64,000 bases of DNA, from IMG/VR virus record IMGVR_UViG_3300039355_000071. The stretch is one strand, 5' to 3'. The DNA is from a virus. Below are positions 1 through 64,000 of this stretch, piece after piece. Both the position numbers and the translations under genes were made by a program. The notes under the pieces were generated by a model. It saw nothing but the letters and a program-made list of their open reading frames with translations. It searched no databases and was not told the origin of the DNA. Numbering within the stretch: position 1 is the first letter of the stretch; every line of letters begins with the position of its first letter.

Positions 1-179
1 TATCCATAGAAATTTAAAACCTTTCTAAGCGTAATCCAACTATAATCCTCATATGACCTATATTTATCAATAAGGATGTATGTAATATAGAATTTTCGAC
101 TAACTCCATATTTTGTTTTGATGTTCCCTTGAATATAATCATTTGGGAAGCGAGTAAAGTATTCTGTTTTCTGTTGCAA
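1..179 (-). CDS. hypothetical protein, N-terminal part only (continues past window start)
   Basis: Minus-strand open frame from TTG (reverse complement of 177-179), preceded by AAGGAGG (reverse complement of 188-194). Translation begins MQQKTEYFTRFPNDYIQGNIKTKYGVSRKFYITYILIDKY and is open to position 1. Confidence 0.3.
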   Translation of the reverse strand, partial: MQQKTEYFTRFPNDYIQGNIKTKYGVSRKFYITYILIDKYRSYEDYSWITLRKVLNFYG

Positions 180-501
180 TAAAAAATTCCTCCTTGTATG
201 TGATATTTATTTATTCTCCATTTGAGATTAAGTGGACGATGAACTTACGAGCGTTCAGTAAAGTAGGTCTGAACCCCCACTTGTTTGTTTTATTTTTGAA
301 ATTGGTAGGGGTTGAAACCAACTTTGCCGAACTGAAAGAAGATATATAACATTATTAATAAGACAGACTATTCCGTTTGTATTTCGCTTACGCTACATAC
401 AAACTCCATAATTTTTTGGTTGATTGTTATTGGTTGGTTTAGATATATGGTGTTTTGAATTAATACTTTCATTTGGGTACATGTATGATGTACCTATAAT
501 T

Positions 502-918
502 TTATTCTCCATCTGAAGTATTATTCTGTTCCAAATCAACATACTTCTCTGTGAAGATATTATCTACAAAAAATACTGGTAGCTTATCATGATACATTTT
601 ATAAATTTCTTCACCTGATATACTTATCCAAAAATTACTACCTATTTGTCTTTGTTTCTGCAATGTTTCAATCTCTTTCCGATATTTACTATTTTTAATT
701 ATTCCTCCAATTTTTCCACAGATAGTACAGTAACTGCATAATGATGTATGAATACGTTCTTTTTCTTCTTGAGTAAATGCATTACTTTTAAAATTCCATT
801 TATATTGGATTAAACATTCTTCATAATGGTGTTTGTGCTTTGATTTTTTATTGGCTTTGGATATATTGCTTTCTCTCTGTTTAAGATATTTTGGTATCTC
901 TATTTCATATTTGTTCAT
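502..918 (-). CDS. hypothetical Cys-containing protein
   Basis: 138-aa ORF. It is the only sizeable minus-strand frame in the left arm. CSYCTICGK motif. No family recognised. Confidence 0.35.
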   Translation of the reverse strand: MNKYEIEIPKYLKQRESNISKANKKSKHKHHYEECLIQYKWNFKSNAFTQEEKERIHTSLCSYCTICGKIGGIIKNSKYRKEIETLQKQRQIGSNFWISISGEEIYKMYHDKLPVFFVDNIFTEKYVDLEQNNTSDGE

Positions 919-1240
919 TTTGTTTTTTTTATTCCTTTCTATGTTTGTGCTTATATATTCTCTGTTTGGAATTTTATTTTTGCGTATCCTTTTATTGGTA
1001 GTAATGGGATATGAGAGGGATTTATTATGTGGTTTTTACGTACCCCCTATGTATGGGGTTAAATTAAAGAAAATGAGTGTGATTTTCGATTTTAGATTGT
1101 TAGGTATGAATTTATCATTGAAGTGGTTTTGATTGAAATTTGAGTCGATTTCGTGCGATTTAGTCTAAAGATTGGGTATTGAAATTAGTTGGGTGAGTAC
1201 TTAGTTATGATGTAAGAAATTAAATATGAGAGTTTTTATT

Positions 1241-1270
1241 TTTTGAATTAAATTTTGAATTAAATTTGGT
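1241..1270. repeat. tandem direct repeat TGAATTAAATTT x2
   Basis: ttttgaattaaattttgaattaaatttgg read directly. Confidence 0.5.
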
Positions 1271-1363
1271 CTGAGAATTTATATCACGATTATTGGATAA
1301 TTTTTCATGAAAACTGGTTATCGGTGAAAATGCTTATATATAAGGAAGATTTTGAGATTGATG

Positions 1364-1465
1364 GTGTGATTTTAGTGTGATGGGATTTTGAAAATTAGGG
1401 GTTGAAGTGGATAAAAGGCTTGTAAAATAAGTGGATTGACGATATTGGGTACGATAAGTGGTTTG
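1364..1465. repeat. iteron-like direct repeats in a GT-skewed non-coding region
   Basis: GTGTGAT at 1364 and 1375. (A/T)AAGTGG(A/T)TT at 1404, 1428 and 1456, spaced about 26 bp. No ORF across this region. Confidence 0.4.
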
Positions 1466-1794
1466 AAGGATGAAATTTTGGATTTTGCTTGATTTTCTTG
1501 GGAATTTTGAGGTTGGAAATAAGGTTACATTTTTGAGTTAGTGTGTGGAATAACCAGCTATGCAGATGCTGCCAAAATGTGACTATCATTTTAGTTTTAA
1601 GTACCCCCATCATATAAAAACGATGGTTAATAGATATATATTGACCACTGTTTTTACTATTAAGTTGATGTAGTTTTTTAAACTATATGAGATAGTATTG
1701 ATATTATTATCTGACATAGTTTAAAGCTATGTTTTATCGTTTATCATAGTTTTAATCTATACTAATCAATTTATAATAAAATCATAAAAATGTG

Positions 1795-1823
1795 TTGACA
1801 ATCATACAAACATATGATAAAGT
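1795..1823 (+). promoter_or_regulatory. sigma-A-type promoter P1 with embedded palindromic operator
   Basis: TTGACA, 17-nt spacer, TG-n-TAAAGT. The spacer contains ATCATAcaaacaTATGAT. Confidence 0.55.
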
Positions 1824-1873
1824 GTAGACAGTTAAGAACGAACCACACGAACAACTGACTAGAAAAAAAGTTC

Positions 1874-1902
1874 TTGACAATCGCAAGTTCTTGTGATAAG
1901 AT
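1874..1902 (+). promoter_or_regulatory. promoter P2 with embedded near-palindromic operator
   Basis: TTGACA, 17 nt, TGaTAAGAT. The spacer contains ATCGCAAGttcTTGTGAT. Confidence 0.55.
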
Positions 1903-1978
1903 AATCTCAACAAAACAAAGAAAAGCAACAAAGTGCTAAGGCTCGGCAAACTCACATAGTTGCAATCAAAAGTTTTTG

Positions 1979-2007
1979 TTGACAATCACACAAACGTGTG
2001 ATACAAT
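1979..2007 (+). promoter_or_regulatory. promoter P3 with embedded perfect palindromic operator
   Basis: TTGACA, 17 nt, TGaTACAAT. The spacer contains ATCACACaaacGTGTGAT. Confidence 0.6.
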
Positions 2008-2061
2008 CTAAGCAACAAATAAACAAGCACCAAGCAAGAAAGAAGGTTGATTCACTGAAAG

Positions 2062-2178
2062 ATGTATAATCCAAAAGGGTACTATGTACCTAGTGGATAC
2101 ATGGGTTATGTATCAGAAGAAAAGAGTTATATACTCTTTTCAACTGAGCAAGATTATCTTGAATACATAACCGACTAA
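2062..2178 (+). CDS. small protein (38 aa), paralog of the 5532 gene
   Basis: MYNPKGYYVPSGYMGYVSEEKSYILFSTEQDYLEYITD. It shares the pattern GY..P.GY.G.V....Y.LF.SE..Y.EY with the 5532..5645 product. Confidence 0.4.
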   Translation: MYNPKGYYVPSGYMGYVSEEKSYILFSTEQDYLEYITD

Positions 2179-2193
2179 CTCACAAATGAATTG

Positions 2194-2775
2194 TATAGAT
2201 AGTCCCTCAACAAGTCTATTCTATCACAATTCGTGAGTTAATTCCACACCAAAAATATAAACAGTTCTATTCATGTATAGGTACTGCTTGCAATTCCTAG
2301 AGTTGTAAGCAAAAGACTAGAAGTGCGTAGGGTTGCTAGTGGTTTTAATATCCAACGTTTCCACTATACAAAGCAGTCCCAAAAGGATGAATATAAAATG
2401 GTTATATGGTTTTACCTAGAAAAAACCTAGTCTGTCAGCTTATTACTTTGCGGACGAACCTACAATATTTTTGTAGGAATAGGGTAGTTCCCTTTAGTGG
2501 TATAGGGTTCACGTTCTTAGATTATTTTCTAGGAGTGGTTAACGATAGAACAAGCAACCGACACATAGATAAATAACTTACGCTAACAAATAAAAGCGTA
2601 CTCTTACAAGGTTCAATTAAAAACTTACTTGTAAGAAGAAATACATAAGAGACAGATACAAGTACAAAGTGGCAGATACTAGGGTAACACCTAGCATTCT
2701 TGATGTTGGGTAACTCCAACTCACATGACCGTTGTACCTCTGTGTTCTGTATGTCAAAGTTATACATAGTTAGAG
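2194..2775 (+). ncRNA. ORF-free, hairpin-rich transcribed segment downstream of P1-P3 (candidate structured RNA or long 5' leader)
   Basis: No ORF of 60 aa or more on either strand looks real. Higher local GC. Several 5-8 bp hairpins (CCTACAAtatttTTGTAGG, CTTACAAG..CTTGTAAG, CTAGGgtaacaCCTAG). Bounded by the terminator at 2776. Confidence 0.25.
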
Positions 2776-2808
2776 GAGCAGATCAGCACTACCAGTCTGC
2801 TCTTTTAT
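2776..2808 (+). terminator. Rho-independent terminator
   Basis: GAGCAGA, 13-nt loop, TCTGCTC, then TTTTAT. Followed by the motif TAGTGTGCAT. Confidence 0.6.
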
Positions 2809-2889
2809 AGTGTGCATAACACTATTACAACAAATACAATAAATCATATTATAGCACCGATTGCATTAAGTCGGAGAAAGAGGTATTTT

Positions 2890-3705
2890 ATGAAAACATT
2901 ATCAATCAATTTTTATGCAAAAAACATCACAGAAGAGTCTAAGTCTGAACTTATGATAGCAGTACAGCACGAGTCTTGCAACATGAATATTCAGTTACTC
3001 GATGATACAATCGCTAAACTTGAGAAGAAGATTGCTAACGAGAACGGCAATTATTCAGCAGAAGAAGTACAAGCTTTCCAGGTACAATTAGATTCTGCAA
3101 ATGAATCACGGAGTAAGTTTGTGGAGACACAGACGGACACATTAGAAGTATACAATAAAGTTATTTCTACTATGTCACAAAAAAATGCTGACCACTTTGG
3201 CAACTCTGCTGATGTTGTAAGAACTGTACTTCGTGTACTTGGCTCATGGGATAACTCTAAACTTGTAAAATATGCAATTATTCCTGCTTTTGAATCACCT
3301 GAACTTTATGAAGCTTTACAGGCAATTCATATTAACTCCAAAGCGGGGGATGACGGAAATCTTGTAATAAGCAAAGAGGTAAAAGAAGCCTATAAAAAGG
3401 CAAGCGCAGAACTCGAAACAATCATCAAGAAAACTTTCTCTCTGCCTTTTGAAACTCCGTATACAGATAAGACAAGAGTGAAACTGACCGCAGAGGATAA
3501 GAAACTTTTAAACGATTGCTACATTAAGGGATTTTCTAACAAATTTGACGTAGACGATGAAAAGGGAACTGTATCATTTAAAAAGCGTCAGATTAACACG
3601 CTTGTAAAGGCAAAAAAGAACCGCAAAACAGGTGAAATTACTTATGATTATAGCGGACTTGCAAGCACTATCAGCAATATTATAATCAAGCATTACTTCG
3701 CATAA
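2890..3705 (+). CDS. hypothetical protein (271 aa)
   Basis: Long ORF. Internal ATG 2890 has the RBS GAGAAAGAGG; the upstream ATG 2812 has none. Confidence 0.55.
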   Translation: MKTLSINFYAKNITEESKSELMIAVQHESCNMNIQLLDDTIAKLEKKIANENGNYSAEEVQAFQVQLDSANESRSKFVETQTDTLEVYNKVISTMSQKNADHFGNSADVVRTVLRVLGSWDNSKLVKYAIIPAFESPELYEALQAIHINSKAGDDGNLVISKEVKEAYKKASAELETIIKKTFSLPFETPYTDKTRVKLTAEDKKLLNDCYIKGFSNKFDVDDEKGTVSFKKRQINTLVKAKKNRKTGEITYDYSGLASTISNIIIKHYFA

Positions 3706-3732
3706 AAGCAACGTAAAATGTATAGTACGAAA

Positions 3733-3760
3733 GGCAGAATTTCGGTTCTGCCTTTTAATA
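3733..3760 (+). terminator. Rho-independent terminator
   Basis: GGCAGAAtttcggTTCTGCC then TTTT. Followed by AATAGTGTGCAT, the same motif as after the 2776 terminator. Confidence 0.65.
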
Positions 3761-3794
3761 GTGTGCATTTTATGTAAAGGAGAGTGAACGCAAA

Positions 3795-4190
3795 ATGAAA
3801 GTGCGAATCAGACGAACACTTGGAAATGAACTTTACCACGGAAAGCAATTTCCGATCAATACAATTGTCTTGCGTAGTGAAAACGGAGTAGAGATTTTCT
3901 GCTCTGATTTTAGAATGAGAAAAGGCAAAATTACTGTGCTTATTCATATTCCAGGTAGAAAGAAATTTCTCAAAACTGAAATGCGTAATGAATATACAAA
4001 GGTAATGTATGACTATACGCAGCAATTCAAAGACGATTCAAAGCGTTTGAATTATAAGCAAATGATGGCACACGATCGAAAACGGAAATGCGGATCTAGT
4101 GGCGTGCGTTTAGGGAAATTCTGTGGTCAAGTAACTGACTATGAATGCACGAAAAATCCATTACATGATTTTAGAAGAGTGTATTGCTAA
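3795..4190 (+). CDS. hypothetical basic protein (131 aa)
   Basis: RBS AAAGGAGAG, ATG start. Confidence 0.5.
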   Translation: MKVRIRRTLGNELYHGKQFPINTIVLRSENGVEIFCSDFRMRKGKITVLIHIPGRKKFLKTEMRNEYTKVMYDYTQQFKDDSKRLNYKQMMAHDRKRKCGSSGVRLGKFCGQVTDYECTKNPLHDFRRVYC

Positions 4191-4212
4191 TCACAAGATT
4201 TTGTGATAGAAT
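4184..4212 (+). promoter_or_regulatory. promoter P4 with perfect palindromic operator, directly upstream of the XRE regulator gene
   Basis: TTGCTA, 17 nt, TGaTAGAAT. The spacer contains ATCACAAgattTTGTGAT. Confidence 0.55.
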
Positions 4213-4241
4213 GGAGGCGTATAAAATGGAGGTGAAGTAAA

Positions 4242-4523
4242 TTGATAGTTTATTATAAATTGTCGAATATTTTAAAAGAACGTAATATGCAATGGAAAGA
4301 CTTATGCGAAGCAGGCATTTCTGTAAACACACCAACAAAATTTTCGCAAAATAAAACTATGAATACGGAAATGATAGATAAAGTTTGTGCATTTCTAAAG
4401 GTTCAACCAGGGGATATAATGGAATGGGTAAATGAATCAGACCAAAAGGAAAGAGAAATCCAAGCGAAAATTGATGCTTTACAAAAGCAACTCGCAGATG
4501 TAAGAGCAAGTAAATCAAATTAA
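4242..4523 (+). CDS. XRE-family helix-turn-helix transcriptional regulator
   Basis: LSNILKERNMQWKDLCEAGISVNTPTKF..ICAFLKVQPGDIMEW matches the Cro/cI-type HTH pattern. TTG start after GGAGGTGA. Confidence 0.6.
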   Translation: MIVYYKLSNILKERNMQWKDLCEAGISVNTPTKFSQNKTMNTEMIDKVCAFLKVQPGDIMEWVNESDQKEREIQAKIDALQKQLADVRASKSN

Positions 4524-4600
4524 ACAATCATAACCCAAAGCACCCACGTAGGCAAAACTACTAGGTGCTATTTTTATACCCAAAATTAAGGAGGCAAACT

Positions 4601-4774
4601 ATGTCAGAAAAAGCAAAAGCAATCCACAATGCCTATTGTGATTATGAAGTTGCAAAGGCAAAACAACCATCACGGATCTATTCAGTCCGGGTAGAAATTA
4701 AAACTAAAAGCGGTGTCAAAACACACAACATGAGCAAGGCAATGTTAGCAAGACAGTTGGCTTTGCTTTATTAA
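4601..4774 (+). CDS. small hypothetical protein (57 aa)
   Basis: RBS AAGGAGG, ATG. Confidence 0.45.
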   Translation: MSEKAKAIHNAYCDYEVAKAKQPSRIYSVRVEIKTKSGVKTHNMSKAMLARQLALLY

Positions 4775-4808
4775 TGTGGTGGAATAAAAAGAAAAAGGAG
4801 GAATTAGC

Positions 4809-5120
4809 ATGAAAACAATGGTCTTATTGGAAACAGAAAACGGTGCAAGATACACACATTTATTGGACGATGTACCAACAAGAGAAATTGAAACGAATGT
4901 GTTATCCGAACTTTCACGGAAAGAGTTTGAAGAGAAATTCCCGGATAAAAACACATGCAATTTATCACAATTCCAACCTGTTTCCCTCGAAAATGGAGAA
5001 GTTCTCATTCAGAAAGAATGGAACGGAGAATGTTACAACACAGGAAGCAAAAACTATTATCCTGTGTATAATCAGTGTGATGAAGATGATTTTGAAATCA
5101 TTGGATATTATCAGAACTAA
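4809..5120 (+). CDS. hypothetical protein (103 aa)
   Basis: RBS AAAGGAGGAA, ATG. Confidence 0.5.
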   Translation: MKTMVLLETENGARYTHLLDDVPTREIETNVLSELSRKEFEEKFPDKNTCNLSQFQPVSLENGEVLIQKEWNGECYNTGSKNYYPVYNQCDEDDFEIIGYYQN

Positions 5121-5199
5121 AACAACATATTAAATCATTAAAGGCAACTTACAATTTGTAGGTTGTCTTTTTTGTGTACAAAAAAAGGAGAATAAGTAA

Positions 5200-5340
5200 A
5201 TGAAAAAAGCAAGATATGATGCAATTCGTATTGCGAAAGAATTACGTTACAACGAAAACACAATCAGCAAAATCAAAGTAGCAACATCAGAAAGTGAAAT
5301 TACACGGATTTTGCATGATGCAAGGGAGGCGATGGAATGA
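5200..5340 (+). CDS. small hypothetical protein (46 aa)
   Basis: RBS AAAAGGAGAATAAG. Stop overlaps the next start (ATGATG). Confidence 0.4.
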   Translation: MKKARYDAIRIAKELRYNENTISKIKVATSESEITRILHDAREAME

Positions 5341-5510
5341 TGCAGAAAGCAATAATATTCCGTGCTTACAACGGAGTTGAAATCATAGACACTCGCCCAG
5401 AAGCAGAAATAGCGTATGAAAATATGCGCTATACAGAGGAACGGGCAAAGAGAAACAAGAAAAGTAAAGAACATAAAAGTTTTGCAGAAATATTATCTGC
5501 ATTGCTTTAG
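5337..5510 (+). CDS. small hypothetical protein (57 aa)
   Basis: Overlapping start, coupled to the previous gene. Confidence 0.4.
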   Translation: MMQKAIIFRAYNGVEIIDTRPEAEIAYENMRYTEERAKRNKKSKEHKSFAEILSALL

Positions 5511-5531
5511 ATAAAATCAAGGAGGTAAAAC

Positions 5532-5645
5532 ATGAAAGGCTATAACACGCCAGAAGGTTATAGAGGGCTTGTAAAAGGTAAATATATGCTTTTCGCAAGC
5601 GAAACTGAATATTATGAATATATGTTAGAGAAGGAGGAAGTATGA
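5532..5645 (+). CDS. small protein (37 aa), paralog of the 2062 gene
   Basis: RBS AAGGAGGTAAAAC. MKGYNTPEGYRGLVKGKYMLFASETEYYEYMLEKEEV. Confidence 0.45.
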   Translation: MKGYNTPEGYRGLVKGKYMLFASETEYYEYMLEKEEV

Positions 5646-5764
5646 CTGAAAAACAGGTAAGGGAAATAAAATGCAACATTTGTGTGAATTGCGGTGACAG
5701 GATTTGTTGCCACGGAATGCAGAGTTGTAAAGATGCAAATGAATATATTCAGAAAGGGAAGTGA
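5642..5764 (+). CDS. small Cys-rich protein (40 aa)
   Basis: ATGA overlap with the previous gene. CNICVNCGDRICCHGMQSC. Confidence 0.4.
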   Translation: MTEKQVREIKCNICVNCGDRICCHGMQSCKDANEYIQKGK

Positions 5765-5770
5765 AACAAA

Positions 5771-5929
5771 ATGAAATATATCACTTATGAAGAACCACTA
5801 AAAGGCAAAACATTCACAGAAAATCAGATGCATGAAGTTTATAGAGACTTAGCAGACAAAACAGAATATCCCGATTTTGAATGTTGGAAAACAGATATGG
5901 TTAAATCTGGTGTATTTGAAGAAGTTTAG
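5771..5929 (+). CDS. small hypothetical protein (52 aa)
   Basis: RBS GGGAAGTGAAAC, ATG. Confidence 0.4.
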   Translation: MKYITYEEPLKGKTFTENQMHEVYRDLADKTEYPDFECWKTDMVKSGVFEEV

Positions 5930-5935
5930 TAACTA

Positions 5936-5966
5936 AACGGCAAGCGAAAGCAAGCCGTTATTTTTA
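5936..5966 (+). terminator. Rho-independent terminator
   Basis: AACGGCaagcgaaagcaaGCCGTT then ATTTTT. Confidence 0.55.
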
Positions 5967-6007
5967 TGTAAAAAATTAAAACAAGAAAGGTTAAAAAGGT
6001 AAAAGTT

Positions 6008-6940
6008 ATGTGTTATTCAAGAAAAGTAGAACCATCAGTAATTGAAAGAGAAATGCAGGAAGCACGGAATAAGGAAGAATTTACAGATAAGGTTGAAACA
6101 ATCACAATTAAGCAGATTGTTGAAAATGCAAAAGTAAATTCACGGTTTGGCGACAAGATACTTGTCAATATCAATCCTTTACATATACATATTCCATCAT
6201 GGCAAAGAATGTGTGATGTAGTTGCAGCAACGGAAATCGGAACAAAGTACAACAAATATAAATGGGAAGTACCGAAGCTGTTATATCTTAATGGAAAACT
6301 TTGGTGTGTAGATGGTATGCATCGAATTTATGGGGCTTTTAAAGGGAAAATCGAATCCGTTATTTGTGAGATTATTGAATGTTCAGAAAAGGAAGCAATT
6401 AAATTATTTCTTGGTCAAGGTATTGATAGACGTAAGATGTCTCAGGTTGACTATTACAGAGCTGCAATCGAGTATGGAGACGAAAATTATATTCAGTTAA
6501 AAGAAGTTTGTAATAATCATAATGTAGCTGTAAAGGGAGATCCAATTGAAAACCAGGTAGGCATCTTTACACCAATTAAAGACGGAATCAAGTCAATTCG
6601 TAAGAATGGAACGGAATTGCTTGATAAAATCATTACTCTAATTACTGATTTACAGTGGAACGGATATGCAGATACATATAATGGGAAAGCATATACTGCA
6701 AAGTATATCAGAGTGATGCATTCACTATATGCGTATTATGAAGGCAGAACAGAGCAAATGGAGAATATCTTAAAAGAGAAATGCATTGGTACAGAGTTTT
6801 TTGTTGAAAATATTATGAACTTGGAACAGTGTGCAGTATTTGATTATCTGTCTGAAATTATTAGATATGAAATGGAAAGTCCATTCACAGAGAAGAAACG
6901 CAAAACTGCAAAGAAAACATTAAAGTCAAAAGCAATGTAA
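6008..6940 (+). CDS. ParB/Srx-like nuclease-domain protein
   Basis: LWCVDGMHRIYGA resembles the ParB N-terminal DGxHR motif. 310 aa. Confidence 0.45.
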   Translation: MCYSRKVEPSVIEREMQEARNKEEFTDKVETITIKQIVENAKVNSRFGDKILVNINPLHIHIPSWQRMCDVVAATEIGTKYNKYKWEVPKLLYLNGKLWCVDGMHRIYGAFKGKIESVICEIIECSEKEAIKLFLGQGIDRRKMSQVDYYRAAIEYGDENYIQLKEVCNNHNVAVKGDPIENQVGIFTPIKDGIKSIRKNGTELLDKIITLITDLQWNGYADTYNGKAYTAKYIRVMHSLYAYYEGRTEQMENILKEKCIGTEFFVENIMNLEQCAVFDYLSEIIRYEMESPFTEKKRKTAKKTLKSKAM

Positions 6941-7091
6941 CAGAGAATAAACAATTAGAAAGCGAGTGATGAAAAATGAAACATCGGTAACAGAAAATAT
7001 CAAAAAAGCAAACCAATATATACAACATATAAATACGAAGCTGTGATAACGGCTACACGGTCACATTATAATAAGGAAAGGATTGGTGTTA

Positions 7092-7286
7092 ATGACATAT
7101 AGAAGAACAAAACAGTTAAGAGAATTTGAACCAATTTTATATAGAAATGGTTATAGATTCGCACGGTGCAAAGGAAGTCATTTCATTTATATTAACAGGA
7201 CTTCTCATAAAATAATCACAGTCAACAAGGACTTAAATAGAATGGTAAGAGAAAGACTTATTAAGGAAATGGAGTTTGGAAAATAA
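7092..7286 (+). CDS. hicA: HicA-like mRNA interferase (type II toxin family)
   Basis: RCKGSHFIYINRTSHKIITVNKDLNRMVRERLIKE fits the HicA/YcfA pattern (KGSH, then a basic tail). The start could be GTG 7086 or ATG 7092. Confidence 0.5.
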   Translation: MTYRRTKQLREFEPILYRNGYRFARCKGSHFIYINRTSHKIITVNKDLNRMVRERLIKEMEFGK

Positions 7287-7287
7287 T

Positions 7288-7518
7288 ATGACAATTGAAG
7301 AATATGAGAACACAAAAAACGAATTAATAAATAATCTGGAATCAGAGCTTGAAAGATTAGCAGACGCTGCAAATGTTTCCTATGATAGTGAGGATGACAT
7401 TGAAAACATCATTGATAAGGCAGAATGTGATTTAGAATTGATTAACTCACAGATATATGATGTTAAAAATGCTTTATCTGAATTACGCAAAATGAGAAAT
7501 ACGAGAATAGAAGAGTAG
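7288..7518 (+). CDS. small acidic coiled-coil protein (possible cognate partner of the HicA-like gene)
   Basis: Immediately downstream and overlapping. It has no HicB-like RNase-H fold signature. Confidence 0.35.
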   Translation: MTIEEYENTKNELINNLESELERLADAANVSYDSEDDIENIIDKAECDLELINSQIYDVKNALSELRKMRNTRIEE

Positions 7519-7531
7519 GGAGGTGTAAAAG

Positions 7532-7915
7532 ATGAAATGGATAGAGTTATTACGGAAAGATAATTATGCATTATTACAAAGCGAAAGTGATACACAATAT
7601 GCGGTTGTAAGTGGTTACGATCCTGCACAGCCAGAGAATCAGCAGTGGTCACACGGAACATATTTTACTTATTGGAATAATGCAAAGAGAAAGGCAGATT
7701 GCTTGCAAAATGCTTTAGATTGTTTCAGAAGTAGAACAGAAGAGAATTATGTAACCAAAGGTCAGAAATACCTTGAAATCTACAGATATGACTATATGGA
7801 AGGCACGTTTAGGGAAATCTTACAGTCATTAGATTTAGATGATGACTTGGTTGGTGATTCGCTTGGATGCTACTGCATTGTGGATGAAAATAGTTTGAAA
7901 AGTAAGGAGAAATAA
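7532..7915 (+). CDS. hypothetical protein (127 aa)
   Basis: RBS GGGAGGTG. Confidence 0.5.
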   Translation: MKWIELLRKDNYALLQSESDTQYAVVSGYDPAQPENQQWSHGTYFTYWNNAKRKADCLQNALDCFRSRTEENYVTKGQKYLEIYRYDYMEGTFREILQSLDLDDDLVGDSLGCYCIVDENSLKSKEK

Positions 7916-7917
7916 TT

Positions 7918-8172
7918 ATGTCACGGAAAGCAGAAGAATATGTAGTGGGGATTTTATTTCCTTATGAAAATAGAACAGAAATCAAATATGTAACAAGCAT
8001 ATCAAGTAAATCAAAGGTTGCAAAGTGGGAGGATGGACAAAATGCAATGACTTTTTCAAAAGCATATGCAAAGGATCTTGCATGGGGATTAACATTAAAC
8101 GGAAACCCTGCAATTGCAATGTTGAAAGAATCGTATTTGCATTTGGAAAATCCTAAAATAGAAAGTGAGTGA
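7918..8172 (+). CDS. hypothetical protein (84 aa)
   Basis: Coupled to the previous gene. Confidence 0.45.
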   Translation: MSRKAEEYVVGILFPYENRTEIKYVTSISSKSKVAKWEDGQNAMTFSKAYAKDLAWGLTLNGNPAIAMLKESYLHLENPKIESE

Positions 8173-8177
8173 TTAAT

Positions 8178-8396
8178 ATGACAGTTGGAAAATTAAAAGC
8201 GATGTTGGAAGAATATAACGAAGATATGGAAATTATATTTCAGCCATCAGGGAATGCATATGGAGAGCGTATTGGACATGTTATTAAGGAAGGCAAGGGA
8301 ATAGCTCCGTTTAGAGGTAAAGACTACAAGGCGTTAATTCTTACTTCTGATGGACAATGTGGTGAAGTTTGTAACGAGGATGATTTAGATTTATAA
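8178..8396 (+). CDS. hypothetical protein
   Basis: ATG at 8178. Confidence 0.4.
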   Translation: MTVGKLKAMLEEYNEDMEIIFQPSGNAYGERIGHVIKEGKGIAPFRGKDYKALILTSDGQCGEVCNEDDLDL

Positions 8397-8409
8397 AAGG
8401 AGTGATAGT

Positions 8410-8589
8410 ATGTTAGATAAACTAACAGATGAACAGAAAGAGAAGATCGCTATTTTGTGCGAACAAATTAATTACATTTTCACAGAAGAAGACAATGGAT
8501 ACACAGAAGATAATATTGATGAATATTATAGAAGTTCTCTTTATAAGGGAGTTTCGGGTGTTATGTATGAACTTGGGAAATGGTGCTAG
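8410..8589 (+). CDS. small hypothetical protein (59 aa)
   Basis: RBS AAAGGAGTGA, ATG. Better supported than the overlapping track ORFs 8422..8604(-) and 8429..8620(+). Confidence 0.45.
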   Translation: MLDKLTDEQKEKIAILCEQINYIFTEEDNGYTEDNIDEYYRSSLYKGVSGVMYELGKWC

Positions 8590-8623
8590 AAACAGATATT
8601 TCAAGGTAAAAGGAGAATGAACA

Positions 8624-8917
8624 ATGGTAAGAATTGGTAGTATTGGAATAAATTTGCAGGATGAAACAAAAGAAGTTTCATCCGAAAATAAAGTTTTGAG
8701 TTTTCATCTTTTTGGTCAGTGTCCAAAATGCAAAAGAGAAATAGAACTTGTAGAATCTATGAAAACAGATTCTTGTGAATGCGAAGATTCATATTCATTC
8801 ACAGGTTGGAGATATAAATGTAAATGTGGTCATGTGGTGCAAATTCATGAAGATGCTTTTGATTCTGTCATTGATTCGTTTTATGAAGTTGGATTTGTAG
8901 AAGAAAACGCAGAGTAA
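8624..8917 (+). CDS. zinc-ribbon protein (97 aa)
   Basis: CPKCKRE...CKCGH. RBS AAAGGAGAA. Confidence 0.5.
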   Translation: MVRIGSIGINLQDETKEVSSENKVLSFHLFGQCPKCKREIELVESMKTDSCECEDSYSFTGWRYKCKCGHVVQIHEDAFDSVIDSFYEVGFVEENAE

Positions 8918-8945
8918 ATGGATATTTCATAAGGAGGTAAGCAAA

Positions 8946-9107
8946 ATGAAAGACGGAATCCACGGAAATAGAGAACAGGTTGAGAAATTATCAGCAAGCA
9001 GAATTTTAAGTGAATTATATGACAAGGCGAAAATCGAAAATGATGGGAAAGTTCATATTAGAGAAATCAAAAACGGACATGTCGGAGAAATGATTGAAAA
9101 ATATTAA
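8946..9107 (+). CDS. small hypothetical protein (53 aa)
   Basis: RBS AAGGAGGTAAGC. Confidence 0.45.
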   Translation: MKDGIHGNREQVEKLSASRILSELYDKAKIENDGKVHIREIKNGHVGEMIEKY

Positions 9108-9146
9108 CAAATAAATACGTGTTTTCATTAGAAAGGAGAAATAAAA

Positions 9147-9359
9147 ATGGCAAGAACAAATTTTGATATTATTAGAGGTTTAATGATTGCAGATAATACT
9201 CTTGACTCTTGGATTTGTGAAACAGAAGCAGAAGAGAAAAGAGATTTGACAGCAGAAGAAGAGAATGCATATATTCAGAATATTGTGGATATATGCGAAG
9301 AGATAATGCAGGGTTTGTCTTGCACTTTAGTGGAAGCATATAAAGAGATTTCGGAGTAA
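9147..9359 (+). CDS. small acidic protein (70 aa)
   Basis: RBS GAAAGGAGAA. Confidence 0.5.
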   Translation: MARTNFDIIRGLMIADNTLDSWICETEAEEKRDLTAEEENAYIQNIVDICEEIMQGLSCTLVEAYKEISE

Positions 9360-9373
9360 AGAGGAGAAACAGA

Positions 9374-9583
9374 ATGGATATTATTGAAGAAAAAGGGTAG
9401 ACAGTAACCTATATTCCTTGGGAAGATACGGAAGGCAGACCAAGAGTGGCAGGAAGATTCAAAACTACAAGGGAAAAAGATGAATTTTTAGAAAAGATTC
9501 ATGAACCTGATTCTGGATGGATGGATGAAGAACTTGCAATGATTAGTATAATCAATGATTACAATTACATGTTGCCAAGATAG
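9374..9583 (+). CDS. hypothetical protein interrupted by an in-frame TAG at codon 9 (9398-9400)
   Basis: Strong RBS AGAGGAGAAACAGA, then ATG. The frame stays open for 61 codons after the TAG. Confidence 0.3.
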
Positions 9584-9615
9584 GAAATTCGCATTTCAAA
9601 GGAAAGGAGCAAATT

Positions 9616-9786
9616 ATGGATAGATACTTAGTTGTGTGGTTAAGAGAAGGCAGAGAGAATGTTGATGTCATTGATAATGCTATCACTCCGCATGAAGCGG
9701 CTAATAAGGTAAAGGAAATGCATTTAAATGCTAACGTAGTAGCAGTAGGCATTATGTTAGATAACGAACAGTGGAATTATCTGTAG
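9616..9786 (+). CDS. small hypothetical protein (56 aa)
   Basis: RBS GGAAAGGAGC. Confidence 0.4.
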   Translation: MDRYLVVWLREGRENVDVIDNAITPHEAANKVKEMHLNANVVAVGIMLDNEQWNYL

Positions 9787-9829
9787 TAGTTAAAACTAAG
9801 ATTTCTTGGTATGATTGGAGGTAACTAAG

Positions 9830-10114
9830 ATGTTTAAAGTTGGTGATTTAGTATATGTATCTAATCCAGATACAGAATACGAAAAGGAATATGGAGAGAG
9901 AACACATAAAAGCTTCTTTGGTACAGTAACAGATGTTACAGAATATACAGATGAAATTTGTGTAGAAGTGAAATTTCCAGCAACACCAAACGGATGTGCA
10001 ATGGAATGGAGCTATAATACAAACGAATTATCACTTGCAAAGAAACTTAAAGATATGACTATTGAAGAGTTGAGCAACAAATTCAACCTTCAGATTTTTG
10101 CTGAATATCTATAA
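9830..10114 (+). CDS. hypothetical protein
   Basis: RBS GGAGGTAA, ATG at 9830. Confidence 0.5.
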   Translation: MFKVGDLVYVSNPDTEYEKEYGERTHKSFFGTVTDVTEYTDEICVEVKFPATPNGCAMEWSYNTNELSLAKKLKDMTIEELSNKFNLQIFAEYL

Positions 10115-10205
10115 TGTTTAGTAACTAAACAAAATAATGCAAACGCAAAGGCAGTTAGGAGAATAATCTACTAGCTGCCTATTTTATTACAAGGAGGAAA
10201 CGAAT

Positions 10206-10475
10206 ATGAGCAGATGGCTATATGATCCTGAAACGGATTCACGGAATGGGAAAGAGTTTACTTACAATTTGCCAATACATGAAAATGAGGACTTACTTTT
10301 AGGTTTTACATATAGGCAAATTATGGATGAAGTGATTGCAAATTACGGTCACAATGTAACAGAAAAAGAAATCAGAAAACAGGTAAACGAACATCTGGAA
10401 ATGGTTAAAGAAAATATGGAAGAAAATTTAATGTTGTGTATCGACAGTATGTTGAAAGGAATTAAGGAGGCGTAA
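10206..10475 (+). CDS. hypothetical protein (89 aa)
   Basis: RBS AAGGAGGAAAC. Confidence 0.5.
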   Translation: MSRWLYDPETDSRNGKEFTYNLPIHENEDLLLGFTYRQIMDEVIANYGHNVTEKEIRKQVNEHLEMVKENMEENLMLCIDSMLKGIKEA

Positions 10476-10477
10476 TT

Positions 10478-11209
10478 ATGTATAAAATCATTAACCCATG
10501 TAAATGTAAAGTTTACACAAGAACAGGAAACGAAGTAGATGGAAATGCATTTGTGAAAATTGAATATAAAGATTCAAAATTAAGTATGAGTGGTGTAGTT
10601 GCGCCATTATCAAACGGAGATTGTCTTGGCTCTGCTGGTCAGTGTGTAGATGAAATTAGAAATGGTTCACCAACAGATGAGTGGACAACGGAAATGCTTA
10701 ACAAATTATGTGATATTTGGGACAGATGGCATTTGAATGATATGTGTCCTTATTGTGAACACATGAGAGAACTTGGATGGACAGAACACACTCAGGATAA
10801 AGTTAAAATTGAGAAATGGACTTTAACAAAAGAAGCTTGTCAGAAAAAAGATAACGCAAAGAAAAGAGCATTGGAATGTTTGAAAAATGGAGAACCATTT
10901 TATCCAACTAAAGAGGAAACAACATATGCAAATATGGAATATTCTATTGATGTTTATGATGGTGAAGAAGTCACTTATGGAGAAGCATACGAATTAAAAG
11001 AGAAAGATTGTTTAGGACATTCAAATACAGAATATAAGACAAGAGGTTGGATTTCATATAAAGATCACAAACTCGGTTTTATTGGTAGAGAATGCCCAGT
11101 GTGCGGTTATAAATACGGAACTGCTTGGAAGATGGAAGAAGTACCACAGGATATAATTGAGTGGCTGGAAAGTTTACCAGAAACTAAAGTAAAGCCAGCA
11201 TGGGTATAA
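10478..11209 (+). CDS. hypothetical Cys-rich protein (243 aa)
   Basis: RBS AAGGAGG. Several CxxC pairs. Confidence 0.55.
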   Translation: MYKIINPCKCKVYTRTGNEVDGNAFVKIEYKDSKLSMSGVVAPLSNGDCLGSAGQCVDEIRNGSPTDEWTTEMLNKLCDIWDRWHLNDMCPYCEHMRELGWTEHTQDKVKIEKWTLTKEACQKKDNAKKRALECLKNGEPFYPTKEETTYANMEYSIDVYDGEEVTYGEAYELKEKDCLGHSNTEYKTRGWISYKDHKLGFIGRECPVCGYKYGTAWKMEEVPQDIIEWLESLPETKVKPAWV

Positions 11210-11220
11210 GGAAGTCTAGT

Positions 11221-11460
11221 ATGAGAGAAATTGAAGTAAACAATGGATGTAAGATTGTATTAGAGAATAAATCACAAGGTATAGAAGTTATTCATTGTGA
11301 CAGTAAGGGAGGTATTGCATATAGTTACAATATTCCTGATGGCGAACTTGTAATGTTGCTGAATTATTACAGAAACTGTAAGAGTGGCAGAGAAAAATCT
11401 GATTATATATTAGAAGGTAAAATTAGAAATACGAACACGGATATCGTTGAATATATATAG
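11221..11460 (+). CDS. hypothetical protein
   Basis: RBS AAGGAAG. Confidence 0.4.
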   Translation: MREIEVNNGCKIVLENKSQGIEVIHCDSKGGIAYSYNIPDGELVMLLNYYRNCKSGREKSDYILEGKIRNTNTDIVEYI

Positions 11461-11560
11461 TCAAAGGAAATTGTAATTTCTCGGTAGAATAATTACAAGA
11501 TATAGTAGTAAATAAAACAAACAAACACAATATATAGTATAAGAAAAGGAGATTAAAATT

Positions 11561-12073
11561 ATGAGAGCAAACGAAGTAAAGGAAACAAGAGAAGTAGTAG
11601 TAAGAACAGAGTACATTGCAGAGGATGGAACTGTATTTAGAAGCGAAGAAGAGTGCAAGAAATATGAGGAATCAGCACTTTTTGCAATTAGTAAAGAGTT
11701 AAAGAGACTGACAAAAGATAATACATCTCAAAGTGAAATCAATGATAATTTTTCATATGATGATACTGTAGAAATTTTTGATGTACAGACAGAAAGAGAT
11801 TTAGAAAATCTTAGAAGATATTTATATCTTAAAGCAAGAAATAATGGAGCATCCGAAAGTAGTGTAAATGATTGTTTTAAGTCAACAGATGGAAAAAGAA
11901 ACAATTATGTGTTTAGTAATGTAACATATGGACACGAAGTAATGATCTTTTGGGATTATGAAGAACAGTGGTTCTGGGTATATGGAAATGGTAGCATTGA
12001 GGCATTTTGCAATTTCCATAAGGATAGAATCACAAAGCTTATTACACCAAAGGAGGAAAATGCAGATGCTTAA
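11561..12073 (+). CDS. hypothetical protein (170 aa)
   Basis: RBS AAAAGGAGAT. Preceded by the CACAATATATAGTAT motif. Confidence 0.55.
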   Translation: MRANEVKETREVVVRTEYIAEDGTVFRSEEECKKYEESALFAISKELKRLTKDNTSQSEINDNFSYDDTVEIFDVQTERDLENLRRYLYLKARNNGASESSVNDCFKSTDGKRNNYVFSNVTYGHEVMIFWDYEEQWFWVYGNGSIEAFCNFHKDRITKLITPKEENADA

Positions 12074-12221
12074 TATAACATTCAAATATAAAGATGCAAT
12101 GAGTAATTGGGAATGGAGAACACAAAGTTGTACAGTGTCATCTGTTGAAGAATGTAAGCGAGTTTACGGACTTGACAATGGCGATGTTGAATACGAGATT
12201 TTAGAAGTCAAAGAGGCATAA
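12060..12221 (+). CDS. small hypothetical protein
   Basis: RBS AAAGGAGGAAA. Confidence 0.4.
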   Translation: MQMLNITFKYKDAMSNWEWRTQSCTVSSVEECKRVYGLDNGDVEYEILEVKEA

Positions 12222-12232
12222 TACAGAGAATA

Positions 12233-12262
12233 ATAAGGCAGACGCAAACATATGTGTCTGTC
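12233..12262 (+). terminator. terminator-like hairpin
   Basis: GGCAGACgcaaacatatgtGTCTGTC then TTATTTG. Confidence 0.4.
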
Positions 12263-12399
12263 TTATTTGTTGGAAAGGAGAATGCGAAATGATTACACGG
12301 AATTATTTTGGAAGCTCGAACCACGAAAATGCATGCACAAGATAGTGTAAATCATATTATGGAAAAGAGATTTGGTGCAAGAAAGTGAGGTTGAGCAAT

Positions 12400-13086
12400 A
12401 TGTATATAGAACATGATTATCATTATATAAATGCAAATGAAAATTTACTAATAGAAAAAGGTTACGGAAAAATCTCAATACATTCTATTCATTTTGATAG
12501 GCATTATTCAGAAGAGCAGAAGGAAAAGAATAGACAGATTGCAGAATCCATGACAAGTGAGCAATGGAGTAGACACTGCGAAGAGGTCGCAAAAGATTTT
12601 TCAAAACCAATGGAAAATATTTTGAAAATCTTTTTAAACAAATATTCCATATTCCAAGCATCAGAAAATGTTTCATATGATAGTGATTGGGATTTATATT
12701 TTTGGAGTAATAAAGGATGGAATGGGAAAGATTATATGGACTGTTTCAAACTTGAGTTTAACACGAATAGAAGTGTAGAAAAGAATATGACTTTGTTAAA
12801 TGAAATTATTCCACTCGTTGAGTCTATGGAATATGAAAACATAGGTTGCCGTATACAATATAATGCTGTCTTAGACAAAGAAAAAATAGAAAGAGAAGCG
12901 AAAGAAATCTGCGAAAAGCTTACAGGAAAATTTATAACATATTGTGGAATTGAAGGAAAAATCAAAGTTGTGGATGAAGTTAATAACTATAAAATTTATG
13001 GATTTTTTAAGAAAGGTGCAAGAAGTAAGTATTACAAAGTATCAAATGTAGAAATATTAGCAATGAAATTACAAGAGGCAATTTAA
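12400..13086 (+). CDS. hypothetical protein (228 aa)
   Basis: RBS GTGAGG. Confidence 0.5.
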   Translation: MYIEHDYHYINANENLLIEKGYGKISIHSIHFDRHYSEEQKEKNRQIAESMTSEQWSRHCEEVAKDFSKPMENILKIFLNKYSIFQASENVSYDSDWDLYFWSNKGWNGKDYMDCFKLEFNTNRSVEKNMTLLNEIIPLVESMEYENIGCRIQYNAVLDKEKIEREAKEICEKLTGKFITYCGIEGKIKVVDEVNNYKIYGFFKKGARSKYYKVSNVEILAMKLQEAI

Positions 13087-13111
13087 TATGGAAGATAAGG
13101 AGATAACATAG

Positions 13112-13324
13112 ATGAAAAAGTATGTAGTTTCAAAAGATACAAAATCTGGTTTATGGTATGCACATAGAGAAGATCTTCCACACGTTCCGATTAGTGGGAG
13201 CTTTAGCGAAAAGAAATCAGAATCAAAGGAATATGCAAAAATGTATATGGGTTTACAGAATAAAGTAGAACAGATTGAAGAAAACAGACGTGAAAATTTT
13301 ATGAAGGAGATGGAATTAATATGA
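13112..13324 (+). CDS. hypothetical protein (70 aa)
   Basis: RBS AAGGAGATAAC. Confidence 0.45.
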   Translation: MKKYVVSKDTKSGLWYAHREDLPHVPISGSFSEKKSESKEYAKMYMGLQNKVEQIEENRRENFMKEMELI

Positions 13325-13494
13325 TGACAAGAGAAAGATTTGCAGAGACAAACTGGAAAATGAGTTATGAGGAATATCAGAAATGTGATTGTACTGAATG
13401 TAAAAAAGAAGAATGTCCACACAGAGGAGCATATAGAAGAGTACCTGAAATTGATGGTGGACTTGGTTTATGTCCTAATCTGAAGGGAGAGTGA
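13321..13494 (+). CDS. small Cys-rich protein (57 aa)
   Basis: Coupled start. CDCTECKKEECPH. Confidence 0.4.
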   Translation: MMTRERFAETNWKMSYEEYQKCDCTECKKEECPHRGAYRRVPEIDGGLGLCPNLKGE

Positions 13495-13499
13495 TTAAA

Positions 13500-13688
13500 A
13501 TGTACAAATTACAAATATATAAACTGTTTGGTTTAGATAAAGGCAATTTAGACCACGAAGAATTTTTTGATACTAAAGAACAGATGGACAAAAGATATGA
13601 TGAATTGTTTCAAAGAGATTTGTATGGCTTAAATCCTACAGCATGGGAACAGATTGACAATGAATGGAAACGATTGGAGGGATATTAA
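13500..13688 (+). CDS. small hypothetical protein
   Basis: RBS GGGAGAGTGA. Confidence 0.4.
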   Translation: MYKLQIYKLFGLDKGNLDHEEFFDTKEQMDKRYDELFQRDLYGLNPTAWEQIDNEWKRLEGY

Positions 13689-13689
13689 T

Positions 13690-13887
13690 ATGTTCAAATA
13701 TATAATTTGGTATAGTGGTGGATGGCTTAGAGATAGTTCAGGTTTGGGTTATCTCTATGAAACCGAAGAAGAAGCAAGAGAAGAGGGCGAACTTGCAAAA
13801 GAAGAATACATGAGAGATTGGGATATTGAAGGTAGTGAATATGATCCTGATGATTTCGAGATTGAAATTGTAGAGGTGTTAGCATGA
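13690..13887 (+). CDS. small acidic protein
   Basis: RBS GGAGGGATA. Confidence 0.4.
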   Translation: MFKYIIWYSGGWLRDSSGLGYLYETEEEAREEGELAKEEYMRDWDIEGSEYDPDDFEIEIVEVLA

Positions 13888-14102
13888 TTAAAATCTATCA
13901 GAACAAGAGAAATAAACGAAAATACATTGAAGTTCATAATGACGGACATTATCACAATTCTGTTCGTCAGTATATACAGTATGATCAGAAAGTTGCTGGT
14001 CATAAAGTTGGAGTTGTTAGAAATTACACTGGTGATGGAAAACTTCATCGGTGGAGAAAAGGAAACCTAAATGAGCTACTAGAAGATTACAAGGAGGCAT
14101 GA
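13884..14102 (+). CDS. small basic protein (72 aa)
   Basis: Coupled to the previous gene. Confidence 0.4.
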   Translation: MIKIYQNKRNKRKYIEVHNDGHYHNSVRQYIQYDQKVAGHKVGVVRNYTGDGKLHRWRKGNLNELLEDYKEA

Positions 14103-14104
14103 GT

Positions 14105-14284
14105 ATGTGTAGAATAGCAGGAATTGTAATCGAGCATGGTAGAGATGATTTCGGTTATTGGGAAGGATTTAGTCTTACCGAAGCTGAAGAAAATGCCATT
14201 TGGAATATCCTAAGTAATCATGATACAGAAGGTTGCTCAATTAGAGGATCACGAAAAGAAATTGCAGAAGAGATTGGAGAGTGA
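14105..14284 (+). CDS. small hypothetical protein
   Basis: RBS AAGGAGG. Confidence 0.4.
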   Translation: MCRIAGIVIEHGRDDFGYWEGFSLTEAEENAIWNILSNHDTEGCSIRGSRKEIAEEIGE

Positions 14285-14289
14285 TTTAT

Positions 14290-14670
14290 ATGTTAAAAGC
14301 AATAAATATTAAATGGGATACAGATGGAGATATGGAAGTATTTGATGAGCTTCCAACGGAAATGATTATTCCAAATGAATTGGAAGAACTGTACAAGGAA
14401 GATAAAGAATATGCACTTGAAGAGATTTCAGATTGGATATCAGATGAGATAGGATTTTGTCACGCTGGATTCGAAGTTGTAATGGAAATCACAAGACAAT
14501 CTGTTGAGAACGAATTGTTTGATTTCTTCAATGACAAAATGAAAACTGGCGATGCACCTGAAATTAAAAGAGTTGGTCGTTATCCGGAAGAATATATCAC
14601 AATAGATAGCGGAATTGTTATTGATTGTGTAGGTGGAAGGCAGATTAGATTGATTATTCAGGTAGATTAA
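14290..14670 (+). CDS. hypothetical acidic protein
   Basis: RBS GGAGAGTGA. Confidence 0.45.
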   Translation: MLKAINIKWDTDGDMEVFDELPTEMIIPNELEELYKEDKEYALEEISDWISDEIGFCHAGFEVVMEITRQSVENELFDFFNDKMKTGDAPEIKRVGRYPEEYITIDSGIVIDCVGGRQIRLIIQVD

Positions 14671-14683
14671 GGAGCGATGATAT

Positions 14684-14872
14684 ATGGATATTAAAGAAGT
14701 AATGCAAAAAGCAGTACGAGCCTTATTAAGTAGTGGATCATATGACGATTTGAATGAAGAACAGAATGCAGTTATTGTTGAATTTGAAACAGAATTATGG
14801 AAACCAAAAGTTGATGAATTGCGGAAGTCAATGTCGCCAGAAGAAATAAAGGAAACAATACATGATTGGTGA
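14684..14872 (+). CDS. small hypothetical protein
   Basis: RBS AAGGAGCGA. Confidence 0.4.
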   Translation: MDIKEVMQKAVRALLSSGSYDDLNEEQNAVIVEFETELWKPKVDELRKSMSPEEIKETIHDW

Positions 14873-14938
14873 TCAGATTATGAGATTGCAAACGGAACAG
14901 AAGATAATTTATTAGCTTATGTATAGGAGTGATGAGAT

Positions 14939-15256
14939 ATGTTAATTACAGATGAAGCAATTAAAAAAGTAGCAGAAGGAATTTCAAATTGTGTGTACTG
15001 GAATAACTTACAAGCAGTCAAAGAGTTAATGGAGTTATTCAATAAAATATCCCGAAGAGAATTACAGACAGCAGATGATTACATAAATATGTATGATGAT
15101 TGCTTTTATACATATCAAACATGGGAAGACCTTGTAGAAAGCGAAAAAGATCAGAGCGACGGTCTTACAGAAGAAGAACTGAAAAAAGAATTAGAAGATG
15201 ATGAACATGGTTCTGTATGGCAACTTCCTTGTGGATGGTATGTACAGTATGTGTAA
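14939..15256 (+). CDS. hypothetical protein (105 aa)
   Basis: RBS AGGAGTGA. Confidence 0.45.
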   Translation: MLITDEAIKKVAEGISNCVYWNNLQAVKELMELFNKISRRELQTADDYINMYDDCFYTYQTWEDLVESEKDQSDGLTEEELKKELEDDEHGSVWQLPCGWYVQYV

Positions 15257-15305
15257 GTAGTGGATTTGAAACAAGAGTTTCAAGTCTTTTAGAATGGAGG
15301 AAAAA

Positions 15306-15521
15306 ATGGATAATATATTTAGAATAGAAGTAGATACAGGAAGTGGTGGGTATGGTTTTACAGATACATTACCAGAACTTCTTGCAGATGTTGATATGGA
15401 ATATGGAACAAAAGAAGTCAAAAAAGTGTCTGAATGGACAAAGACATCAAAAGATGGTGACGAATATGTGAGTGAAGATGGGAAAATGCATATTTTTAAC
15501 ATGGGAAAAGAGATACAATGA
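15306..15521 (+). CDS. small hypothetical protein
   Basis: RBS GGAGGAAAAA. Confidence 0.4.
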   Translation: MDNIFRIEVDTGSGGYGFTDTLPELLADVDMEYGTKEVKKVSEWTKTSKDGDEYVSEDGKMHIFNMGKEIQ

Positions 15522-15554
15522 AATGAGGATTTGCTATGAAGATTGGAGAGTAAT

Positions 15555-15719
15555 ATGAACATAAACATTGGCGACAAAGTTAAAATTGAAGCAACAATCG
15601 TTGATTATAACGAAGGTGCGAAAACTGTGAAAATAAGAATAGAAGGCTTACAGGAAGATAATTACACACCAGCAGAAAGGTATATTCGTGTAAAATCTGG
15701 GAACTTTGAAAAACAATAG
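15555..15719 (+). CDS. small hypothetical protein (54 aa)
   Basis: RBS GGAGAGTAAT. Confidence 0.4.
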   Translation: MNINIGDKVKIEATIVDYNEGAKTVKIRIEGLQEDNYTPAERYIRVKSGNFEKQ

Positions 15720-15818
15720 AAGCATTAAGACAAGAATTGATAAATAGGGGTGAAAACTTATTGGTTATCATAACACATGAAACGATGATTTACTGAGTTT
15801 AGAAAGCGAGGAAACAAT

Positions 15819-16115
15819 ATGGTAAGAAAAATTAATAATAGATTGTATAAAGTTAATACATATGCTTCTGCACACATTATTGAAGTAGATGACAATTATG
15901 ATGAAGAAGTACAGAAGTTAAGAAAAGAAATCCAATTTGACAGCCTTGGGCATAAATTGAATTTACTTGTATATCTTGCTACATTAACGGTACAAGGATA
16001 TGCAATTTTAAGCGTAACAGAATTTAATATTGATGGAAGTAAGCCTAGAGTTGCTTATGCAAGCAATAAAGATTTTAAAAAGATTGTTAAGTATTATTTT
16101 GGGAAGAAAGCCTAA
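15819..16115 (+). CDS. hypothetical protein (98 aa)
   Basis: RBS AGCGAGGAAAC. Confidence 0.45.
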   Translation: MVRKINNRLYKVNTYASAHIIEVDDNYDEEVQKLRKEIQFDSLGHKLNLLVYLATLTVQGYAILSVTEFNIDGSKPRVAYASNKDFKKIVKYYFGKKA

Positions 16116-16145
16116 GAATCAGCGATTTAGAAAGGAGAATTAAAA

Positions 16146-16334
16146 ATGAAACAGAATCATTATATTGTAACTTTTAACAATGGGAAAACTGTATTTGCAT
16201 CTGGGTTTAATACAGAGGAAGTAGAAATCCTTGCAAAAGCCGTAATGATAAAGAGTGGATTATCTTATGACATTAAAAGTGTTAAGACAACAAGTAATTT
16301 ATCTGATATGGCAGATACAGATTTTGTAGCATAG
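16146..16334 (+). CDS. small hypothetical protein
   Basis: RBS AAAGGAGAAT. Confidence 0.4.
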   Translation: MKQNHYIVTFNNGKTVFASGFNTEEVEILAKAVMIKSGLSYDIKSVKTTSNLSDMADTDFVA

Positions 16335-16365
16335 GAAACGGAAATTTCAAAAGGATGGTGATTAA

Positions 16366-16692
16366 ATGATTTTATTATTAGGTAAAAATAATGCGGTTGA
16401 AAGGTATGCAAAAGAGATACTGAACATTGATATGGATGATGATATTGTTTATTATCCAGATGAAACAACACATTATACAGATTTGCCGAAATGGGTTGAA
16501 TTAGCGAGAGAAGAGAAACCATATGTAGTGACAACACAGAGACTAGACATGATTGATGCATTTCTTCATTCTGATTTGGAATTTAAAGTGATAACAGCTT
16601 TTGAAGTAAATGATAATATTAAAGGAAGAGTTCTTGAAAATAAAGAAAAAGCTATATACGTAAAAGAAATACTTGGATTAGAACTACGATGA
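16366..16692 (+). CDS. hypothetical protein (108 aa)
   Basis: RBS AAAGGATGGTGA. Confidence 0.45.
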   Translation: MILLLGKNNAVERYAKEILNIDMDDDIVYYPDETTHYTDLPKWVELAREEKPYVVTTQRLDMIDAFLHSDLEFKVITAFEVNDNIKGRVLENKEKAIYVKEILGLELR

Positions 16693-16761
16693 AAAGCACT
16701 TCTAGTCTTTTTAATAGGACACAACACATGATATAATTAAAGAAAAACGGAGGTAATTAAT

Positions 16762-16902
16762 ATGGCATATTTAATAGCATTTATTATTGTATTTGGTATT
16801 CCTTATTATCTTAATCAAAAGGAAGAATCTCGTAAGAGACAAGATATGTATAATAACTTAAACAAGAAGTCTGTAGATGAAATGGAAAAGTGGAGAAAAT
16901 AG
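16762..16902 (+). CDS. small single-TM membrane protein (46 aa)
   Basis: RBS ACGGAGGTAA. MAYLIAFIIVFGIPYYL is a hydrophobic N-terminus. Confidence 0.4.
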   Translation: MAYLIAFIIVFGIPYYLNQKEESRKRQDMYNNLNKKSVDEMEKWRK

Positions 16903-16927
16903 TAATATAAAATAAGAAGGGTGGTTG

Positions 16928-17554
16928 ATGAATATGTTCGGAGGACTATTAGCGTTCTTAGGAATTTATGCAGGAAGTGCTGCAAAGGCAGCTAAAGATA
17001 ACTATGATATGAAGAAAATTACTCGTACAGTTGATGAAAAAGGAAATGTTCATTATGCAGACAGATTGTGTAATGATTACATCAATGGAGAGCGAGTAAA
17101 GAGAGTTGAAACTACTGATAGAAACGGAGTTAAGTTGTATTCTACAGTTGGTGTGAACAGTAGTAAAGTATATGATACTTCTTACGGAAGGGGTACACAG
17201 CAGTTATTCGAAATGAGTGAACATGATAAACAGGAAAATTTGAAATACGGGAAAAATGTATATAGTCAATACAATCCATATTTCGGAAAAACTGTTACAA
17301 CTGAAATTAGTTCAGGCAGAACAATTACCTGTTTGTTTAGTGGTAAAAATAGTAAGACTGGTAAAGAGTTCTATAGAGTATGGTATTTTCGTCCAGAATG
17401 TCAAGGAAAGCTTGATTACAATACTACTGTTGATGGAGATATGGGAATTGAAATTACAAAAGAAGAATTTAATAAGTTGAAATTTGGAGCTTTGACATGT
17501 ACATGCATGCCAAGTGATTATGATGTAGTCCATGCATTATGGGGTGATAGGTAA
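16928..17554 (+). CDS. hypothetical protein with a hydrophobic N-terminus (signal-peptide-like)
   Basis: MFGGLLAFLGIYAGSAAKAAK. 208 aa. Confidence 0.45.
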   Translation: MNMFGGLLAFLGIYAGSAAKAAKDNYDMKKITRTVDEKGNVHYADRLCNDYINGERVKRVETTDRNGVKLYSTVGVNSSKVYDTSYGRGTQQLFEMSEHDKQENLKYGKNVYSQYNPYFGKTVTTEISSGRTITCLFSGKNSKTGKEFYRVWYFRPECQGKLDYNTTVDGDMGIEITKEEFNKLKFGALTCTCMPSDYDVVHALWGDR

Positions 17555-17802
17555 TGAATAAACAGAGAAGAGAAAAAATAGGTAAACTTAAAACAAGGAT
17601 TCAGAGTACAAAAATTGAGTTAAAACAAGTTTCAAGTGAGTTATCTTCTATATTAAGTGAAGAACAGGATGCATTTGATAATATGCCAGAAGGATTACAA
17701 AGCAGTTATAGAGGAATGTGTTCTGAAGATGCAATTGATAGTATGGAAGAAGCGAGTGAAAAACTTGATGAAGCGATTGAGTTGTTGGATGATATTGTGT
17801 AG
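17554..17802 (+). CDS. small coiled-coil protein
   Basis: ATGA overlap with the previous gene. Confidence 0.4.
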   Translation: MNKQRREKIGKLKTRIQSTKIELKQVSSELSSILSEEQDAFDNMPEGLQSSYRGMCSEDAIDSMEEASEKLDEAIELLDDIV

Positions 17803-17859
17803 AATAGAAGGCACAATAAATAATAGTTTACTATGGAAAGTAAAGGAAAATAGTAGTGT

Positions 17860-18138
17860 ATGAAAATGACAGTAAGCGATATATTAACAATAACAGGTGG
17901 AAATACAAGCTTTTATATTCAAGGAACAACAGAAAAAGACGAAATTGTTCAGTTAGCTTATGGAAAAGTTGATGATATTAAATTTCCGTTAGTTCCATAT
18001 GGGAAATATGAAGTACAACACATTTCAGTAGATGAAAATTATTTATATATTTGCATAGATGATAATATCAACTTTGCACAAATAAATCCAGAATTAACAG
18101 ATATTACTTGCGATGGGTTTACAGGCTATATAATATAA
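17860..18138 (+). CDS. hypothetical protein (92 aa)
   Basis: ORF with ATG start. Confidence 0.4.
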   Translation: MKMTVSDILTITGGNTSFYIQGTTEKDEIVQLAYGKVDDIKFPLVPYGKYEVQHISVDENYLYICIDDNINFAQINPELTDITCDGFTGYII

Positions 18139-18188
18139 AAATACCAAGTAAATTTAACTTTCTTAGGTTGTGAAAGGAGAAATTATAT

Positions 18189-18395
18189 ATGATTAACGAA
18201 AAGAAATTCTTTTATAAAGCTAGAAGATATGAAGATAATAAAGAGGTAATAGGAAGAGTTGGAAGTTCTCACTCAACAGAAGACGGAAAAGAAGTGACAA
18301 CTTATTTTAATGAGTATATTGGAGATAACAGTCCAAATGCAAATTGGAAAAGCTGCGTTGTTAAAACAGATTCAATACAGCCATATAAATTATAA
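18189..18395 (+). CDS. small hypothetical protein
   Basis: RBS AAAGGAGAAAT. Confidence 0.4.
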   Translation: MINEKKFFYKARRYEDNKEVIGRVGSSHSTEDGKEVTTYFNEYIGDNSPNANWKSCVVKTDSIQPYKL

Positions 18396-18621
18396 TCATA
18401 AGAAAGAATGATTTACTTGGAAGATTGGAAGAGGTAATATAAATGGATAGAAAACGAAATAATCCTACATGGTGTTGTGATCAAATTGAAGAGAAAATTA
18501 AAGATTATAAAATATCTCTTACAGAAATTAAAGGAGAAGAAGTAAAAAGACAGATGGAAATTGTGATTAATGATTTGGAAACAATTCTATACAGGTAGAT
18601 TAGAGGGGAGGGTGATATAAA

Positions 18622-18858
18622 ATGACTAATGGCATTAAAGAGAAAGACATTCGTGATATGCAAAAATGCTTTGATAAAATGAGATATATTCTAAAAAGGA
18701 TTCAGGTATATAATCCTGAAGCACAAATTATTTGTATTGAAAGTGATACAATAGCTCTAGTTAATTTCAATGGTGAGTTTATTGATTCAGCTCCACAAAT
18801 AAAAGATGAACATATTGTTGCAAGTCAAGACATACCAGCAATGGATAACTATTGTTAA
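18622..18858 (+). CDS. hypothetical protein (78 aa)
   Basis: RBS GGGGAGGGTGA. Confidence 0.45.
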   Translation: MTNGIKEKDIRDMQKCFDKMRYILKRIQVYNPEAQIICIESDTIALVNFNGEFIDSAPQIKDEHIVASQDIPAMDNYC

Positions 18859-19009
18859 AAGAAATGACGATTTCATCGGGAAGGGAGATATTAATATGAC
18901 AAATTATTCAAAATTTGAAGGTAAAATTATTCGAATGAATAAACCTTATCCGATTACAAATGATGAAGATGAAATTTTAGGATATACATAAGTTGGTGAT
19001 ATGGCGGTT

Positions 19010-19273
19010 ATCACTTTTTCTGAACTTAAAAACAAAATTGGATATAGAAAAGTGGCAGATATTTCAGACGAATTAGGTATAGTCATTCCATTTGATACAG
19101 GGAAAGAGGAAGGATATTTTGAAACGGTTATAGTATCTGGGAAATTTATTGGAGTTGATTCTTTAGCATTAGATTTAACTGATATAAAGGAATCTACTTT
19201 TATATTCAATAACAAGGATAAAAATGGAATAGCAGTTATAGATAATAGAGAAATTAATTACGAATATATTTGA
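19010..19273 (+). CDS. hypothetical protein
   Basis: ATG at 19010 inside the track ORF. Confidence 0.35.
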   Translation: MTFSELKNKIGYRKVADISDELGIVIPFDTGKEEGYFETVIVSGKFIGVDSLALDLTDIKESTFIFNNKDKNGIAVIDNREINYEYI

Positions 19274-19289
19274 TAATCCAAAGAAAAAT

Positions 19290-19372
19290 TGCTTTCTTGT
19301 TGAAAGCAAATCAAATATAGAAATGAGTATTAGAAGCAGAAATCAACTGCTTCTTTTTTGTTGCAAAAAAAT
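19290..19372 (+). terminator. two tandem Rho-independent terminators
   Basis: TTGCTTTCttgtTGAAAGCAA, then GAAGCAGaaatcaaCTGCTTC followed by TTTTTTG. Confidence 0.65.
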
Positions 19373-19381
19373 GAGGTGATG

Positions 19382-19684
19382 AATATGTGTAAACGACATG
19401 ACAATACAAACAGATCAAGTGAATTTATCTGTTTAAGATGTCTTAGTAAAAATCAAGTTGGTGATAAAATGCGTAGACCGAATATGAGAGAAAAAGATCA
19501 TGTAAAAAACTTGTGTTGTCTATGTACAAAGTTGCAAATGAGAACTAAAAATCTTGAAGTTAGGTGGTGCGATGATTTTGACGAGCGTATGGAATACGCA
19601 AAGAAAATTAAACCCAGATATTATGATGAGAATAATGAACTGCTACCTGAATGGCAAACGGAGAATATGTATGTAGGAAAGTGA
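19382..19684 (+). CDS. Cys-rich zinc-finger protein (100 aa)
   Basis: RBS GAGGTGA. CLRCLSKN..CCLCTKL. Confidence 0.45.
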   Translation, partial: NMCKRHDNTNRSSEFICLRCLSKNQVGDKMRRPNMREKDHVKNLCCLCTKLQMRTKNLEVRWCDDFDERMEYAKKIKPRYYDENNELLPEWQTENMYVGK

Positions 19685-19689
19685 GGTTG

Positions 19690-20715
19690 ATGAACATGTG
19701 TTACAAAATAGAAGTACAAAACAAAAATGCTGAAAAGCTTAATATGAAGTTGGATGAGTTAAACGCACCACAGTTTTTAAGAGGTTACTTGAATGAATTG
19801 GAAAGTAAAAGTGGAGCGTTAAATTATTTAGTGGCAATTAAAGATTTTTTACAGTGGTTGATTGAAAGTAATATCATTAATAAAAAATCAATTTCTGAAA
19901 TAGAAGTTTCTGATTTTAGTGACTTACGACCACAAAATATTAGTTCATACCTTAGATATAAAGAAACAAATGGAATGTCACCAACCACAACGGAAACAAG
20001 AAAGAATATTATAAAAAGTTTTATAAAAAATGTATATTCATATAGAGAATGTTTATTGAGAGAACTCTATAACAGTATGGAAGATTTTAGTAAACAAATA
20101 AAATATAAAGGAATATCTTCTAAAAACAACTTAACACAAAAACTTCCAACAGAAAATCAGCTTAATGATATGGAAGAAAAAATAATGTGGAAAAAGGATG
20201 AATGTGTAAGGAATAGAAATATTGCTATTTTTCGTGTCTTAAGAGGAACTGGAATAAGAGAGTCTGAACTTGCTGGCTTGGATTTATCAGATTTGCATTT
20301 AGATGAAAATAATGAATATATTGATCTTAATGATATGTCACATATTATGGTTTTACCAAAAGGATATCAAAGAGAAACTGAAAAAAGACCTGTGTATCTT
20401 ACTGGATCTGCTCTGAAAGCATTAAGAGAATGGTTAGAGTATAGAAATACATTGGATAATATTGTAGACAAAGAAGCTGTGTTCGTAAATAAAAATGGTA
20501 CACGTACAACAGAGAGAAATATCAAACAGATATTTGAGAATTATGGAAATGGTATTACTCCACATATGATGCGACATTATTATGCTAGTATAATGAACAG
20601 AAATGGAAATCTTGCATTTGTTCAGCAGCAGTTGGGGCATAGTAGTGTAAATACAACAGTTAATAATTATGCCAATGGAGCTGTGGGAATGAAAACAGTT
20701 TTGGAGAATATGTAA
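19690..20715 (+). CDS. int: tyrosine site-specific recombinase/integrase (XerC/D-like)
   Basis: TGIRESELAGLDLSDL (Arg box), HMMRHYYAS and LGHSSVNTTVNNYAN (His-x-x-Arg and the catalytic Tyr region). RBS GTGAGG. Confidence 0.8.
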   Translation: MNMCYKIEVQNKNAEKLNMKLDELNAPQFLRGYLNELESKSGALNYLVAIKDFLQWLIESNIINKKSISEIEVSDFSDLRPQNISSYLRYKETNGMSPTTTETRKNIIKSFIKNVYSYRECLLRELYNSMEDFSKQIKYKGISSKNNLTQKLPTENQLNDMEEKIMWKKDECVRNRNIAIFRVLRGTGIRESELAGLDLSDLHLDENNEYIDLNDMSHIMVLPKGYQRETEKRPVYLTGSALKALREWLEYRNTLDNIVDKEAVFVNKNGTRTTERNIKQIFENYGNGITPHMMRHYYASIMNRNGNLAFVQQQLGHSSVNTTVNNYANGAVGMKTVLENM

Positions 20716-20933
20716 TGAAAGTAATAAGCACAAGAGAAATGATAGAGACGCTGCAAAAATACGAAAAGAATTACGGCGTAGGCATAATAATTGGGTTCAG
20801 CAACGAGATCGTTGAACCCAATTATACCATTAAAATAGCTAATAGAAATGAATTTGGATTAATTAAAAATCCACAATATCAACCATTGGAAATACCAATT
20901 TCTATGGTTAGCTTAAGTGAAATATTTATTTAA
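20715..20933 (+). CDS. small protein downstream of the integrase (excisionase-position gene)
   Basis: ATGA overlap with the integrase stop. 72 aa. Confidence 0.35.
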   Translation: MKVISTREMIETLQKYEKNYGVGIIIGFSNEIVEPNYTIKIANRNEFGLIKNPQYQPLEIPISMVSLSEIFI

Positions 20934-21160
20934 TTATTTTGGATAAGTGATTGCATTCTGATATTTGACGACTTGAAAAGTTCATTTGGAGAACATTCTA
21001 ACGCAATGCAAATCTTTTCAAGAGTATCAAATCGTATATTAGTTGTCTCGCAATTATATATTTTATTTATTGCGTTAGGTGCTATACCAGTTTCTTTTGC
21101 AAGCCAATATTGTGTTTTATTTTTATTTATAAGAATGGATTTTATGTCTAGCTGTAACAT
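20930..21160 (-). CDS. XRE-family HTH repressor (cI-like position)
   Basis: TQYWLAKETGIAPNAINKIYNCETTNIRFDTLEKICIALECSPNELF. Divergent from the toxin-gene promoter. Confidence 0.7.
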   Translation of the reverse strand: MLQLDIKSILINKNKTQYWLAKETGIAPNAINKIYNCETTNIRFDTLEKICIALECSPNELFKSSNIRMQSLIQNN

Positions 21161-21226
21161 ATTTTACCTCCTATACATTTTTGTAAATAGATTATCATAA
21201 AATATTATATTTTACAATAATATATC

Positions 21227-21255
21227 TTGACATATATCATTTGCAGGTATATAAT
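21227..21255 (+). promoter_or_regulatory. consensus sigma-A promoter for the MazF-like gene, with flanking inverted repeats
   Basis: TTGACA, 17 nt, TATAAT (a perfect match). TTGTAAA..TTTACAA inverted repeat just upstream. Confidence 0.65.
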
Positions 21256-21306
21256 GCATAGTATCAAAGGTAATCCATTACATAAATATAAGAGAGGAGG
21301 ATACAT

Positions 21307-21687
21307 ATGGATTTACAAAGATACGATATAATTAAGGCAAACGTAAAATATGAAGGTGGATCAGTCCAAACAAAAGAACGTCCATATGTTATCGTGTCGA
21401 ATCCGATTGGAACAAAACACGCTACGATAATCACAGTGATGCCTTTGACTTCAAAAATAAAGAAATTGAATATGCCAGTTCACGGTTGTATTAATGCAGA
21501 TGATAAAAATGGATTGACAGAATATTCAATGCTACTTGGTGAACAGTTAATTACTATTTCAAAAGAAGAAGTAATTAACAAATTAGGAACTGTTACAGAT
21601 GAAAAAGAGAAAAAGTTAATTGATAAGGTTTGTTTTAATTCTTTATTTTTTGGAACAGAATATAGACTAGAGGAGGTAACTGCGTAA
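21307..21687 (+). CDS. mazF: MazF/PemK-family endoribonuclease toxin homolog
   Basis: KERPYVIVSNPIGTKHATIITVMPLTSKIKKLNMPVHGCI..EYSMLLGEQLITISKEEV aligns along its length with NdoA/MazF (RPVLVIQND..PT.IVAAITSQ..K..LPTHV). Confidence 0.7.
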   Translation: MDLQRYDIIKANVKYEGGSVQTKERPYVIVSNPIGTKHATIITVMPLTSKIKKLNMPVHGCINADDKNGLTEYSMLLGEQLITISKEEVINKLGTVTDEKEKKLIDKVCFNSLFFGTEYRLEEVTA

Positions 21688-21941
21688 TGTATGTAAGTAA
21701 AGAAATGGCAAAAAAGATTATTGATGAAGCACCTGGAAAAATTTGGATAGATTCATTTAATGGACTTACATTTATTCATACAAAACCAAGACAAATCAGT
21801 ATTGATGAAGGAAAGAATATGATAAATAATGCATCTACAGTTGATTATCAAGACAATGAAATCTTCGGAAGATTATGTTTGGAGGGAATTCAAGAACTAA
21901 TGATACACAATATAAATTTTCCGCTTAAACTTAGAGAATAA
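21687..21941 (+). CDS. hypothetical protein (84 aa), translationally coupled to the MazF-like gene
   Basis: TAATG overlap. Confidence 0.4.
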   Translation: MYVSKEMAKKIIDEAPGKIWIDSFNGLTFIHTKPRQISIDEGKNMINNASTVDYQDNEIFGRLCLEGIQELMIHNINFPLKLRE

Positions 21942-22018
21942 ATGTCCATTTTATCGGACTGAAAATGTGATAAATATATTTACAGAGCAAAAAAGCAAAC
22001 ACACGTTCGAAAAAACAG

Positions 22019-22047
22019 TTGACAAAAACAAACATACGTTCTAATAT
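22019..22047 (+). promoter_or_regulatory. promoter of the same family as P1-P3, upstream of the tRNAs
   Basis: GTTGACAAaaACAAACATacgttc then TAATAT. 17-nt spacer. Confidence 0.5.
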
Positions 22048-22264
22048 TGTTCTTGTAAAACAAAAAAGATAGAGTTAAGCGGTGCTGGAACACCAAATGC
22101 TCAACTCTATCCAACCAATACATACAACAGCATAAGCTATCGTAAGGCAGAACAAAAGTTCTACGTTAAATTATAATACATAGATTTTCTTTGAAAGTCA
22201 AGTGGTTCGAGTATTTCTGCTTTAAAAATCCATTTTTTACAATTTAATATGGAAAATAACTTAT

Positions 22265-22336
22265 AGGGCATTTGCCAAGCGGTAAGGCACAGGATTTTGA
22301 TTCCTGCATTCACCAGTTCGAATCTGGTATGCCCTG
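22265..22336 (+). tRNA. tRNA-Gln (anticodon UUG)
   Basis: Manual cloverleaf. Acceptor AGGGCAT/ATGCCCT. Anticodon stem CAGGA/TCCTG with loop TTTTGAT. T arm ACCAG-TTCGAAT-CTGGT. 72 nt. Confidence 0.85.
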
Positions 22337-22593
22337 CTATGTAACATTCCACCCGGTATGTTTCAGAACGCAGATTTAAAATCTGTAAGCGCAGACTGTA
22401 AGCTGCGTAAGTTCTTATGGAGAATAACTCACTAAAGAGTTACATAGTCAACAGTTCGTTTCTTGATTTAAAATTTGTTGGCAAGCCTAGCGGTCGGCTA
22501 GTTGTGGATTACAGGTCACATTAATTCTTGTAAAGCTTTGTCCACTTACGGATGTATCCAATGTCAATACCCGTCAGTCTTGGCATTGGTTAT

Positions 22594-22667
22594 GGATCAT
22601 TAGCTCAGTTGGTCAGAGCAACCGGCTCATACCCGGTAAGTCGTAGGTTCGAGTCCTATATGATCCA
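22594..22667 (+). tRNA. tRNA-Met (anticodon CAU; elongator, initiator or Ile-lysidine type not resolved)
   Basis: Acceptor GGATCAT/ATGATCC. D arm GCTC-AGTTGGTCA-GAGC. Anticodon loop CTCATAC. T arm GTAGG-TTCGAGT-CCTAT. 74 nt. Confidence 0.85.
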
Positions 22668-22691
22668 TTACAAAATAATAGTAGAAGGGAG

Positions 22692-23309
22692 ATGAATGTA
22701 TTGGCTCAATATGTTATTACTGATGGAACTCGCTGGGTTATGCGTGACAGAAATAATAAATACGTTCCAACATCTAATGAAGCACTTGCTGATGTATTTG
22801 GAAATAAAGAAGCTAATTCTGTGTATCAAAATAATTTACCAAAGGCATTGAAATCGGTCTTTCATATTCAGAAAATCGACACGCCACCAAAGTTGGTAAA
22901 ACAAATCACACATGCAGAAGTGCAAGAGAATACAGAAACGGTGTCAGTTGCAGAAAATATCCAATATTGGATGGATAAGATATCTGGATTAAACGGACTT
23001 GCTTCTGAAGCATTACATAGAAAAGAAGAATTGATTAATCAGTTAAGCGAAGTTGATAAGGAGCTTTGTGACATAAACCATTACATAGAATTCTGTAACC
23101 TTAATGCAGCACAAGGCTATAAGGCATACAAAATGATAAAAGATAGGAGAGTGAAAAGGAGAAGTATTAAGAATGAGTTAGATGTTCTAAATGTTATTCT
23201 TGGAAAGAAGATATCTGAATCGGTAAGTGATGAATTACAAAAGATGATTAACGGATTAGATGGAAGAAAATATGAACCAAGAGTTATGAATGAACTGTTC
23301 GATTTTTAA
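22692..23309 (+). CDS. hypothetical protein (205 aa)
   Basis: ORF after the tRNAs. RBS AGAAGGGAG. Confidence 0.45.
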   Translation: MNVLAQYVITDGTRWVMRDRNNKYVPTSNEALADVFGNKEANSVYQNNLPKALKSVFHIQKIDTPPKLVKQITHAEVQENTETVSVAENIQYWMDKISGLNGLASEALHRKEELINQLSEVDKELCDINHYIEFCNLNAAQGYKAYKMIKDRRVKRRSIKNELDVLNVILGKKISESVSDELQKMINGLDGRKYEPRVMNELFDF

Positions 23310-23323
23310 GCGAGGTGATGAAA

Positions 23324-23512
23324 ATGATTATTTGTAGAAATTGTAACACTCCAATGGAAAATGTAATGTCATTCTCGAAAGATAAGAATGAGAAATTTTC
23401 ACGATGTCCCAAATGCTTTAGTGAAACAAAGTACACAAATATACAAGTTGGTGAATTGACTTTTGGAGAGTATTTACATAGAGAATTAAATAAGAAGGGA
23501 CATATAAAATGA
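23324..23512 (+). CDS. zinc-ribbon protein
   Basis: CRNCNT..CPKCFSE. RBS GAGGTGA. Confidence 0.45.
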   Translation: MIICRNCNTPMENVMSFSKDKNEKFSRCPKCFSETKYTNIQVGELTFGEYLHRELNKKGHIK

Positions 23513-24165
23513 TAACAAAAGAAACTATGTTAATCATTAAATCCAATCAAAAAATGTTGGACATCATTAATACATACATGCAGGATGACATGAAAAAGTT
23601 AAAACCAATATGTCATAAGGTTTGGGAAGGGAAAGTTAGCACAAGCGAATACGAGGATTTATATGATGTAGCAACGGATTGTCTTATAGAATCAGTTGTT
23701 CAATATGATCATTCAAAGTCTTCTTTTAAGACTTTTCTTACTGGAAATATTATGCGAAAGACAAGCACATGGATAAGAGATAATAAATATACTCTTAAAT
23801 CAAGTAATCTGGAAAGAGATAAAAATGGAAAGATCCTACGGGATGAGGATGATATTCATAAAAGACCTAAAAGAATTGAGAATATATCACTAGATGATCC
23901 AATGGAAGATGGTGGAGACTTAAAAGAAATGATACCTGGTACATTTAAAAATCTGTATGATGAATTATTTTATGAAGATTTAAGTGATATTAAGATACGA
24001 AATTATTTAAGCAAACTATCAGATATTCAAAAAGAAATTTTATCATATTTGATAAAAGGTTATGAAACTAAAGACATACAAGAGTTATTACATATTTCTA
24101 AAAAAGATTATGGTAATCATATAGCAGCTATTCAGGCTTATGAAAACGTTAGAGAATTAATGTAA
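23509..24165 (+). CDS. phage-encoded sigma-70-family sigma factor
   Basis: Region-2-like FKTFLTGNIMRKTSTWIRDN. Region-4 HTH EILSYLIKGYETKDIQELLHISKKDYGNHIAAIQAY. Confidence 0.6.
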   Translation: MITKETMLIIKSNQKMLDIINTYMQDDMKKLKPICHKVWEGKVSTSEYEDLYDVATDCLIESVVQYDHSKSSFKTFLTGNIMRKTSTWIRDNKYTLKSSNLERDKNGKILRDEDDIHKRPKRIENISLDDPMEDGGDLKEMIPGTFKNLYDELFYEDLSDIKIRNYLSKLSDIQKEILSYLIKGYETKDIQELLHISKKDYGNHIAAIQAYENVRELM

Positions 24166-24183
24166 AAATGGGAGGAATTTATT

Positions 24184-25590
24184 ATGGCAAAGAAAGTAAG
24201 GGAACAAGCAATCGCATTATCTTCATATTTAAAAAGTGTAAATAGTGAAGATATATCGGAGAATCAGGATGTACAGAGAATGTTTTGTTGGGACAATCCG
24301 GCAATAAATGAACTTATTGTTACTGTACTTACAGATGATTACATTCCTCCTATTATTCTTGGCGAAGAGGAGCTTGGTGGAGATTTAACACAACAATATA
24401 TTGTTGATGGTATTCAAAGAACTACAGCTTTAAATAAGTTCCGTCATATGAATTGGAAAACAACAAAATCATTTGAAAATAGTGTTATTCAGTATCAAGC
24501 GAAAATGAGGGATAGTGAAGGACATCTTATCAAGGATAAAGATGGTAGTATTCTTTGGGAAAATCGGGAGTTTGATATTAAAAATAAAACTTTCGAACAG
24601 TTACCAGATGAACTTAAGAAGAAATTCGATGATTATCAGATTCGTATTGTAATTCATCAAAATTGCACTATGCAGGAAATAAGCAAGCTTGTAAGACGTT
24701 ATAACCGCAACAAGAGTATGGGTTCAAACCAGAAGGCTCTAACATGGATTCCTACATATGCAAGAAAAATTAAGAACATTGCTAATAACGAGTTCTACAA
24801 AAATTGTGTTTCTTACTCAAAGTCAATGCGTAAGAACGGTACATACGAGCAAACAGTTGCAAATTCTGTGATGGCAACATTTCATCTTAATGATTGGAAA
24901 AAGACACCAAACGATAGAAATGAGTACCTTGAAGAGAACTCTTCGTTTGATGAATTTGAAAAGGTAAATGAATATGGAAATCGTATTGCAAAAGTTTGTG
25001 GAAACAAATTTCAGAATATATTCGTATTTAAGGATATTCTTTGTTGGATTGCAACATTCTACAATTTTACAAAATTTGGACTCAAAGATGAGAAATTCGC
25101 AGAGTTTGTAAATGCTCTTGTAAATGAATTACATGGGAAAGTAGTTGGTGAATGGAGTTATGACATGCTTGATAAAGAAGCTGGTACATCTGATAAAAAG
25201 ATTATTCAAGCCAAAATTGAAACATATACCACTTTAATGATGAATTATTTACATATTAATCCAGAAACAGCAATAGAAAATTCAGAAGAAACAACTCTTT
25301 CTTTTGTTCAGGAAAATGCAAATCCTGACGCTACAGAAGAGGATATTGAGTTTTACAGAGATATGGTTGAGGATTGCGTAAGGGTGGACGAGCCTGTATA
25401 TCAGCAGTGTGAAAGGGCTGTAATTGCTATTATGGCTTATGCTTGTATGAAAGAACAAGATGAGGAATTTGAAAAATGGATTCAGAGATATAAAAATCAG
25501 ATAAATTTCAGTCCTTCACAGAAAACAAATTTTACATATATGAAAAATAGTTTTGATAAATATGTTCAGAAAGGAGCTAGTGGGAAATAA
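24184..25590 (+). CDS. DUF262 (ParB/Srx-fold, GmrSD N-terminal-like) domain protein
   Basis: YIVDGIQRTTALNKF matches the DGQQR signature of DUF262. 468 aa. No HNH/DUF1524 C-terminal nuclease motif seen. Confidence 0.5.
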   Translation: MAKKVREQAIALSSYLKSVNSEDISENQDVQRMFCWDNPAINELIVTVLTDDYIPPIILGEEELGGDLTQQYIVDGIQRTTALNKFRHMNWKTTKSFENSVIQYQAKMRDSEGHLIKDKDGSILWENREFDIKNKTFEQLPDELKKKFDDYQIRIVIHQNCTMQEISKLVRRYNRNKSMGSNQKALTWIPTYARKIKNIANNEFYKNCVSYSKSMRKNGTYEQTVANSVMATFHLNDWKKTPNDRNEYLEENSSFDEFEKVNEYGNRIAKVCGNKFQNIFVFKDILCWIATFYNFTKFGLKDEKFAEFVNALVNELHGKVVGEWSYDMLDKEAGTSDKKIIQAKIETYTTLMMNYLHINPETAIENSEETTLSFVQENANPDATEEDIEFYRDMVEDCVRVDEPVYQQCERAVIAIMAYACMKEQDEEFEKWIQRYKNQINFSPSQKTNFTYMKNSFDKYVQKGASGK

Positions 25591-25642
25591 AAGATAGCAC
25601 AATTTATGTAGATGAAATGAGCATTTAGATAGGAGTGATTAT

Positions 25643-25822
25643 ATGCGTATAAAAGATCTTATAGATAAGTCAAAACACATTCAGTTTATTTGGATTCATA
25701 ATCATGGTGAATCGAAGTTAGCTGAGATTAATGAACTTACTGAAAAAGATTTATCTTATAAATTTGAATGGTTTGAGATTACAGAATATCATGGGAAACC
25801 TTGTATTGAATTTAATTTGTAA
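25643..25822 (+). CDS. small hypothetical protein (59 aa)
   Basis: RBS AGGAGTGA. Confidence 0.4.
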   Translation: MRIKDLIDKSKHIQFIWIHNHGESKLAEINELTEKDLSYKFEWFEITEYHGKPCIEFNL

Positions 25823-25864
25823 TAGGAATAGGAAATTTATTATCAAGATGTTGGGAGAAATATT

Positions 25865-26038
25865 ATGTCAGATAAAGAAAGTTTAGAATCAATTTTGAAT
25901 GGTTTTGATTCACTATTATTAAAAGATGTTGAAAAGGAATTATATTGTGATCGAATGACTTTTCAAGAACTTAGGGAATGGCAGAAAAACATTCAAGAAA
26001 TTAATATTAGGCTTCATAAGTTATTATAATCAGAAAAT
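25865..26038 (+). CDS. small hypothetical protein (57 aa)
   Basis: RBS GGGAGAAATATT. Confidence 0.35.
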
Positions 26039-26184
26039 TTGGAGGAAAAGAAAATGATTCAGTTAAAAGATATGAACGAAACTTTATCAACAAAAACAGC
26101 CAATTAGACTGGTTTATCCTACAGGTGAAAGTAATATAGCGAATATTTGGAATTTTGAAAATTAGAATTTAAGGAGGATGAAAA

Positions 26185-26427
26185 ATGAAATACAGTATTG
26201 AGACAACAGAAAATGGTGTAAATGAAATATTAGAGGTAGATGGAAATTTATATAAAAAAGAGTGGTGCAGAGAGGAAAGCGGTATTTTTAGATGCAAACA
26301 AAAAAACTTTGCAGATCAAATGGAAAATGATGGATATGATAACGAACCATTACTTGAAAAAATTGATGAAGTTTTTGATAGCTTCCTTGCTAGTTCAGTT
26401 GACGATATAAGAGACTACTTAGATTAA
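26185..26427 (+). CDS. hypothetical acidic protein (80 aa)
   Basis: RBS AAGGAGGATGA. Confidence 0.45.
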   Translation: MKYSIETTENGVNEILEVDGNLYKKEWCREESGIFRCKQKNFADQMENDGYDNEPLLEKIDEVFDSFLASSVDDIRDYLD

Positions 26428-26584
26428 TAAATTTCAGAGGCAAAGAAAACATGGCATGGTATGCGCTTTATAAATGGTATAGGGATTGGAGCAGAATAGG
26501 ATACCCTAATATGATTAGATGGTATTCCGAAAAGTTGAATCCACCAAAATTTACAATATTAAAATTCAAGTGAGGTAGAAGTAA

Positions 26585-26800
26585 ATGGAAGTGTCGGAAA
26601 AATTTGAAAATATCATTTGTCCTGTATGTTCCGGGAATGGAAAAATACAACATTCAAGACAAATAACATTTGATGAAGATGAATATTGGGAAGAAAAATG
26701 TAGTTATTGTAATGGAAAAAGAATAGTAAAGAGAAGAACTTTAATAGAAGATTTGCAAGTAGAAGAGTTGATAATAGATACAAATATCCATGTTTGCTAG
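26585..26800 (+). CDS. zinc-ribbon protein
   Basis: CPVCSGNG...CSYCNGK. Confidence 0.45.
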   Translation: MEVSEKFENIICPVCSGNGKIQHSRQITFDEDEYWEEKCSYCNGKRIVKRRTLIEDLQVEELIIDTNIHVC

Positions 26801-26877
26801 AATAATGAGTCACTTTTTCTTTGCATAAAGGAAAGAGAACATTTATTGCTCACATGAACTTTGCGATGAGGTGAAAA

Positions 26878-27090
26878 ATGAGAACGCAAGATATTATAAA
26901 TAAAATTAATTCAAATCAACAATTAAATCAAGACGAACTTCAATTTATTGCGATGATGTGGAGTTCAACTTCATTAATCAGAAATGAAAAATATAATTCA
27001 AATAGATGCCCAAAATGTAACGAGGTAATAATGTATAGAAGTTACCATTATTGCCCAAACTGCGGAAAGAAAGTAAAAATAGTCGTGTAA
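26878..27090 (+). CDS. zinc-ribbon protein
   Basis: CPKCNEV..CPNCGKK. Confidence 0.45.
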   Translation: MRTQDIINKINSNQQLNQDELQFIAMMWSSTSLIRNEKYNSNRCPKCNEVIMYRSYHYCPNCGKKVKIVV

Positions 27091-27128
27091 CTGGCGAAGA
27101 ACTTGAGAGATGATTAAGAGGTGAAAAT

Positions 27129-27305
27129 ATGTCAAAATTAAAAGACATATCAAATTATGAAGACGATATATTAGAAATATTTCATACAAAATTTAGCGAT
27201 CTACCTTCAAAATATTTATCTGATGATGGAAGCGCATTGTTTACAAGCACTGAAGCATTGATGGTATTGGAAGATACATTGAATTGTATTTTTAAAGATA
27301 AATAA
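27129..27305 (+). CDS. small hypothetical protein (58 aa)
   Basis: RBS AGAGGTGAAAAT. Confidence 0.4.
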   Translation: MSKLKDISNYEDDILEIFHTKFSDLPSKYLSDDGSALFTSTEALMVLEDTLNCIFKDK

Positions 27306-27336
27306 ATTCTCTTTCTTTGGATTGTGAGGTGAAAAT

Positions 27337-27708
27337 ATGCAAATAAATATTAGTTATACATTATATACAGACGGGGATTACAGTTTAATGAATGCCGAAG
27401 ATTTTGGTTGTACTAATAGAGATGTAGTAGTTAATGATTTTGAATATTATGATTATGTTGGCTCTATGGAATTTAAATATGAAGAAGAGTGGCGTTGTAA
27501 AAGCGAAGCAAAAAATTTTCTTTGGAGATTTTTATGTGATGGAATTCATATATCTTATACACATCCTTGGTTGCTTAAAGATTTTTATGACATTATGGAA
27601 TCTTTAGAGAATGTCATTAATGAATATCAAGAGGGAATATCTGTAGCCAAAAGGCATATAACAGGTAACTATGATGGAACAGAAATTAAAATAGAAATAT
27701 CGAAGTAA
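27337..27708 (+). CDS. hypothetical protein (123 aa)
   Basis: RBS TGTGAGGTGAAAATATG, a repeat shared with the next gene. Confidence 0.5.
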   Translation: MQINISYTLYTDGDYSLMNAEDFGCTNRDVVVNDFEYYDYVGSMEFKYEEEWRCKSEAKNFLWRFLCDGIHISYTHPWLLKDFYDIMESLENVINEYQEGISVAKRHITGNYDGTEIKIEISK

Positions 27709-27734
27709 AGTTCTTTGGACTGTGAGGTGAAAAT

Positions 27735-27908
27735 ATGTTAAATAGCGATTTTAAAGGTCGTAAATGTTCAGGGTGTGGTGAGTGTAAACATGCGGATCAC
27801 GATAAAATGAAATGCTATCCTGAATCAGAAGATTGTAAGAGTGAATATGATTTAACGGAGGAAGATTTTAACAAAGAGGCAAGATGTGATTTCTTCCATC
27901 ATAAGTAA
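27735..27908 (+). CDS. small Cys-rich protein (57 aa)
   Basis: Identical upstream context TGTGAGGTGAAAATATG. Confidence 0.4.
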   Translation: MLNSDFKGRKCSGCGECKHADHDKMKCYPESEDCKSEYDLTEEDFNKEARCDFFHHK

Positions 27909-27950
27909 AAGACAAATAAAGTTCGATTTCTTGAGAAGAGAGGTAAAGTA

Positions 27951-28280
27951 ATGGAAAATATAAGAAGATGGTTTGAAAATGATCAAGTAAATAATGGTCA
28001 AAATTATGAGATTGACGAATACGAAGGTCACTTAGAAGCAAGAACAGGTACAGTTATTTTTATGGTAGTAGAACCTCATAGCGGAACAAAAAATAGATGG
28101 ATGCTTAGAGTTTCAACGGAAAGTGCTTTTGATAGATGGGCTAATTCCACAGCCATTGAAAAGTTTTTCGATAGTGACATTGAATTATGTAATTATTTAT
28201 ACGAACATCAATTAGATATTTATAAGGATTTAGTTGAATATTTATCAAGAGAATATGATGATGTAGCAGAAGTTTACTAA
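27951..28280 (+). CDS. hypothetical protein (109 aa)
   Basis: RBS GAGAGGTAAAG. Confidence 0.45.
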   Translation: MENIRRWFENDQVNNGQNYEIDEYEGHLEARTGTVIFMVVEPHSGTKNRWMLRVSTESAFDRWANSTAIEKFFDSDIELCNYLYEHQLDIYKDLVEYLSREYDDVAEVY

Positions 28281-28319
28281 GAAAACTTCGTTTCATGTGA
28301 AAGTTAGAAAGGAGACAAT

Positions 28320-28631
28320 GTGTTAAATATAGGAGATTATGTAGCACAGATCAACAAAGATTCATCTGGCGTATGGAAGTTATATAAGGATAAGATAAAT
28401 AAAATTACTACAACAAAGAAATATGGTAGAAGATATTTTACCAAGACAGTGTTTCGACCATTAGATGCAGATGATGTAGATAACAATACAAAAGATATGG
28501 AAGAGTCGATTGGCAAAGGATATATACTCACAAGAGAAGTGTTTGGATTAAATAATAAAACTGAATCTTATGCTGAAAGATGGATAAAATGGGCTAATAA
28601 GAATCCAGATAAGGCAACTGGTTTGATATAA
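28320..28631 (+). CDS. hypothetical protein (103 aa)
   Basis: GTG start after AAAGGAGACA. Confidence 0.4.
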   Translation: MLNIGDYVAQINKDSSGVWKLYKDKINKITTTKKYGRRYFTKTVFRPLDADDVDNNTKDMEESIGKGYILTREVFGLNNKTESYAERWIKWANKNPDKATGLI

Positions 28632-28694
28632 ACGGAGAATATAACGATAGAAACAATTAACAAAAATAAATATAAGAAAGAAGAGGTACAAAAC

Positions 28695-30752
28695 ATGGAT
28701 GGATTTATGATGTTTAAGAAGGCTTTACAGAAGCACTTCGATGAAATGCAGAAAGAGGCAACACATTTATTTGAGGTAAATGTAGATAAGGATGAATTAT
28801 GGAATACATATCTTGATAGCTTCCCTGCTGGTACAAATGAGATTTTCAGAGAGCGTAGAGAACATGATTGTAGTTGTTGTAGACAGTTTATTAAGAATAT
28901 TGGTTCTGCTGTCACTATCAAGGATAACCAAATTCATACGATTTGGGAACTGAATCTTGGTGATACAACATATCAACCAGTATGTGATGCACTTGATGCT
29001 TTTGTAAAAGCTCATACAGTTACAGATATTTATACAACTAAGTTCCCTAAGATTGGTACAGATTTTAACTTTGAGGAAATCAATGGAAAGTCTCATCAGT
29101 GGGATCATTTCTTCTTAGAGCTTCCAAATAAGTTTGTAAATAGAAGTAGTCGTTCTAATGAGGAAGTTAAAGGACAGTTCAGAGATACAAGAAATGTATT
29201 TAAGCGTTCTCTCGATGAAATTACTATGGATGCACTTGATACAATTCTTGAACTTATCAACTCAAATACACTTTACAAGGGCGAAGAGTGGAAAGGCGTA
29301 CTCACAGAGTTCAAGAAGTATAAGAAGGAATACGATAAGCTGACTTCTGATACTGAAAAGGATTTATATGCTTGGGAGAAGTCGGTAACAGCAGGTATGG
29401 CTATCGGAAGAATTAGAAATCATTCTATCGGAACACTTCTTATTAATGTAAGTGAGGATATGGATCTTGACACAGCAGTTAAGAAGTATGAGCAGATTGT
29501 CGCTCCAAGCAATTATAAGCGTCCAAAGGCTATTTTTACAAAGAAGATGCTTGAGGATGCAAAGAAGACTATTACAGAACTTGGATATATGGATTCATTA
29601 CAGAGAAGATTTGCTAATCTGAATGATATTACTGTAAATAATGTACTGTTCTCAAATAAGAGTGCTGCAAGAAGAATGGTTGGTGCAGATGATATTTTTG
29701 GACAGATGGAAAAGGATGTTGCTGTAAGTCCTAAGAAGTTTTCTAAGGTTGAAGAGATTTCAGCACAGAATTTCATTGATAAGGTACTTCCAACTGCAAA
29801 GGAGATTGAAGCTTTTGTAGAGAATAAACATGAGAAGAACTTTGTTTCTATGATTGCACCTGTTAATCCAGACGCTAAGACAATGTTCAAGTGGAATAAT
29901 GGATTATCTTGGGCTTATTCAGGAAACATTACTGACTCTGATATGAAGCAAAATGTAAAAGCTGCTGGCGGTAATGTCGATGGTGTACTCAGATTTTCTA
30001 TTCAGTGGAATGAAGATGGTCATGATAATTACGACCTTGATGCACATTGTATTGAGCCAGATAAGAATGAAATTTTCTTTAGTAATTGTAGAAAGCCAAA
30101 TGTTTCAAGAATGGGTGGTCAGTTAGATGTTGATATTATTCATCCAAATGGAAAGGTTGCAGTAGAGAATATTACTTGGGAAGACCTGTCAAGAATGAAA
30201 CCAGGTGTTTATAAATTCTTTGTACATCAGTATTCGGGAAGCGTAAGGCATGGATTTAGAGCTGAGATTGAATTTAATGGAGAAATTTACAAGTTTGATT
30301 ACGATAAGTCAATGAGAACTGATGAAAAGGTTCAGGTTGCAGAAGTAACACTCGATGAGAATGGAAACTTCTCAATTAAGGAGAAATTAGCAGGAAATTC
30401 ATCTATTTCAAGCCGTGAGATTTGGGGTGTAAATACAAATCAGTTCGTTCCTGTATCAGTAATCAGTTATAGTCCAAACTATTTTGACGAGCAGGATGGA
30501 ATTGGTCATAGACATTTATTCTTCTTCCTGAAAGATTGTGTAAATAGCGAAGAGCCTAATGGATTCTATCTTGAGTTCCTTGATAATGATTTAATGAAGC
30601 ATAAGAGAGTGTTCGAGGCTTTAGGTGCTAAGTGTCATGTAGAAGATACTGATGATCAGCTTTCAGGAATTGGTTTTTCGATGACAAAGAGAGCAGATTT
30701 AGTTGTTAAGGTTAAGGGTGCAACAGAGCGTGTAATGAAGATTAAGTTTTAA
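28695..30752 (+). CDS. large hypothetical protein (685 aa), family not recognised
   Basis: RBS GAAGAGGTAC. No P-loop and no ligase KxDG motif found by eye. Confidence 0.6.
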   Translation: MDGFMMFKKALQKHFDEMQKEATHLFEVNVDKDELWNTYLDSFPAGTNEIFRERREHDCSCCRQFIKNIGSAVTIKDNQIHTIWELNLGDTTYQPVCDALDAFVKAHTVTDIYTTKFPKIGTDFNFEEINGKSHQWDHFFLELPNKFVNRSSRSNEEVKGQFRDTRNVFKRSLDEITMDALDTILELINSNTLYKGEEWKGVLTEFKKYKKEYDKLTSDTEKDLYAWEKSVTAGMAIGRIRNHSIGTLLINVSEDMDLDTAVKKYEQIVAPSNYKRPKAIFTKKMLEDAKKTITELGYMDSLQRRFANLNDITVNNVLFSNKSAARRMVGADDIFGQMEKDVAVSPKKFSKVEEISAQNFIDKVLPTAKEIEAFVENKHEKNFVSMIAPVNPDAKTMFKWNNGLSWAYSGNITDSDMKQNVKAAGGNVDGVLRFSIQWNEDGHDNYDLDAHCIEPDKNEIFFSNCRKPNVSRMGGQLDVDIIHPNGKVAVENITWEDLSRMKPGVYKFFVHQYSGSVRHGFRAEIEFNGEIYKFDYDKSMRTDEKVQVAEVTLDENGNFSIKEKLAGNSSISSREIWGVNTNQFVPVSVISYSPNYFDEQDGIGHRHLFFFLKDCVNSEEPNGFYLEFLDNDLMKHKRVFEALGAKCHVEDTDDQLSGIGFSMTKRADLVVKVKGATERVMKIKF

Positions 30753-30774
30753 ATTAGAAAAGGAGATTATTATT

Positions 30775-31164
30775 ATGACAAACAATGAATTATTTATTAA
30801 TGCAACGAGAAATAATTATCAGTTTCCATTCAGAGGAATGATTAACGTAATTGATTTGTGGGATTTATCTCTCACAAATCTGGACTCAGTATTTAAAACA
30901 CTCAATGCAGAAGTAAAGAAGTCTGAGGAAGAAAGTCTTTTGAATACTAAGTCAAAGGAAGATGAGGAGATTTCTAATAAGATTGAAATTGTCAAGTATA
31001 TTGTTAGTGTGAAGCTGGATGAGAAGAAGAAGAGAGAAGACGCTAAGAAAAATGCTGAGATAAGACAGAGATTGCTTGAAATCAAGGCTAAGAGACAGGA
31101 TGCAGCACTTGAAAACATGTCTGACGAGGAGCTGGATAAGGCACTTGCCGAGTTGGGAGAATAA
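30775..31164 (+). CDS. Glu/Lys-rich coiled-coil protein (129 aa)
   Basis: RBS AAAAGGAGAT. Confidence 0.5.
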   Translation: MTNNELFINATRNNYQFPFRGMINVIDLWDLSLTNLDSVFKTLNAEVKKSEEESLLNTKSKEDEEISNKIEIVKYIVSVKLDEKKKREDAKKNAEIRQRLLEIKAKRQDAALENMSDEELDKALAELGE

Positions 31165-31171
31165 GATAATT

Positions 31172-31196
31172 AGGTCGGTTGATAAATGACCGACCT
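31172..31196 (+). terminator. terminator-like hairpin
   Basis: AGGTCGGTtgataaatgACCGACCT. Confidence 0.45.
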
Positions 31197-31223
31197 TAAT
31201 ATAAAAGAAAAGGAGACAAAAAG

Positions 31224-32804
31224 ATGAGTAGTATTTTAAGTAACTTAGGAATGGTAATTCCGATTGTAGCAATTGTATTAGTTGTAGTTGGTTTGTTAGT
31301 GGCAGGTTATGTAAAGGCTTCACCTGATAGAGCATACATAATTTCTGGACTTAGAAAAGAACCAAAGGTGTTAATTGGTAAAGCTGGAATCAAAATTCCG
31401 TTTTTAGAAAAGAAAGATGAACTGAATTTGCAGTTGATTCCAATTGATGTAAAGACAAGTAGTGCAGTTCCAACAGCAGATTATATTAACATCAATGTAG
31501 ATGCTGCGGTCAACGTAAAGGTAAGTTCAGACAATACAAGATTACAGCTTGCAGCTCAGAACTTTTTAAATAAACCAGTTGATTATATTGGAAGCGTAGC
31601 AAGAGAAGTTCTTGAAGGAAATATGAGAGAAATTGTTGGTAAGATGAATTTAGAGGAAATGGTTTCAGATAGACAGAAGTTTGCCGAACTTGTAAAAGAG
31701 AATGCAGAACCTGATCTTGCAGCTATGGGACTTGATATTGTAAGTTTCAATGTACAGAACTTTGTTGATGAAAATGGTGTTATTGAGAACCTTGGTGTAG
31801 ATAATATTGTTAAGATTCAGAAAAATGCAGCTATTTCAAGAGCTGAAAGTGAAAAAGAGATTGCAAAAGCAAGAGCTATCGCAAAGAAGGAAGCAAATGA
31901 TGCGGAAGTAAGTTCTGAATTAGAGATTGCAAATGCACAGGCTGAAGCTCAGAAGAAGAAAGCAATCGTTCAGGCTAATGCAAATCGAGAATCACAGGAA
32001 GCTCAGATTGAAGCAGATACTCTTATTGCCCAGAAAGAGAATGAACTTGCGATTAAAAAGGCAGAATTACAGAAAGATGCTGATACAAAGAAAGCAAGTG
32101 CAGATGCAGCATATAATATTCAGCAGGAAACAGAGAGAAAGACAGTTGAGATTGCAACGGCTGATGCAAATCTTGCTCGTCAGGAAAAGGCTATTGCTTT
32201 AAAAGAGAAAGAAGTAGAACTTACAGAGAGAACTCTTGAAGCAACAGTAAAGAAACAGGCAGAAGCTGATAAATATGCAAAACAGCAGGAAGCAGATGCC
32301 AAGTTATACGAAACTCAGAGACAGTCGGAAGCAAAACTGTTTGAGAGACAGAAGAATGCCGAAGCAGAAAAGTTTGAACAGGAAAAGAAAGCAGAAGCTG
32401 AAAAAGCAACAGCAGATGCCAACAGATACACAATGGAACAGGAAGCAGAAGGTATTCGTAGTAAAGGACAGGCAGAAGCGGATGCCATTAAAGCAAAAGC
32501 GTTAGCAGAAGCAGAAGGTATCGAAAAGAAAGCAGAAGCCATGAAACAGATGGGCGAAGCCGCTGTATTAGAGATGTACTTCAAAGCAATGCCTGAGATT
32601 GCTAAGAATATTGCAGAGCCACTTGCGAAGGTTGATAAGATTACAATGTACGGTGATGGCAATTCATCTAAGCTGATGAAAGATATTATGAACACTCTCA
32701 ATCAGGTAACAGATGGAATGAAAGAGTCTACTGGTATTGATCTTAGTTCTGTACTTGCTGGTTTTGCAGGTGCAAAGATTGCAGATAATACACAGAATAA
32801 GTAA
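31224..32804 (+). CDS. flotillin/SPFH (band-7) family membrane protein
   Basis: N-terminal transmembrane helix GMVIPIVAIVLVVVGLLVAG. SPFH-like core. Long Ala/Glu/Lys coiled coil with EAEAEK repeats. This is the YqiK/FloT architecture. Confidence 0.65.
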   Translation: MSSILSNLGMVIPIVAIVLVVVGLLVAGYVKASPDRAYIISGLRKEPKVLIGKAGIKIPFLEKKDELNLQLIPIDVKTSSAVPTADYININVDAAVNVKVSSDNTRLQLAAQNFLNKPVDYIGSVAREVLEGNMREIVGKMNLEEMVSDRQKFAELVKENAEPDLAAMGLDIVSFNVQNFVDENGVIENLGVDNIVKIQKNAAISRAESEKEIAKARAIAKKEANDAEVSSELEIANAQAEAQKKKAIVQANANRESQEAQIEADTLIAQKENELAIKKAELQKDADTKKASADAAYNIQQETERKTVEIATADANLARQEKAIALKEKEVELTERTLEATVKKQAEADKYAKQQEADAKLYETQRQSEAKLFERQKNAEAEKFEQEKKAEAEKATADANRYTMEQEAEGIRSKGQAEADAIKAKALAEAEGIEKKAEAMKQMGEAAVLEMYFKAMPEIAKNIAEPLAKVDKITMYGDGNSSKLMKDIMNTLNQVTDGMKESTGIDLSSVLAGFAGAKIADNTQNK

Positions 32805-32959
32805 TACAAGTAAAATTCAAGAGTTGGTAGGTGTCATAGCCTACTGACTCTATCAATATACCATATATAGCAACTATAAAACACAATATATACTATATAT
32901 GGTATATAAATTATATTAGAAGGAAACGCACATTTCTTATGGAATTTCGGAGGTGAAAT

Positions 32960-33139
32960 ATGAATATTTTAAACATTATTTTATTGATTATGGGAATTTT
33001 CAATTTGATTATGGGGATAACATGGTCGAAAAAGAATGTTCTCAACCTTGTATTCAAATTATTATTCTTGGCAGGTGGTGGCTATTTAGTATTCTATGCT
33101 TTATATCTGAGCAACATTTTGATTGTTTTGAATAAGTAA
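32960..33139 (+). CDS. small two-TM membrane protein (59 aa)
   Basis: RBS CGGAGGTGAAAT. MNILNIILLIMGIFNLIMGI... Confidence 0.4.
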   Translation: MNILNIILLIMGIFNLIMGITWSKKNVLNLVFKLLFLAGGGYLVFYALYLSNILIVLNK

Positions 33140-33151
33140 GAGGAGAATAGT

Positions 33152-33313
33152 ATGTATAAATCCACAATAAGATTTTTAATATGGCTTATGACATTAAATT
33201 TATTAATGAATTTTATTTTTCCAGAACCAGTTGAGTTATGGAAATTTATATTAATAGAGATATGTTTAGGATTTTTGTCATTTATTATGGTTGATTGGAA
33301 AGAAGATAAGTGA
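33152..33313 (+). CDS. small membrane protein (53 aa)
   Basis: RBS AAGAGGAGAAT. Confidence 0.4.
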   Translation: MYKSTIRFLIWLMTLNLLMNFIFPEPVELWKFILIEICLGFLSFIMVDWKEDK

Positions 33314-33320
33314 GGTAAAT

Positions 33321-33542
33321 ATGAAATATGTTGTTATTTTAATTGGTCTATTATTCTTGCTATTTGTACCATACATGTTAGCAGACTATATTAAACCATT
33401 ACAAAAGTTCTTTTGTAAAATAGGATGGCATTGTCACCAAAAGGATTATATTACTGAGAGTTTTGATGGTGCTTCCATGCACTGCAAATGTAAATGGTGT
33501 GGTTACAAAGGTATGGTAGATAGTCAAGGAAATTTATTTTAG
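33321..33542 (+). CDS. small membrane protein with Cys-rich tail (73 aa)
   Basis: RBS GTGAGGTAAAT. HCKCKWCGYKG. Confidence 0.45.
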   Translation: MKYVVILIGLLFLLFVPYMLADYIKPLQKFFCKIGWHCHQKDYITESFDGASMHCKCKWCGYKGMVDSQGNLF

Positions 33543-33554
33543 GAGATTAAGACA

Positions 33555-34583
33555 ATGACAATTGAACAGATTAAGGACAAATTAAAATCAAAAGAGTATG
33601 ACTTCCTGAGAACAGATAAGAATTTGGGTAACAATATCATTATCTTAACTCTTGGTGGAAGTCATGCATATGGAATGGATAAAGAAGGATCTGATTTAGA
33701 TGTGAGAGGTATTGCACTCAACAGCAAATCAGATATTTTACTTGGAACAGACTTTGAACAGGTCGTAGATGTTGATACGGATACAACTATGTATTCGTTT
33801 AATAAAATGATACAGCTTTTAGCATCAAGTAATCCTAATACAATTGAACAACTTGGCTGTTTGCCTGAGCATTATTTACATTTATCTAAAATTGGTAAAG
33901 AATTATTGGATAATAGAAAAATGTTTCTTTCGCAGATTTGTGTTCATACCTTTGGAGGATATGCTGGTTCTCAGCTCAGACGTATGGAAAACAAGGCTGC
34001 AAGATTGGTTGGTCAGGCAGAAAATGAAGCCTACATTTTAAAAAGCATCAATAATGCAAGATATGAATTTAAAAACAGATATTACCCTCATGAAAATAGT
34101 GATGTGAAACTATATATTGATAAGGCTGTTCAAGAAGGATATGATAGTGAGATTTTTATGGATGTAAACTTGCAACATTATCCGTTAAGAGATTGGGCTG
34201 GCATGTGGAACGAAATGAAGTCCATTGTTAGTAGTTATAGCAAATTTGGTAAAAGAAATGAAAAGGCTGTAGCCCATGATAAATTAGGAAAACATATGGC
34301 TCATTTGATTCGATTATATATGATGTGTATTGATATTCTGGAAAAGGAAGAGATTATCACTTATAGATCAGATGAACACGATTTACTTATGAGTATTAGA
34401 AATGGAGAATATTTAGATGAAAATAGACAACCTATTTCTGAGTTCTATGATTTATTGAATGAATATGAAAAACGTTTTGAATACGCAAAAGAAAATACAT
34501 CTTTGCCTGATAAACCTGATTATAAGAAAATCAATGAATTTAAGATGTATGTAAATGAGAGAATTGTGAAAGGAGATATCTGA
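33555..34583 (+). CDS. Pol-beta-superfamily nucleotidyltransferase
   Basis: LTLGGSHAYGMDKEGSDLDVRGI is the GS-x(9-13)-DxD signature. First gene of the overlapping four-gene operon. Confidence 0.55.
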   Translation: MTIEQIKDKLKSKEYDFLRTDKNLGNNIIILTLGGSHAYGMDKEGSDLDVRGIALNSKSDILLGTDFEQVVDVDTDTTMYSFNKMIQLLASSNPNTIEQLGCLPEHYLHLSKIGKELLDNRKMFLSQICVHTFGGYAGSQLRRMENKAARLVGQAENEAYILKSINNARYEFKNRYYPHENSDVKLYIDKAVQEGYDSEIFMDVNLQHYPLRDWAGMWNEMKSIVSSYSKFGKRNEKAVAHDKLGKHMAHLIRLYMMCIDILEKEEIITYRSDEHDLLMSIRNGEYLDENRQPISEFYDLLNEYEKRFEYAKENTSLPDKPDYKKINEFKMYVNERIVKGDI

Positions 34584-35545
34584 TGGAAATATCAAATAGA
34601 GCAAAAGAAAGATTCTGTAAGGATTGCAATATACCAATTAGATTATTCCAAGAGCCATATTTTTTAGATAGAATTAAGCTTTTTGATGAGTTTTATGGAA
34701 CTGTTGACAAGTGGATTAGATTTGTAAGCGAATTACAGGAGTATAATTGTGAGCAGGATTATTTTGAAGAATATAATCATGTAAAGGATGCAGCTATTAC
34801 AAGTATCAAAGAGTCAGAGGCATATCAGAGATTTAATGCGGAAGATATGAACAAATTCACTGTGATTCATAAAAATTTATCTAATAAAGATATATTTAAG
34901 TCAACTAATACTGGAAGAGTTTTTATCAGTATTGATATGAGAAAGGCTAATTTTTCATCTTTACACGAATATGATAAGAATATATTTCGTGGGACTGATA
35001 CATGGGAAGATTTTATTTCTCAATTCACGGATAACGAACATATTGCAAATAGTAAATATATTCGCCAGGTTATTCTTGGTAATTGTAATCCTAAAAGACA
35101 TATCACCTATGAAAAATACCTTATGGATCAGACATTATCGTTATTATATGACATCATTGGTGAAGAGAGAATTGTATTCTTTTCAAATGATGAGATCGTT
35201 TATGATATGACAACTGCAAGTAATTTGCACATGTTAAGTCTTGTGAGAAATTGTGTTGAAGAAAGATTAAATACAAAATCTAATATTCCATTCAGAGTAG
35301 AGTTATTTTCACTCCACAAGATCAATGGTACTGACGGATACTGTAAGAAAATCTATAAAGAAAATGGAGAATATAATATTGAATTTAAGTGTTTGGATAA
35401 TTATATGATGCCATTCGTACTTAGATATTTCTTAGGAGAAGAAATTACTGAAAGTGACAAGGTGTTCTACCATGAAGGGCTATTGGCAAAGTTTATTGAA
35501 GAACCGAAAATTGAGGTGAATTTGGATGAAAAGATTGAAAATTGA
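34583..35545 (+). CDS. hypothetical protein (320 aa), operon partner
   Basis: ATGG overlap with the upstream stop. Confidence 0.5.
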   Translation: MEISNRAKERFCKDCNIPIRLFQEPYFLDRIKLFDEFYGTVDKWIRFVSELQEYNCEQDYFEEYNHVKDAAITSIKESEAYQRFNAEDMNKFTVIHKNLSNKDIFKSTNTGRVFISIDMRKANFSSLHEYDKNIFRGTDTWEDFISQFTDNEHIANSKYIRQVILGNCNPKRHITYEKYLMDQTLSLLYDIIGEERIVFFSNDEIVYDMTTASNLHMLSLVRNCVEERLNTKSNIPFRVELFSLHKINGTDGYCKKIYKENGEYNIEFKCLDNYMMPFVLRYFLGEEITESDKVFYHEGLLAKFIEEPKIEVNLDEKIEN

Positions 35546-36935
35546 AATTCCATCTGGTGCAAATGAAATTATCCATAGTCTACAAAATAATGGATATGAG
35601 GCATTTTTATGTGGCGGTGCAGTAAGAGATAGTATTCTTGGCAGAACAATTCACGATTATGACATTACAACTTCTGCCACACCAGATGAAATGATGGAAG
35701 TATTCAAGGATAAAAGAATTATTGAAACTGGATTACAACATGGAACTATTACCATTGTAATTGACGGTGAAGGATATGAATGTACCACTTACAGAATTGA
35801 CGGTAATTACTCAGATAGTCGTAGACCTGATAGCGTAACATTTACACGAAATCTTAAAGAAGATTTAAAGCGTAGAGATTTTACAATCAATGCGATGGCA
35901 TACAATGATGAAGTTGGACTTGTAGATCCATTTAATGGCATGGAAGATATTGAGCATTATAAAATCAGATGTGTTGGTAGAGCAGAGGATAGATTTTCAG
36001 AAGATGCTTTAAGGATTTTACGTGCTATTCGGTTTGCTTCACAATTGGGATTTGTAGTTGACTCTGATGTAAGTTTGAACATTCATAAAATGTATAAGAA
36101 TTTAGAGAATATATCTATTGAGAGAATCAACAGTGAGTTCTGTAAAATTGCATTATCAAGCGAGTTTTATATACAGATAGGATTATTCCGTGAAGTATTC
36201 TCGTTATTTATTCCTGAAATAAAAGATATGTTTGATTTTCCGCAGAATAATCCATATCACATCTATGATGTATGGAATCATACAGTACATGCAGTACATG
36301 CTTATGAATGTGATTGTGAACCCGACTTGAATCCAAGGGATTTGATTACATCATTGGCTGTATTTTTTCATGATATTGGAAAGCCACATTGTTATCAAGA
36401 TGGCGAGGATGGCATTAGACATTTCAAAGGTCATGGAAGAGTCAGTGCTGATATGACTGATACAATTATGAAAAGACTTCGTTTTGATAATGATACAAGA
36501 GAAAAGGTAATGCAGCTTGTTTATTATCATGATGCAACTTTTGAAGTGGGTGAAAAGTATATCAAGAGATGGCTCAATAAGATTGGAGAAGAACAATTTA
36601 GAAGATTACTGAATGTTCGTAGAGCAGATATTAAAGCGCAGGCTTATACAGATCAAGAAAGTAGGCTTCAGAAAATTGACAATATCGAATATATCTTAGA
36701 GGAAGTTTTACAGAAAGACGAATGTTTCTCACTGAAAGATTTGGCTGTTGATGGCAATGATTTGATTGAGATTGGATATAAGCCAGGAAAAGAAATAGGG
36801 AATACACTGAATTGTCTTTTGCAGTTAGTAATTGAAGGTGTATATCTAAACGAGAAAAGTGAGTTACTTAAATATGTTGAAACAACAAAAGAATGGATGA
36901 AGTTAGGAGAGAATTATAATGGTAAGATTATTTAG
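35526..36935 (+). CDS. cca: CCA-adding enzyme (tRNA nucleotidyltransferase with C-terminal HD domain)
   Basis: LCGGAVRDSILGRTIHDYDITT (GGAVRD plus DxD) and FFHDIGKPH (HD). Confidence 0.8.
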   Translation: MKRLKIEIPSGANEIIHSLQNNGYEAFLCGGAVRDSILGRTIHDYDITTSATPDEMMEVFKDKRIIETGLQHGTITIVIDGEGYECTTYRIDGNYSDSRRPDSVTFTRNLKEDLKRRDFTINAMAYNDEVGLVDPFNGMEDIEHYKIRCVGRAEDRFSEDALRILRAIRFASQLGFVVDSDVSLNIHKMYKNLENISIERINSEFCKIALSSEFYIQIGLFREVFSLFIPEIKDMFDFPQNNPYHIYDVWNHTVHAVHAYECDCEPDLNPRDLITSLAVFFHDIGKPHCYQDGEDGIRHFKGHGRVSADMTDTIMKRLRFDNDTREKVMQLVYYHDATFEVGEKYIKRWLNKIGEEQFRRLLNVRRADIKAQAYTDQESRLQKIDNIEYILEEVLQKDECFSLKDLAVDGNDLIEIGYKPGKEIGNTLNCLLQLVIEGVYLNEKSELLKYVETTKEWMKLGENYNGKII

Positions 36936-37842
36936 CCACAGTGATTTAGACGGAATCGGTTGTGGTATTTTAGCACAACTTGCATTTGGTAAAGATAATG
37001 TAGAAATTTCATATTGTGATTATGACAATATTGATTCAACTGTAAAGAAATATTTGGAAATAGAACAGGACGACACAATTCCAATTTATATTACCGATAT
37101 TCGTGTCAATGAAGAAACTGCTGAGTTGCTGAATAAAAGAGGCAATGTTCAGTTATTAGATCATCATCCAACAGCTCTTGGATTAAATAAGTATGATTGG
37201 TGTGATGTAGTTATCGAAGATTCCAAAGGAATTAAAACATCGGGAACTATGTTGTTTTATCATTACTTAGGTATGAATGGTTGTCTGAGTGAAGAGTTAG
37301 AGAATAATAAAGCGTTAGAGAGATTTGCTGAACTTGTGAGAGATTATGACACTTGGAGATGGTCAGAACTCGGTGATGAAGGTGTTATTTGTAAGCAGGT
37401 AAATGATTTATTATATCTTTACGGTAGAGATGATTTTATTCATTGGTGCATTTCAGAAATCCATGATGAGGTATTTCCAAGATTATATGCTAAAGATGAG
37501 GTTATTCTGAAGATTAAGCAGGATGAAATTGATAGATATATCGAAGAGAAGAATGAAACTATGTTTACCAGTCCTATGTGTGGTAAGGTTTGTGGTTTTG
37601 TATTTGCAGATAGGTTTGTTAGCGAATTAGGTAATAGACTTTGTAAAATGCATCCTGAAATTGATTTTGTGGCTATGATTGATATTGATGGTTGTACGGT
37701 ATCTTATAGAACCGTTAAAGAAGATATTGATCTTGGTAAAGATGTAGCAAGTTTATTTGGTGGCGGTGGTCATCCAAAAGCTGTTGGTTTAGAATTTAGT
37801 CAGAATATTAAGTCGAAAGTTATTGAGGAAATTTTTGAATAG
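36919..37842 (+). CDS. DHH/DHHA1 phosphoesterase (NrnA-like nanoRNase / pAp phosphatase family)
   Basis: SHSDLDGIGCG (motif I), LLDHHP (motif III), GGGGHPKAVG (DHHA1). Confidence 0.7.
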   Translation: MVRLFSHSDLDGIGCGILAQLAFGKDNVEISYCDYDNIDSTVKKYLEIEQDDTIPIYITDIRVNEETAELLNKRGNVQLLDHHPTALGLNKYDWCDVVIEDSKGIKTSGTMLFYHYLGMNGCLSEELENNKALERFAELVRDYDTWRWSELGDEGVICKQVNDLLYLYGRDDFIHWCISEIHDEVFPRLYAKDEVILKIKQDEIDRYIEEKNETMFTSPMCGKVCGFVFADRFVSELGNRLCKMHPEIDFVAMIDIDGCTVSYRTVKEDIDLGKDVASLFGGGGHPKAVGLEFSQNIKSKVIEEIFE

Positions 37843-37854
37843 TGAGGTAATAGA

Positions 37855-38052
37855 GTGAATAAAAGCAAATTTACATATCCAAAATGTCCATATTGCAATG
37901 AAGAATATCAAGATGGAGTTATGGAATATGATTTGATGAATTTAGTAACTCAAGGTTGGTGCAAAGAAGTAAACGTAAAATGTCATAGTTGTGGTGAGTA
38001 TTTCAAAGTGAAGGCACACATTACTTATTATGGTTCAAAGTTAGCGAGGTAA
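37855..38052 (+). CDS. zinc-ribbon protein
   Basis: CPYCNEE...CHSCGEY. GTG start. Confidence 0.4.
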   Translation: MNKSKFTYPKCPYCNEEYQDGVMEYDLMNLVTQGWCKEVNVKCHSCGEYFKVKAHITYYGSKLAR

Positions 38053-38056
38053 AAGA

Positions 38057-38281
38057 GTGTTAGATTACAGTAATGCAGATTTCCCTAAAGAAACTTATTA
38101 CATAAGACATCCAAATCGCATATATTTTCCTACAGATTTTTATGATGGTGAAAAAATATTCTATTATGGAAAACATACTAAACCAAGTAGTAATGCGAGA
38201 GGATATAGATGGTATCGAAATGTGCATGGTTTAATGAAACTTGTTCATTGGACTGATATTAAACATAGTAAATTATTTTAA
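38057..38281 (+). CDS. small hypothetical protein
   Basis: GTG start after GCGAGGTAAAAGA. Confidence 0.35.
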   Translation: MLDYSNADFPKETYYIRHPNRIYFPTDFYDGEKIFYYGKHTKPSSNARGYRWYRNVHGLMKLVHWTDIKHSKLF

Positions 38282-38365
38282 AGATAGTTAATATAAATAG
38301 AGAATAATCTAATATAGAAGTAATTCTATTCACGGCTGATCAGCCAAATTAAGCGAGGTGATAAA

Positions 38366-38665
38366 GTGAAGAAGTATTGGGAAACAGGTAAAAAGAATGA
38401 TTTTGGTAAGGAATGTTATAAATTACATTTTAGTCAATTTTATGAAGAAGATGATGAAAATGTAGTAGCTGGTTTTGTACAAGATGAGGCAGACGAAAAC
38501 ATATTTATATATGTATCAAAAGAACTAAATGTTGAATATGATACATTGTTTGCAGACAGTATAGAAGATGCAAAGCATCAAATCGAAGACATGTTAATAG
38601 ACCATTGGAATGATGAGATTGATTATTTAGAAAATCGAATTAAATCATTTCAAGACGAAGAATAA
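38366..38665 (+). CDS. hypothetical acidic protein
   Basis: GTG start after GCGAGGTGATAAA. Perfect palindrome GGCTGATCAGCC upstream. Confidence 0.4.
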   Translation: MKKYWETGKKNDFGKECYKLHFSQFYEEDDENVVAGFVQDEADENIFIYVSKELNVEYDTLFADSIEDAKHQIEDMLIDHWNDEIDYLENRIKSFQDEE

Positions 38666-38858
38666 TCATATATAGAAATTTCTATCTTGGCGATTCAGCC
38701 AAAATTTCCAAATAAAAGTAACAAGAAATATTTTTTTCCTATGGTTTTAGCAGACGTGTTAATTCCATAGAATTTTACAACAAAATAAGTAAGAAGAAAG
38801 GATTTAACAGTAACTCCTAGGTAAAAATGATTGCGCAATCTCTGTAGATTAAAAGATT

Positions 38859-40364
38859 TTGACAGAGAATAAAGAAAAAAATAATTATTGTGAGTTAAGT
38901 GTAATTGAGCTTTGTAGTGGTATTGGTGCGCAGATGAAGGGAATTGATAATACTCATCTATTTAATGCAAATATGATTGCAACAGCAGATTTAGACAAAG
39001 AAGTAGTAGTTAGTTATGCTGCAATGCATTGTGGTTTGACTAATGAGATGATTGAAAACTATGAAGATTATCCAAGCAAAGAAGAAATGGTAAGACAGCT
39101 TACAGATAAGAGACTTGGATATGATTTTAAAAAAGATGTTCCGTATGATTGGGAAAAACTTTCACGAAAGAAGAACAAGACAAAAGGTATTGAGAAATAT
39201 TGGTTAGCAGACCATATTTCACATAATCTTGGCGATATGATGCAGATTGAGTCACTGCCATATAGTGATTTACTTACATACTCGACTCCATGCACAGATT
39301 TGTCAATCGCCGGTAAACAGGAAGGATTAAAGTGGACATGTCATGATTGTGGTTGTGAATATGATCCATCAGAATTAGATGTAGATACTCGTTATACTTG
39401 CCCTAATTGTGGCAGTCACAACATTAAATCAACTCGTTCAGGTTTATTGTATGAAGTTGAGAGACTTCTTGTAAAAGCAAAAGAGAATAACACATTGCCA
39501 AAGTATTTGCTTATGGAGAATGTAGATGCTCTTGTATCAAAGAAGTATATTGACAGTTTTAAGGATTGGCTGATTCGGCTTGATAACTTGGGATATAACT
39601 CATATTATCAGACAATCAATGCAAAGAACACAGGTGTTCCACAGAATCGTAATAGAATCTTCTGTATCTCTATTCGTAAGGATATTGATACCAAGTCTTT
39701 TGAATTTCCACAGCCTTTTGACACAGGAATCAGATTAAAGGATTTATTAGAAACAGATAGCAGTGTTTTGGCGAAATATTTCTTATCTGATGAAGTACAG
39801 AAAAGACTTCAGATAACAGATCCAAAATTTAAAAAAAATATTGTTGGCACTACAAAACCTGAATTCAGAACTATCGGTCAGAGAGATTTAGTTTATCAGC
39901 AGGATTCAGTAATGGGTACTTTAGTGGCAACTGATTATAAACAGCCAAAACAGATTCTTGCAGATTCAAATAATATAAAAAGACTTTTTAATATTTATGG
40001 TGAAAATAAAGGAACTGGATTCGCAGGAAATGTTTGGGACAAAGATTATATTTCTCCAACAATAACAACATGCCAGGGAGGAAATCGGCAACCAATGGTC
40101 GAAGAAGATAGAGACAATTTAAGAGTTGTGAGAAAGCTCACACCAAAAGAGTGCCACAGGCTCATGGGATTCGATGATATTGATTATGAGAACTGTAAAG
40201 CAGTTGGAATGTCTGATACCCAGGGATATAAACAAAGCGGTAACAGTATAGTGACAACTTGCATCTCTTTGTTGATTGAGCATTTATATAAGGCTCAGTA
40301 TGACAATACATATATTTGTACAGATGAGAAGATGGCAAATTTTCATCAGCCACAAGTGGATTAA
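38859..40364 (+). CDS. DNA (cytosine-5)-methyltransferase with an inserted zinc ribbon
   Basis: Motif I ELCSGIGAQ, IV PCTDLSIAGK, VI ENVDALV, VIII QNRNRIFCISIRKD, X GNSIV. CHDCGCEY..CPNCGSH lies between motifs IV and VI. TTG start as annotated; the true start is uncertain. Confidence 0.75.
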   Translation: MTENKEKNNYCELSVIELCSGIGAQMKGIDNTHLFNANMIATADLDKEVVVSYAAMHCGLTNEMIENYEDYPSKEEMVRQLTDKRLGYDFKKDVPYDWEKLSRKKNKTKGIEKYWLADHISHNLGDMMQIESLPYSDLLTYSTPCTDLSIAGKQEGLKWTCHDCGCEYDPSELDVDTRYTCPNCGSHNIKSTRSGLLYEVERLLVKAKENNTLPKYLLMENVDALVSKKYIDSFKDWLIRLDNLGYNSYYQTINAKNTGVPQNRNRIFCISIRKDIDTKSFEFPQPFDTGIRLKDLLETDSSVLAKYFLSDEVQKRLQITDPKFKKNIVGTTKPEFRTIGQRDLVYQQDSVMGTLVATDYKQPKQILADSNNIKRLFNIYGENKGTGFAGNVWDKDYISPTITTCQGGNRQPMVEEDRDNLRVVRKLTPKECHRLMGFDDIDYENCKAVGMSDTQGYKQSGNSIVTTCISLLIEHLYKAQYDNTYICTDEKMANFHQPQVD

Positions 40365-40681
40365 GTTCTGCTTGTGGTGATAAGCCACAGTTAGTTGGAG
40401 GTATTGGTGAGATAAATTTTGGAAAGCAATTTCGCCAGGGTAATAGGGTATATGATTCAGACCATGTAGCAATGTGTTTATTAGCACAGCCTGTAGGTAA
40501 TGCTGGTGGATTTAGTTATTTATATGTGGTTAGAAAATAAAATGGAGAATAATACAATAAGTAGTTGAAAACAAAATAGCATATACAATATATAGTATTA
40601 AATAATTACAACAAATACTATATATTGTATAAAAATCAAGACCGAAAGAAAGCGGATTTTCTTACGATGAAAGGAGATAAT

Positions 40682-41404
40682 ATGTATCCAGAATACGATG
40701 ATTTTTATGAGCCAAGTGAAGTCGAAATGTTTTTTGATGAAATGAAAGAAAAGTTCAGAGAGATTTTACGTGAAGATGTAAACTCTGAAATCAGCAGATT
40801 AACAAAAGAAAATATAGAATTAAGGCAAAAGGTTAAAGAGTACAATGATAAAAATTTAGATTTTTCTTGTAGAGAAAGAGATTTGCAGTACAAGATAGAT
40901 AATTACAAACGAGAGGTAGAAAAAGACTTTTACAATAAAACAATGGAAGAAGTTTTTGAGAAACTTTTAGAAGACTCAGAAGTGTGGTACGCAGAACGTG
41001 TTCCTCATGAGAAACCAAAATGTAATTTATGCAACGAAGAAAGAAAACTTGTTGCAGTATATCCAAATGGTGAAACTGTAACCAAGGAGTGTGAATGTTC
41101 TCGACCAATATATATCTATGAGCCAGTTATTTCATTGAATAAGGAGATTAAATTTCATAAAGCATATAAACCAAAGTGCGGCGATAAAAAGAAAGTCTAT
41201 TTTACTAAAAATCACGAGCCAAACAAGGATTATGCAGATGCGTATGATTATTACAGTGAATTCAGAATAGAAAATATTTTTGATGATTTTAATGATGATG
41301 TAATTGCATATCACAATGGTAAAAGATATGGAGAGAAAATCGCATTCAGAAGTAAAGAGGCTTGTCAGAAATATTGTGATTGGCTTAATAAGGAGAATAA
41401 GTAG
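40682..41404 (+). CDS. hypothetical protein (240 aa)
   Basis: RBS GAAAGGAGATAAT. Preceded by the inverted ATACAATATATAGTAT motifs. Confidence 0.5.
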   Translation: MYPEYDDFYEPSEVEMFFDEMKEKFREILREDVNSEISRLTKENIELRQKVKEYNDKNLDFSCRERDLQYKIDNYKREVEKDFYNKTMEEVFEKLLEDSEVWYAERVPHEKPKCNLCNEERKLVAVYPNGETVTKECECSRPIYIYEPVISLNKEIKFHKAYKPKCGDKKKVYFTKNHEPNKDYADAYDYYSEFRIENIFDDFNDDVIAYHNGKRYGEKIAFRSKEACQKYCDWLNKENK

Positions 41405-41602
41405 ATGGTAGACATTCAGTGTAAAGACGGAAAATATATTATTGAGGCAAGGATTCATAGTGAAGTTGATACAAATGATATTGCAAAAGTGCAGGAAAGA
41501 TTTACTTCTGATTGTGCTTATGAGTTTGCAGAAGCTATGAGAGAAGCAGTAAACGTTAGCCATTTGGTAATGAAAGAACAAAGAAAAGAGGTAACAAAAT
41601 GA
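41405..41602 (+). CDS. small hypothetical protein (65 aa)
   Basis: RBS AAGGAGAATAAG. Confidence 0.45.
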   Translation: MVDIQCKDGKYIIEARIHSEVDTNDIAKVQERFTSDCAYEFAEAMREAVNVSHLVMKEQRKEVTK

Positions 41603-42111
41603 GCAAAACATTAATCGTAGTAGATATGCAGAATGATTTTATTGATGGCTCACTCGGTACAAAGGAAGCACAGACAATTGTATCGAATGTAGCAAAGAAA
41701 ATTAAGGAGTACAAGGATGCTGGTAAACAGGTAATCTTTACAAGAGACACACACCCTGAGAATTATTTGGAAACATATGAGGGTAAGCATCTTCCTGTTA
41801 CTCACTGTGTAAAGAATACTGTTGGTTGGCAGATTTCAGATAGGTTAGATTTTGATATTGAGAACGATATTCTGATTGATAAGCCTACTTTTGGTTGGTT
41901 AAACTGGAAGGATTTTGGATTTGAAAGTGTTGAGGTTTGCGGATTATGCACCGACATCTGTGTGGTTTCAAATGCACTTATTATTAGAGCAAATTATCCT
42001 GAGATTGATATTACAGTAGATGCAAGCTGTTGTGCAGGTGTCACACCTGATACTCACAATGCTGCATTAGCAACTATGAAGATGTGTCAGATCGAAGTGA
42101 TTGGAGAGTAG
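41599..42111 (+). CDS. isochorismatase-family cysteine hydrolase (nicotinamidase PncA-like)
   Basis: LIVVDMQNDF and CGLCTDICV (catalytic Asp and Cys context). 170 aa. Confidence 0.6.
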   Translation: MSKTLIVVDMQNDFIDGSLGTKEAQTIVSNVAKKIKEYKDAGKQVIFTRDTHPENYLETYEGKHLPVTHCVKNTVGWQISDRLDFDIENDILIDKPTFGWLNWKDFGFESVEVCGLCTDICVVSNALIIRANYPEIDITVDASCCAGVTPDTHNAALATMKMCQIEVIGE

Positions 42112-42114
42112 AAT

Positions 42115-42951
42115 ATGATTAAAATTAATGGCGAAATTGTAACAATCAACAAGTTTCCAGATGGAACACCAAGAGTAAATATTGATATAAACAACATTGA
42201 GGAAGACTCTTATGATGGCTCTCCTTGTATTTGGATTGAATGGATTTATGAGAGTAACGATGAGATATTTTATCTGATGTTAGTAAAGAAACATCTTGAA
42301 AGATTTTTTACTAATGTGGATTATTATTTGTCTCTTCCATATATTCCTAATGCACGAATGGATAGAGTAAAAAATGATGATGAAGTATTCACATTGAAGT
42401 ATTTTTGCGATTTTATCAATTGGTTAGGATTTTCATCAGTTTATGTTTTAGATGCTCATAGCGATGTTTCTACTGCATTACTCAATAATTGTGTAAAAGA
42501 AAATCCAAAAGAGTATGTTGATAAAGCTATTTCAAAGATTGGTATGAGAAATCTTGTACTTTATTTCCCAGATGCAGGTGCAGCTAAGAGATATTCAGAT
42601 TTATTTCCTGAGTTACCATATTGTTATGGTGAAAAGAAGAGAGATTGGAAGACTGGTAAAATCCTTGGATTAGACATTAGAACAAATGGTATTGATTTGA
42701 AAGATAAAGCTGTGTTAATGATTGATGATATTATCGCATATGGCGGTTCACTTTATTATAGTGCAGAAGAATTGAAGAAACATGGTGTAACTGAGATTTA
42801 TGCATATGCCACTCATACAGAGAATTCAATTCTTAATAAAGAAAAAGGAACATTAATCAAATCTTTGGAGAATAATACTGTGAACAGATTATTTACCACA
42901 AACAGTTTATTTAATGGTAGTCATGAAAAAATTACGGTTATGGAGGTTTAA
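42115..42951 (+). CDS. ribose-phosphate pyrophosphokinase (Prs)-like enzyme; candidate ADPR-pyrophosphate synthetase (Adps) of a NARP1 module
   Basis: KFPDGT (N-terminus), VLDAHSDV, FPDAGAAKRY, VLMIDDIIAYGGSL (PRPP-binding-like loop). Confidence 0.65.
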   Translation: MIKINGEIVTINKFPDGTPRVNIDINNIEEDSYDGSPCIWIEWIYESNDEIFYLMLVKKHLERFFTNVDYYLSLPYIPNARMDRVKNDDEVFTLKYFCDFINWLGFSSVYVLDAHSDVSTALLNNCVKENPKEYVDKAISKIGMRNLVLYFPDAGAAKRYSDLFPELPYCYGEKKRDWKTGKILGLDIRTNGIDLKDKAVLMIDDIIAYGGSLYYSAEELKKHGVTEIYAYATHTENSILNKEKGTLIKSLENNTVNRLFTTNSLFNGSHEKITVMEV

Positions 42952-42955
42952 AATT

Positions 42956-44416
42956 ATGGATAACACAATGGCTTTATTATTATCAGATACTTATAAACAG
43001 TGTCATGATCGCATGTACCCAAATGGTTTGACTAAATTGGTGTCGTATTGGGTGCCTCGAAAATCAATGTTAGAGAATCAGAATGAAATGGTTTTCTTTG
43101 GATTGCAGGCATTTATCAAAGAATATTTAATGGGAGATTTTCAGAAAAATTTCTTCGATTTATCGGAAGATGAGATGTTAACTCTTTATACAGATTCGAT
43201 GGATGTACAGATTGGTAGAGACAACTATGATTTAGATAAAATTGTAGAGCTTCACAGATTAGGATATTTACCACTTGAGATTAGAGCATTGCCAGAAGGT
43301 ACACTTGTTCCTATGGGTGTTCCTTGTATTGAGATTACAAATACGGATGATAAATTTGCTTGGCTTGTTCAGTGGATTGAATGTATTCTTCAGGTAGAAT
43401 TATGGAAACCTTGTTGTCATGCAACTATCGGTCATATGTATCGTGAAATTGCAGATTATTGGTATAACAAGACAACAGACGGATTGCCTGGAAATATGGC
43501 TTGTGCGGATTTTGGCATGAGAGGAATGTCTTGTATGGATGAAGCTACAAGATGTTCAGCATCATGGTTGCTTTCATTTAATAAGACATCTACAATTCCA
43601 GCAATTAATTATATTGATAGATATTACAATGCCGATTGTAAGAATAATGGTATTGGAATCGGTGCTGTCTCAACTGAGCATTCTGTAATGGGTGCTAATT
43701 TCTCAATTGATGGAGATGAGATTACGTTTGTTAAAAGACTTTTAACAGAGTTATATCCAAATACATCATTTAGTATGGTTTCAGATACTTATGATTATTG
43801 GAATATGGTAAATAATATTCTTCCACAGTGTAAAGAAGAGATTATGAATCATAATGGAAAGCTCTTGGTTCGTCCTGATAGTGGTGATATTGTAGAGATT
43901 TCAGTTAAAACAGTTGAAAGGTTGTGGGAGATTTTTGGTGGTTCTGTAAATGGTAAAGGTTATAAGGTATTAAATCCGCATATCGGTATTATTTATGGTG
44001 ATGGCTGCACACTTTCTAATGTAGAAACTATTTGGAAAGAATTAGAAAAGCGTGGTTTCGCAGCTAATAATATTGCTTATGGTGTAGGAGCTTTTTGCTT
44101 CACTGCAATCGTTGAAAACGGCAAGATGATTGTTGTTACAAGAGATACTTTTGGTATTGCAATGAAAGCTACATATGGAGTAATTGATGGCAAGAAGTTA
44201 ATGATTTTCAAAGATCCTAAGACAGATACAAGTCACTTAAAGAAATCTCATAAAGGATGTTGTAGAGTATACGATGATAACGGTGAATTAAAGTGTCAAG
44301 ATCAGTTACTTGAAATGAGTGATAACAGTTTACTTACTACCGTATTTAAAGATGGAGAATTAGTAAGAGAAGATACATTTGCGGATATTAGAAACAGAAT
44401 GTACGGAGGTAAGTAA
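42956..44416 (+). CDS. NAMPT-family type II phosphoribosyltransferase; candidate nicotinamide-ADPR transferase (Namat)
   Basis: N-terminal LLLSDTYKQCH (the D-[ST]-Y-K motif of NAMPT/PncB). About 487 aa from the RBS-supported ATG 42956. Confidence 0.65.
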   Translation: MDNTMALLLSDTYKQCHDRMYPNGLTKLVSYWVPRKSMLENQNEMVFFGLQAFIKEYLMGDFQKNFFDLSEDEMLTLYTDSMDVQIGRDNYDLDKIVELHRLGYLPLEIRALPEGTLVPMGVPCIEITNTDDKFAWLVQWIECILQVELWKPCCHATIGHMYREIADYWYNKTTDGLPGNMACADFGMRGMSCMDEATRCSASWLLSFNKTSTIPAINYIDRYYNADCKNNGIGIGAVSTEHSVMGANFSIDGDEITFVKRLLTELYPNTSFSMVSDTYDYWNMVNNILPQCKEEIMNHNGKLLVRPDSGDIVEISVKTVERLWEIFGGSVNGKGYKVLNPHIGIIYGDGCTLSNVETIWKELEKRGFAANNIAYGVGAFCFTAIVENGKMIVVTRDTFGIAMKATYGVIDGKKLMIFKDPKTDTSHLKKSHKGCCRVYDDNGELKCQDQLLEMSDNSLLTTVFKDGELVREDTFADIRNRMYGGK

Positions 44417-44877
44417 TGATTAAAATTATTGATGGAGACTTACTCACTTCGAACACTGATATTATTGCACACCAGGTTAATTGCAAAGGTGCTTTTAATT
44501 CTGGTGTTGCAAAAGCGATCCGTGATTATGATGTGCAAGTATATAAAGATTATCATAGTTTTTGTTCGATTAATACACCTGAACAATTATTGGGTTCTGT
44601 TAGATATTTTCAGTCTAATATTGACGCAAGAATATATGCAAATTTATTTGCACAAAAATCATATGGCTATGACGGAAAACAGTATACAGATATTGACGCT
44701 TTAAGAAAATGTTTTGAAAATTTGAGATCATATGCAGTTTTGGAAAATATGAGTATTGCAATGCCATATAAAATTGGATGTGTTCGTGGCGGTGCAAATT
44801 GGGAAGAAGTGTATCAAATGATAAATGATATATTTGAAAATTGTAATATTGAATTATGGAGGTTAGATAAAGGATGA
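44416..44877 (+). CDS. macro-domain (ADP-ribose-binding/processing) protein
   Basis: IIDGDLLTSNTDIIAHQVNCKGAFNSGVAKAI. Confidence 0.65.
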   Translation: MIKIIDGDLLTSNTDIIAHQVNCKGAFNSGVAKAIRDYDVQVYKDYHSFCSINTPEQLLGSVRYFQSNIDARIYANLFAQKSYGYDGKQYTDIDALRKCFENLRSYAVLENMSIAMPYKIGCVRGGANWEEVYQMINDIFENCNIELWRLDKG

Positions 44878-45632
44878 GTAATTTTGATGCTAAGAAAGTA
44901 AAGAATGAGATCGTAGAGTGGATTAGAGATTGGTTTGAACAGAATGGTAAAGATTGTATGGCAGTAGTTGGAATTTCTGGCGGTAAGGATTCAAGCGTTG
45001 TTGCTGGCTTATGTTGTGAAGCTCTTGGAAAAGATAGAGTTTTTGGTGTAATGATGCCACAGGGAGAACAGCCAGATATTGATTATTCTCGAATGCTTAT
45101 AGACCATCTTGGAATCGACAGTTGTGTTGTAAATATAGGCAATACAGTTCGCACTTTAAAGCATGAGATTAAACCACAGTTGGGAGATCATTGGTCAAAG
45201 CAGACTTCTACAAATCTCCCTGCTCGTATTCGTATGACTACGCTTTATGCAGTATCGCAGACAGTAAATGGTCGTGTCGCTAATACGTGTAATCTTTCAG
45301 AAACATTACTATCTTGGGAAACCAGATGGGGTGATGCAGTTGGAGATTTTGCACCAATTAGCGACTTAACAGTAAAAGAAGTGAAAGCTATTGGATATGA
45401 ACTTGGATTGCCAAATGAATTAATCGAAAAAATTCCGTCTGATGGACTGTGTGGAAGTACAGATGAAGATGCATTGGGATTTAAATACTCTGTTATGGAT
45501 AGATATATTAGAACAGGCGAGATTGACGACAAAGATATTAAAAAGAAAATTGATAATCGAGTAGAAAAATATCGGTTTAAGAGAATGCCTATTCCTTATT
45601 ATAAAACAGGTATGGAAAGATATGTAGACTAA
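44874..45632 (+). CDS. nadE: NH3-dependent NAD+ synthetase
   Basis: VVGISGGKDSSVVAGL (PP-loop SGGxDS). 252 aa. Confidence 0.7.
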   Translation: MSNFDAKKVKNEIVEWIRDWFEQNGKDCMAVVGISGGKDSSVVAGLCCEALGKDRVFGVMMPQGEQPDIDYSRMLIDHLGIDSCVVNIGNTVRTLKHEIKPQLGDHWSKQTSTNLPARIRMTTLYAVSQTVNGRVANTCNLSETLLSWETRWGDAVGDFAPISDLTVKEVKAIGYELGLPNELIEKIPSDGLCGSTDEDALGFKYSVMDRYIRTGEIDDKDIKKKIDNRVEKYRFKRMPIPYYKTGMERYVD

Positions 45633-45633
45633 A

Positions 45634-46833
45634 ATGGCAGAAGACTTAACTAATTTACAATTTGGAAAATTAACAGTCATCAAACGTGGAGACAACGATA
45701 AAAGCGGACATGTGAGATGGTGGTGTAAATGTGACTGTGGCAACCCTAAATTGATTTTAGTTGCCGCAGGACATTTAAAATCAGGACATACTCAATCATG
45801 TGGATGTATAAGAAGAGATAATATTAAACCACAAAAGAATTTAGAAGGAAAAAGATTTGGGAAATTAATTGTAAAAGAATTTCTTGGTATAAAAAATCAT
45901 AGATCATTATGGAGTTGTGATTGTGATTGTGGTAAGAAAATTAACGCTTTATCATCGTCTTTAACTTCTGGAAAACTTAAGTCATGTGGATGTTTATCTT
46001 CTGTAGCTGAGTTCGAATTAAGCCAGTTCTTGACAGATGAACAAATTATATTTGATACGCAATATAAGTTTGATGATTGTAAATATAAAAGAAGATTGCC
46101 ATTCGATTTTGCAATTTTTCATCCACAAAATAAGAAACTCTTATTTTTAATTGAACTACATGGAGAACAGCATTATTTTCCGTTTACATTTAATAGTGAG
46201 TCTGATATGCAAAAGAAGGAAAATTTTTTGCATAGAAAACATTTGGATAAATTAAAAGAAGATTATTGTAGTGAAAATAATATTCCATTGTTAATTATTA
46301 GATATACAAATTTTCAAACAAAAGAAAAAATTGTAAAAGGGTTTTATGAAAAGCTCTTGCAAAAGAATATTACATTTGATGATTATATATTTTCATCAAA
46401 ACAAATAAAGGATGATTTACAAGTAAAGCATAAACGTGTCTATAAAAGAAAAGTAGTCCAAATAGATATACCCAACAAGAATATTATAAGAGAATATAAT
46501 AGTATGGAAGAGGCATATAAGATAACTGGAATATCATCTGGACAGATTTCGGATTGTTGTAAGGGTAATTGTAAAACAGCAGGTGGATATGCCTGGGCAT
46601 ATAATAACGGAAACGTTAATATTGAAGAAGTAATTAAACGTGCAACAATTCCAAATAGAACAAATGCAGTTGTGATTTTCCAAAAAGATAAAAATGGAAA
46701 TATTATAAAAGAGTGGCAAAGTATAACAGAAGCAGCACATTCTTTGGGAGTAAGTCATCAAGGTATTCAAGCGTGTTGTTCAGGAAAGCAGAAAACTTGT
46801 AAAGGATTTGTTTGGAATTATAAGAAAGATTGA
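45634..46833 (+). mobile_element. homing-endonuclease-like gene: zinc-ribbon repeats, DUF559/Vsr-like PD-(D/E)xK nuclease core, C-terminal NUMOD-like DNA-binding repeats
   Basis: FGKLxV..W.C.CDCG..SCGC repeated twice. LPFDFAIFHPQNKKLLFLIELHGEQHY. Duplicated EY.S..EA...TGIS...I..CC.GK.KT..G..W.Y modules. Confidence 0.45.
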
Positions 46834-46914
46834 TTCAATGCATGAGAAAAATCTGTTTAAATTACAGCCGATGCCAAGTTTTGTGTATCAGGCGTAAATG
46901 AGATACTATATATA

Positions 46915-47328
46915 GTGCTTATAGAAAATATGGACACTATATATAGTAATATTTTTACCAAGAAACATAGATTTCATTTGAGACGAAAAGAGGTGAAGTT
47001 TTTGAAAATCGTACAGAATAAATCGCATTGCGATTTTAGAATAAAAATCGGAAATAACTATGTAACTGTTGCAACGCTTCATCCGTGGTTATTTAGTAAA
47101 CATAATCATAAATACAATCTGTATTTTTATTACTATGGAGCTGAATATGAGGAAGGAACGTATGCTTGCTGTCATAGAAATGGAAATGAAAAGATGGTGG
47201 TGTATGAGCAGGAAGATGAACTTCATAAAGAATTCCTTGAAAGAGTAAGAAGAATAATTTCAAAGAAGTTGTATGTAATAGGAAGTTCGATCCTGGAAGA
47301 AATAAAATACATTGAAGATGAAGATTAG
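46915..47328 (+). CDS. hypothetical protein (137 aa)
   Basis: Start uncertain (GTG 46915 or ATG 46930). Flanked by two ACTATATATAGT palindromes. Confidence 0.4.
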   Translation: MLIENMDTIYSNIFTKKHRFHLRRKEVKFLKIVQNKSHCDFRIKIGNNYVTVATLHPWLFSKHNHKYNLYFYYYGAEYEEGTYACCHRNGNEKMVVYEQEDELHKEFLERVRRIISKKLYVIGSSILEEIKYIEDED

Positions 47329-47337
47329 GAGGCAATA

Positions 47338-47598
47338 ATGGCAGGATTCGTATCAAAACAGCCAAACGGATTATATTGTAGATTTTCAACCGTCACAGAT
47401 TGCCCTACGGCATGGAACATGACCAGAGAAGATTATATCAATATGAAAATGCAGGAAGCAAAAGAAGATGCTGAAGATGTGTTGGATAATTATTTGAAGC
47501 CATTTGATATGGTGGTGGATATGTATTATCCAAACAATATGACAAAAGAGGAATTTGATAAATTTCTTGAAGAGACTGGATATAGAAAAGGAGAATAA
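47338..47598 (+). CDS. hypothetical protein (86 aa)
   Basis: RBS TAGGAGGCAATA. Confidence 0.5.
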   Translation: MAGFVSKQPNGLYCRFSTVTDCPTAWNMTREDYINMKMQEAKEDAEDVLDNYLKPFDMVVDMYYPNNMTKEEFDKFLEETGYRKGE

Positions 47599-47603
47599 AC
47601 AAC

Positions 47604-47876
47604 ATGAAGAAGAAAATTTTAGCAGTTGTATTAGGATTAACATTATGTTTTGGAATGACTGGATGCCAGTCTGTTACAAAAGATTTTGGTGGATCAACAA
47701 CAATTGAGCTTGAACCAAACCAGAAACTTGAAGAGATTACATGGAAAGATGATTCATTATGGTATCTTACAAGACCTATGACAGATGACGACATTGCGGA
47801 GACACATACATTTCAACAGTCATCAAATTTTGGAGTGTTTGAGGGTACTGTAACTATTATTGAGAAGAAGGAATAA
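47604..47876 (+). CDS. lipoprotein (90 aa)
   Basis: MKKKILAVVLGLTLCFGMTGC is a signal peptide plus lipobox. Confidence 0.55.
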   Translation: MKKKILAVVLGLTLCFGMTGCQSVTKDFGGSTTIELEPNQKLEEITWKDDSLWYLTRPMTDDDIAETHTFQQSSNFGVFEGTVTIIEKKE

Positions 47877-48021
47877 TATGATAGACAACGAATTACGTCA
47901 GCAATATAGACAAGCTGTTGATGATTTGAAAATAGCATTTAAGAAGACTTGTTTGTATATATTTTGCGAAGAAGTTGTGAAGAGATTAAGTAAGATTTTG
48001 AGATAGTAAGGAGTAAATTAT

Positions 48022-48423
48022 ATGAAAAAGAAAATTTTAGTAGTAATGTTAGCCGTTGGAATGGTAGCAACATCATTAACTGGGTGTGCTTTTGAAACTG
48101 AATCAAAAAAGGTTACATATAATATGAAACAGGAAGCTGAGAACTTTAATGTTCTTAGAAGATTTGCAGTAATTAACACTCGTACTGATAAGGTTGAGTT
48201 TGAAATGATTGGTGCATTTAGTAGAGAGGATGCGACAAATGATCAGGTGACGCTTGTTGTAGAGATGGAAGATGGTACATATAAGAGACATATTATTGGG
48301 CTGAATGAAGATACAATGTATGTCATTGAGGATTTGGGTGGTGCTGAAGTGAATAAGTACAAGTATGAGGTTAATTATATTCCAGAGTCAATTGTACCAT
48401 TTGAGATTACAGATAAAAAGTAA
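48022..48423 (+). CDS. lipoprotein (133 aa), paralogous N-terminus
   Basis: MKKKILVVMLAVGMVATSLTGC. Confidence 0.55.
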   Translation: MKKKILVVMLAVGMVATSLTGCAFETESKKVTYNMKQEAENFNVLRRFAVINTRTDKVEFEMIGAFSREDATNDQVTLVVEMEDGTYKRHIIGLNEDTMYVIEDLGGAEVNKYKYEVNYIPESIVPFEITDKK

Positions 48424-48467
48424 GCGCAAGAATCCGAAATTTTTTGTGGTCGTAGGGAGGTAAAGCA

Positions 48468-48905
48468 GTGAAAATTAAAGATAAGATACGAGACAAGTTA
48501 AGACAGTGGTTATTGGCAGATGAGTTATTAAAATTTGATTTAGCCGAAGATAAATATAAAGAAGCCAGAAAATTACTTACATATTCTAATGCCGAATTAT
48601 CAAGAGCAATAGACCAGCATAGTGCTTCATTTAAATTAGTCGATGATTGTCATCAGCTTATGAATTCTATGATGGACGTTGGGACAGATGTAGGATTTCA
48701 TTCTGATGACCATTCGTGGGCAGTTATATGTATTAAAGGTCATCCAGAATATTTGAAATTTATTCCATTGTCGCATAAAGACGCACGAGATGTATTAGAT
48801 TTTCTGAAACGATTTAGATATTCAGACAGAGTTGTAGATTCTCCATTTGCGTTTAGAGATATGATTGATCATTGTATTATGGAAAATTCATTTTTTGAAA
48901 AATAA
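48468..48905 (+). CDS. hypothetical protein (145 aa)
   Basis: GTG start after GGGAGGTAAAGCA. Confidence 0.45.
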   Translation: MKIKDKIRDKLRQWLLADELLKFDLAEDKYKEARKLLTYSNAELSRAIDQHSASFKLVDDCHQLMNSMMDVGTDVGFHSDDHSWAVICIKGHPEYLKFIPLSHKDARDVLDFLKRFRYSDRVVDSPFAFRDMIDHCIMENSFFEK

Positions 48906-49410
48906 AGTTATAATGAAATTTTGGTTTCGGATGGTTAGTCCAAATATCTGTAGGCTTCATCCGAGTATCACCGTATTTACAATATGTAACCGTATATCGT
49001 GGAAGGTCTTGCATCCAAGTCATCTTTCTCATACCACCACGAGGATTTTCAATAAAATAATAAGTTGGGTTTAATTCTTTGATTAAAGAAACGACATGCT
49101 GATCAGTTGCATCACAGAATTTTGCATAATCACTGATTGGATCAAGATTACCAGTCTCAGGATTCTTTCTTCTATGATGACTTATTGCAGCAATACTGAA
49201 CGTTGTACAGTCAGGCGATGCCCAGATAACATCGGGATGACCAAACTTTTCTAAGATATCTTGTGCAGTTACTTGACTAATATCTGCATATAAATCAATG
49301 TTTTCAAAATCTTTATTCCATTCTACGCTGTACACTTCATGACCTCTTGCTTCAAAAGCTTTGCCAATTGAACGTGTGCCAGCAAATAACTCTAATACTT
49401 TAATAGTCTC
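48877..49410 (-). pseudogene. C5-cytosine DNA methyltransferase, N-terminal half only (truncated, split or pseudogenised)
   Basis: Minus-strand frame encodes ETIKVLELFAGTRSIGKAFEARGHEVYSVEW (motif I F-x-G-x-x-S-x-G), ASPDCTTFSIAA (motif IV), FIENPRG (motif VI). There is no in-frame ATG/GTG/TTG upstream of motif I before the stop. No TRD or motifs IX-X. The far end overlaps a + strand gene. Confidence 0.5.
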
Positions 49411-49882
49411 TTACCGATAGTGGTGCGCACCTTTAACTCATGAGACTATATTTTCCTTTCTTATAAAATTATATCTACATTGTTACTTAGTTTCGTGACA
49501 AGCCAAGAAACCAAAATTTCTGCCTATGTGTAAGAATGGAGATCCATGTCATGTATCAGCTCCAAGAGGAAGTAGAACAGGCACACAAGGATTAAAAGGA
49601 GCAAAAGAAAGAAGTGTAATACCACAGAAATTGTGTGAACACATTGTAGATATTTGCGAAGAAGGACTTGCTGAAAATAATTTACATGACAAGTGTAAGT
49701 CGTGTGATAACAAGTGGTCTTCATTTGAATGTGATATGTGTGAAAATTTCGACATGTATGAGAACAAAAAAGAGAATAATGAGGTGTAACTGATAATTTG
49801 TAAAACTCCAACCTCTGAAATGCCCTAAAATCAAGGCTTTCAGATGTTGAAAAAGCCAAGGAAAACCACGTTTCTTTTGGTT

Positions 49883-50350
49883 ATGAAAGTAGGTGAGAAA
49901 TTGAAAAATATATTTTTAGAAGCTGCTATGAACTATAACAAGATGAGTAATTCAGAAAAAGCAAAAGCGAATAATATAATTCGAGAAAATGTCAAAGAAA
50001 TCATGAAGCCTCGTTCAAAAACTGAACGAGAAAAAGAACTTGACAGATTAGCGAAGGAAGAAAAGGAAGAGTATGAAAGAAACAAAAATGCTTTCTATGC
50101 TGATCCTATTCATTGGAACAACAATAAGCGTAGAAGACATGGATTATCTGTATTAAGAGGGAATGTTAATAAATACCGTTTAAAGAAATATCCAGCGTTT
50201 TATCCTTCTGTAAAATTCTTTGGTCGCTTGGATGATATTATTACCGAAAAATTAGAAGATAATTTTAAGAATAATGAGTATTTTAATTCTTTTATTGAAG
50301 AAAAAGATTTGGCAGTTGGTGATGCAAATGTATTTAGAGTGAGTAAATAG
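49883..50350 (+). CDS. hypothetical basic protein
   Basis: Start uncertain (ATG 49844, ATG 49883 or TTG 49895). Confidence 0.4.
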   Translation: MKVGEKLKNIFLEAAMNYNKMSNSEKAKANNIIRENVKEIMKPRSKTEREKELDRLAKEEKEEYERNKNAFYADPIHWNNNKRRRHGLSVLRGNVNKYRLKKYPAFYPSVKFFGRLDDIITEKLEDNFKNNEYFNSFIEEKDLAVGDANVFRVSK

Positions 50351-50360
50351 GAGAATAACA

Positions 50361-50864
50361 ATGAGTAAATCATTAGAATTTGTAAAAGAACGAATTGCAT
50401 CAGGTCAGTGTAATGGCATGGAGAATAATAAATATGAATCCATGATTGAACAGGATATACGAGAGTTATTTACGGTTATTACTTACACCAAAGATGGAAC
50501 AATTTTAATAGATGTTCCTTATCTTAAAGGTGACAAACCTTATTTTAATGTAATTATTAAGCATGATCCAGATGCAGATTTTGAATATTTCACAATGCAG
50601 CGTTGCAATTGTGATGGAACGTTTGTATTCTTTCAAGATTTAATGGGTGAGTGCATAGATAAAATGATTCATCTTAAAACCTGTAATGTAAATAAGGAGA
50701 TTCCAAAAGATTTAACTGGATATTCTATTGTCTACACTGTCGGAGATTTTGTATTAGCAGAAGAATTTGGTGATCAATTTGCAACAAAAGAAAAACCTTG
50801 GATGAAGAGTAGATTTACGGCTATGTTACCAATTAAGTTTAATGTAGTAAGGAATGAAGAATAA
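50361..50864 (+). CDS. hypothetical protein (167 aa)
   Basis: RBS AATAGGAGAATAACA. Confidence 0.5.
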   Translation: MSKSLEFVKERIASGQCNGMENNKYESMIEQDIRELFTVITYTKDGTILIDVPYLKGDKPYFNVIIKHDPDADFEYFTMQRCNCDGTFVFFQDLMGECIDKMIHLKTCNVNKEIPKDLTGYSIVYTVGDFVLAEEFGDQFATKEKPWMKSRFTAMLPIKFNVVRNEE

Positions 50865-51256
50865 TGTATTTTGATTTAAATATTGAAGAATGGAATTTTA
50901 AAAATGATTATGAAGACATCTATTTTCTGCTTCATTGTTTATACAATGCAAAAACTGAGTTATACGACAGAACTCTTACTGATATGAGAAGCAGATATGA
51001 TCCGACTGAAGCATTTATAGATAACGGGATTAATGGCTGGAATAGAAGGAGATCGAATTGGTATTCCAAGAAATTATACGATAAATGTGTGAAATGTATT
51101 GAGTTAAAAACAAGAGGTCATTTTATACACAGACATTGGAAAGAATGCGTTTGGAGGTACAAAGGTCTTTCAGCACAAGAATGGATAAATTTATATCAGC
51201 AATTAATTAAAGAAAATAAATACGACAGTTGGATATTGGAATATATAGAAGCGTAG
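50864..51256 (+). CDS. hypothetical protein (130 aa)
   Basis: ATGT overlap. Confidence 0.45.
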   Translation: MYFDLNIEEWNFKNDYEDIYFLLHCLYNAKTELYDRTLTDMRSRYDPTEAFIDNGINGWNRRRSNWYSKKLYDKCVKCIELKTRGHFIHRHWKECVWRYKGLSAQEWINLYQQLIKENKYDSWILEYIEA

Positions 51257-51268
51257 GATGGTGTCAAT

Positions 51269-51514
51269 ATGGAAGAAACAACAGAATTAGAGAAGAAATA
51301 TTATAAGCTTCTAATAGGCGAAACGTTTCATTGCTATGATATTACATTAAACGAATTACTGATTATTATGAACGCAGAGCTTAATATTAATACATTATCT
51401 TTGCAGAAGTCAGGAAGACATAATTTTTATTGTAGAGTCGATGATAAAACCAAACAGTACTATTTACGAAAATTTGGTTTGTTGGATAATGACCATGTAG
51501 AAATAGGAGAATAA
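51269..51514 (+). CDS. hypothetical protein (81 aa)
   Basis: ORF with a weak RBS. Confidence 0.4.
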   Translation: MEETTELEKKYYKLLIGETFHCYDITLNELLIIMNAELNINTLSLQKSGRHNFYCRVDDKTKQYYLRKFGLLDNDHVEIGE

Positions 51515-51518
51515 CAGT

Positions 51519-51770
51519 ATGGAGTTATCACAAGATGAAAGACAAAAATTTTTAGAGTTAATAGATAAAGTAAGTCCATGTGCTGCAATTTCTGAAAAAG
51601 AAAATCTTAAAAAGTTTAAAGAGTGGCTGGATAGTGATAGCTCAAAAAGAGTTACATTTGTTGAAGCCCCAAAAATATTTAAAGATCAGGTTGGAAATGA
51701 CAAAGTGCTTCTTATACCAACAAATGACGAAGCCATAAAGCCCATAAGAGTAATATTCGAAGGAGAATAA
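51519..51770 (+). CDS. hypothetical protein (83 aa)
   Basis: RBS AATAGGAGAATAACAGT. Confidence 0.45.
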   Translation: MELSQDERQKFLELIDKVSPCAAISEKENLKKFKEWLDSDSSKRVTFVEAPKIFKDQVGNDKVLLIPTNDEAIKPIRVIFEGE

Positions 51771-51774
51771 CAGT

Positions 51775-51984
51775 ATGAGAACATATGAATTACGACAACA
51801 TGACGTGATTTCTTATTATCCTCCATAACCACACAAACAGGAATACAAACTTGGAGAACATATTTCTATTAACGAATTAGCCGAAGCAATGTTTGGTTCA
51901 CCTGCTTTAAGGTTAGATAGAGATAAAAATGAGGACAAGATGCTTCGAGTTATAGAAATAGAATATGTGAAATTTCCGTGGTGA
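51775..51984 (+). CDS. ORF with an in-frame TAA at codon 18 (51826-51828), then 50 open codons
   Basis: Same GGAGAATAACAGTATG initiation context as the upstream gene. Confidence 0.25.
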
Positions 51985-52055
51985 AAGTTTTGGAAGAAAA
52001 GAAAATATGTTGAAGAATATCATTTAGAAGTAATGTAAAGGAGACAAATTAAATT

Positions 52056-52334
52056 ATGAACAATAGACAGAAAAAGAAATTATTTAAGCAGACACTTATT
52101 AAGGTTAGAAAACTGCATCCACAGAAAGGTGATGTGATTTGTTTTCAACCAGATTTAGATTGGATTGATGTTGAAACTATGTACCAGTTTATGAAAGTTT
52201 ATTCGAATAATGATGTTTTCGGTGAATCGAAGTTGGCTTTTGTACCTGCTGATATTAAGCAACTTAAATATAAAAAGAACGCTCAGATATATATTAACAA
52301 GTTGCAGAGTATTGTAGATCAGATGGGAGAATAA
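52056..52334 (+). CDS. hypothetical protein (92 aa)
   Basis: RBS AAAGGAGACAAAT. Confidence 0.5.
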   Translation: MNNRQKKKLFKQTLIKVRKLHPQKGDVICFQPDLDWIDVETMYQFMKVYSNNDVFGESKLAFVPADIKQLKYKKNAQIYINKLQSIVDQMGE

Positions 52335-52443
52335 ATAATCCAATTAAAGAAGCATTTCCTGTTAATTTTGTCTAAGAGCATTTCTACACACGGTTTTCCA
52401 AAATAAAAAAGAGAGAATAACTAAATATAAGGAGGTATAGAAC

Positions 52444-52701
52444 TTGCATATAAGAATTGTTGGTTTTAGCGACAGATATGATGATTATAAACTTCTTGGA
52501 TATACAGAAGTAGAGAATATATCAGAAGTTTTTAAGACGCTAGATTATATGAGAAAGAACGAAATTCCATTAATAATCAATACTAATGATGTCATTGATA
52601 CAGACGGAGAAGAATATTACATAGATAGTATTACAATGGTATTCCCAAAAGTGAGTGGTGAGATTGGAAGTTGTATTACTGTTTATGTGGAAGATGTTTA
52701 G
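52444..52701 (+). CDS. hypothetical protein (85 aa)
   Basis: TTG start after AAGGAGGTATAGAAC. Confidence 0.4.
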   Translation: MHIRIVGFSDRYDDYKLLGYTEVENISEVFKTLDYMRKNEIPLIINTNDVIDTDGEEYYIDSITMVFPKVSGEIGSCITVYVEDV

Positions 52702-52713
52702 AAGGATAAAGAT

Positions 52714-53193
52714 ATGAAAATAGAATTAATCAAATTAAAATTCAATGATACTTGTGCATATAAGCATAAGCCATTCACTTATTGCTGTGATGAAATTCAG
52801 AATGATAAAGCTATTGTATTTACAGGTGAAGATTTGGTATGCAACGATACTTTTGGATTAGTAGTAAGAGATTCAGATGATACTATAATTCCTCAATTTT
52901 GTAATTCATACACAGAAACATTTAACTCTTGGGGTGATGAGTATGAGCAGACAGACAATTATCCAATTCAGTTATGCCCTCACTGCGGAGAGAAGATTGA
53001 GATTTCAGTCGTAGATGAGATAGATGTATCTGATAAGTATAATGAATTATCTAAGCAGCGTGAGGAATTGTGGAAGAAATGTCAGAAAACAGATAGTAAA
53101 AAAGAAGAGAGTGAGTTGAGAAAACAGGTTAGAAAGTTAGATGACCAGATAAACGACTTCTATGAATTAGGTGAGTGGAAAGGAGAATATTAA
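52714..53193 (+). CDS. hypothetical protein with CxxC pairs (159 aa)
   Basis: CPHCGEK. Confidence 0.45.
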   Translation: MKIELIKLKFNDTCAYKHKPFTYCCDEIQNDKAIVFTGEDLVCNDTFGLVVRDSDDTIIPQFCNSYTETFNSWGDEYEQTDNYPIQLCPHCGEKIEISVVDEIDVSDKYNELSKQREELWKKCQKTDSKKEESELRKQVRKLDDQINDFYELGEWKGEY

Positions 53194-53194
53194 A

Positions 53195-53533
53195 ATGGAG
53201 AACAGATTATTGTTTGAAAGTGATGTAATCGAAGCAATTGACAAACATATGGATGAATATGGTGAACTTGATGCTGATATTAGCTGTATTCTTGAAGAAT
53301 TAAAATCACCAGTCTTTGTAGGTTCAAAAGACGCATTAAATAACTTGAAGGTAGAGAATGAACCAATGCAGAAACAGAAACGAGTTCAACTATTTGAGAA
53401 TGAGGATGTTGTTTTAGAGCAACGTGGTAACAGATATTATTTATCACTTTATGATAAGGAAGGAAAATTTCAGAGAGAAGTAACCATTGATGTAAAGGAC
53501 GACTATAAAGTTGGACTTGGGAATGGTAAGTAG
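53195..53533 (+). CDS. hypothetical protein
   Basis: RBS GAAAGGAGAATATT. Confidence 0.45.
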   Translation: MENRLLFESDVIEAIDKHMDEYGELDADISCILEELKSPVFVGSKDALNNLKVENEPMQKQKRVQLFENEDVVLEQRGNRYYLSLYDKEGKFQREVTIDVKDDYKVGLGNGK

Positions 53534-53542
53534 AGGAGCTTT

Positions 53543-53731
53543 ATGAGATCAGAGATTAAAAGACGACAATTTTCTGAAAATCATCAATCTTGGTTCTCCC
53601 ATGATTATGCTTGTTGGGCAAATAATCACAATGGTTGGAGAAAGATGAAAAAGAAGAATCGTAGATTATTTAAAAAGAAGCATAGAAGAGAAGTTGAGAA
53701 AGATATTAATAAAGAATTAAGTGATATGTAA
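53543..53731 (+). CDS. small basic protein
   Basis: RBS GTAGAGGAGC. Confidence 0.4.
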   Translation: MRSEIKRRQFSENHQSWFSHDYACWANNHNGWRKMKKKNRRLFKKKHRREVEKDINKELSDM

Positions 53732-53796
53732 TAACAGTAAATTCAGGTTTCTTTTGGTTACAAAGAGAGAATATTAAAACAAGGAGGTAAGCAAAA

Positions 53797-54525
53797 TTGA
53801 AAAGACAGATTCGTAGAGGTGTTTTCGAGACAAATTCAAGTAGTCAGCATTCGCTTTGTATTATGAAGAAAGATGAGCATTATACGCCAGATGAGATTGC
53901 AAAGGATTTTTATTTATGGGATGACAAAGAAACTGGTGAAAAAGATTGTGAATGGCATATTTGGGATCATGATATGGAGTTTGGTAGAAGTCCATTTAGA
54001 GCATTAGGTAATTTTCATGACAAATGGTTGTATGCTTGTGCTTCATTGGTACATGAGTATAATGACGAAAATTATAAAAAGCTTGAATCGCTTGCATTAA
54101 AATATGTTCCTGGTCTTAAAAAGATTGTTGTTCCTATGATTTCAGATTCAATCGCTGATAAAAATCATCCAGAGAATAAAGATAGTGATTTTGCACAGGA
54201 ATATGGCAAGACAGAGAATGAATTTAACGAGTGGATTGAACAGAAAGAAAAGGATTGGGGAATTGATACAATCGAATATTGGGAAACAGACAATGGATAT
54301 TTTCATTTTGAGAAGCCATGTACAGGATATGTTGATGTAGATATACTTAGTGGATTCCTTAAAAAAGAGAATATATCATTAGAGGAATATCTGACAAATA
54401 AGAAGTATGTTGTTATTCAAGATGGTGACGAATATGGATATTTTGGAGATATGAAACGTAGTGGGTTGATTAATTTTGATGCTATTGATCATGAGTATCC
54501 AAGAGCATATGGAACGGAGGATTAA
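53797..54525 (+). CDS. hypothetical protein (242 aa), paralog A with conserved MKRQIRRGVFETNSSSQHSL N-terminus
   Basis: TTG start after AAGGAGGTAAGC. Confidence 0.5.
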   Translation: MKRQIRRGVFETNSSSQHSLCIMKKDEHYTPDEIAKDFYLWDDKETGEKDCEWHIWDHDMEFGRSPFRALGNFHDKWLYACASLVHEYNDENYKKLESLALKYVPGLKKIVVPMISDSIADKNHPENKDSDFAQEYGKTENEFNEWIEQKEKDWGIDTIEYWETDNGYFHFEKPCTGYVDVDILSGFLKKENISLEEYLTNKKYVVIQDGDEYGYFGDMKRSGLINFDAIDHEYPRAYGTED

Positions 54526-54528
54526 TTT

Positions 54529-54942
54529 ATGAAGAGACAGATTAGACGAGAAGTTTATGAAACTAACTCATCAAGCACACATTCACTTACAATATGTAGT
54601 GAGGAAGAATTTGAACAGTGGAAGAATGGCGAACTTCTTTTTGATGAATGGGGTTCTGAGTCATTTGTAAAAGCAAATAGTTTATCAGATGATGATAAGA
54701 AATATGCAGCACAAGACTATGAAAATCATAAAGATGAATTTTCTAAAGATTGGTCAGACTTGTCAGAATCTGCGAAAGAAAAGTATTATTCCAAATATGC
54801 AAAAGAGAACAATATTGTAGACGAGGATGCTAAAACCTATGAGGAGTGGGAGCACGATGATCTTGAAACATTTGTAAATAGATATACAAGTAAAAGTGGA
54901 GATAAAATTGTTGCGTTTGGCAAGTATGGATACGATGGTTGA
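54529..54942 (+). CDS. hypothetical protein (137 aa), paralog B with N-terminus MKRQIRREVYETNSSSTHSL
   Basis: RBS ACGGAGGATTAAT. Confidence 0.5.
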   Translation: MKRQIRREVYETNSSSTHSLTICSEEEFEQWKNGELLFDEWGSESFVKANSLSDDDKKYAAQDYENHKDEFSKDWSDLSESAKEKYYSKYAKENNIVDEDAKTYEEWEHDDLETFVNRYTSKSGDKIVAFGKYGYDG

Positions 54943-54965
54943 TTTAATTTAGGAGGATTTTAAGA

Positions 54966-55856
54966 ATGGAATTATTAGGAAGATACATAAATGGTAACTT
55001 TAAAACTACAATTTTTAGCGATGGAACAAAGATCAGAGAGACAGAAGATGATGAGTTTGTACCAGTTTTTGCGGAGAATATGGATATAAAAATTTGTAAT
55101 TTTTGCGATATGGGATGTCCATTCTGCCATGAAGGTAGTACAACAGATGGAAAATTTGGAGATATTTTGAATGAGAAATTCATTAATACACTTCATCCAT
55201 ATCAGGAAGTTGCTCTTGGTGGTGGAGATGCTACAAGTCATCCTGACTTAATTCCATTCTTACAGAAACTCAAAGATAGAAAAGTTATTGTAAACATGAC
55301 GGTAAATCAGATTCATTTTGAGAAGAAACAGGATTTAATCAAAAAGCTTGTTGATGAAAAACTTATCTATGGTCTTGGCGTATCGCTCGTAAATCCAACA
55401 AAGAATTTTATTGAACTTATTAAGCAATATCCAAATGCGGTCATTCATGTAATCAACGGGGTATTAAAACCATCGGACGTAGAAGCTTTAGAGAATAATA
55501 ATCTGAAGATGCTGATTCTTGGTTATAAACATTTAAGACGTGGTGATGATTTTTATTCAGAAGATCATGAAAACATTGTTGTAAAGCAGAATTGGCTATA
55601 TGAAAATCTTGCAGATATTATTGAGAAATTTAAGGTAGTTAGTTTTGATAATCTTGCCATCGACCAGTTAAATGTTAAGAGATTGATGTCTGATGATGAA
55701 TGGAATGAGTTTTATATGGGCGATGATGGAACAATGACTTACTACATCGACATGGTTGAGCGTAAATTTGCAAGAAGCTCAACAGCAGCATTTGATAAGA
55801 GATATGACTTATTGGACTCAGTAGATGATATGTTCCAGAAGATTTTATCTGAGTAA
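54966..55856 (+). CDS. radical SAM enzyme (4Fe-4S, CxxxCxxC)
   Basis: ICNFCDMGCPFCHEG and GGGDATSHPDL (Gly-rich SAM motif). 296 aa. Confidence 0.6.
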   Translation: MELLGRYINGNFKTTIFSDGTKIRETEDDEFVPVFAENMDIKICNFCDMGCPFCHEGSTTDGKFGDILNEKFINTLHPYQEVALGGGDATSHPDLIPFLQKLKDRKVIVNMTVNQIHFEKKQDLIKKLVDEKLIYGLGVSLVNPTKNFIELIKQYPNAVIHVINGVLKPSDVEALENNNLKMLILGYKHLRRGDDFYSEDHENIVVKQNWLYENLADIIEKFKVVSFDNLAIDQLNVKRLMSDDEWNEFYMGDDGTMTYYIDMVERKFARSSTAAFDKRYDLLDSVDDMFQKILSE

Positions 55857-55903
55857 CTTCACAGGAAAGCAACATTTCACAACTTTAGAAAGGACAAGTA
55901 CAA

Positions 55904-56383
55904 ATGAATTTAAAGAAGATTAAAAGTGAAGATTTGATTTTTAGCAATGAAATTGAAGACGATAGAACTAATACATATCTCACATTAAATGATTATGACT
56001 GGATGAATTATAATCTGTCTACTCGTTTTAAAACAGAAGAGATGGGTGTATTAGAAGTCGAGTTTGAATATTTCGGTATGGTTACTTCACAGATGAAAGT
56101 AAAGCAGACGTTAAATGGTAAAATGCAGAAAATTACCTATGAATATCCAACTGATATCTTCAGTAAGAATTTGATTAAGTTCTTGGATAAGCATATTAGA
56201 TACTGGAACGAGAAATATGCATTTAATGGCGAAGAAGAAGTTATAGATTTCTTTAATGAAGTTCTCGATAAAGGGACTGTCAAAGATATTGCTGAAATCA
56301 ATAAAGATGACAACAAACCACAATGTTGCATAGACCACGATAAGTATTTCTCGACATGTGACACTTGTGAGTTTGGAGAATAA
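55904..56383 (+). CDS. hypothetical protein (159 aa)
   Basis: RBS GAAAGGACAAG. Confidence 0.45.
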   Translation: MNLKKIKSEDLIFSNEIEDDRTNTYLTLNDYDWMNYNLSTRFKTEEMGVLEVEFEYFGMVTSQMKVKQTLNGKMQKITYEYPTDIFSKNLIKFLDKHIRYWNEKYAFNGEEEVIDFFNEVLDKGTVKDIAEINKDDNKPQCCIDHDKYFSTCDTCEFGE

Positions 56384-56401
56384 TATACTGGAGGTGAAAT
56401 T

Positions 56402-56794
56402 ATGTATCAGAATTGTTGTAAGAAATGTGGAAGTATTTCACTACATACAGAAGTAAAAGGCAATAACACAGGACTTTATTGTGATGATTGCGGTGCATGG
56501 ATCAAATGGCTTGGTAAAGATGAGCTGAGAGCTTTTGAACATGCGAATAAATCAAGAGGTTTGAGGGCGACTGCAAAACTATATGATGAAGCGTTTGTCA
56601 ATAATCCAATAGATAATGAAAGCATTAGCGATTGTTTGATTGTTGGATTTGATAAACATAAGGGAGAACAAACTTGGATGTCTATTGGTAGAAAAGATGG
56701 AGACACATTGAATATCGTAAACATGATTAAGGATGAGAGAGCAGAAGAATTATATAAGCAACTACTTTCAACTCAAAAATCAGTTTCACAGTAA
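56402..56794 (+). CDS. hypothetical protein with N-terminal zinc ribbon (130 aa)
   Basis: CCKKCGS..CDDCGAW. Confidence 0.45.
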   Translation: MYQNCCKKCGSISLHTEVKGNNTGLYCDDCGAWIKWLGKDELRAFEHANKSRGLRATAKLYDEAFVNNPIDNESISDCLIVGFDKHKGEQTWMSIGRKDGDTLNIVNMIKDERAEELYKQLLSTQKSVSQ

Positions 56795-56895
56795 ACCAAT
56801 CTTTCTTTTGAAAATTTTTAATCATATCTAAGCCATTCGGCTATGGGAATCCCAGTAAATAAGAGAATAAAATATCAGAAAGGTGGTGAAAAGTA

Positions 56896-57252
56896 GTGCA
56901 TCCAAGTGATTTTTTTGAAAATTGCTCATTGAGGACTGGAATTGATACATTTGAAATTTTTGATGAAGATTTGAAACAAAAATTAAAAAGTATTCATCCT
57001 AAAAATTTCTTAAAAACAAAAATTACCCTACCAGTTTATAAGATAAATCTATCTTATGTGACAGAAAAAGGAAATTACAAGACAGTTGATAGATATACTG
57101 TAATGGATTCGGAGTCAGATGATGAGTATGTAGATTTTTGGATAGATATGTTTATTCAGGATTATAACAAAGATAATCCAAATCATAAAATGACAAAATG
57201 CGAAGTCAACAGTATTGAACGAATCTGCGAGGTTGTGCTGCCACTTGGTTAG
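56896..57252 (+). CDS. hypothetical protein (118 aa)
   Basis: GTG start after AAAGGTGGTGA. Confidence 0.4.
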   Translation: MHPSDFFENCSLRTGIDTFEIFDEDLKQKLKSIHPKNFLKTKITLPVYKINLSYVTEKGNYKTVDRYTVMDSESDDEYVDFWIDMFIQDYNKDNPNHKMTKCEVNSIERICEVVLPLG

Positions 57253-57429
57253 CTTTTCACCATATGTATTTAATGCCTTTGATTAGCAAAGGTTGTCACA
57301 ATGATTCATAAAACGGATCATTGGTTTATATGAATCGAAAAAGTAATGTGATAGTGACGTAAAAAGACACTCACTAAGTATGGCTTTACCTCATTGAAAT
57401 GAAATTAATTTCAGTGAGGAAAGTACATA

Positions 57430-58440
57430 TTGGTACAGAAAGCTAATACAATTGAAGAATTATTACAGGATTGTCCTGTAAACTCAATAATAGGAGACAA
57501 TTTAATAAGAGCGTGGTCAAAAATTAACAGCCACAAATATTTATATATACTATGTTCTATTTCAGGTGGATCAGATAGTGATGATATGTTGGATATTGTT
57601 TATAGATGCGATAAAAGCAATAAAGTGAAGTATGTCTGGTTTGATACTGGATTAGAATATTCTGCAACAAAAGAGCATCTCAAATATTTAGAAAATAAAT
57701 ATGATATAACAATTGATTCATATAAAGCAATTAAGCCAATTCCACTATCGTGTAAACGATATGGACAACCATTTCTATCTAAGCAAGTCAGTGAATTTAT
57801 CCAAAGATTACAAAAACATAACTTCCAATGGGAAGACGAGGATTTTGATACGCTATATAAGAAGTATCCGAAGTGCAAATCTGCATTGGAATGGTGGTGT
57901 GGAATAAAAGGTAATGGTAGTCAATTTAATATCACTCATAATAAATGGCTAAAAGAATTTATGATTGAAAACCCACCAACATTTAAAATTTCTAACAAAT
58001 GCTGTCAATATGCGAAGAAAGATGTCTCACATAAGCTTTTAAGAGAAGGTGTATATGGCGATGGAAAAATACCATTTGACCTAAATATTGTAGGTGTAAG
58101 AAAAGCCGAAGGTGGAGCAAGAGCAACTGCATATAAAAGTTGTTTTGATGAAAATGATTCTGGTTGTGATAATTATAGACCTTTATTTTGGTATAAAGAC
58201 TCAGACAAAATAGACTATGAAAATTCTTATGACATTGAGCACAGCAAGTGTTATACAGAATATGGACTGAAAAGAACTGGTTGTGCAGGTTGCCCATTTG
58301 GTAGAGATTTTGAATACGAATTAGAAGTAATTCAAAAGTATGAACCGAAACTTTATAAGGCTGTTAATAATATTTTTGGAGATTCTTACGAATATACAAG
58401 GAAGTATCGTGAATTTGTAAAGAATATGAATAAAAAGTAG
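57430..58440 (+). CDS. PAPS-reductase-family PP-loop ATP-pyrophosphatase-like protein
   Basis: LCSISGGSDSD (PP-loop) and IVGVRKAEGGARA (the G-x-R-x-x-E-S/G-x-x-R signature of CysH/DndC-like enzymes). CAGCPFG near the C-terminus. Confidence 0.5.
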   Translation: MVQKANTIEELLQDCPVNSIIGDNLIRAWSKINSHKYLYILCSISGGSDSDDMLDIVYRCDKSNKVKYVWFDTGLEYSATKEHLKYLENKYDITIDSYKAIKPIPLSCKRYGQPFLSKQVSEFIQRLQKHNFQWEDEDFDTLYKKYPKCKSALEWWCGIKGNGSQFNITHNKWLKEFMIENPPTFKISNKCCQYAKKDVSHKLLREGVYGDGKIPFDLNIVGVRKAEGGARATAYKSCFDENDSGCDNYRPLFWYKDSDKIDYENSYDIEHSKCYTEYGLKRTGCAGCPFGRDFEYELEVIQKYEPKLYKAVNNIFGDSYEYTRKYREFVKNMNKK

Positions 58441-58569
58441 AGAATAACAAATTGAGAGGTTACGAAAGCCTTGAAAAATAAGGCTTTTAGAACCTCAAAA
58501 TATAAAAATATTACATATAAAGGAGATTTTAAATTAGGATTTTTCTTTCAAGTGAGGTTAGAGGATATA

Positions 58570-58905
58570 ATGACAAAGAAACAATTATTAAAAGAAAAAG
58601 AAAATTTAGAGTACAAATTATCAATTATAAATAAGGCGTTGAACCAAGATAATATAGAAAATCCAAAATGTTTTATTCTTGATACAATTCCTTGGCGTCA
58701 TGATATTTTGTGGCTAATTGCAGATATTGTCAGAACATCTCCGATAGTTAATAAAAATTATCCTTATGGATATGATTGTAACATTTGTGAAGAATGTGGA
58801 AATGAATGTTCTACGGATGGAGATGGCATAGATTGTAATTGGGCATTTGTAGAATATTTTGAAAAAGAACTTCGTGAACGAGGCTATTACGAAAGCAGAG
58901 CATGA
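58570..58905 (+). CDS. hypothetical Cys-containing protein (111 aa)
   Basis: RBS GTGAGGTTAGAGG. Confidence 0.45.
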   Translation: MTKKQLLKEKENLEYKLSIINKALNQDNIENPKCFILDTIPWRHDILWLIADIVRTSPIVNKNYPYGYDCNICEECGNECSTDGDGIDCNWAFVEYFEKELRERGYYESRA

Positions 58906-58974
58906 AGAATTTAGCAGATGTAATACTGATTGGAGTGGTCTTCGAGGTGGATTTTGATTTAAAGGAGAGAATAA

Positions 58975-59613
58975 ATGAGCAGTAGTAGTATTTATGGAAT
59001 AAGAAAAGATTATACAGGAGAAGAAATATTTGAATATAAAAACTCATGGTTGTTTTCTCCTATAATTTGGGGCGTCTTACCAGATAAATATATTCATGAT
59101 TACATTCAAACACCATTTGGTTTTAAAAAGGGAATTATTGGAATGGACGGAAACGATGTATGGACAAGAACTAACAAATTCATTAATGAGTGCGATAACA
59201 CACCTGATAGGGTTTGTTGGGAGATGTCAAATCAACAGATTTTTCATACTTGTGATAAACAGATTATTTCAAATTCTATTATGCAATTCTTAAAACAAAA
59301 TGATACTTATGATGTATCAGAAGAAGATAATATCCCAGTTTTAAAAAGAGAACATATTATTGAAAGATTTACCGAAATAGCAAATGATATTTTGTCAATT
59401 GACGAAAATGAATTTCCATATTTTGTTTTTAAAAATACAACAGTTGATGATGGCGTTGAGAGATGGTTTGAAAAATATGATGAAGAATCTGATGAGTATG
59501 TTTCATGTGCAATGTCAGAAAATACAGATGATTTTTATGCAGAATTTGTATTTTTCAAAGATGGAAAAATTGACAAATTTGTAAGTAACAAAAATTATCA
59601 GTTTGAATCATAG
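58975..59613 (+). CDS. hypothetical protein (212 aa)
   Basis: RBS AAAGGAGAGAATAA. Confidence 0.5.
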   Translation: MSSSSIYGIRKDYTGEEIFEYKNSWLFSPIIWGVLPDKYIHDYIQTPFGFKKGIIGMDGNDVWTRTNKFINECDNTPDRVCWEMSNQQIFHTCDKQIISNSIMQFLKQNDTYDVSEEDNIPVLKREHIIERFTEIANDILSIDENEFPYFVFKNTTVDDGVERWFEKYDEESDEYVSCAMSENTDDFYAEFVFFKDGKIDKFVSNKNYQFES

Positions 59614-59652
59614 CAAGAAATTTTTCTTTCTTGTGAAGATTGGAGGTATTAT

Positions 59653-59841
59653 ATGTCTTTTACAGTAGATTTTAGTTCAATAAGAACAGTTAGAGTTCAC
59701 AAAGAACAATTTGACGCAATAGACAATAAAGCAAATGTCGTAATGATTACTTGCATTGAGGATGGAAGAGTTATTCCATTCAATAGAGCTGATAGCGAAA
59801 AAGATAAAATTGATAGATTGAACAGGAATAGTGGAGAATAA
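59653..59841 (+). CDS. small hypothetical protein
   Basis: RBS TTGGAGGTATT. Confidence 0.4.
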   Translation: MSFTVDFSSIRTVRVHKEQFDAIDNKANVVMITCIEDGRVIPFNRADSEKDKIDRLNRNSGE

Positions 59842-59845
59842 CATT

Positions 59846-60589
59846 ATGGATAATTTAACACGTAGAGAAGAAGTAAATCTTCATGAAGCAATTCAGAAAT
59901 CTTTTCCTAAAATTCTTATCAAGGATCTGACAGAACATGAAAGAATCTGTCCTGTCTGTAATGGTCTTGGTATGATCATTGAAAACAATATTTATGGAAT
60001 CAAAGGTGACAAGTCCGAAGCTGCGAAACGAGAACCCTTCCCATATAAACATCAAGCACTTTCGTTTTGTGGAAGTTGTTTTAATGGTGTACAGATATTA
60101 TGTCCTTATTGTGGACAACCCTATGTAAATCAAGCGTATATGCATTGCGGCTGCGAAGGACAGAAGAAAGCCGATGAAGAGGAGAGAATAAAGAAGTGGA
60201 ATGAGAAAGTTTCTAAAGCAGTTCCAGTTGACGAAAAAGATGTAGACACAATGCTTTACTGTGAAGAGTTTGATGAGTATTACGATACTGTTGATGATTT
60301 CTTTTACGATTATTTTGGGCGTTATACAGATGAAGAATTTAATAATGATGGCAGACCTGAGAGATTATGGGTGTGCAGCGTGGAGAAGATTCATATTGAT
60401 GCTGATAATGTAGTTGACAATGCTTGCGAAGAGTTACATGAAGATGCTTATGAACAGTGTGATATTGGTGGTCTGCAAAATTTGTTAGATACCTGGTGTA
60501 AAGATCAGACAGGAGCTACTACATATTATCCATATTATAAGCAGTATGTAGAAATTGATTGGAGTGAATATGAAGATTGTAGCAGGTAA
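59846..60589 (+). CDS. multi-zinc-finger protein (247 aa)
   Basis: CPVCNGLG..CGSCFNG..CPYCGQ..CGCEG. Confidence 0.5.
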   Translation: MDNLTRREEVNLHEAIQKSFPKILIKDLTEHERICPVCNGLGMIIENNIYGIKGDKSEAAKREPFPYKHQALSFCGSCFNGVQILCPYCGQPYVNQAYMHCGCEGQKKADEEERIKKWNEKVSKAVPVDEKDVDTMLYCEEFDEYYDTVDDFFYDYFGRYTDEEFNNDGRPERLWVCSVEKIHIDADNVVDNACEELHEDAYEQCDIGGLQNLLDTWCKDQTGATTYYPYYKQYVEIDWSEYEDCSR

Positions 60590-60884
60590 TTATTTCGGTA
60601 AAAATATTCAGTTTGTATGTAGATGCTGCAACTGTGTATATGAAGTTGAATCAAAGGATGATTGGAATGTTCAGATGATATTTCCTAACTATTGTAGTTT
60701 TAAATATAAAGTTCCTGAATATGGAGTAACTTGTCCTAATTGTGGTCATGAAGAATATCTTGGTTGCGATCAAGATGACTTGATAGGAACTGAATCTGAA
60801 AACCTACACTGTCCTTGGATTCCATTATTAAAGAAGAGAGCAGATTGGAATGAACGATATAGGGTTGAGCCAATAAGAGAATAA
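60570..60884 (+). CDS. Cys-rich protein
   Basis: CRCCNC..CPNCGHE. Confidence 0.4.
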   Translation: MKIVAGNYFGKNIQFVCRCCNCVYEVESKDDWNVQMIFPNYCSFKYKVPEYGVTCPNCGHEEYLGCDQDDLIGTESENLHCPWIPLLKKRADWNERYRVEPIRE

Positions 60885-60903
60885 GTATTTGTGAGGTGAG
60901 TAG

Positions 60904-61127
60904 ATGAGAGCATACAAATGTGATGTTTGTGGTAAGTATTGTGAAGATTGTTTTGAAATTAATGATGATACATTTGATGTATTCCCATCAGATTTCGTTG
61001 ACAGAGGACAATATGATAAAAAAAGGTGGAAGTACGAGATTTGTGTTCTGAATGTTATGTAGATATTAAAAATTATATTCATAACAAAGTATTCAATAGG
61101 TTTAAGAAAGAGGAAGAATCGAAGTAA
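60904..61127 (+). CDS. zinc-ribbon protein needing a -1 shift at an A7 run (61018-61024) to join its two CxxC halves
   Basis: Frame 0 gives CDVCGKYC..DKK then junk and a stop at 61062. The frame reached by one extra A continues VEVRDLCSECYVDIKNYIHNKVFNRFKKEEESK to 61127. Confidence 0.4.
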
Positions 61128-61180
61128 AGATTCGATTCTTGCGGAAATTTTTACAGAGAATATAAGAATAGGAGGTACAA

Positions 61181-61789
61181 ATGGGAACACGAAATTTAAC
61201 AATTGTACATAGTAATGGCGAATATAAAGTTGCACAGTATGGACAGTGGGATGGGTATCCTGAAGGTTTAGGCGTACAATTGCTTGAATATCTTAAAGGA
61301 ATAAATATTAACGAATTAAGAAATTCAGTGAATGATTGTACATATTTGTCTAAGGAAGATTTTGATGAGATAAATAAAAATATTGATGAAGCAATGAAGG
61401 ATAATCCAAGATTTCCTTGGCAGAAGTTTTATCCAGAATTATCAAGAGATACAGGTGGAGATATTTTAAAGTTAATTATGTTTAAGAATAAAACAAAGTT
61501 GAAAAACTCATTAAACTTTGCAGCAGATAGCCTTTTCTGTGAGTGGGCTTATGTTATTGATTTGGATAAGAATACTTATGAAGTATACAAAGGTTTTAAT
61601 AAAGAGCCACTAGATGAATCTGAAAGGTTTTATTTTTTAACACCAATTGCAGAGAAAGAGTATCGAGAAAATCCCAAAGAATATTATCCTGTTAAATTTG
61701 TTACAGAATATAGTCTTAGTAGTCTTCCTGACGAAAAAGATTTCCTCGAAGATATTAGTAAAATCTGTGGTTTTGATGAGGAAGAGTAG
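61181..61789 (+). CDS. hypothetical protein (202 aa)
   Basis: RBS AATAGGAGGTACAA. Conserved upstream repeat. Confidence 0.55.
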   Translation: MGTRNLTIVHSNGEYKVAQYGQWDGYPEGLGVQLLEYLKGININELRNSVNDCTYLSKEDFDEINKNIDEAMKDNPRFPWQKFYPELSRDTGGDILKLIMFKNKTKLKNSLNFAADSLFCEWAYVIDLDKNTYEVYKGFNKEPLDESERFYFLTPIAEKEYRENPKEYYPVKFVTEYSLSSLPDEKDFLEDISKICGFDEEE

Positions 61790-61855
61790 ACTTGGCATAT
61801 CGGTTTTCCTTGCGGAAATTTAAAAGGAGAATATAAGAGTAGGAGGTAAAATTAA

Positions 61856-62434
61856 ATGCATTATTGCGTTCATTTACTCACAAAAGAATTACCAAGTGAG
61901 AATAAAATTGCAGCAATTATGAAGCCATACAATTCAGAACTTGTATATGGCTCAGATGAAGAAGACGAACAGATTGATTATCCAGTTTTTACATGGGATT
62001 ACTACCGAATTGGTGGCAGGTATAAGGCTGAATTAAAACTAAAAGTAGATGAAGAAGGATCTGCAAACAGAGAATATTATAATTGGGGCTACTATGACAG
62101 ACAAGATAGAAACGGCAGATTGTTTTGGTCAAGTCTTTTATCAACATTAAAAGAGAATATTACACCTGAATGGATGTATCATGAGGAAGATTGGTTCATG
62201 AATATGGGTTTTGGCGATGGATATATTCTTGTTGATGGAGCAAAGCAAAGTGATGTTTTAAATATTGGCAAGCTTGGATGTTACATATGTATTCTTCCTG
62301 ATGGTTCAGCTATTGCAAGAGATTCATGGAATGGTAAAGATATTATCAAAGATGAAAAATTCGATGAAAAATATAAACAGGCTATAACAGATAATATGGA
62401 TGGATTTATTACAGTGCTTGATATCCATGATTAA
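61856..62434 (+). CDS. hypothetical protein (192 aa)
   Basis: RBS GTAGGAGGTAAAAT. Same upstream repeat. Confidence 0.55.
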   Translation: MHYCVHLLTKELPSENKIAAIMKPYNSELVYGSDEEDEQIDYPVFTWDYYRIGGRYKAELKLKVDEEGSANREYYNWGYYDRQDRNGRLFWSSLLSTLKENITPEWMYHEEDWFMNMGFGDGYILVDGAKQSDVLNIGKLGCYICILPDGSAIARDSWNGKDIIKDEKFDEKYKQAITDNMDGFITVLDIHD

Positions 62435-62467
62435 GAAGAAGTATCGGTTTCCATGGGAGGTGAAAAA

Positions 62468-62752
62468 GTGAGAATAGAAGAAATTGCTTTAAGACAAGAA
62501 GCAAGACAAATGTTATGTGAAGCTGGTTTAAGTAAAGAGGAACTTAAAGAACTGGTATTGAAAGATATAGATGATAAAGTAATTCAAGCGATTGAAAGTA
62601 AAATCAAGGGTGTTGATTTTGAACAAATGATTATGGATAGAGTTGATAGAGCTTTAACCAAAGCAGTTGATGATATTGTTCGAAGAGAAGTAGAGGGATA
62701 TTTTTATAACAGAAGGCTCAATATTCGTGCAACTGCTTCATTTGAAGAATAA
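62468..62752 (+). CDS. hypothetical protein
   Basis: GTG start after GGGAGGTGAAAAA. Confidence 0.4.
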   Translation: MRIEEIALRQEARQMLCEAGLSKEELKELVLKDIDDKVIQAIESKIKGVDFEQMIMDRVDRALTKAVDDIVRREVEGYFYNRRLNIRATASFEE

Positions 62753-62794
62753 AAAATCGCAGTAAATTTCGATTTCTTGCGAGGAGGTGAAATC

Positions 62795-63208
62795 TTGGAG
62801 AAAGTAATTAAATATAGATGTTCTGAATGTGGAAAATTATTTGACACACCTGATGATGCTTTTGATTGTGAATCAAGACACAAAAGAATTGAGAGAGCTA
62901 ATGAGATGCTTAAGAAAGGATATACATTAAAACAAATCAATGATGAGTGTGAGATTTGGGATTCTATACCAGAATATTTAGAAAATGTAAACAAGGATAA
63001 TTGCTTCAAAATCAGTTATTGGCAATATTGTGACAAACCTGCATATCAAATTGTTAACATCTATTTTGACGGAAGAGTATATATAAGAGGTTGTGGTTCA
63101 CGGAGTGGATATTATGGTAATAGTCTTAGATTAGATAATAGTATTTTGAAAGATCCAAGACCAAAGGAAGAGTTATTTATAGATAGTAGATATACAAGTA
63201 GATGGTAA
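62795..63208 (+). CDS. zinc-ribbon protein (137 aa)
   Basis: TTG start after GAGGAGGTGAAATC. CSECGKLF..C.CESRH. Confidence 0.4.
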   Translation: MEKVIKYRCSECGKLFDTPDDAFDCESRHKRIERANEMLKKGYTLKQINDECEIWDSIPEYLENVNKDNCFKISYWQYCDKPAYQIVNIYFDGRVYIRGCGSRSGYYGNSLRLDNSILKDPRPKEELFIDSRYTSRW

Positions 63209-63248
63209 TTGTATTTGGAGAATAATATATTGAAAGAGAGGTACATAT

Positions 63249-64000
63249 ATGCCAGTACATGATGATTTAGGCTGTCGCATGAAGACATTTTATGAGCAGA
63301 TTCCTAAGACAAAATTAATGAGAAGATGCCCAGTTGCTATCCGCATTGATGGAAAAGCGTTTCATACATTCACAAGAGGATTCCAGAAACCGTTTGATGA
63401 AGTGTTAATCAGGTCTATGCAGGAAACAATGAAATACTTATGCGAGAATATTCAAGGCTGTGTTCTTGGTTACACACAATCAGACGAGATTACATTAATC
63501 CTTGTTGATTATAAGAAGCTCACATCTTCAGCATGGTTTGATTATGAGGTGCAGAAAATTTGTAGTATTACAGCAAGTATGACTACGATGGCATTTAATA
63601 AATTTTTTGAAAAGTATGTTGACGAATATAGATTTAGTAAATGGGATGGTGTTTCAAAATATGAGGATGGTACATGGGGATATATTCAGACATTACTAAA
63701 TGCAGTTGACAAAGGTGCAATGTTTAATGCTCGTTGCTTCAATATTCCAAAAGAAGAAGTAACAAATCTCGTATATTGGCGACAACTTGACGCTTCTCGT
63801 AACTCAATTCAGATGGTAGGTCAAGCCAATTTCTCACACAAAGAATTACAGAATAAGTCATGTAATGATATTCAGGATATGCTTATGATTCAAAAAGGTA
63901 TTAACTGGAATGATTTGCCGACTTATCAGAAGAGGGGAAGCTGTTGTGTAAAACGTGAATTCTGGGTTGATAAAAATGATGGCGAAGAGTTTAGTAAAGA
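63249..64000 (+). CDS. Thg1-like protein (tRNA-His guanylyltransferase family 3'-5' polymerase), truncated by the window end
   Basis: RBS AGAGAGG. AIRIDGKAFHTF, YTQSDEITLIL and YWRQLDASRNSI match the Thg1 signatures VVRLDGRNFHRF, YGQSDEYSFVF and SWRQADCHINNL. Confidence 0.7.
   Translation, partial: MPVHDDLGCRMKTFYEQIPKTKLMRRCPVAIRIDGKAFHTFTRGFQKPFDEVLIRSMQETMKYLCENIQGCVLGYTQSDEITLILVDYKKLTSSAWFDYEVQKICSITASMTTMAFNKFFEKYVDEYRFSKWDGVSKYEDGTWGYIQTLLNAVDKGAMFNARCFNIPKEEVTNLVYWRQLDASRNSIQMVGQANFSHKELQNKSCNDIQDMLMIQKGINWNDLPTYQKRGSCCVKREFWVDKNDGEEFSK

Follow-up and report, generated by a model that had tools for sequence, protein, structure and literature searches.

A phage-encoded flotillin-type SPFH protein in the accessory arm of a large SPbeta-like temperate phage

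What bacterial flotillins do in the cell remains a matter of debate, and a complete flotillin gene in the genome of a phage raises the questions of what its product is, where it came from and what it could do for the virus or its host. The gene lies in a window of 64,000 nucleotides, by which we mean the whole stretch of viral DNA analysed here (IMG/VR record IMGVR_UViG_3300039355_000071). A preliminary description, made from the sequence letters alone, had read it as a flotillin with a membrane anchor, an SPFH core and a long EA-repeat coiled coil, had proposed a Band_7/SPFH profile search as a check, and had named the lack of an SPFH match together with an N-terminus not of membrane type as the outcome that would contradict this reading. 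The gene and the segments of its product are as follows:

31210..31215, + strand: Shine-Dalgarno motif AAGGAG, read from the sequence, 8 nt upstream of the flotillin ATG
31224..32804, + strand: flotillin gene, complete CDS including the stop codon, ATG start, 526 aa
31245..31313, + strand: putative N-terminal hydrophobic membrane anchor, residues 8-30 (hydropathy; modelled helix 2-26)
31326..31856, + strand: SPFH/Band_7 core, residues 35-211 (PF01145)
31797..32627, + strand: EA-rich helical (coiled-coil) region, residues 192-468 (composition, model, alignment to the helical wall of flotillin-1)
32469..32669, + strand: C-terminal Flot domain, residues 416-482 (PF15975, over the gathering score)

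The ORF encodes an intact flotillin-type SPFH protein consisting of an anchor, an SPFH core, a long coiled coil and a Flot domain. The Pfam search returned Band_7/SPFH (PF01145, residues 35-211, E=5.2e-22; 79.2 bits, cut-off 23.6) and Flot (PF15975, residues 416-482, E=3.7e-09; 37.2 bits, cut-off 27). Among PDB sequences searched with phmmer, human flotillin-1 (9bq2_B) is a full-length match (E=2.5e-50), aligned in three collinear stretches that span residues 32-510. With the AlphaFold model as query, the top fold matches found by Foldseek are chains of the flotillin-1/2 cage (9l3g, 9bq2; E=3e-16), and the SPFH domain alone matches flotillin-2 (1win), stomatin (4fvj) and the stomatin of P. horikoshii with target TM-scores of 0.72-0.85, and further HflK/C and prohibitin. 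The architecture first proposed is thus borne out by two profiles, the flotillin-1 alignment and the cage fold match, and the N-terminus, hydrophobic at residues 8-30, is of membrane type. Four overlapping ORFs (31927..32202 and 32275..32505 on the + strand; 32221..32433 and 32315..32701 on the - strand) all have low-complexity translations and no coding support. The flotillin was labelled in databases before this analysis: the exact 526-aa protein is NCBI nr entry DAH04704.1, 'flotillin [Bacteriophage sp.]'.

The anchor is the sole hydrophobic segment of the protein, with a Kyte-Doolittle 19-residue mean of up to 3.13. Residues 201-450 are 58-70% E/A/K/Q, and the EA-rich helix is about 270 residues long. 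In the AlphaFold monomer, residues 2-26 are helical, residues 72-182 make up an alpha/beta core, and long helices span 192-253, 260-404 and 415-468. Its overall confidence is moderate (pLDDT 62), with values of 66-85 in the alpha/beta core and below 50 at residues 28-69 and 405-445. From homology and hydropathy we infer membrane insertion, topology and oligomerisation of the phage protein, most of which, to judge from how charge is distributed around the anchor, would be cytoplasmic.

The other genes tell what kind of replicon carries this protein. It comes from gut metagenomes and is a large temperate phage of SPbeta-like type, identified by a YonO-type RNA polymerase, YorH and YopX homologues, an integrase and the NCBI label 'Bacteriophage sp.'. 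The polymerase, a 922-aa protein encoded left of the window, shares 44-45% identity with yonO of SPbeta, phi3T and Goe11 and matches phrog_8308 (3.7e-246); YorF is found in a 189-kb relative. The integrase lies 11.5 kb upstream of the flotillin, with HTH genes, PemK genes and a gene for a GmrSD_N/NsnA-like protein between them. The flotillin arm also carries an NAD-salvage set (isochorismatase, PRTase, NAMPT and NAD synthase), tRNA-repair genes (RlaP, a CCA enzyme and DHH) and DNA methylases. No capsid, tail or terminase genes were found within the window or the ~10-kb flanks examined. One ClpP-family protein, which partially matches a head-maturation protease (phrog_94, 3e-25), is the sole virion-gene candidate; the product of a 403-aa ORF lying left of the window, at first suspected of being a capsid protein, proved to be an exonuclease. 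When the 8-kb region was compared with 50,697 phage records by megablast, nothing matched. The gene order is the same on many independent contigs from different samples, and the exact flotillin protein occurs on contigs of up to 606 kb.

The surroundings of the gene are made up of two upstream neighbours and several hairpins:

28695..30752, + strand: 685-aa DUF8224 (PF26675, precomputed) protein of phrog_1735 (E=8.5e-266)
30775..31164, + strand: 129-aa charged helical protein of phrog_2018 (E=1.6e-36)
31172..31196, + strand: upstream hairpin with a 9-bp GC-rich stem, just 3' of the stop codon of the 129-aa gene
32820..32907, + strand: two downstream hairpins, the first starting 16 nt past the flotillin stop codon
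30500..32880, + strand: mosaic block containing the 3' end of the DUF8224 gene, the 129-aa gene and the flotillin gene (sliding identity profile against contigs L007-L012)

Both neighbours, the 685-aa ORF and the charged helical 129-aa ORF, are present as in the preliminary description, but the larger one, taken there to be unassignable, belongs to DUF8224/phrog_1735. DUF8224 occurs in 554 phage records (tblastn), and a protein of ~125-140 aa follows it in Bacillus, Caulobacter, Salmonella, Microcystis and Alteromonas phages. DUF8224 and its 129-aa partner are a backbone pair of large phages without a specific tie to flotillin. A functional trio of DUF8224, 129-aa protein and flotillin was considered and rejected: the pair is found in the 554 records without flotillin, flotillin is found without the pair in L095, in L140 and in the lineages of ~50% identity, and close relatives carry the pair and lack flotillin. 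The AlphaFold model of DUF8224, built from a shallow alignment (86-97% identity), has a pLDDT of 41 and is not usable; a diverse profile gave nothing significant against PDB sequences (best E=0.013 over 50 residues), and a single-sequence search of the same set gave 0 matches. Pfam has no match in the 129-aa ORF upstream or in an 83-aa ORF downstream of the flotillin gene, and PADLOC defence-system models match neither the flotillin nor the DUF8224 and 129-aa proteins.

The flotillin gene belongs to the early/accessory arm of this phage, of which it is an optional member. In four relatives (L155-L158), whose DUF8224 proteins are 87-89% identical, flotillin is absent after the 129-aa gene. Homology with the flotillin-less relatives stops at window position ~31172-31185, where each lineage has a hairpin of its own. 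In the window this is the upstream hairpin (dG -13.7 kcal/mol, z=-4.3 by RNA folding), which is the border at which the conserved DUF8224/129-aa block ends and the variable region begins. In its presence/absence polymorphism among close relatives, at a module boundary, the gene resembles phage accessory genes of the 'moron' type. The block at 30500..32880 is 100% identical at the nucleotide level in related phage contigs, which were picked for this comparison by their exact flotillin identity, whereas its flanks are 69-95% identical. Downstream lie a 13-bp stem (32820-32851) and an AT-rich 15-bp stem (32856-32907), at which inverted repeat I1 was also recorded (dG -36.1 kcal/mol, z=-6.05 by RNA folding). 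There is no U-run at these hairpins, which are thus not a canonical intrinsic terminator. The promoter/terminator scan around the gene gave nothing over the shuffled expectation, and an Rfam search found two tRNAs and nothing else.

Full flotillins are unusual in phages, as the preliminary description had held. Matches to the window flotillin were found by tblastn in only 10 of the 50,697 phage records, the best at 49% identity, and its one match in PHROGs is marginal (phrog_200, 3e-05). Besides the window phage, at least four phage lineages carry flotillins, as does one integrative element, and the genes have been acquired independently by several phage lineages. The other phage clades include ~160-kb phages (63-69% identity), the 189-kb SPbeta-like phage (87%) and the lineages of ~50% identity; further carriers are Vibrio phage KIT04 and an element with Tn916-Xis and integrase, in which flotillin adjoins repressor-like HTH genes. 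In other phage lineages flotillins adjoin genes of RNA-repair type (AAA_33 kinases, Metallophos proteins and RNA ligase), and the 189-kb relative has genes for a Tad2-like protein and an RNA ligase upstream. A 182-aa ORF with a TM segment and a coiled coil, which follows flotillin in the ~160-kb phages (group C), was considered as a PspA-like partner and set aside; it has no Pfam match.

Where the gene came from is shown by its bacterial relatives. The phage flotillin is 82-91% identical in amino acids over its full length to flotillins of Lachnospiraceae. In a neighbor-joining tree without bootstrap, the phage clade is nested in a low-GC Lachnospiraceae subclade of chromosomal flotillins. The closest bacterial homologue (P0003) has 91% amino-acid and 80% nucleotide identity, with saturated dS, and lies in the context of ribosomal proteins L13/S9, DAHP synthase and DAP dehydrogenase; a homologue of 84% identity lies among YabP, YqfD, PhoH and YbeY. 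Judged by these comparisons, the phage gene descends from chromosomal flotillins of low-GC Lachnospiraceae-type bacteria, and this origin and the flotillin identity, taken jointly, are close to certain. The 91% amino-acid identity might hint at recent capture from a host. However, the comparisons point to an old capture, since nucleotide identity is only 80%, dS is saturated and homology is confined to the body of the ORF, that of the flanks being gone. The GC3 of the phage gene (26%) matches that of the phage. Perkons integrates into floA, and a similar history, in which a phage integrates into the host flotillin gene and brings a replacement copy, was weighed for the window and rejected: the gene is full length and 11.5 kb from the integrase, and it shares just 80% nucleotide identity with cellular copies. 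One bacterial contig does have its flotillin split, but this is only an adjacent frameshift.

Selection has kept the protein close to its cellular relatives. In the orthologue alignment the SPFH core is nearly invariant between phage and bacterial copies, the anchor is the most variable part, and the differences between the two groups are confined to the anchor and the C-terminal tail. In the phage lineage dN/dS is 0.011 and 0.023 over a dS of 0.21-0.36, and it is 0.012-0.06 for pairs of bacterial flotillins. By this measure, selection on the phage flotillin is as strict as on the cellular copies. Since the SPFH core, the coiled coil and the Flot domain are almost identical to those of the cellular orthologues, the ancestral scaffold activity has probably been kept.

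What this activity could be used for is suggested by analogy with cellular flotillins. The protein would be made in the infected or lysogenic cell, where the N-terminal hydrophobic segment would anchor it to the cytoplasmic face of the host membrane. The coiled coil and the C-terminal domain would then oligomerise into an SPFH ring or cage, as in the solved flotillin, HflK/C, stomatin and prohibitin complexes, and co-assembly with the host's own flotillin may be conjectured. In Bacillus subtilis, FloA and FloT, both members of the sigma-W envelope-stress regulon, regulate how fluid the membrane is, and phage infection can trigger this regulon (PMC8581546). The most likely benefit of the phage copy would accordingly be extra flotillin capacity, which could uphold membrane fluidity, membrane organisation and envelope integrity. 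It may also allow the membrane-bound machinery that depends on these to keep running while phage development or the gut environment stresses the envelope, to the gain of the phage or the lysogen. This specific role, the supplementation of the membrane scaffold of an infected or lysogenic cell, is put forward tentatively, as a proposal that may well be wrong. The explanation as a whole, which joins identity, origin and scaffold role, is one to which we give an even chance.

The genes around the flotillin (NAD salvage, tRNA repair, methylases, GmrSD-like, PemK) would fit a conflict-related role at least equally well. The flotillin could serve counter-defence or membrane repair, guarding or mending the host membrane against membrane-disrupting abortive-infection effectors or early lysis until progeny are complete. 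The arm is rich in likely counter-defence functions, namely NAD salvage, tRNA repair and DNA methylases; the Tad2-like protein and RNA ligase of the 189-kb relative, and the RNA-repair-type genes beside flotillins of other phage lineages, point in the same direction. A link of SPFH proteins to protecting the membrane and recruiting PspA is, moreover, on record (PMC8581546). These are links by association only, however; accessory arms gather unrelated genes, and the flotillin has no phage-specific changes relative to cellular copies. No report of an SPFH anti-defence protein was found in the literature, and we know of no anti-defence family that includes an SPFH protein. We consider such a role unlikely.

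Similarly, the gene may act in the prophage state, where an expressed flotillin would alter the membrane and thereby block DNA injection by other phages (superinfection exclusion) or raise tolerance to bile or antimicrobial peptides (lysogenic conversion). Such a function would suit a phage of temperate type whose integrase lies 11.5 kb upstream, with HTH, PemK and GmrSD_N/NsnA-like genes in between, and the contigs of up to 606 kb that contain the exact protein suggest an integrated state. The insulation of the gene by hairpins, as in morons, its variable presence among close relatives and the related flotillin beside repressor-like HTH genes on an integrative element are also consistent with it. 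However, PADLOC gave no match, the promoter scan gave no candidate over the shuffled expectation, and the flotillin shares its orientation and tight packing with surrounding lytic-type genes. To our knowledge, no flotillin excludes phages. Conversion or exclusion of this kind appears improbable.

On a bolder reading, several unrelated lineages of large Firmicute phages and integrative elements would have captured flotillin, each on its own, as a conflict gene. It would have been kept near-unchanged for co-assembly with host cages, and it would shield the membrane from abortive-infection effectors that form pores or depolarise it, or from lysis that comes too early. If true, this would be the first anti-defence function of the membrane-repair type, but we hold it to be rather improbable.

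Control of the FtsH protease in the manner of HflK/C, which would tune the lysis-lysogeny decision or shield phage proteins from degradation, is very unlikely. The phage is temperate, the SPFH fold is common to HflK/C, FtsH-HflKC complexes are among the Foldseek matches (E about 4e-07), and the idea has been raised earlier for phage SPFH genes (PMC8540360). However, the protein is of the flotillin type and matches neither the HflK nor the HflC profile of NCBIfam (TIGR01933, TIGR01932), it is encoded by a single gene and not by an hflK-hflC pair, and the charge around its anchor would place its bulk in the cytoplasm. Since it is flotillin-type and not HflK/C-type, the notion that it blocks FtsH like HflKC rests on superfamily resemblance only. 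A separate 289-aa SPFH protein in one relative (L010) has a weak NCBIfam HflK/HflC match. Finally, a neutral passenger picked up by accident, or an artefact of a bacterial or chimeric contig, could be suspected from the chromosomal closest homologues and the lack of structural genes in the window and its ~10-kb flanks, but is extremely improbable given the low dN/dS in the phage lineage, the conserved gene order on independent contigs, the YonO, YorH and YopX homologues, the DUF8224 gene known from 554 phage records and the independent acquisition of flotillins by several phage lineages.

A host flotillin that is near-unaltered, under strict purifying selection and absent from close relatives amounts to a gain-of-function experiment made by nature. 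How much flotillin is present, or how it assembles, evidently matters in the infection or lysogeny of gut Firmicutes. Should the gene turn out to influence membrane integrity, the timing of lysis, superinfection or the evasion of defences, a class of membrane scaffolds would join the auxiliary and counter-defence genes of phages, and the phage copy would offer a handle on SPFH function. If it merely supplements host flotillin, it would be one more host-derived accessory gene.

The phage protein can be placed among known SPFH systems. SPFH genes noted in Pseudomonas, Xanthomonas and Gibbsiella phages are distantly related to it, and the 'flotillin family protein' of Vibrio phage KIT04 is 25% identical over 145 residues. 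These genes belong to different phage families and hosts and encode mostly short SPFH proteins, not full flotillins. The HflK/HflC-FtsH complex (7WI3, 7VHQ) is a cage-forming assembly of the same superfamily that bears on the lysogeny of phage lambda, but the phage protein is of another subfamily, comes from a single gene and has a much longer coiled coil. The eukaryotic flotillin-1/flotillin-2 cage (9BQ2, 9L3G) is closer, with ~30% identity end to end and a fold match over ~445 columns. Unlike the phage protein with its anchor, however, eukaryotic flotillins have no N-terminal transmembrane-type helix, and for the phage protein cage assembly is a prediction. FloT (YuaG) of B. subtilis gives the best NCBIfam model (NF058507, E=5.8e-80) and shares the flotillin-type SPFH domain, the N-terminal anchor and the EA-rich coiled coil. 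The score of 269.6 bits is well under the equivalog cut-off of 700 bits, so the phage protein is no FloT equivalog and the name FloT is unsuitable, although it is FloT-like by architecture. No NfeD-family partner is encoded beside the flotillin, and the precomputed calls, which cover six phage loci as well as the bacterial ones, contain none. The nearest relatives are the flotillins of Lachnospiraceae, annotated as 'flotillin family protein' or 'inner membrane protein YqiK', which are built of the same four parts and are under equally strong purifying selection. The window copy differs from them in being encoded by a phage, in its ~80% nucleotide identity, in having no flanking homology, and in its anchor and C-terminal tail.

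The flotillin ORF of the window is preceded by a ribosome-binding site and encodes two Pfam domains:

31224..32804, plus strand: flotillin ORF, ATG start, 526 aa
8 nt 5' of the flotillin ATG, plus strand: Shine-Dalgarno AAGGAG, ribosome-binding site, read from the sequence
aa 35-211 of the product: Band_7/SPFH domain (Pfam, E=5.2e-22, above the gathering score)
aa 416-482 of the product: Flot domain (Pfam, E=3.7e-09, above the gathering score)

The sole hydrophobic segment spans aa 8-30 (Kyte-Doolittle 3.13), E, A, K and Q account for 58-70% across residues 201-450, and human flotillin-1 (9bq2_B) is collinear with aa 32-510 (E=2.5e-50). The full phage-encoded flotillin proposed in the preliminary description is thus real, its SPFH assignment is borne out by the profile search, and the spurious overlapping ORFs mentioned there are indeed present in other frames, with low-complexity translations. 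With 32 aligned sequences as input, AlphaFold gave a model of moderate confidence for an elongated subunit (mean pLDDT 62), comprising a helix (2-26), an alpha/beta core (72-182), helices across 192-468 and a small helical C-terminal domain. Its top Foldseek matches are flotillin-1/2 cage chains (E=3e-16, ~445 columns); stomatin, HflK/C and prohibitin rank below them. All sequence and fold features place the protein in the SPFH superfamily and, within it, the flotillin subfamily. Its identity was already on record: NCBI nr has an entry with exactly this sequence, DAH04704.1, annotated 'MAG TPA: flotillin [Bacteriophage sp.]', which occurs on 61 contigs, the longest 606 kb. What appears undescribed in the searchable literature is the nesting of the phage gene among host flotillins, the strength of constraint on it, its presence in some relatives and absence from others at a defined boundary, and its recurrence in an integrative element as well as in five or more phage lineages.

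Genes in the window are small, densely packed and nearly all on the plus strand (GC ~32%, two tRNAs). They encode a tyrosine integrase, sigma-like and GmrSD_N/NsnA-like proteins, DUF8224 (the 685-aa neighbour), a 129-aa protein and the flotillin. Also encoded are RlaP nucleotidyltransferase, CCA-adding enzyme, DHH phosphoesterase and C5 methylase, NAD-salvage proteins (isochorismatase, PRTase, NAMPT, NAD synthase), an HNH endonuclease, and radical-SAM-like and PAPS-reductase-like proteins. To the right of the window, matching contigs carry Thg1, YopX, AAA_24, SSB, YorH, a primase-helicase and DNA polymerase III alpha. To the left lies a YonO homologue that shares 44-45% identity with the SPbeta, phi3T and Goe11 RNA polymerases (YonO); Perkons and phages of Enterocloster, Thomasclavelia and Clostridium also have relatives of it. 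This gene content (YonO, YorH, YopX, integrase) and the nr phage label identify the replicon as a temperate phage of the SPbeta type, with the window as its accessory arm; capsid, tail and terminase genes were not seen in the window or the reachable flanks. The modules are arranged as follows:

L148:13963-16731 (related contig), ~13 kb beyond the left end of the window: YonO-type single-subunit RNA polymerase, 922 aa
19651-20715: tyrosine integrase, start of a putative lysogeny/defence-type module
33555-37842: RlaP nucleotidyltransferase, 320-aa protein, CCA-adding enzyme, DHH phosphoesterase
41599-45632: NAD-salvage cluster, with isochorismatase/nicotinamidase-like protein (170 aa), PRPP-synthetase-like PRTase (278 aa), NAMPT (500 aa), 153-aa protein and NAD synthase (252 aa)

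An HNH/homing endonuclease gene precedes the YonO homologue, whose best cultured match, phage Perkons, integrates into the host flotillin gene floA, a coincidence. Window 1-2800 differs from the remainder (GC 29%, negative AT skew, ORFs on the minus strand) and marks where the accessory arm and the YonO-containing module meet, transcribed divergently. The region resembling a lysogeny/defence-type module (19651-25590) has an opposite-strand HTH gene and a PemK-family toxin at ~21000-21700 (coordinates transferred from gene calls on L009, a contig identical to the window there), followed 3' by tRNA-Gln, tRNA-Met, a 218-aa sigma-70-like protein and the 468-aa GmrSD_N protein, which matches PADLOC NsnA (1e-11). 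Directly 3' of the flotillin, the tRNA/RNA-repair-like cluster includes a CCA-adding enzyme that scores 311.8 bits against NF009814, above that model's cut-off, and in relatives it gains Thg1 and an RNA ligase. By analogy, the NAD-salvage cluster looks like the NAD-reconstitution sets with which phages counter NAD depletion by defence systems; the relative L010 has an extra NADAR protein with it. Directly 3' of the NAD synthase gene, a 399-aa HNH/homing-endonuclease-like ORF (45634-46833) suggests a mobile endonuclease insertion into the accessory arm.

The flotillin has more than 8000 matches in a large protein database. Apart from its own phage cluster (99%), the best are 82-91% identical and labelled Lachnospiraceae flotillin or YqiK, and a GTDB genome scan found copies of 75-89% identity in Bariatricus, Catenibacillus, Dorea, Agathobacter, Schaedlerella and Acetatifactor. 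The 91% homologue is flanked by an SNF transporter, DAP dehydrogenase, DAHP synthase and ribosomal proteins L13/S9 (contig GC 34%) and an 84% homologue lies near YabP, YqfD, PhoH and YbeY; both contexts are chromosomal. In a neighbour-joining tree of 135 flotillins the window clade falls inside a low-GC Lachnospiraceae subclade, a nesting that gives host to phage as the direction of transfer. Recent capture was rejected: the closest bacterial copy is 80% identical at the nucleotide level, with saturated dS (2.4). Alignable DNA against that copy ends within the ORF on both sides, and the flotillin GC3 (26%) is that of the phage.

Within the phage lineage, the window flotillin is 99% identical in protein and 94-96% in DNA to the related loci L013 and L094, with dN/dS of 0.011 and 0.023; for bacterial pairs whose dS is unsaturated the ratio is 0.012-0.06. 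The phage protein differs from cellular copies only in the N-terminal anchor and over its last ~15 residues, regions that vary among bacterial flotillins too; the phage product is thus predicted to be an unmodified, functional flotillin. The gene is nevertheless optional: relatives with an 87-89% identical DUF8224 gene have no flotillin 3' of the 129-aa gene. Homology between flotillin-plus and flotillin-minus contigs breaks at a hairpin (~31172-31185) right past the 129-aa stop codon, and stable hairpins lie on either side of the flotillin (z=-4.3 upstream, z=-6.1 downstream). A ~2.4-kb block (30500-32880) is 100% identical among contigs with identical flotillin, against 69-95% in the flanks. 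This block shows mosaic exchange, not necessarily a sweep, because the contigs were chosen by exact flotillin identity.

The 685-aa neighbour, previously described as unassignable, belongs to a known family, phrog_1735 (E=8.5e-266)/Pfam DUF8224. Its members are found in 554 phage records, among them Ackermannviridae, Bastillevirinae (63% identity), phiCbK-like phages, MaMV-DC and SP-15. In most DUF8224 phages inspected, a ~125-140-aa protein follows next 3', and flotillin was absent from all of those inspected in this set. DUF8224 is a backbone module, and the flotillin insertion happens to lie at its downstream boundary. The predicted DUF8224 structure reaches a pLDDT of only 41, and searching the PDB with either the sequence or a profile gave no significant match. 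One segment is hypervariable (29926-30364, aa ~410-557), with 69-80% nucleotide identity among close relatives versus 91-100% for the remaining gene. It falls in the C-terminal half, which is rich in beta structure and carries the annotation 'galactose-binding domain-like' in Bacillus phage Emiliahah, and its sequence variation suggests a diversifying binding surface.

Related flotillins are found at 46 IMG/VR loci, with tblastn identities of 96-99% in the window's own lineage. Also in this lineage, L095 is 92% identical over the entire protein but has another context, with DUF8224 absent nearby. An 87-88% group comprises L096, L124, L130 and P0006, the last in a phage of 189 kb that also encodes YorF, YorH and DnaB, where RlaP and CCA enzyme genes lie 3' and RNA ligase and Tad2-like genes 5'. 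About 30 contigs of roughly 160 kb encode 63-69% identical flotillins, with DUF8224 (60%) and the 129-aa protein (42%) 0.5-6 kb upstream and variable inserts between; this clade, labelled Caudoviricetes, has 94-99% internal identity and only ~70% to any bacterium. Immediately 3' of the flotillin in these phages, a 182-aa ORF (L097:11464-12012) with an N-terminal hydrophobic helix and coiled coil, lacking Pfam matches and with a PADLOC match at chance level only, could encode a flotillin partner. Several ~50%-identity lineages adjoin AAA_33 kinases, metallophosphatases and PIN proteins. RNA-repair-type genes adjoin flotillins of other phage lineages as well. Among the ~50%-identity lineages, in L122 (10001-11521) and L128 (10001-11479), flotillin gene GC (49%, GC3 50%) is far above locus GC (38-39%) and so suggests a separate, comparatively recent capture from a higher-GC host. 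P0002 (L142:7422-9041), a 91% flotillin, is on a small integrative element with Tn916-Xis, tyrosine integrase, Toprim/DUF3991, SSB and a ParM-like protein. This element is inserted beside a homoserine O-succinyltransferase gene, and the P0002 coiled coil has a 22-residue internal duplication. Flotillin is also annotated in Vibrio phage KIT04 (Demerecviridae). By tblastn, 10 of 50,697 deposited phage records match; flotillin is therefore rare in phages, yet has been acquired repeatedly.

Solved assemblies of flotillin, HflK/C, stomatin and prohibitin rank highest in the fold search, and by analogy with them the product would be anchored to the membrane and oligomerised as an SPFH ring or cage. 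It could mix with host flotillin, because it scarcely differs from cellular copies in any interaction region. In B. subtilis, FloA and FloT regulate membrane fluidity and belong to the sigma-W envelope-stress regulon, which has phage infection among its triggers (PMC8581546). The most economical reading is that the phage would top up host flotillin function in the infected or lysogenic cell. Literature noting phage SPFH genes terms their role unclear or only speculates on it. Counter-defence or membrane repair is a rival reading, and a conflict-related role has some support from the neighbourhood (NAD salvage, tRNA repair, methylases and, in a relative, a Tad2-like protein); no PADLOC model matches the flotillin. 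Superinfection exclusion or lysogenic conversion is another rival, and control of FtsH a further one. The chief value of the phage flotillin is as a natural handle on flotillin's role.

Compared with known systems, the window flotillin falls outside HflK/C in NCBIfam and is no equivalog of B. subtilis FloT (269.6 bits versus a 700-bit cut-off), and no NfeD partner gene adjoins it. In L010, which has an identical flotillin, a second, short SPFH protein (5055-5924, 289 aa, Band_7, weak HflK/HflC-like matches) is encoded ~4 kb upstream, and the two SPFH genes recall FloA and FloT.

Follow-up and report, generated by a model that had tools for sequence, protein, structure and literature searches.

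A four-gene cassette in a large gut phage of Lachnospiraceae encodes an RlaP-family nucleotidyltransferase and a 320-aa protein of an unannotated family, here called X. These two form the conserved core of the cassette, to which a CCA-adding enzyme and a DHH/DHHA1 enzyme are variable add-ons. X is a frequent RlaP partner for which no description was found in the searchable literature or family libraries. We consider it probable that the four genes belong to a modular RNA-repair cassette of phages, of which the window (the whole 64,000-nucleotide stretch that was analysed) carries a version that restores the damaged 3′ ends of RNAs, with tRNAs as the likeliest substrate.

Organization of the cassette

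The four genes lie on the + strand and comprise an RlaP-family Pol-beta nucleotidyltransferase (gene 1, 33555-34583, 342 aa), X, with its polymerase-like fold (gene 2, 34583-35545, 320 aa), a class II CCA-adding tRNA nucleotidyltransferase with a C-terminal HD phosphohydrolase domain (gene 3, 35526-36935, 469 aa) and an NrnB/RecJ-core-like DHH/DHHA1 phosphoesterase (gene 4, 36919-37842, 307 aa). As read from the sequence, genes 1 and 2 meet at TGATG (34581-34585) with a 1-nt overlap and AAAGGAGA 7 nt upstream; the ATG of gene 3 (35526) is 20 nt inside ORF2 with GAGGTG upstream, and that of gene 4 (36919) is 17 nt inside ORF3 with AGGAGAG upstream. Each of the three junctions has a good Shine-Dalgarno site. 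A preliminary description of this DNA had proposed four overlapping frames forming one unit, and all of the ORFs and all three overlaps are indeed present. By itself this overlap is only mildly unusual for the window: a crude gene set of its + strand has 110 neighbouring pairs, of which 25 overlap. Its conservation in related loci is stronger evidence. There, the overlap between RlaP and X measures 1 or 4 nt in 80 of 93 loci and that between X and CCA 7-23 nt in 60 of 67, and the CCA and DHH genes overlap in 21 of 40, consistent with one tightly packed unit. The GS..DxD motif named in the preliminary description is likewise present, as are the CCA-enzyme set, DHH and GGGH.

The four encoded proteins

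By sequence, gene 1 is assigned to the RlaP family of RNA-repair enzymes: it matches Pfam PF10127 (E 3.3e-21; 76.5 bits, cut-off 23) over the NTase half of the profile, and phrog_388 over its full length (E 2e-50). Its Pol-beta signature consists of GGS 34-36 and DLD 47-49 (within GGSHAYG 34-40 and SDLDVRG 46-52), with candidate third carboxylates in VDVDTDT 71-77. The preliminary description was right about the GS..DxD motif of this “extra” Pol-beta enzyme, but the protein is not anonymous. The activity of the family is known for the Pseudomonas enzymes only: these add one or two NMPs to an RNA 3′-OH, with a preference for the broken end in a mimic of cleaved tRNA, and are required to restore aminoacylation of over-damaged tRNA (PMC12776372). 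It is less reactive at the intact acceptor 3′ end, and truncated acceptor ends lie outside the published data (PMC12776372); the lower reactivity at the intact end counts against a 3′-end-rebuilding role. The RNA ligase neighbour from which the family takes its name was not found in the 64-kb window by the Pfam and phmmer searches described below, but family membership stands because the ligase criterion is contextual, not structural. Since gene 1 is an RlaP with published biochemistry (PMC12776372), the cassette falls into a class of RNA-repair systems that has been described; the earlier statement that it is not a described system needs correcting, as the cassette is not wholly undescribed.

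Gene 3 passes the NCBIfam equivalog NF009814 PRK13299 (311.8 bits versus a cut-off of 290), which upholds its original annotation as a CCA-adding enzyme. Pfam matches are PolyA_pol at the head (E 9e-38), tRNA_NucTran2_2 and HD (25.8 bits, cut-off 22). Class II CCA enzymes carry motifs A-D in the form GGxVRD, DxD, RRD and EDxxR; gene 3 has GGAVRD 30-35, DYD 44-46, RRD 116-118 and EDALR 159-163, together with HDIGK 282-286. The HD-domain ligands are an H-containing segment at 244-252, HD 282-283, H 303, HD 335-336 and D 368. These features mark gene 3 as a genuine CCA-adding enzyme of class II whose HD motif is intact. The domain is as in the E. coli multifunctional CCA/repair enzyme, and we predict a phosphatase role for it here.

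In gene 4, the DxD, D, DHH and D motifs of the N-terminal domain and the GGGH of the C-terminal domain are all intact (DHH 80-84, GGGH 281-286), and the nearest structures are DHH/DHHA1 nucleases, in agreement with the first assignment to this class. The source names of its matches, its fold neighbours and its short C-terminus point to NrnB; the last, 22 residues past GGGH, resembles that of NrnB clades that favour short RNAs. Gene 4 is a two-domain DHH/DHHA1 protein that appears closest to the NrnB/RecJ-core 3′-end nucleases, and closer to these than to NrnA, with which it had first been compared. It is a probable 3′-end exoribonuclease; characterised NrnB-family enzymes act from the RNA 3′ end (PMC12709177). 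We also considered a RecJ single-stranded DNA exonuclease and rejected it, as the OB-fold, the other extra domains and an equivalog profile match are absent.

Protein X was not found in the searchable literature or in family libraries. Structure prediction gave this 320-aa protein a polymerase-like fold that had been invisible in the preliminary description: a right hand with palm plus fingers, from one AF2 run on a shallow alignment of 35 sequences at least 68% identical. Its nearly invariant residues are D118, D203, E204, K158 and R161. In the model D118 closes a beta-strand (the loop directly after it has pLDDT <50) and D203-E204 sit at a beta-hairpin turn, while the invariant K158 and R161 lie on the helix between them. 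Catalytic carboxylates of RRM-type palm domains occupy such strand-end and hairpin-turn positions (PMC2904730), and the nearly invariant residues of X are those expected for two-metal nucleotidyl transfer and triphosphate binding. In structure comparisons X aligns over 200-238 residues with polymerases versus about 110 with cyclases.

The folds closest to X are those of family B (and Y) DNA polymerases. Like them, X combines a right-hand palm and fingers with motifs in the order A-B-C, and its acidic residues, which end strand 1 and occupy the hairpin turn, are separated by a basic helix. Unlike them, it has only 320 aa, lacks an exonuclease, N-terminal or little-finger domain, and is found among RNA-repair genes, not in a replication or translesion-synthesis context. 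By sequence it has no significant match to any polymerase family. A canonical family B polymerase was rejected, since the motifs DxxSLYPS, Kx3NSxYG and YGDTDS and a profile match were sought and are absent; for the Y family, which is recognised by an IMS profile and a little-finger domain, there is a faint stretch of similarity, S-x-D-E-x-x-x-D. X also resembles Thg1 and the Thg1-like TLPs, which share a palm-domain nucleotidyltransferase fold, with motifs I-x-I-D near strand 1 and S/N-D-E-I at the hairpin, and which occur in the same cassettes; a part in repairing tRNA ends is known for TLPs (PMC3061083; PMC2904730). From the model, X may carry out polymerase-like nucleotide addition.

The RlaP-X pair in related loci

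X adjoins RlaP in 94 of 105 related loci (numbered with the prefix L). The sampled loci are mostly close relatives, and part of the conserved synteny therefore reflects shared ancestry. The pair is also kept at 35-36% identity in L109 and L111/L112, occurs in swapped order in L102, and persists while its flanks change and homing-endonuclease genes insert around it. No RlaP adjoins X in about 10% of loci and, after dereplication, in 8 of 32 clusters, some of which are truncated by contig ends; X occurs by itself in L110, in Salicola phage SCTP-2 and in a 642-kb phage. The CCA enzyme is present in most related loci and the DHH enzyme in about half, many RlaP-X loci have no CCA enzyme nearby, and DHH follows RlaP-X in loci that lack CCA (L072-L079). 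The preliminary description built its reading on the CCA enzyme, but the conserved core consists of RlaP and the 320-aa X.

Other RNA-repair genes recur beside the pair. Orthologues of the Thg1-like gene of the window immediately precede RlaP in L050, L051 and L053, immediately follow DHH in L004, and are 2-6 kb from the cassette in L026, L061, L078 and L092. An RNA ligase (PF09414) and a polynucleotide kinase stand beside RlaP-X in L111, the same ligase occurs in L060 and L061, and a ligase plus kinase in L062; X is flanked by a kinase-phosphatase-Rnl1 ligase fusion and a metallophosphoesterase in L065, and by phosphoesterases in L105. It is because RlaP-X is joined by Thg1, RNA ligases, kinases and phosphoesterases that we read these loci as a modular phage RNA-repair cassette. 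What the analysis as a whole shows is which families the genes belong to, how their products fold, which residues are conserved, how the genes are linked and what the cassettes contain.

Other RNA-processing genes in the window

The tRNA genes and the Thg1-like gene that the preliminary description had noted are both present. tRNA-Gln(UUG) and tRNA-Met(CAU) genes lie at 22265..22668 (+); neither encodes a 3′-CCA, with ‘cta’ and ‘tta’ following the discriminator. The gene for a Thg1-like 3′-5′ polymerase (63249..64000, +; PF04446, E 7.6e-30, 103.9 bits, cut-off 29.2) is cut by the window end and is unlinked to the cassette, 25 kb away. A Pfam search of most window ORFs of at least 150 aa revealed no RNA ligase or polynucleotide kinase, nor did a phmmer search of the window with the ligases and kinases of related loci. 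Because these enzymes were not found, the “full tRNA end-healing toolkit” proposed earlier is overstated for the window, although relatives do carry them.

Proposed function and alternatives

A role in tRNA or RNA end repair is the best reading of the cassette and a well-supported one, as proposed at the outset, given the RlaP and CCA-enzyme identities and the repair-enzyme neighbours. The window version is a ligase-less ‘3′-end rebuilding’ cassette, for which we infer every catalytic step in this phage, and the substrate, as follows. The DHH/DHHA1 enzyme would trim ragged or illegitimately extended 3′ ends, or clear released short fragments, and the HD domain of the CCA enzyme would strip 2′,3′-cyclic or 3′-phosphates, making a 3′-OH available. 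RlaP could then, without a template, put back one or two missing nucleotides. X, a compact polymerase-like enzyme co-made with RlaP, may provide a second nucleotide-addition activity or RlaP's substrate specificity; our first guess would be that it fills in, directed by a template, the 3′ strand of acceptor stems that have been truncated. The CCA-adding enzyme would rebuild the CCA end, and the Thg1-like enzyme, encoded elsewhere in the genome, could restore the 5′ strand. If this is true, translation would be sustained in the face of abortive-infection or toxin effectors of the host that cut tRNA ends or make them shorter or longer. Were the damage anticodon-loop cleavage, the sealing step would have to be encoded elsewhere in the phage genome.

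The closest known systems share parts of this arrangement. In the bacterial RlaP repair operons (RtcB-RlaP-RtcA, Pseudomonas) the same PF10127 family occurs among RNA end-processing enzymes, and relatives of the cassette resemble them in having RNA ligases and kinases. In contrast, the window RlaP has no adjacent ligase and its usual neighbour is the unannotated polymerase-fold X; the searchable published descriptions of RlaP operons make no mention of a polymerase-fold partner. As with phage T4 Pnk/Rnl1 ‘heal and seal’ and jumbo-phage repertoires, a phage would be repairing host-inflicted tRNA damage, and RlaP, the CCA-adding enzyme and Thg1 have been listed as phage repair nucleotidyltransferases (PMC7824862). 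Those accounts are at the level of repertoires, whereas the window genes are translationally coupled in a cassette that has RlaP-X at its centre; unlike Pnk/Rnl1, it lacks a kinase and ligase and looks specialised for 3′-end rebuilding, not nick sealing. Cellular quality control of tRNA 3′ ends also pairs a class II CCA enzyme with a 3′-end nuclease, and the tRNA-3′-end toxin MenT3 loses effect when either RNase PH or a class II CCA enzyme is overexpressed (PMC11541572). Here, however, the nuclease is DHH/DHHA1, not RNase PH or RNase T, and the cassette is phage-encoded and linked to RlaP-X.

X might instead be a partner of RlaP that is catalytically inert or at least no polymerase, keeps a palm-like scaffold and serves as an RNA-binding or specificity subunit or as a regulator, which we regard as doubtful. 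Its lack of significant sequence similarity to any polymerase family and of canonical PolB motifs would fit, as would the tight translational coupling, which suggests a stoichiometric complex, and the limit of one or two additions and loose in vitro specificity of RlaP, which leave room for a partner. However, the near-invariant D118, D203, E204, K158 and R161 suit nucleotidyl transfer and lie on the right secondary-structure elements, and X is also found without RlaP and therefore has a function of its own. It is unlikely that the cassette serves housekeeping rather than counter-defence, maturing and maintaining phage tRNAs and recycling RNA fragments to nucleotides. NrnB-type enzymes are general degraders of short RNAs (PMC12709177). 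The two phage tRNA genes lack an encoded CCA, and L027 has tRNA genes some 4 kb upstream of its cassette. Yet a CCA enzyme alone suffices for tRNA maturation, Firmicute hosts already have an essential one of their own, and many RlaP-X loci have none nearby; housekeeping would leave both the RlaP-X pairing and the recurrent linkage to Thg1, RNA ligase, polynucleotide kinase and phosphoesterase unexplained.

We judge it highly improbable that the cassette holds separate pathways, with the DHH enzyme, and perhaps a cyclase-like X, acting on second messengers of the CBASS, type III CRISPR or Pycsar type. The preliminary description had raised degradation of immune signals by gene 4, an idea weakened because the tested NrnB-family proteins do not cleave c-di-AMP (PMC12709177). 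In addition, DHH overlaps the CCA gene in many loci and follows RlaP-X where CCA is missing, the alignment of X with cyclases is far shorter than with polymerases, and the only PADLOC match among the four genes is a weak one, of the CCA HD domain to Cas3.

Sequences flanking the cassette

An SPFH gene lies upstream (31224-32804), and SPFH/Band-7 proteins reportedly act as RNA-repair scaffolds with a cognate tRNA-like RNA, according to a 2016 survey. We rejected such a scaffolded system: the gene is not part of the cassette, having no homologue in any of the 105 related loci, and an Rfam search of the cassette region gave no RNA family match. Two small ORFs are close-packed after DHH (37855..38281, +), encoding a 65-aa Cys-rich zinc-ribbon-like protein and a 74-aa protein; homologues follow DHH in a subset of loci, and their membership in the cassette is uncertain. 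Directly upstream of RlaP, three small hydrophobic ORFs (32960-33139, 33152-33313 and 33321-33542, +) probably share its transcript; some relatives, but not all, have homologues in this place (L024, L029, L035, L036, L043-45), and it is uncertain whether the three take part in repair. An inverted pair of the motif ATACCATATATAG (32858..32905) lies in the 155-nt gap that precedes the unit. This motif has 15 matches in the window versus 3.2 expected, a number reached in none of 100 shuffles, and its inverted pairs fall in intergenic gaps at 11.5, 32.9, 40.6 and 46.9 kb, and the pair may be a promoter or operator from which a transcription unit starts.

A translationally coupled partner of RlaP in a temperate gut phage

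Across a large clade of gut phages and of prophages in Lachnospiraceae, the nucleotidyltransferase RlaP is usually accompanied by a translationally coupled, polymerase-shaped partner, here called protein X. In the window the two open a cassette of four + strand ORFs, present exactly where the preliminary description placed them (33555–37842): gene 1, RlaP (33555–34583); gene 2, X (34583–35545); gene 3, a CCA-adding enzyme (35526–36935); and gene 4, a DHH enzyme (36919–37842). The window has a low GC content (~32%), almost all of its long ORFs lie on the + strand, and it contains an integrase gene and two tRNA genes. Because of the integrase, the exclusive matches to uncultured human-gut phage contigs, and the sources of the related loci (viral contigs of 90–206 kb and Lachnospiraceae genomes), we assign the source element to a large temperate phage of Lachnospiraceae. 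Cultivable relatives include the prophages of Eubacterium plexicaudatum ASF492 and Lachnospiraceae bacterium A4.

Genes 1 and 2 meet at a TGATG (34581–34585), the X and CCA frames share 20 nt (35526–35545), the CCA and DHH frames share 17 nt (36919–36935), and at all three junctions a Shine-Dalgarno sequence precedes the downstream ATG by ~7 nt. These overlaps had been read as evidence of expression as a unit. Overlap alone is weak evidence of this because ~23% of neighbouring + strand ORF pairs in the window overlap, but the same overlaps are kept in dozens of related loci, which strengthens the case. A 13-nt motif, ATAC[C/A/T]ATATATAG, has 15 matches in the window against 3.2 expected, with no shuffle reaching 15. 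A motif search of the window places inverted pairs in intergenic gaps at 11525–11540, 46903–46949, 32858–32905 (upstream of the cassette) and 40583–40630; judged from sequence, these are candidate phage promoters or operators at transcription-unit borders. The latter two pairs suggest one transcription unit between them, which would also take in three very small hydrophobic ORFs ahead of gene 1 and run past gene 4 through several small ORFs and a C5 DNA methyltransferase. A repeated motif near 38.3 and 38.7 kb is no more frequent than chance, and Rfam detects no structured or tRNA-like RNA in the cassette, its only window matches being the two tRNAs at 22 kb.

Known enzymes flank an unannotated protein

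Gene 1 belongs to the RlaP family (PF10127, E 3e-21, well over threshold), matches phrog_388 over its full length and carries the catalytic signature GGS plus DLD. Pseudomonas RlaP enzymes put one or two NMPs on RNA 3′-OH ends, act preferentially at the broken end of a mimic of cleaved tRNA, and are required for tRNA with lost nucleotides to recover aminoacylation; how one or two essentially untemplated nucleotides restore function is a question left open by that work (2025 preprint, PMC12776372).

As originally proposed, gene 3 encodes a CCA-adding enzyme, here placed in class II: it scores 311.8 bits against an NCBIfam equivalog cut-off of 290, and every head-domain motif is present, as is an HD domain with its metal ligands. 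In the E. coli enzyme the HD domain strips terminal phosphates. Gene 4 encodes a two-domain DHH/DHHA1 enzyme with all catalytic motifs intact. Its close relatives match Pfam DHH and are named NrnB in some sources; NrnA, GdpP and PggH are more distant from it, and family II pyrophosphatases are far removed. The DHH part of the earlier ‘DHH/NrnA-like’ label is correct, with NrnB and the RecJ core closer than NrnA. A RecJ-like DNA exonuclease, one of the findings that together would have spoken against the original reading, is not indicated: the RecJ profile threshold is not reached and RecJ’s extra domains are absent. The members of the NrnB family that have been characterised digest RNA starting at its 3′ end, with a preference for short RNAs where a long C-terminal extension is missing (PMC12709177); the gene 4 product ends 22 residues past its GGGH.

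Protein X has a polymerase-like predicted fold

Searches of Pfam, PHROGs, NCBIfam, PADLOC and PDB sequences return nothing for the 320-aa protein X, even when a family profile is used and E values up to 10 are allowed. Its family is large, with 1,574 clusters at the 90% identity level and 1,583 representatives at the 50% level (E ≤1e-3), yet almost all members are unnamed, and these ~1,580 clusters at 50% identity are currently without Pfam, PHROGs or NCBIfam annotation. An AlphaFold2 prediction, a single model from a shallow alignment, has a pLDDT of 81.5 and a pTM of 0.76. When this model is searched with Foldseek, the best 50 matches are all polymerase-type palm enzymes, albeit with weak E values (best 3.5e-4); they comprise family B and family A polymerases, one retron reverse transcriptase and one chain of a Csm/Cas10 complex.

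A diverse alignment of 38 sequences (34–56% identity) shows complete or almost complete conservation at F11, F27, R30, S116, D118, N123, T149, S157, K158, R161, G166, D203, E204, K269 and D292. The model puts D118 at the end of a beta-strand, D203-E204 at the turn of a beta-hairpin, and K158 and R161 on a helix between them, a layout that corresponds to motifs A, B and C of RRM-type palm polymerases (PMC2904730). X is thus predicted to fold like a polymerase and to have a plausible active site; with no significant sequence link to a named family, it lies outside every defined polymerase family.

Assignment to particular families was unsuccessful. As a divergent Thg1, X gives an hhalign probability of 0.2 with an alignment limited to the D-E hairpin, and membership of family B or the Y family finds no Pfam or PDB sequence match. 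The Y-family IMS profile matches three of the 38 members, all below threshold, and comparison with Dpo4 gives a non-significant E of 0.034 over an ‘S-x-D-E’ stretch. Among the members examined there are no informative domain fusions, and one carries a PLD-like region. Two related loci (L099 and L100, 9413–10912) encode a 499-aa X beside NADAR and DUF5662 genes; its 196-aa N-terminal extension contains no known domain.

RlaP and X occur together with RNA-repair genes

RlaP directly adjoins X in 94 of 105 X loci, a sample that leans to close relatives, and the two genes usually share 1 or 4 nt. A CCA-enzyme profile match occurs in 70 loci; in four of them (L067, L075, L076 and L081) the match, which lies upstream, more probably comes from a kinase of the PNK/HD type through the common HD domain. 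The CCA gene directly follows X in ~60 loci. DHH is found in 49 of the 105; in nine loci (L072–L079 and L081) X is followed by a small 111-aa gene and then DHH, with no CCA gene between. After dereplication at 80% identity, the commonest architecture among the 32 clusters is RlaP-X alone. The pair is kept at ~35% identity in one distant locus (L109) and at 36% in two others (L111 and L112), and in L102 the order is reversed, X-RlaP. X occurs without RlaP in Salicola phage SCTP-2, a 642-kb phage, L110 and some Lachnospiraceae chromosomal sites; one such solitary X (L090, 10001–10960) lies between an rlmH-like gene and ruvAB.

The neighbours that join RlaP-X in relatives are the usual components of RNA heal-and-seal systems. 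Three loci (L050, L051 and L053) have Thg1 immediately upstream of RlaP, and in L004 it comes directly after DHH. The order in L111 is RlaP-X-109aa-CCA-84aa-RNA ligase (PF09414)-173aa-polynucleotide kinase; the same type of ligase follows RlaP-X-CCA in L060 and L061, and a ligase and kinase follow RlaP-X in L062. In L065, which has no RlaP, X has a metallophosphoesterase on one side and a kinase-phosphatase-Rnl1 ligase fusion on the other; in the 642-kb phage its neighbours are metallophosphoesterase, HAD-like and Nudix genes. The window itself had been credited with a full toolkit for healing tRNA 5′ and 3′ ends; this holds for the CCA enzyme and for Thg1, 25 kb away, but Pfam searches of most ORFs of at least 150 aa and phmmer searches with the ligases and kinases of related loci found no ligase or kinase in the 64 kb. 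A PADLOC search returned nothing relevant to membership of the cassette in a defence system.

One relative (L107, MT836204.1, 8161–10138) has an RlaP 52% identical to that of the window followed directly by a 301-aa AAA+ ATPase in place of X, and RlaP therefore has alternative coupled partners. Relatives also carry insertions of homing-endonuclease-like ORFs (Zn-ribbon/NUMOD-like, GIY-YIG and HNH) within or next to RlaP and between X and CCA (L029, 7590–8972; L056, 6908–7588; L027, 11193–11774; likewise L032, L037, L048, L057, L058, L063 and L046), and in several the RlaP frame is split by them. Group I or II introns were rejected as the cause, as Rfam gives no match and the insertions encode these ORFs.

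A possible role in rebuilding tRNA 3′ ends

We propose that the window’s version of the cassette could rebuild RNA 3′ ends in four steps: DHH would trim or clear the end, the HD domain of the CCA enzyme would take off terminal phosphates, RlaP and X would put back lost residues, and the CCA enzyme would complete the end. Thg1 could repair 5′ ends (PMC3061083). Such a cassette would be useful to a phage because host effectors attack tRNA ends; the MenT3 toxin lengthens tRNA 3′ ends, an effect relieved by overexpressed class II CCA enzyme or RNase PH (PMC11541572). Our preferred guess, held with low confidence, is that X fills in a recessed acceptor stem from a template. In its full form, which we consider unlikely, X would be a minimal right-hand RNA-repair polymerase, of a sort not recognised before, that refills the 3′ strand of a truncated acceptor stem with the 5′ strand as template, after which RlaP would add the untemplated discriminator base and the CCA enzyme would complete the end. 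X would then be the 5′-to-3′ counterpart of Thg1-like 3′-to-5′ repair, and the three enzymes would make up a complete pathway that restores tRNA 3′ ends after cuts reaching deep into the stem.

The main alternative is that X is a specificity or regulatory subunit of RlaP; were it only a specificity subunit, it would still explain RlaP targeting. An RNA ligase in the ‘ligase slot’ beside RlaP was rejected as the main reading of X and is disfavoured, because the folds matched are those of polymerases rather than ATP-grasp or RtcB enzymes and canonical ligases occur together with X in the same cassettes. Housekeeping maturation of the phage’s own tRNAs would account for the CCA enzyme, as the tRNA-Gln and tRNA-Met genes (22265–22668, with a 255-nt spacer between them) lack an encoded CCA, but it leaves RlaP-X and the linkage to ligase, kinase and Thg1 unexplained. 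Two points weaken the earlier suggestion that DHH could degrade second messengers such as immune signals: the coupling of DHH to the CCA gene, and published NrnB data, which report that c-di-AMP is not cut (PMC12709177).

The cassette had also been called an undescribed system. RNA repair by phages, RlaP itself and the CCA and Thg1 enzymes of phages are already known (PMC7824862), and phage-encoded RNA repair is a known counter-defence idea. We found no description of the RlaP-X pairing or of a polymerase-like X in the searchable literature; an earlier mention in the founding RlaP survey (Burroughs and Aravind 2016) is possible. RlaP biochemistry is very recent, and X is a concrete, testable candidate answer to how RlaP’s untemplated additions restore function. 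Should X prove to be an active polymerase, it would rank among the smallest right-hand polymerases known, dedicated to RNA repair, and would define a 3′-end repair pathway against the growing list of host effectors that cleave, trim, lengthen or phosphorylate the acceptor ends of tRNAs.

Other features of the window

A 526-aa SPFH/Band-7 and flotillin-domain gene (31224–32804) separates phrog_2018 from the cassette. None of the 105 related loci has a homologue of this gene; it was therefore rejected as a system component and looks like a recent phage-specific insertion of the moron type. In one relative (L001, 4392–8993 of a 460-kb contig) RlaP-X follows closely downstream of a gene for an FtsH-like AAA/M41 protease; FtsH is a common partner of SPFH proteins, and this parallel with the SPFH gene upstream in the window may be coincidence.

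A run of NAD-related genes (41599–45632) comprises an isochorismatase/nicotinamidase-like gene (41599–42111), a phosphoribosyltransferase/PRPP-synthetase-like gene (42115–42951), NAMPT (42914–44416), a 153-aa ORF and NAD synthase (44874–45632), followed by a NUMOD-type homing endonuclease (45634–46833). The run looks like a pathway for NAD salvage or regeneration, such as has been proposed to act against defences that deplete NAD. A sigma-70-like factor (23509–24165) precedes a GmrSD_N/NsnA-like protein (24184–25590; PADLOC NsnA E 1e-11), a defence-type nuclease domain on a phage. A radical SAM protein (54966–55856) and a PAPS-reductase-like protein (57430–58440), encoded near each other, may belong to a nucleic-acid modification pathway.

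Follow-up and report, generated by a model that had tools for sequence, protein, structure and literature searches.

The window analysed here is the whole 64,000-nucleotide stretch of the virus record IMGVR_UViG_3300039355_000071. From 41599 to 45632, it carries five intact, tightly packed open reading frames on the + strand, all at the positions given in the preliminary description, which had read them as an NAD+ reconstitution island. The domains assigned there (Isochorismatase, Pribosyltran, NAPRTase/NAMPT_N, macro, and NAD_synthase) were all matched in the HMM check. The first gene (41599..42111, +) encodes a PncA-like nicotinamidase of 170 aa (Pfam Isochorismatase, 3e-29). It is followed by an Adps-type Prs homologue of 278 aa (42115..42951, +; Pribosyltran, 2e-7; phrog_619, 9e-65), a Namat-clade transferase (42956..44416, +; NAPRTase and NAMPT_N; phrog_448, 3e-162), a macro domain protein of 153 aa (44416..44877, +; phrog_335 "phosphatase", 3e-39), and an NH3-dependent NAD+ synthetase, NadE, of 252 aa (44874..45632, +; NAD_synthase, 1e-50). 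The intergenic gaps are, in order, 3, 4, −1, and −4 nt; the Adps-like and Namat-like genes are thus separated by 4 nt, and the stop codon of the transferase shares 1 nt with the macro gene. Each of the five starts has its own Shine-Dalgarno sequence. The transferase had been described as a 500-aa protein, and a reading frame open from 42914 to 44416 is indeed present. Its start, however, is most likely the ATG at 42956, giving 486 aa, because the homologues have 484–488 aa and GGAGG lies 9 nt upstream of this ATG. The neighbourhood also has counter-defence-like genes, namely a DNA methylase and tRNA repair enzymes.

The closest solved relative of the PncA-like protein is the nicotinamidase of P. 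horikoshii (1IM5, 1e-16). In the alignment to 1IM5, the catalytic residues Asp9, Lys95, and Cys121 and the metal ligands Asp50, His52, and His69 are kept. NadE reaches 168 bits with TIGR00552 (cut-off 63.65). It is a single-domain enzyme without glutaminase and has an SGGKDS P-loop at residue 35.

The 278-aa protein is 35% identical to the experimentally verified Adps of SPbetaL1 (E 4e-43, 135 bits), whereas it scores 52 bits with the PRPP synthetase of B. subtilis and reaches the cut-off of none of the NCBIfam Prs models. The ICP1 Adps residue set comprises Phe18, Arg87, His121, Asp161, Lys185, Asp212, and Asp213 (PMC13586617). These seven acceptor and catalytic residues are invariant in an alignment of the ICP1, SPbetaL1, window, MT835544, and Phass-1 proteins. 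Phe18 and Arg87, the ADPR-contact residues, are therefore both kept in the window. Adps Phe92 is replaced by Lys, but the verified SPbetaL1 Adps does not conserve this Phe either. The protein is also shorter than B. subtilis PRPS (317 aa), which fits the report that Adps has lost the C-terminal alpha11-alpha12 region.

The transferase matches the structures of SPbetaL1 Namat (9w5x/9w5w) with E 1.5e-113 and human NAMPT with about 1e-55, and it is 41% identical to SPbetaL1 Namat. The Namat catalytic core is conserved throughout: Asp13, Tyr15, Phe189, Arg192, the catalytic His of TEHS, Arg306, Asp308, Gly360-Asp361, and Thr-Arg-Asp. The model NF006629, named "nicotinate phosphoribosyltransferase" by NCBI, matches with 465 bits; we infer that it represents the NAMPT family despite this name, because the protein also matches NAMPT_N and the Namat/NAMPT structures. 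PncB-type models (TIGR01513, NF009131, and NF006696) give only 21–25 bits against cut-offs of 297–503. The scores of the two proteins (135 vs 52 bits; 1.5e-113 vs about 1e-55) bear out the earlier proposal of a Prs-like/NAMPT-like pair of the NARP1 (Adps/Namat) kind. The alternative raised with it, a housekeeping Prs with PncB, is not supported by the Prs and PncB models.

Seven residues line the nicotinamide pocket of Namat, among them Asp215, which hydrogen-bonds the nicotinamide amide, and Ala242 (PMC12774641). Five of the seven are conserved in the window; Asp215 and Ala242 are replaced. The equivalent of Asp215, which is Asp219 in human NAMPT, is Ser212 (codon 43589..43591, +), and the alignments read KTST in the window and GTDT in 9w5x, 9ke8, and the Xcc NAMPT 7yqo. 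Substitution of Asp215 with alanine drops Namat activity 8-fold (PMC12774641). In human NAMPT, Asp219 sets the nicotinamide/nicotinate specificity, and the variant D219S is given as switching substrate affinity in Table 2 of PMC4919578 and in PMC7096376. The equivalent of Ala242 is Ser239 (codon 43670..43672, +), where the window reads STEHS and solved family members read A[TSA]EHS. As both pocket residues are Ser, the window's transferase is not classed as a nicotinamide ADP-ribose transferase.

The adenine-selectivity clamp of Namat consists of a helix (SCH; GSX-phi-X-phi-X-phi-TRD with aromatics at positions 3 and 7) and an Arg, Lys, or Tyr stacking residue in a loop (SCL) (PMC12774641). 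Both elements are altered in the window. In the helix (44087..44146, +), GAFCFTAIVENGKMIVVTRD replaces GSFTYQYNTRD; this corresponds to GAFCFT, a 9-aa insertion, and VVTRD, so that Phe remains at position 3 and the aromatic of position 7 is gone. In the loop, Arg40 of the verified Namat aligns with Met38 (43067-43069, +). Phass-1-type variants have the Namat clamp, and the full canonical GAYTYQYVTRD is kept in some variant lineages such as Phass-1. Nearly all variants retain Phe at position 3; two loci that lack Adps have Leu or His there. Since both clamp elements differ from verified Namat, which also accepts PRPP in vitro (PMC12774641), the use of ADPR-PP is less secure for the window enzyme than for the Phass-1 type.

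A profile of NARP1-linked macro proteins matches BT1257 (2e-24), DarG (6e-21), TARG1 (4e-18), and Poa1p 6LFQ (2e-14); PADLOC DarG gives 2e-14. The macro protein of NARP1-AP, Adpp, removes the phosphate from the ADPR-1''-phosphate that aRES produces (bioRxiv 10.64898/2026.01.28.702374). The window protein is probably an ADPR-1''-phosphate phosphatase like Adpp; otherwise, it would be an ADP-ribosyl hydrolase of the DarG/TARG1 type. Since DarG/TARG1 and Poa1p are equally close to it, it may also free ADPR from ADP-ribosylated targets. The slot itself is variable. Relatives have a NADAR or HAD-like gene beside or in place of the macro gene, which is present in about 62% of the variant and 28% of the canonical loci of our sample (defined below). 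ADPR-processing accessory genes (macro, NADAR) lie within the operons of variant and canonical NARP1 alike.

We surveyed the two pocket positions in 150 cluster representatives at 50% identity together with four reference sequences. Asp at 215 with Ala at 242 occurs in 92, and Ala or Ser at 215 with Ser at 242 in 49; the mixed combinations (Asp with Ser, or Ala/Ser with Ala) occur in none of them. Gene content was then compared in 264 distinct loci flanked by 4 kb or more on both sides, of which 183 were variant ([Ala/Ser]215 with Ser242) and 81 canonical (Asp/Glu215 with Ala242). Variant loci have NadE in 179/183, PncA in 180/183, and Adps in 180/183 cases. Canonical loci have Adps in 81/81 cases and neither NadE (0/81) nor PncA (0/81), and they gave no weak matches to PncA or NadE even in an unfiltered search at E<10. 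After clustering at 70% identity, NadE is found in 15/16 variant clusters and in 0/49 canonical clusters. The association of pocket and genes has a Fisher p of 8e-64, computed without phylogenetic correction. All variant enzymes form one clade, so the association with PncA and NadE could derive from a single ancestral event. Members of this clade are abundant among the phages and prophages of gut Clostridia. PncA, Adps, and NadE occur all together in 175/183 variant loci, which cover several diverged enzyme lineages and differ in gene order in at least one; MT835544, for example, has the set with PncA last. Hence, the grouping is not due to chance, and the island holds up as a unit, as had been proposed. 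Alleles are shuffled within it, a Namat at 99% identity standing beside an Adps at 66% or a NadE at 62%. Exceptions with full flanks include L405 and L406, without NadE, and L345, without PncA and Adps. Adps is missing beside PncA and the variant enzyme in three Oscillospiraceae loci from termite guts, one of which also has NadE; the absence of Adps suggests that some members of the variant clade use PRPP.

From these features, we propose a serial, nicotinate-routed form of NARP1-AP, which would rebuild NAD+ after immune depletion through deamidated intermediates; we hold this reading with moderate confidence. Substrates, products, and the anti-defence role are predictions from sequence. Immune NADases would cleave NAD+ to nicotinamide and ADPR (or ADPR-1''-phosphate), and the macro domain would turn the ADPR derivative into free ADPR, which feeds the pathway. 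PncA would convert nicotinamide to nicotinate and NH3. Adps would convert ADPR and ATP to ADPR-pyrophosphate (ADPR-PP) and AMP. The variant transferase would then join nicotinate to ADPR-PP, yielding NaAD and PPi directly, and NadE would amidate NaAD to NAD+ with ATP and NH3. Using an approximate E. coli query, we found no tblastn match to NadD in the window, where the motif GxFxPxHxGH is also absent, and none in 328 loci with about 8 kb flanks, which is a weak test given the query and the portion of each genome covered. A route that makes NaAD directly would be self-contained without this enzyme.

The altered adenine clamp keeps a PRPP-based Preiss-Handler route as a live rival. In such a plain phage salvage, PncA would supply nicotinate, the Prs-like protein PRPP, and the transferase NaMN, which host NadD would convert to NaAD for the phage NadE. 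The pocket change favours nicotinate regardless of the ribosyl donor, both clamp elements are altered in an enzyme family whose verified Namat retains PRPP activity (PMC12774641), and PncA stands with a variant enzyme but no Adps in three bacterial-looking loci, one of them with NadE. Phage pncB-nadD-nadE clusters are also known (PMC11662467). However, the 278-aa protein lies much nearer to verified Adps than to PRPP synthetases by score (135 against 52 bits, under all Prs cut-offs) and has the ADPR contacts Phe18 and Arg87, and Adps accompanies the variant enzyme in 180/183 loci. Position 3 of the clamp is still Phe in the window and in nearly all variants (the two Adps-less loci with Leu or His excepted), genes for ADPR derivatives (macro, NADAR) are embedded in the operon, and the approximate query detected NadD neither in the window nor in the 328 loci. 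We therefore regard plain salvage as unlikely.

In the preliminary description, PncA and NadE formed a parallel nicotinate side route. The pair would then be a canonical NARP1-AP acting on nicotinamide or on both pyridines, with PncA and NadE as an independent add-on. The intact catalytic core of the transferase is compatible with this, and the entry for human NAMPT D219S in PMC4919578 gives changed substrate affinity and activity that is not abolished. But Namat D215A is 8-fold less active (PMC12774641), and D219A of human NAMPT is entered as a loss-of-activity mutation. An add-on leaves unexplained why PncA and NadE are absent from all 81 canonical-pocket loci and why every enzyme linked to them has lost the Asp, and it would need a nicotinate transferase and NadD, neither of which was found as a separate gene in the window. 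The parallel reading is thus quite unlikely and gives way to the serial one: loss of the amide-binding Asp, the coupled Ala-to-Ser change, and the almost exceptionless co-occurrence with PncA and NadE make the nicotinate route look like the main one. Very unlikely, in our view, is a general auxiliary metabolic module that boosts NAD+ for replication in NAD-poor gut anaerobes, unrelated to immune depletion. Jumbo and gut phages do have many NAD synthesis genes that are read in this way (PMC11662467). ADPR as an input, however, is only sensible once NAD+ has been cleaved, Adps/Namat homologues have proved effective against Thoeris, DSR2, Nezha, Kongming, and SPARSA, and the neighbours (DNA methylase, tRNA repair enzymes) are counter-defence-like.

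The serial nicotinate route shares with NARP1 (Adps and Namat; Osterman et al., bioRxiv 10.1101/2024.02.11.579819) an Adps-clade Prs homologue directly upstream of a Namat-clade transferase, the Namat catalytic core, and the catalytic and ADPR-contact residues of Adps. It differs in Asp215 to Ser and Ala242 to Ser, in the clamp (Arg40 to Met and the 9-aa SCH insertion), and in PncA and NadE, which accompany the pair here and in nearly all variants but in none of the 81 canonical loci; the deamidated route would also be longer and costlier. As in NARP1-AP (NARP1 with Adpp; bioRxiv 10.64898/2026.01.28.702374), a small macro gene of the Poa1p/TARG1/DarG class adjoins Namat in the operon, no more than two genes from the NARP1 core. 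The order is Adps-Namat-macro in the window and Adps-macro-Namat in Vibrio phage Gary, relatives may have NADAR or HAD-like genes in the macro slot, and PncA and NadE are additional. With Preiss-Handler salvage (PncA, PncB, NadD, NadE), the operon has in common a nicotinamidase first, NadE last, and deamidated intermediates. In contrast, the window has no PncB-type enzyme (about 25 bits where the cut-offs are near 300), no NadD was found in it, and the Adps/Namat-type pair stands in for the middle of the pathway and would take nicotinate to NaAD in one step. The Asp-to-Ser change has the same position and the same family as human NAMPT D219S (Khan et al. 2006, as cited in PMC4919578 and PMC7096376), but relative to that citation it is natural, clade-wide, and coupled to Ala-to-Ser, and the ribosyl donor of the variant lineage would be ADPR-PP, not PRPP. 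NARP2 (Nampt and Nmnat) and NARP3 (PnuC and NadR; PMC13464706) are likewise phage pathways by which NAD+ is restored against depleting defences, but they build it through NMN, neither from ADPR nor via NaAD. No Nmnat, NadR, or PnuC was seen in the window; its scanned open reading frames include no NARP2-type bifunctional Nmnat/Nudix nucleotidyltransferase, GxFxPxHxGH is absent from it, and the partner of the transferase is Adps.

The preliminary description did not know the extended combination as a described unit. This does not apply to Adps, Namat, and macro, which are already known as the published NARP1-AP. For the nicotinic-acid route of phage NAD+ rebuilding, we found no description in the searchable literature, and the nicotinate routing by PncA, the variant transferase, and NadE appears to be new. 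The five-gene operon of this gut phage most likely rebuilds NAD+ that is destroyed by bacterial immunity.

The five genes that the preliminary description had placed on the + strand at 41599-45632 were all recovered there by an ORF check, and profile searches upheld each domain call. The PncA-like protein is an isochorismatase-family hydrolase (3e-29). The Prs-like protein matches Pribosyltran (2e-7) and phrog_619 (9e-65) and stays under the cut-off of all NCBIfam Prs models. The transferase belongs to the NAMPT family (NAPRTase and NAMPT_N matches; phrog_448, 3e-162), the macro domain matches phrog_335 (3e-39), and NadE is a single-domain protein scoring 168 bits with TIGR00552 (cut-off 63.65). 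The genes are spaced by 3, 4, -1 and -4 nt, each has a ribosome-binding site, and they are part of a long co-directional + strand array. Since homologues of the transferase are 484-488 aa long and a GGAGG lies upstream of the ATG at 42956, translation probably starts there and not at 42914. A promoter and terminator scan gave no more sites than shuffled sequence, and none stands out to delimit the operon. The island had no megablast match among 50,697 phage records, and homologues were reached at the protein level.

Three of the five genes match a published unit. NARP1 consists of Adps and Namat (bioRxiv 10.1101/2024.02.11.579819), and a January 2026 preprint adds the macro-domain phosphatase Adpp in 15% of NARP1 phages (bioRxiv 10.64898/2026.01.28.702374). 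Adpp converts ADPR-1''-phosphate from aRES defence to ADPR, and the trio of Adps, Namat and macro domain, which is also found in the island, was named NARP1-AP (bioRxiv 10.64898/2026.01.28.702374). As a source of the extra genes, NARP3 (PnuC and NadR) was rejected; it is unrelated to the island, and neither domain occurs in the five genes. The same applies to the RyR-domain glycosidase RyDEP, whose domain is absent from them. Clusters of pncB, nadD and nadE have been reported in jumbo phages (PMC11662467). Our full-text literature search found no paper tying NARP1 to nicotinamidase, NadE, nicotinate or NaAD (nicotinate adenine dinucleotide).

Sequence comparison places the window transferase with Namat rather than NAMPT or PncB. 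It matches the SPbetaL1 Namat structures 9w5x/9w5w at E 1.5e-113 and 9ke8, a chain deposited as nicotinamide phosphoribosyltransferase, at 4e-90; the values are ~1e-55 for human NAMPT and ~25 bits for PncB-type models. The nicotinamide pocket of Namat is formed by Phe189, Arg192, Asp215, Ala242 and Arg306 together with Asp13' and Tyr15' of the partner subunit (PMC12774641). Asp215 forms a hydrogen bond to the amide, and the D215A substitution lowers activity 8-fold (PMC12774641). The earlier interpretation is partly supported: the unit is predicted to function like NARP1-AP, but its transferase departs from a nicotinamide-specific Namat, as the alignment has Ser212 in place of Asp215 and Ser239 in place of Ala242, with the remaining five residues kept. 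The corresponding motifs are KTST and STEHS in the window, versus GTDT and A[TSA]EHS in SPbetaL1 Namat, 9ke8 and Xanthomonas NAMPT. In human NAMPT, Asp219 is equivalent to Namat Asp215; it was called fundamental to substrate specificity, and D219S was described as a switch of substrate affinity (PMC7096376 and PMC4919578, citing Khan et al. 2006). Positions 215 and 242 (SPbetaL1 Namat numbering) covary. Among 150 representatives of clusters at 50% identity, obtained by searching 1.8 billion proteins exhaustively, and four reference sequences, 92 have Asp + Ala and 49 have [Ala/Ser] + Ser, and mixed Asp + Ser or [Ala/Ser] + Ala pairs were not found.

Long homologues of the transferase were searched for PncA-Namat and Namat-NadE fusions, and none was present among the identifiable extra parts. 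These resemble homing endonucleases (HNH/AP2) or consist of a GP88 domain or another copy of the transferase; the rest has no Pfam match. Four representatives (P0113-P0116) are 646-aa variant transferases, 71-72% identical to that of the window, with ~160 residues lacking a Pfam match, and one of these clusters comprises 2406 sequences. In three canonical homologues (P0151, P0207, P0226), an intein-like insertion of ~300 aa lies exactly within the adenine-clamp motif (GSFCVTP...HNTYQMNTRD), and a second insertion, around residue 316 and near the RPDSGD motif, is seen in many other Namat-family representatives. A subgroup of canonical Namat combines Glu215 with Ala242 (loci L186, L196, L206-L208, L278, L299-L316); NadE and PncA are never present in it, and about half have a HAD-like gene nearby.

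We collected 408 loci from IMG/VR, GTDB genomes and GenBank phage records and scanned all stop-to-stop ORFs with family HMMs made for this analysis. Those distinct Namat-family ORFs that had flanks of at least 4 kb either way were then sorted by pocket. The 183 variant enzymes ([Ala/Ser]215 + Ser242) are accompanied by PncA in 180 cases, Adps in 180, NadE in 179 and macro in 113, with PncA, Adps and NadE together in 175. For the 81 canonical enzymes ([Asp/Glu]215 + Ala242), the numbers are 0 for PncA, 81 for Adps, 0 for NadE and 23 for macro. After clustering at 70% identity, NadE accompanies 15 of 16 variant clusters versus 0 of 49 canonical ones. Divergent NadE or PncA hidden in the canonical loci was considered and rejected, as HMMER with filters off gave a best E of ~1. 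Relatives of the window PncA occur in only 7 records of the phage collection, all from uncultured human-gut phages.

The association may be traceable to one ancestral event. A neighbour-joining tree puts all 47 variant representatives into one clade, which also contains a single Asp + Ala sequence, and the Fisher p of 8e-64 therefore overstates independence. Against mere inheritance, we count that the set survives divergence, gene-order change and allele shuffling. It is retained across lineages down to 33% identity and in MT835544, where the order is Adps, Namat, macro, NadE, PncA. Within the phage family of the window, transferases up to 99% identical lie beside Adps at 66%, PncA at 67% or NadE at 62%. 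Several loci (L007, L018, L026 and others) combine a transferase 98-99% identical to that of the window with Adps at 66-67%, PncA at 67-74% or NadE at 59-64%; this strong mosaicism in one phage family implies that recombination is frequent at the borders between genes.

With the verified SPbetaL1 Adps, the Prs-like protein shares 35% identity (E 4e-43), versus 52 bits for the nearest PRPP synthetase. It retains Phe18, Arg87, His121, Asp161, Lys185, Asp212 and Asp213 (ICP1 Adps numbering), the ADPR-contact and catalytic residues in ICP1 Adps structures (PMC13586617). Its 278 aa are below the canonical PRPS length, in agreement with the reported loss of the Adps C-terminal module. Aligned to the P. 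horikoshii nicotinamidase, the PncA-like protein keeps its catalytic triad as well as its metal site. Members of the macro protein family are found in 625 phage records, where the annotation is often Poa1p-like; a profile built from macro proteins linked to NARP1 scores DarG and TARG1 somewhat above Poa1p, and the sole match of a PADLOC scan was DarG-like, to the macro domain. Judged on these matches, the protein may be either an ADPR-1''-phosphate phosphatase or an ADP-ribosyl hydrolase.

As in canonical NARP1 loci, the macro slot takes interchangeable accessory genes: relatives have NADAR (2.7e-27) or a small HAD-like DxDxT protein beside or replacing the macro gene. The slot between transferase and NadE behaves as a cassette (L010:8961-9374, L056:8469-8876, L005:6576-6995), with NADAR (PF08719) following the macro gene or a 135-aa HAD-like protein (phrog_1238) instead of it. 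NADAR and HAD-like genes accompany 33 and 27 of the 183 variant enzymes and also occur in canonical NARP1 loci (7/81 and 17/81); the NARP1 literature examined held no mention of either as an accessory. The pathway is shared by the gut phage Phass-1 (L005; OQ749652.1 97783-101298) of the stop-codon-recoding code 15 clade, which has a HAD-like gene in the slot and a NadE annotated just as a hypothetical protein.

The island is best called a new, predicted nicotinate-routed variant of the known pathway, the prediction being based on sequence and comparative genomics. PncA would convert nicotinamide to nicotinate, Adps would convert ADPR, supplied by the macro domain, to ADPR-pyrophosphate (ADPR-PP), the variant transferase would join nicotinate and ADPR-PP to NaAD, and NadE would turn NaAD into NAD+. 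The ammonia released by PncA would balance that used by NadE, at a cost of one ATP more than NARP1. This scheme is the simplest one that uses every gene and requires no absent one. A NadD-like gene was not found in the window or in 328 of the collected loci; the test is a weak one, but its outcome speaks for NaAD being formed directly rather than via NaMN.

The scheme is weakest for the ribosyl donor of the window transferase, whose adenine clamp differs from that of verified Namat in both elements. Arg40 is replaced by Met38, and the SCH motif, the adenine-clamp helix, has a 9-aa insertion by which the aromatic residue at position 7 is lost, although Phe at position 3 is kept. In other variant lineages, among them Phass-1, the canonical clamp is complete. 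Some variant members may use PRPP, as Adps was not detected in three contigs of termite-gut Oscillospiraceae MAGs (L401, L388, L362). In these, PncA is followed by a variant transferase with Tyr, Leu or His at clamp position 3, and NadE is present in L401 alone; these enzymes may be NAMPT-family nicotinate transferases with PRPP as donor. For the [Ala/Ser]215 + Ser242 clade, we give about even credence to nicotinate ADP-ribose transferases, an undescribed activity (nicotinate + ADPR-PP to NaAD + PPi). Combined with PncA and NadE, such enzymes would amount to a fourth type of pathway by which phages rebuild NAD+. It would either be an adaptation to gut Clostridia, in which nicotinamide may undergo fast deamidation, or run via NaAD as this intermediate or the irreversible NadE step escapes a block on canonical NARP1. 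Speculatively, the longer route could reflect rapid deamidation of nicotinamide by Clostridia hosts, a pull exerted by the irreversible NadE reaction or a NADase-escaping intermediate.

The window phage is probably temperate with gut Clostridia as hosts, because it carries a tyrosine integrase (19651-20715) and because relatives occur in genomes or MAGs of Lachnospiraceae bacterium A4, Ruminococcus sp. AM36-2AA, Thomasclavelia cocleata, Pseudoruminococcus massiliensis, Roseburia and Christensenella. Relatives are also found on IMG/VR contigs of roughly 90-180 kb. The window further encodes tRNA-Gln(TTG) (22265-22337), tRNA-Met(CAT) (22593-22668), a GmrSD_N-like protein (24184-25590) and an SPFH/flotillin protein (31224-32804); in one collected locus (L405), an SPFH gene lies directly 3' of the transferase, in the place of NadE. 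Genes at 33555-36935 and 63249-64000 encode an RlaP-family nucleotidyltransferase (3e-21), a CCA-adding enzyme with HD domain (9e-38) and a Thg1-like tRNA-His guanylyltransferase (8e-30), tRNA repair or maturation functions that may counter anticodon nucleases. Together with a C5 cytosine DNA methyltransferase (38859-40364; 4e-49), they fit a counter-defence region around the island. The methyltransferase has a zinc-ribbon-like insert at residues 137-192, which gives a HypA-like match. An HNH/NUMOD homing endonuclease gene (45634-46833) begins 1 nt downstream of NadE. It is present in some relatives only, where it almost invariably accompanies a NadE allele 93-100% identical to that of the window; relatives without it mostly have alleles at 59-80%. 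As its presence tracks window-like NadE alleles, homing with co-conversion of the flanking NadE is suggested.

NAD+ depletion is among the commonest bacterial anti-phage strategies. To our knowledge, the known phage answers, NARP1, NARP1-AP, NARP2 and NARP3, all use amidated intermediates. With a nicotinate-routed NARP1, a new reaction would be added, the formation of NaAD directly from ADPR-PP, and the Asp-to-Ser switch in specificity, hitherto seen in NAMPT mutagenesis, would be shown to exist in nature. It would also give phage-encoded nicotinamidase and NadE their first defined job, and the two-residue rule (215/242) would let annotators tell two kinds of Namat apart. The module is not rare: its closest protein clusters hold thousands of metagenome sequences, and it is carried by phages and prophages of Lachnospiraceae, Ruminococcus, Christensenella and relatives. 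Hence, it may shape phage-host dynamics in the human gut.
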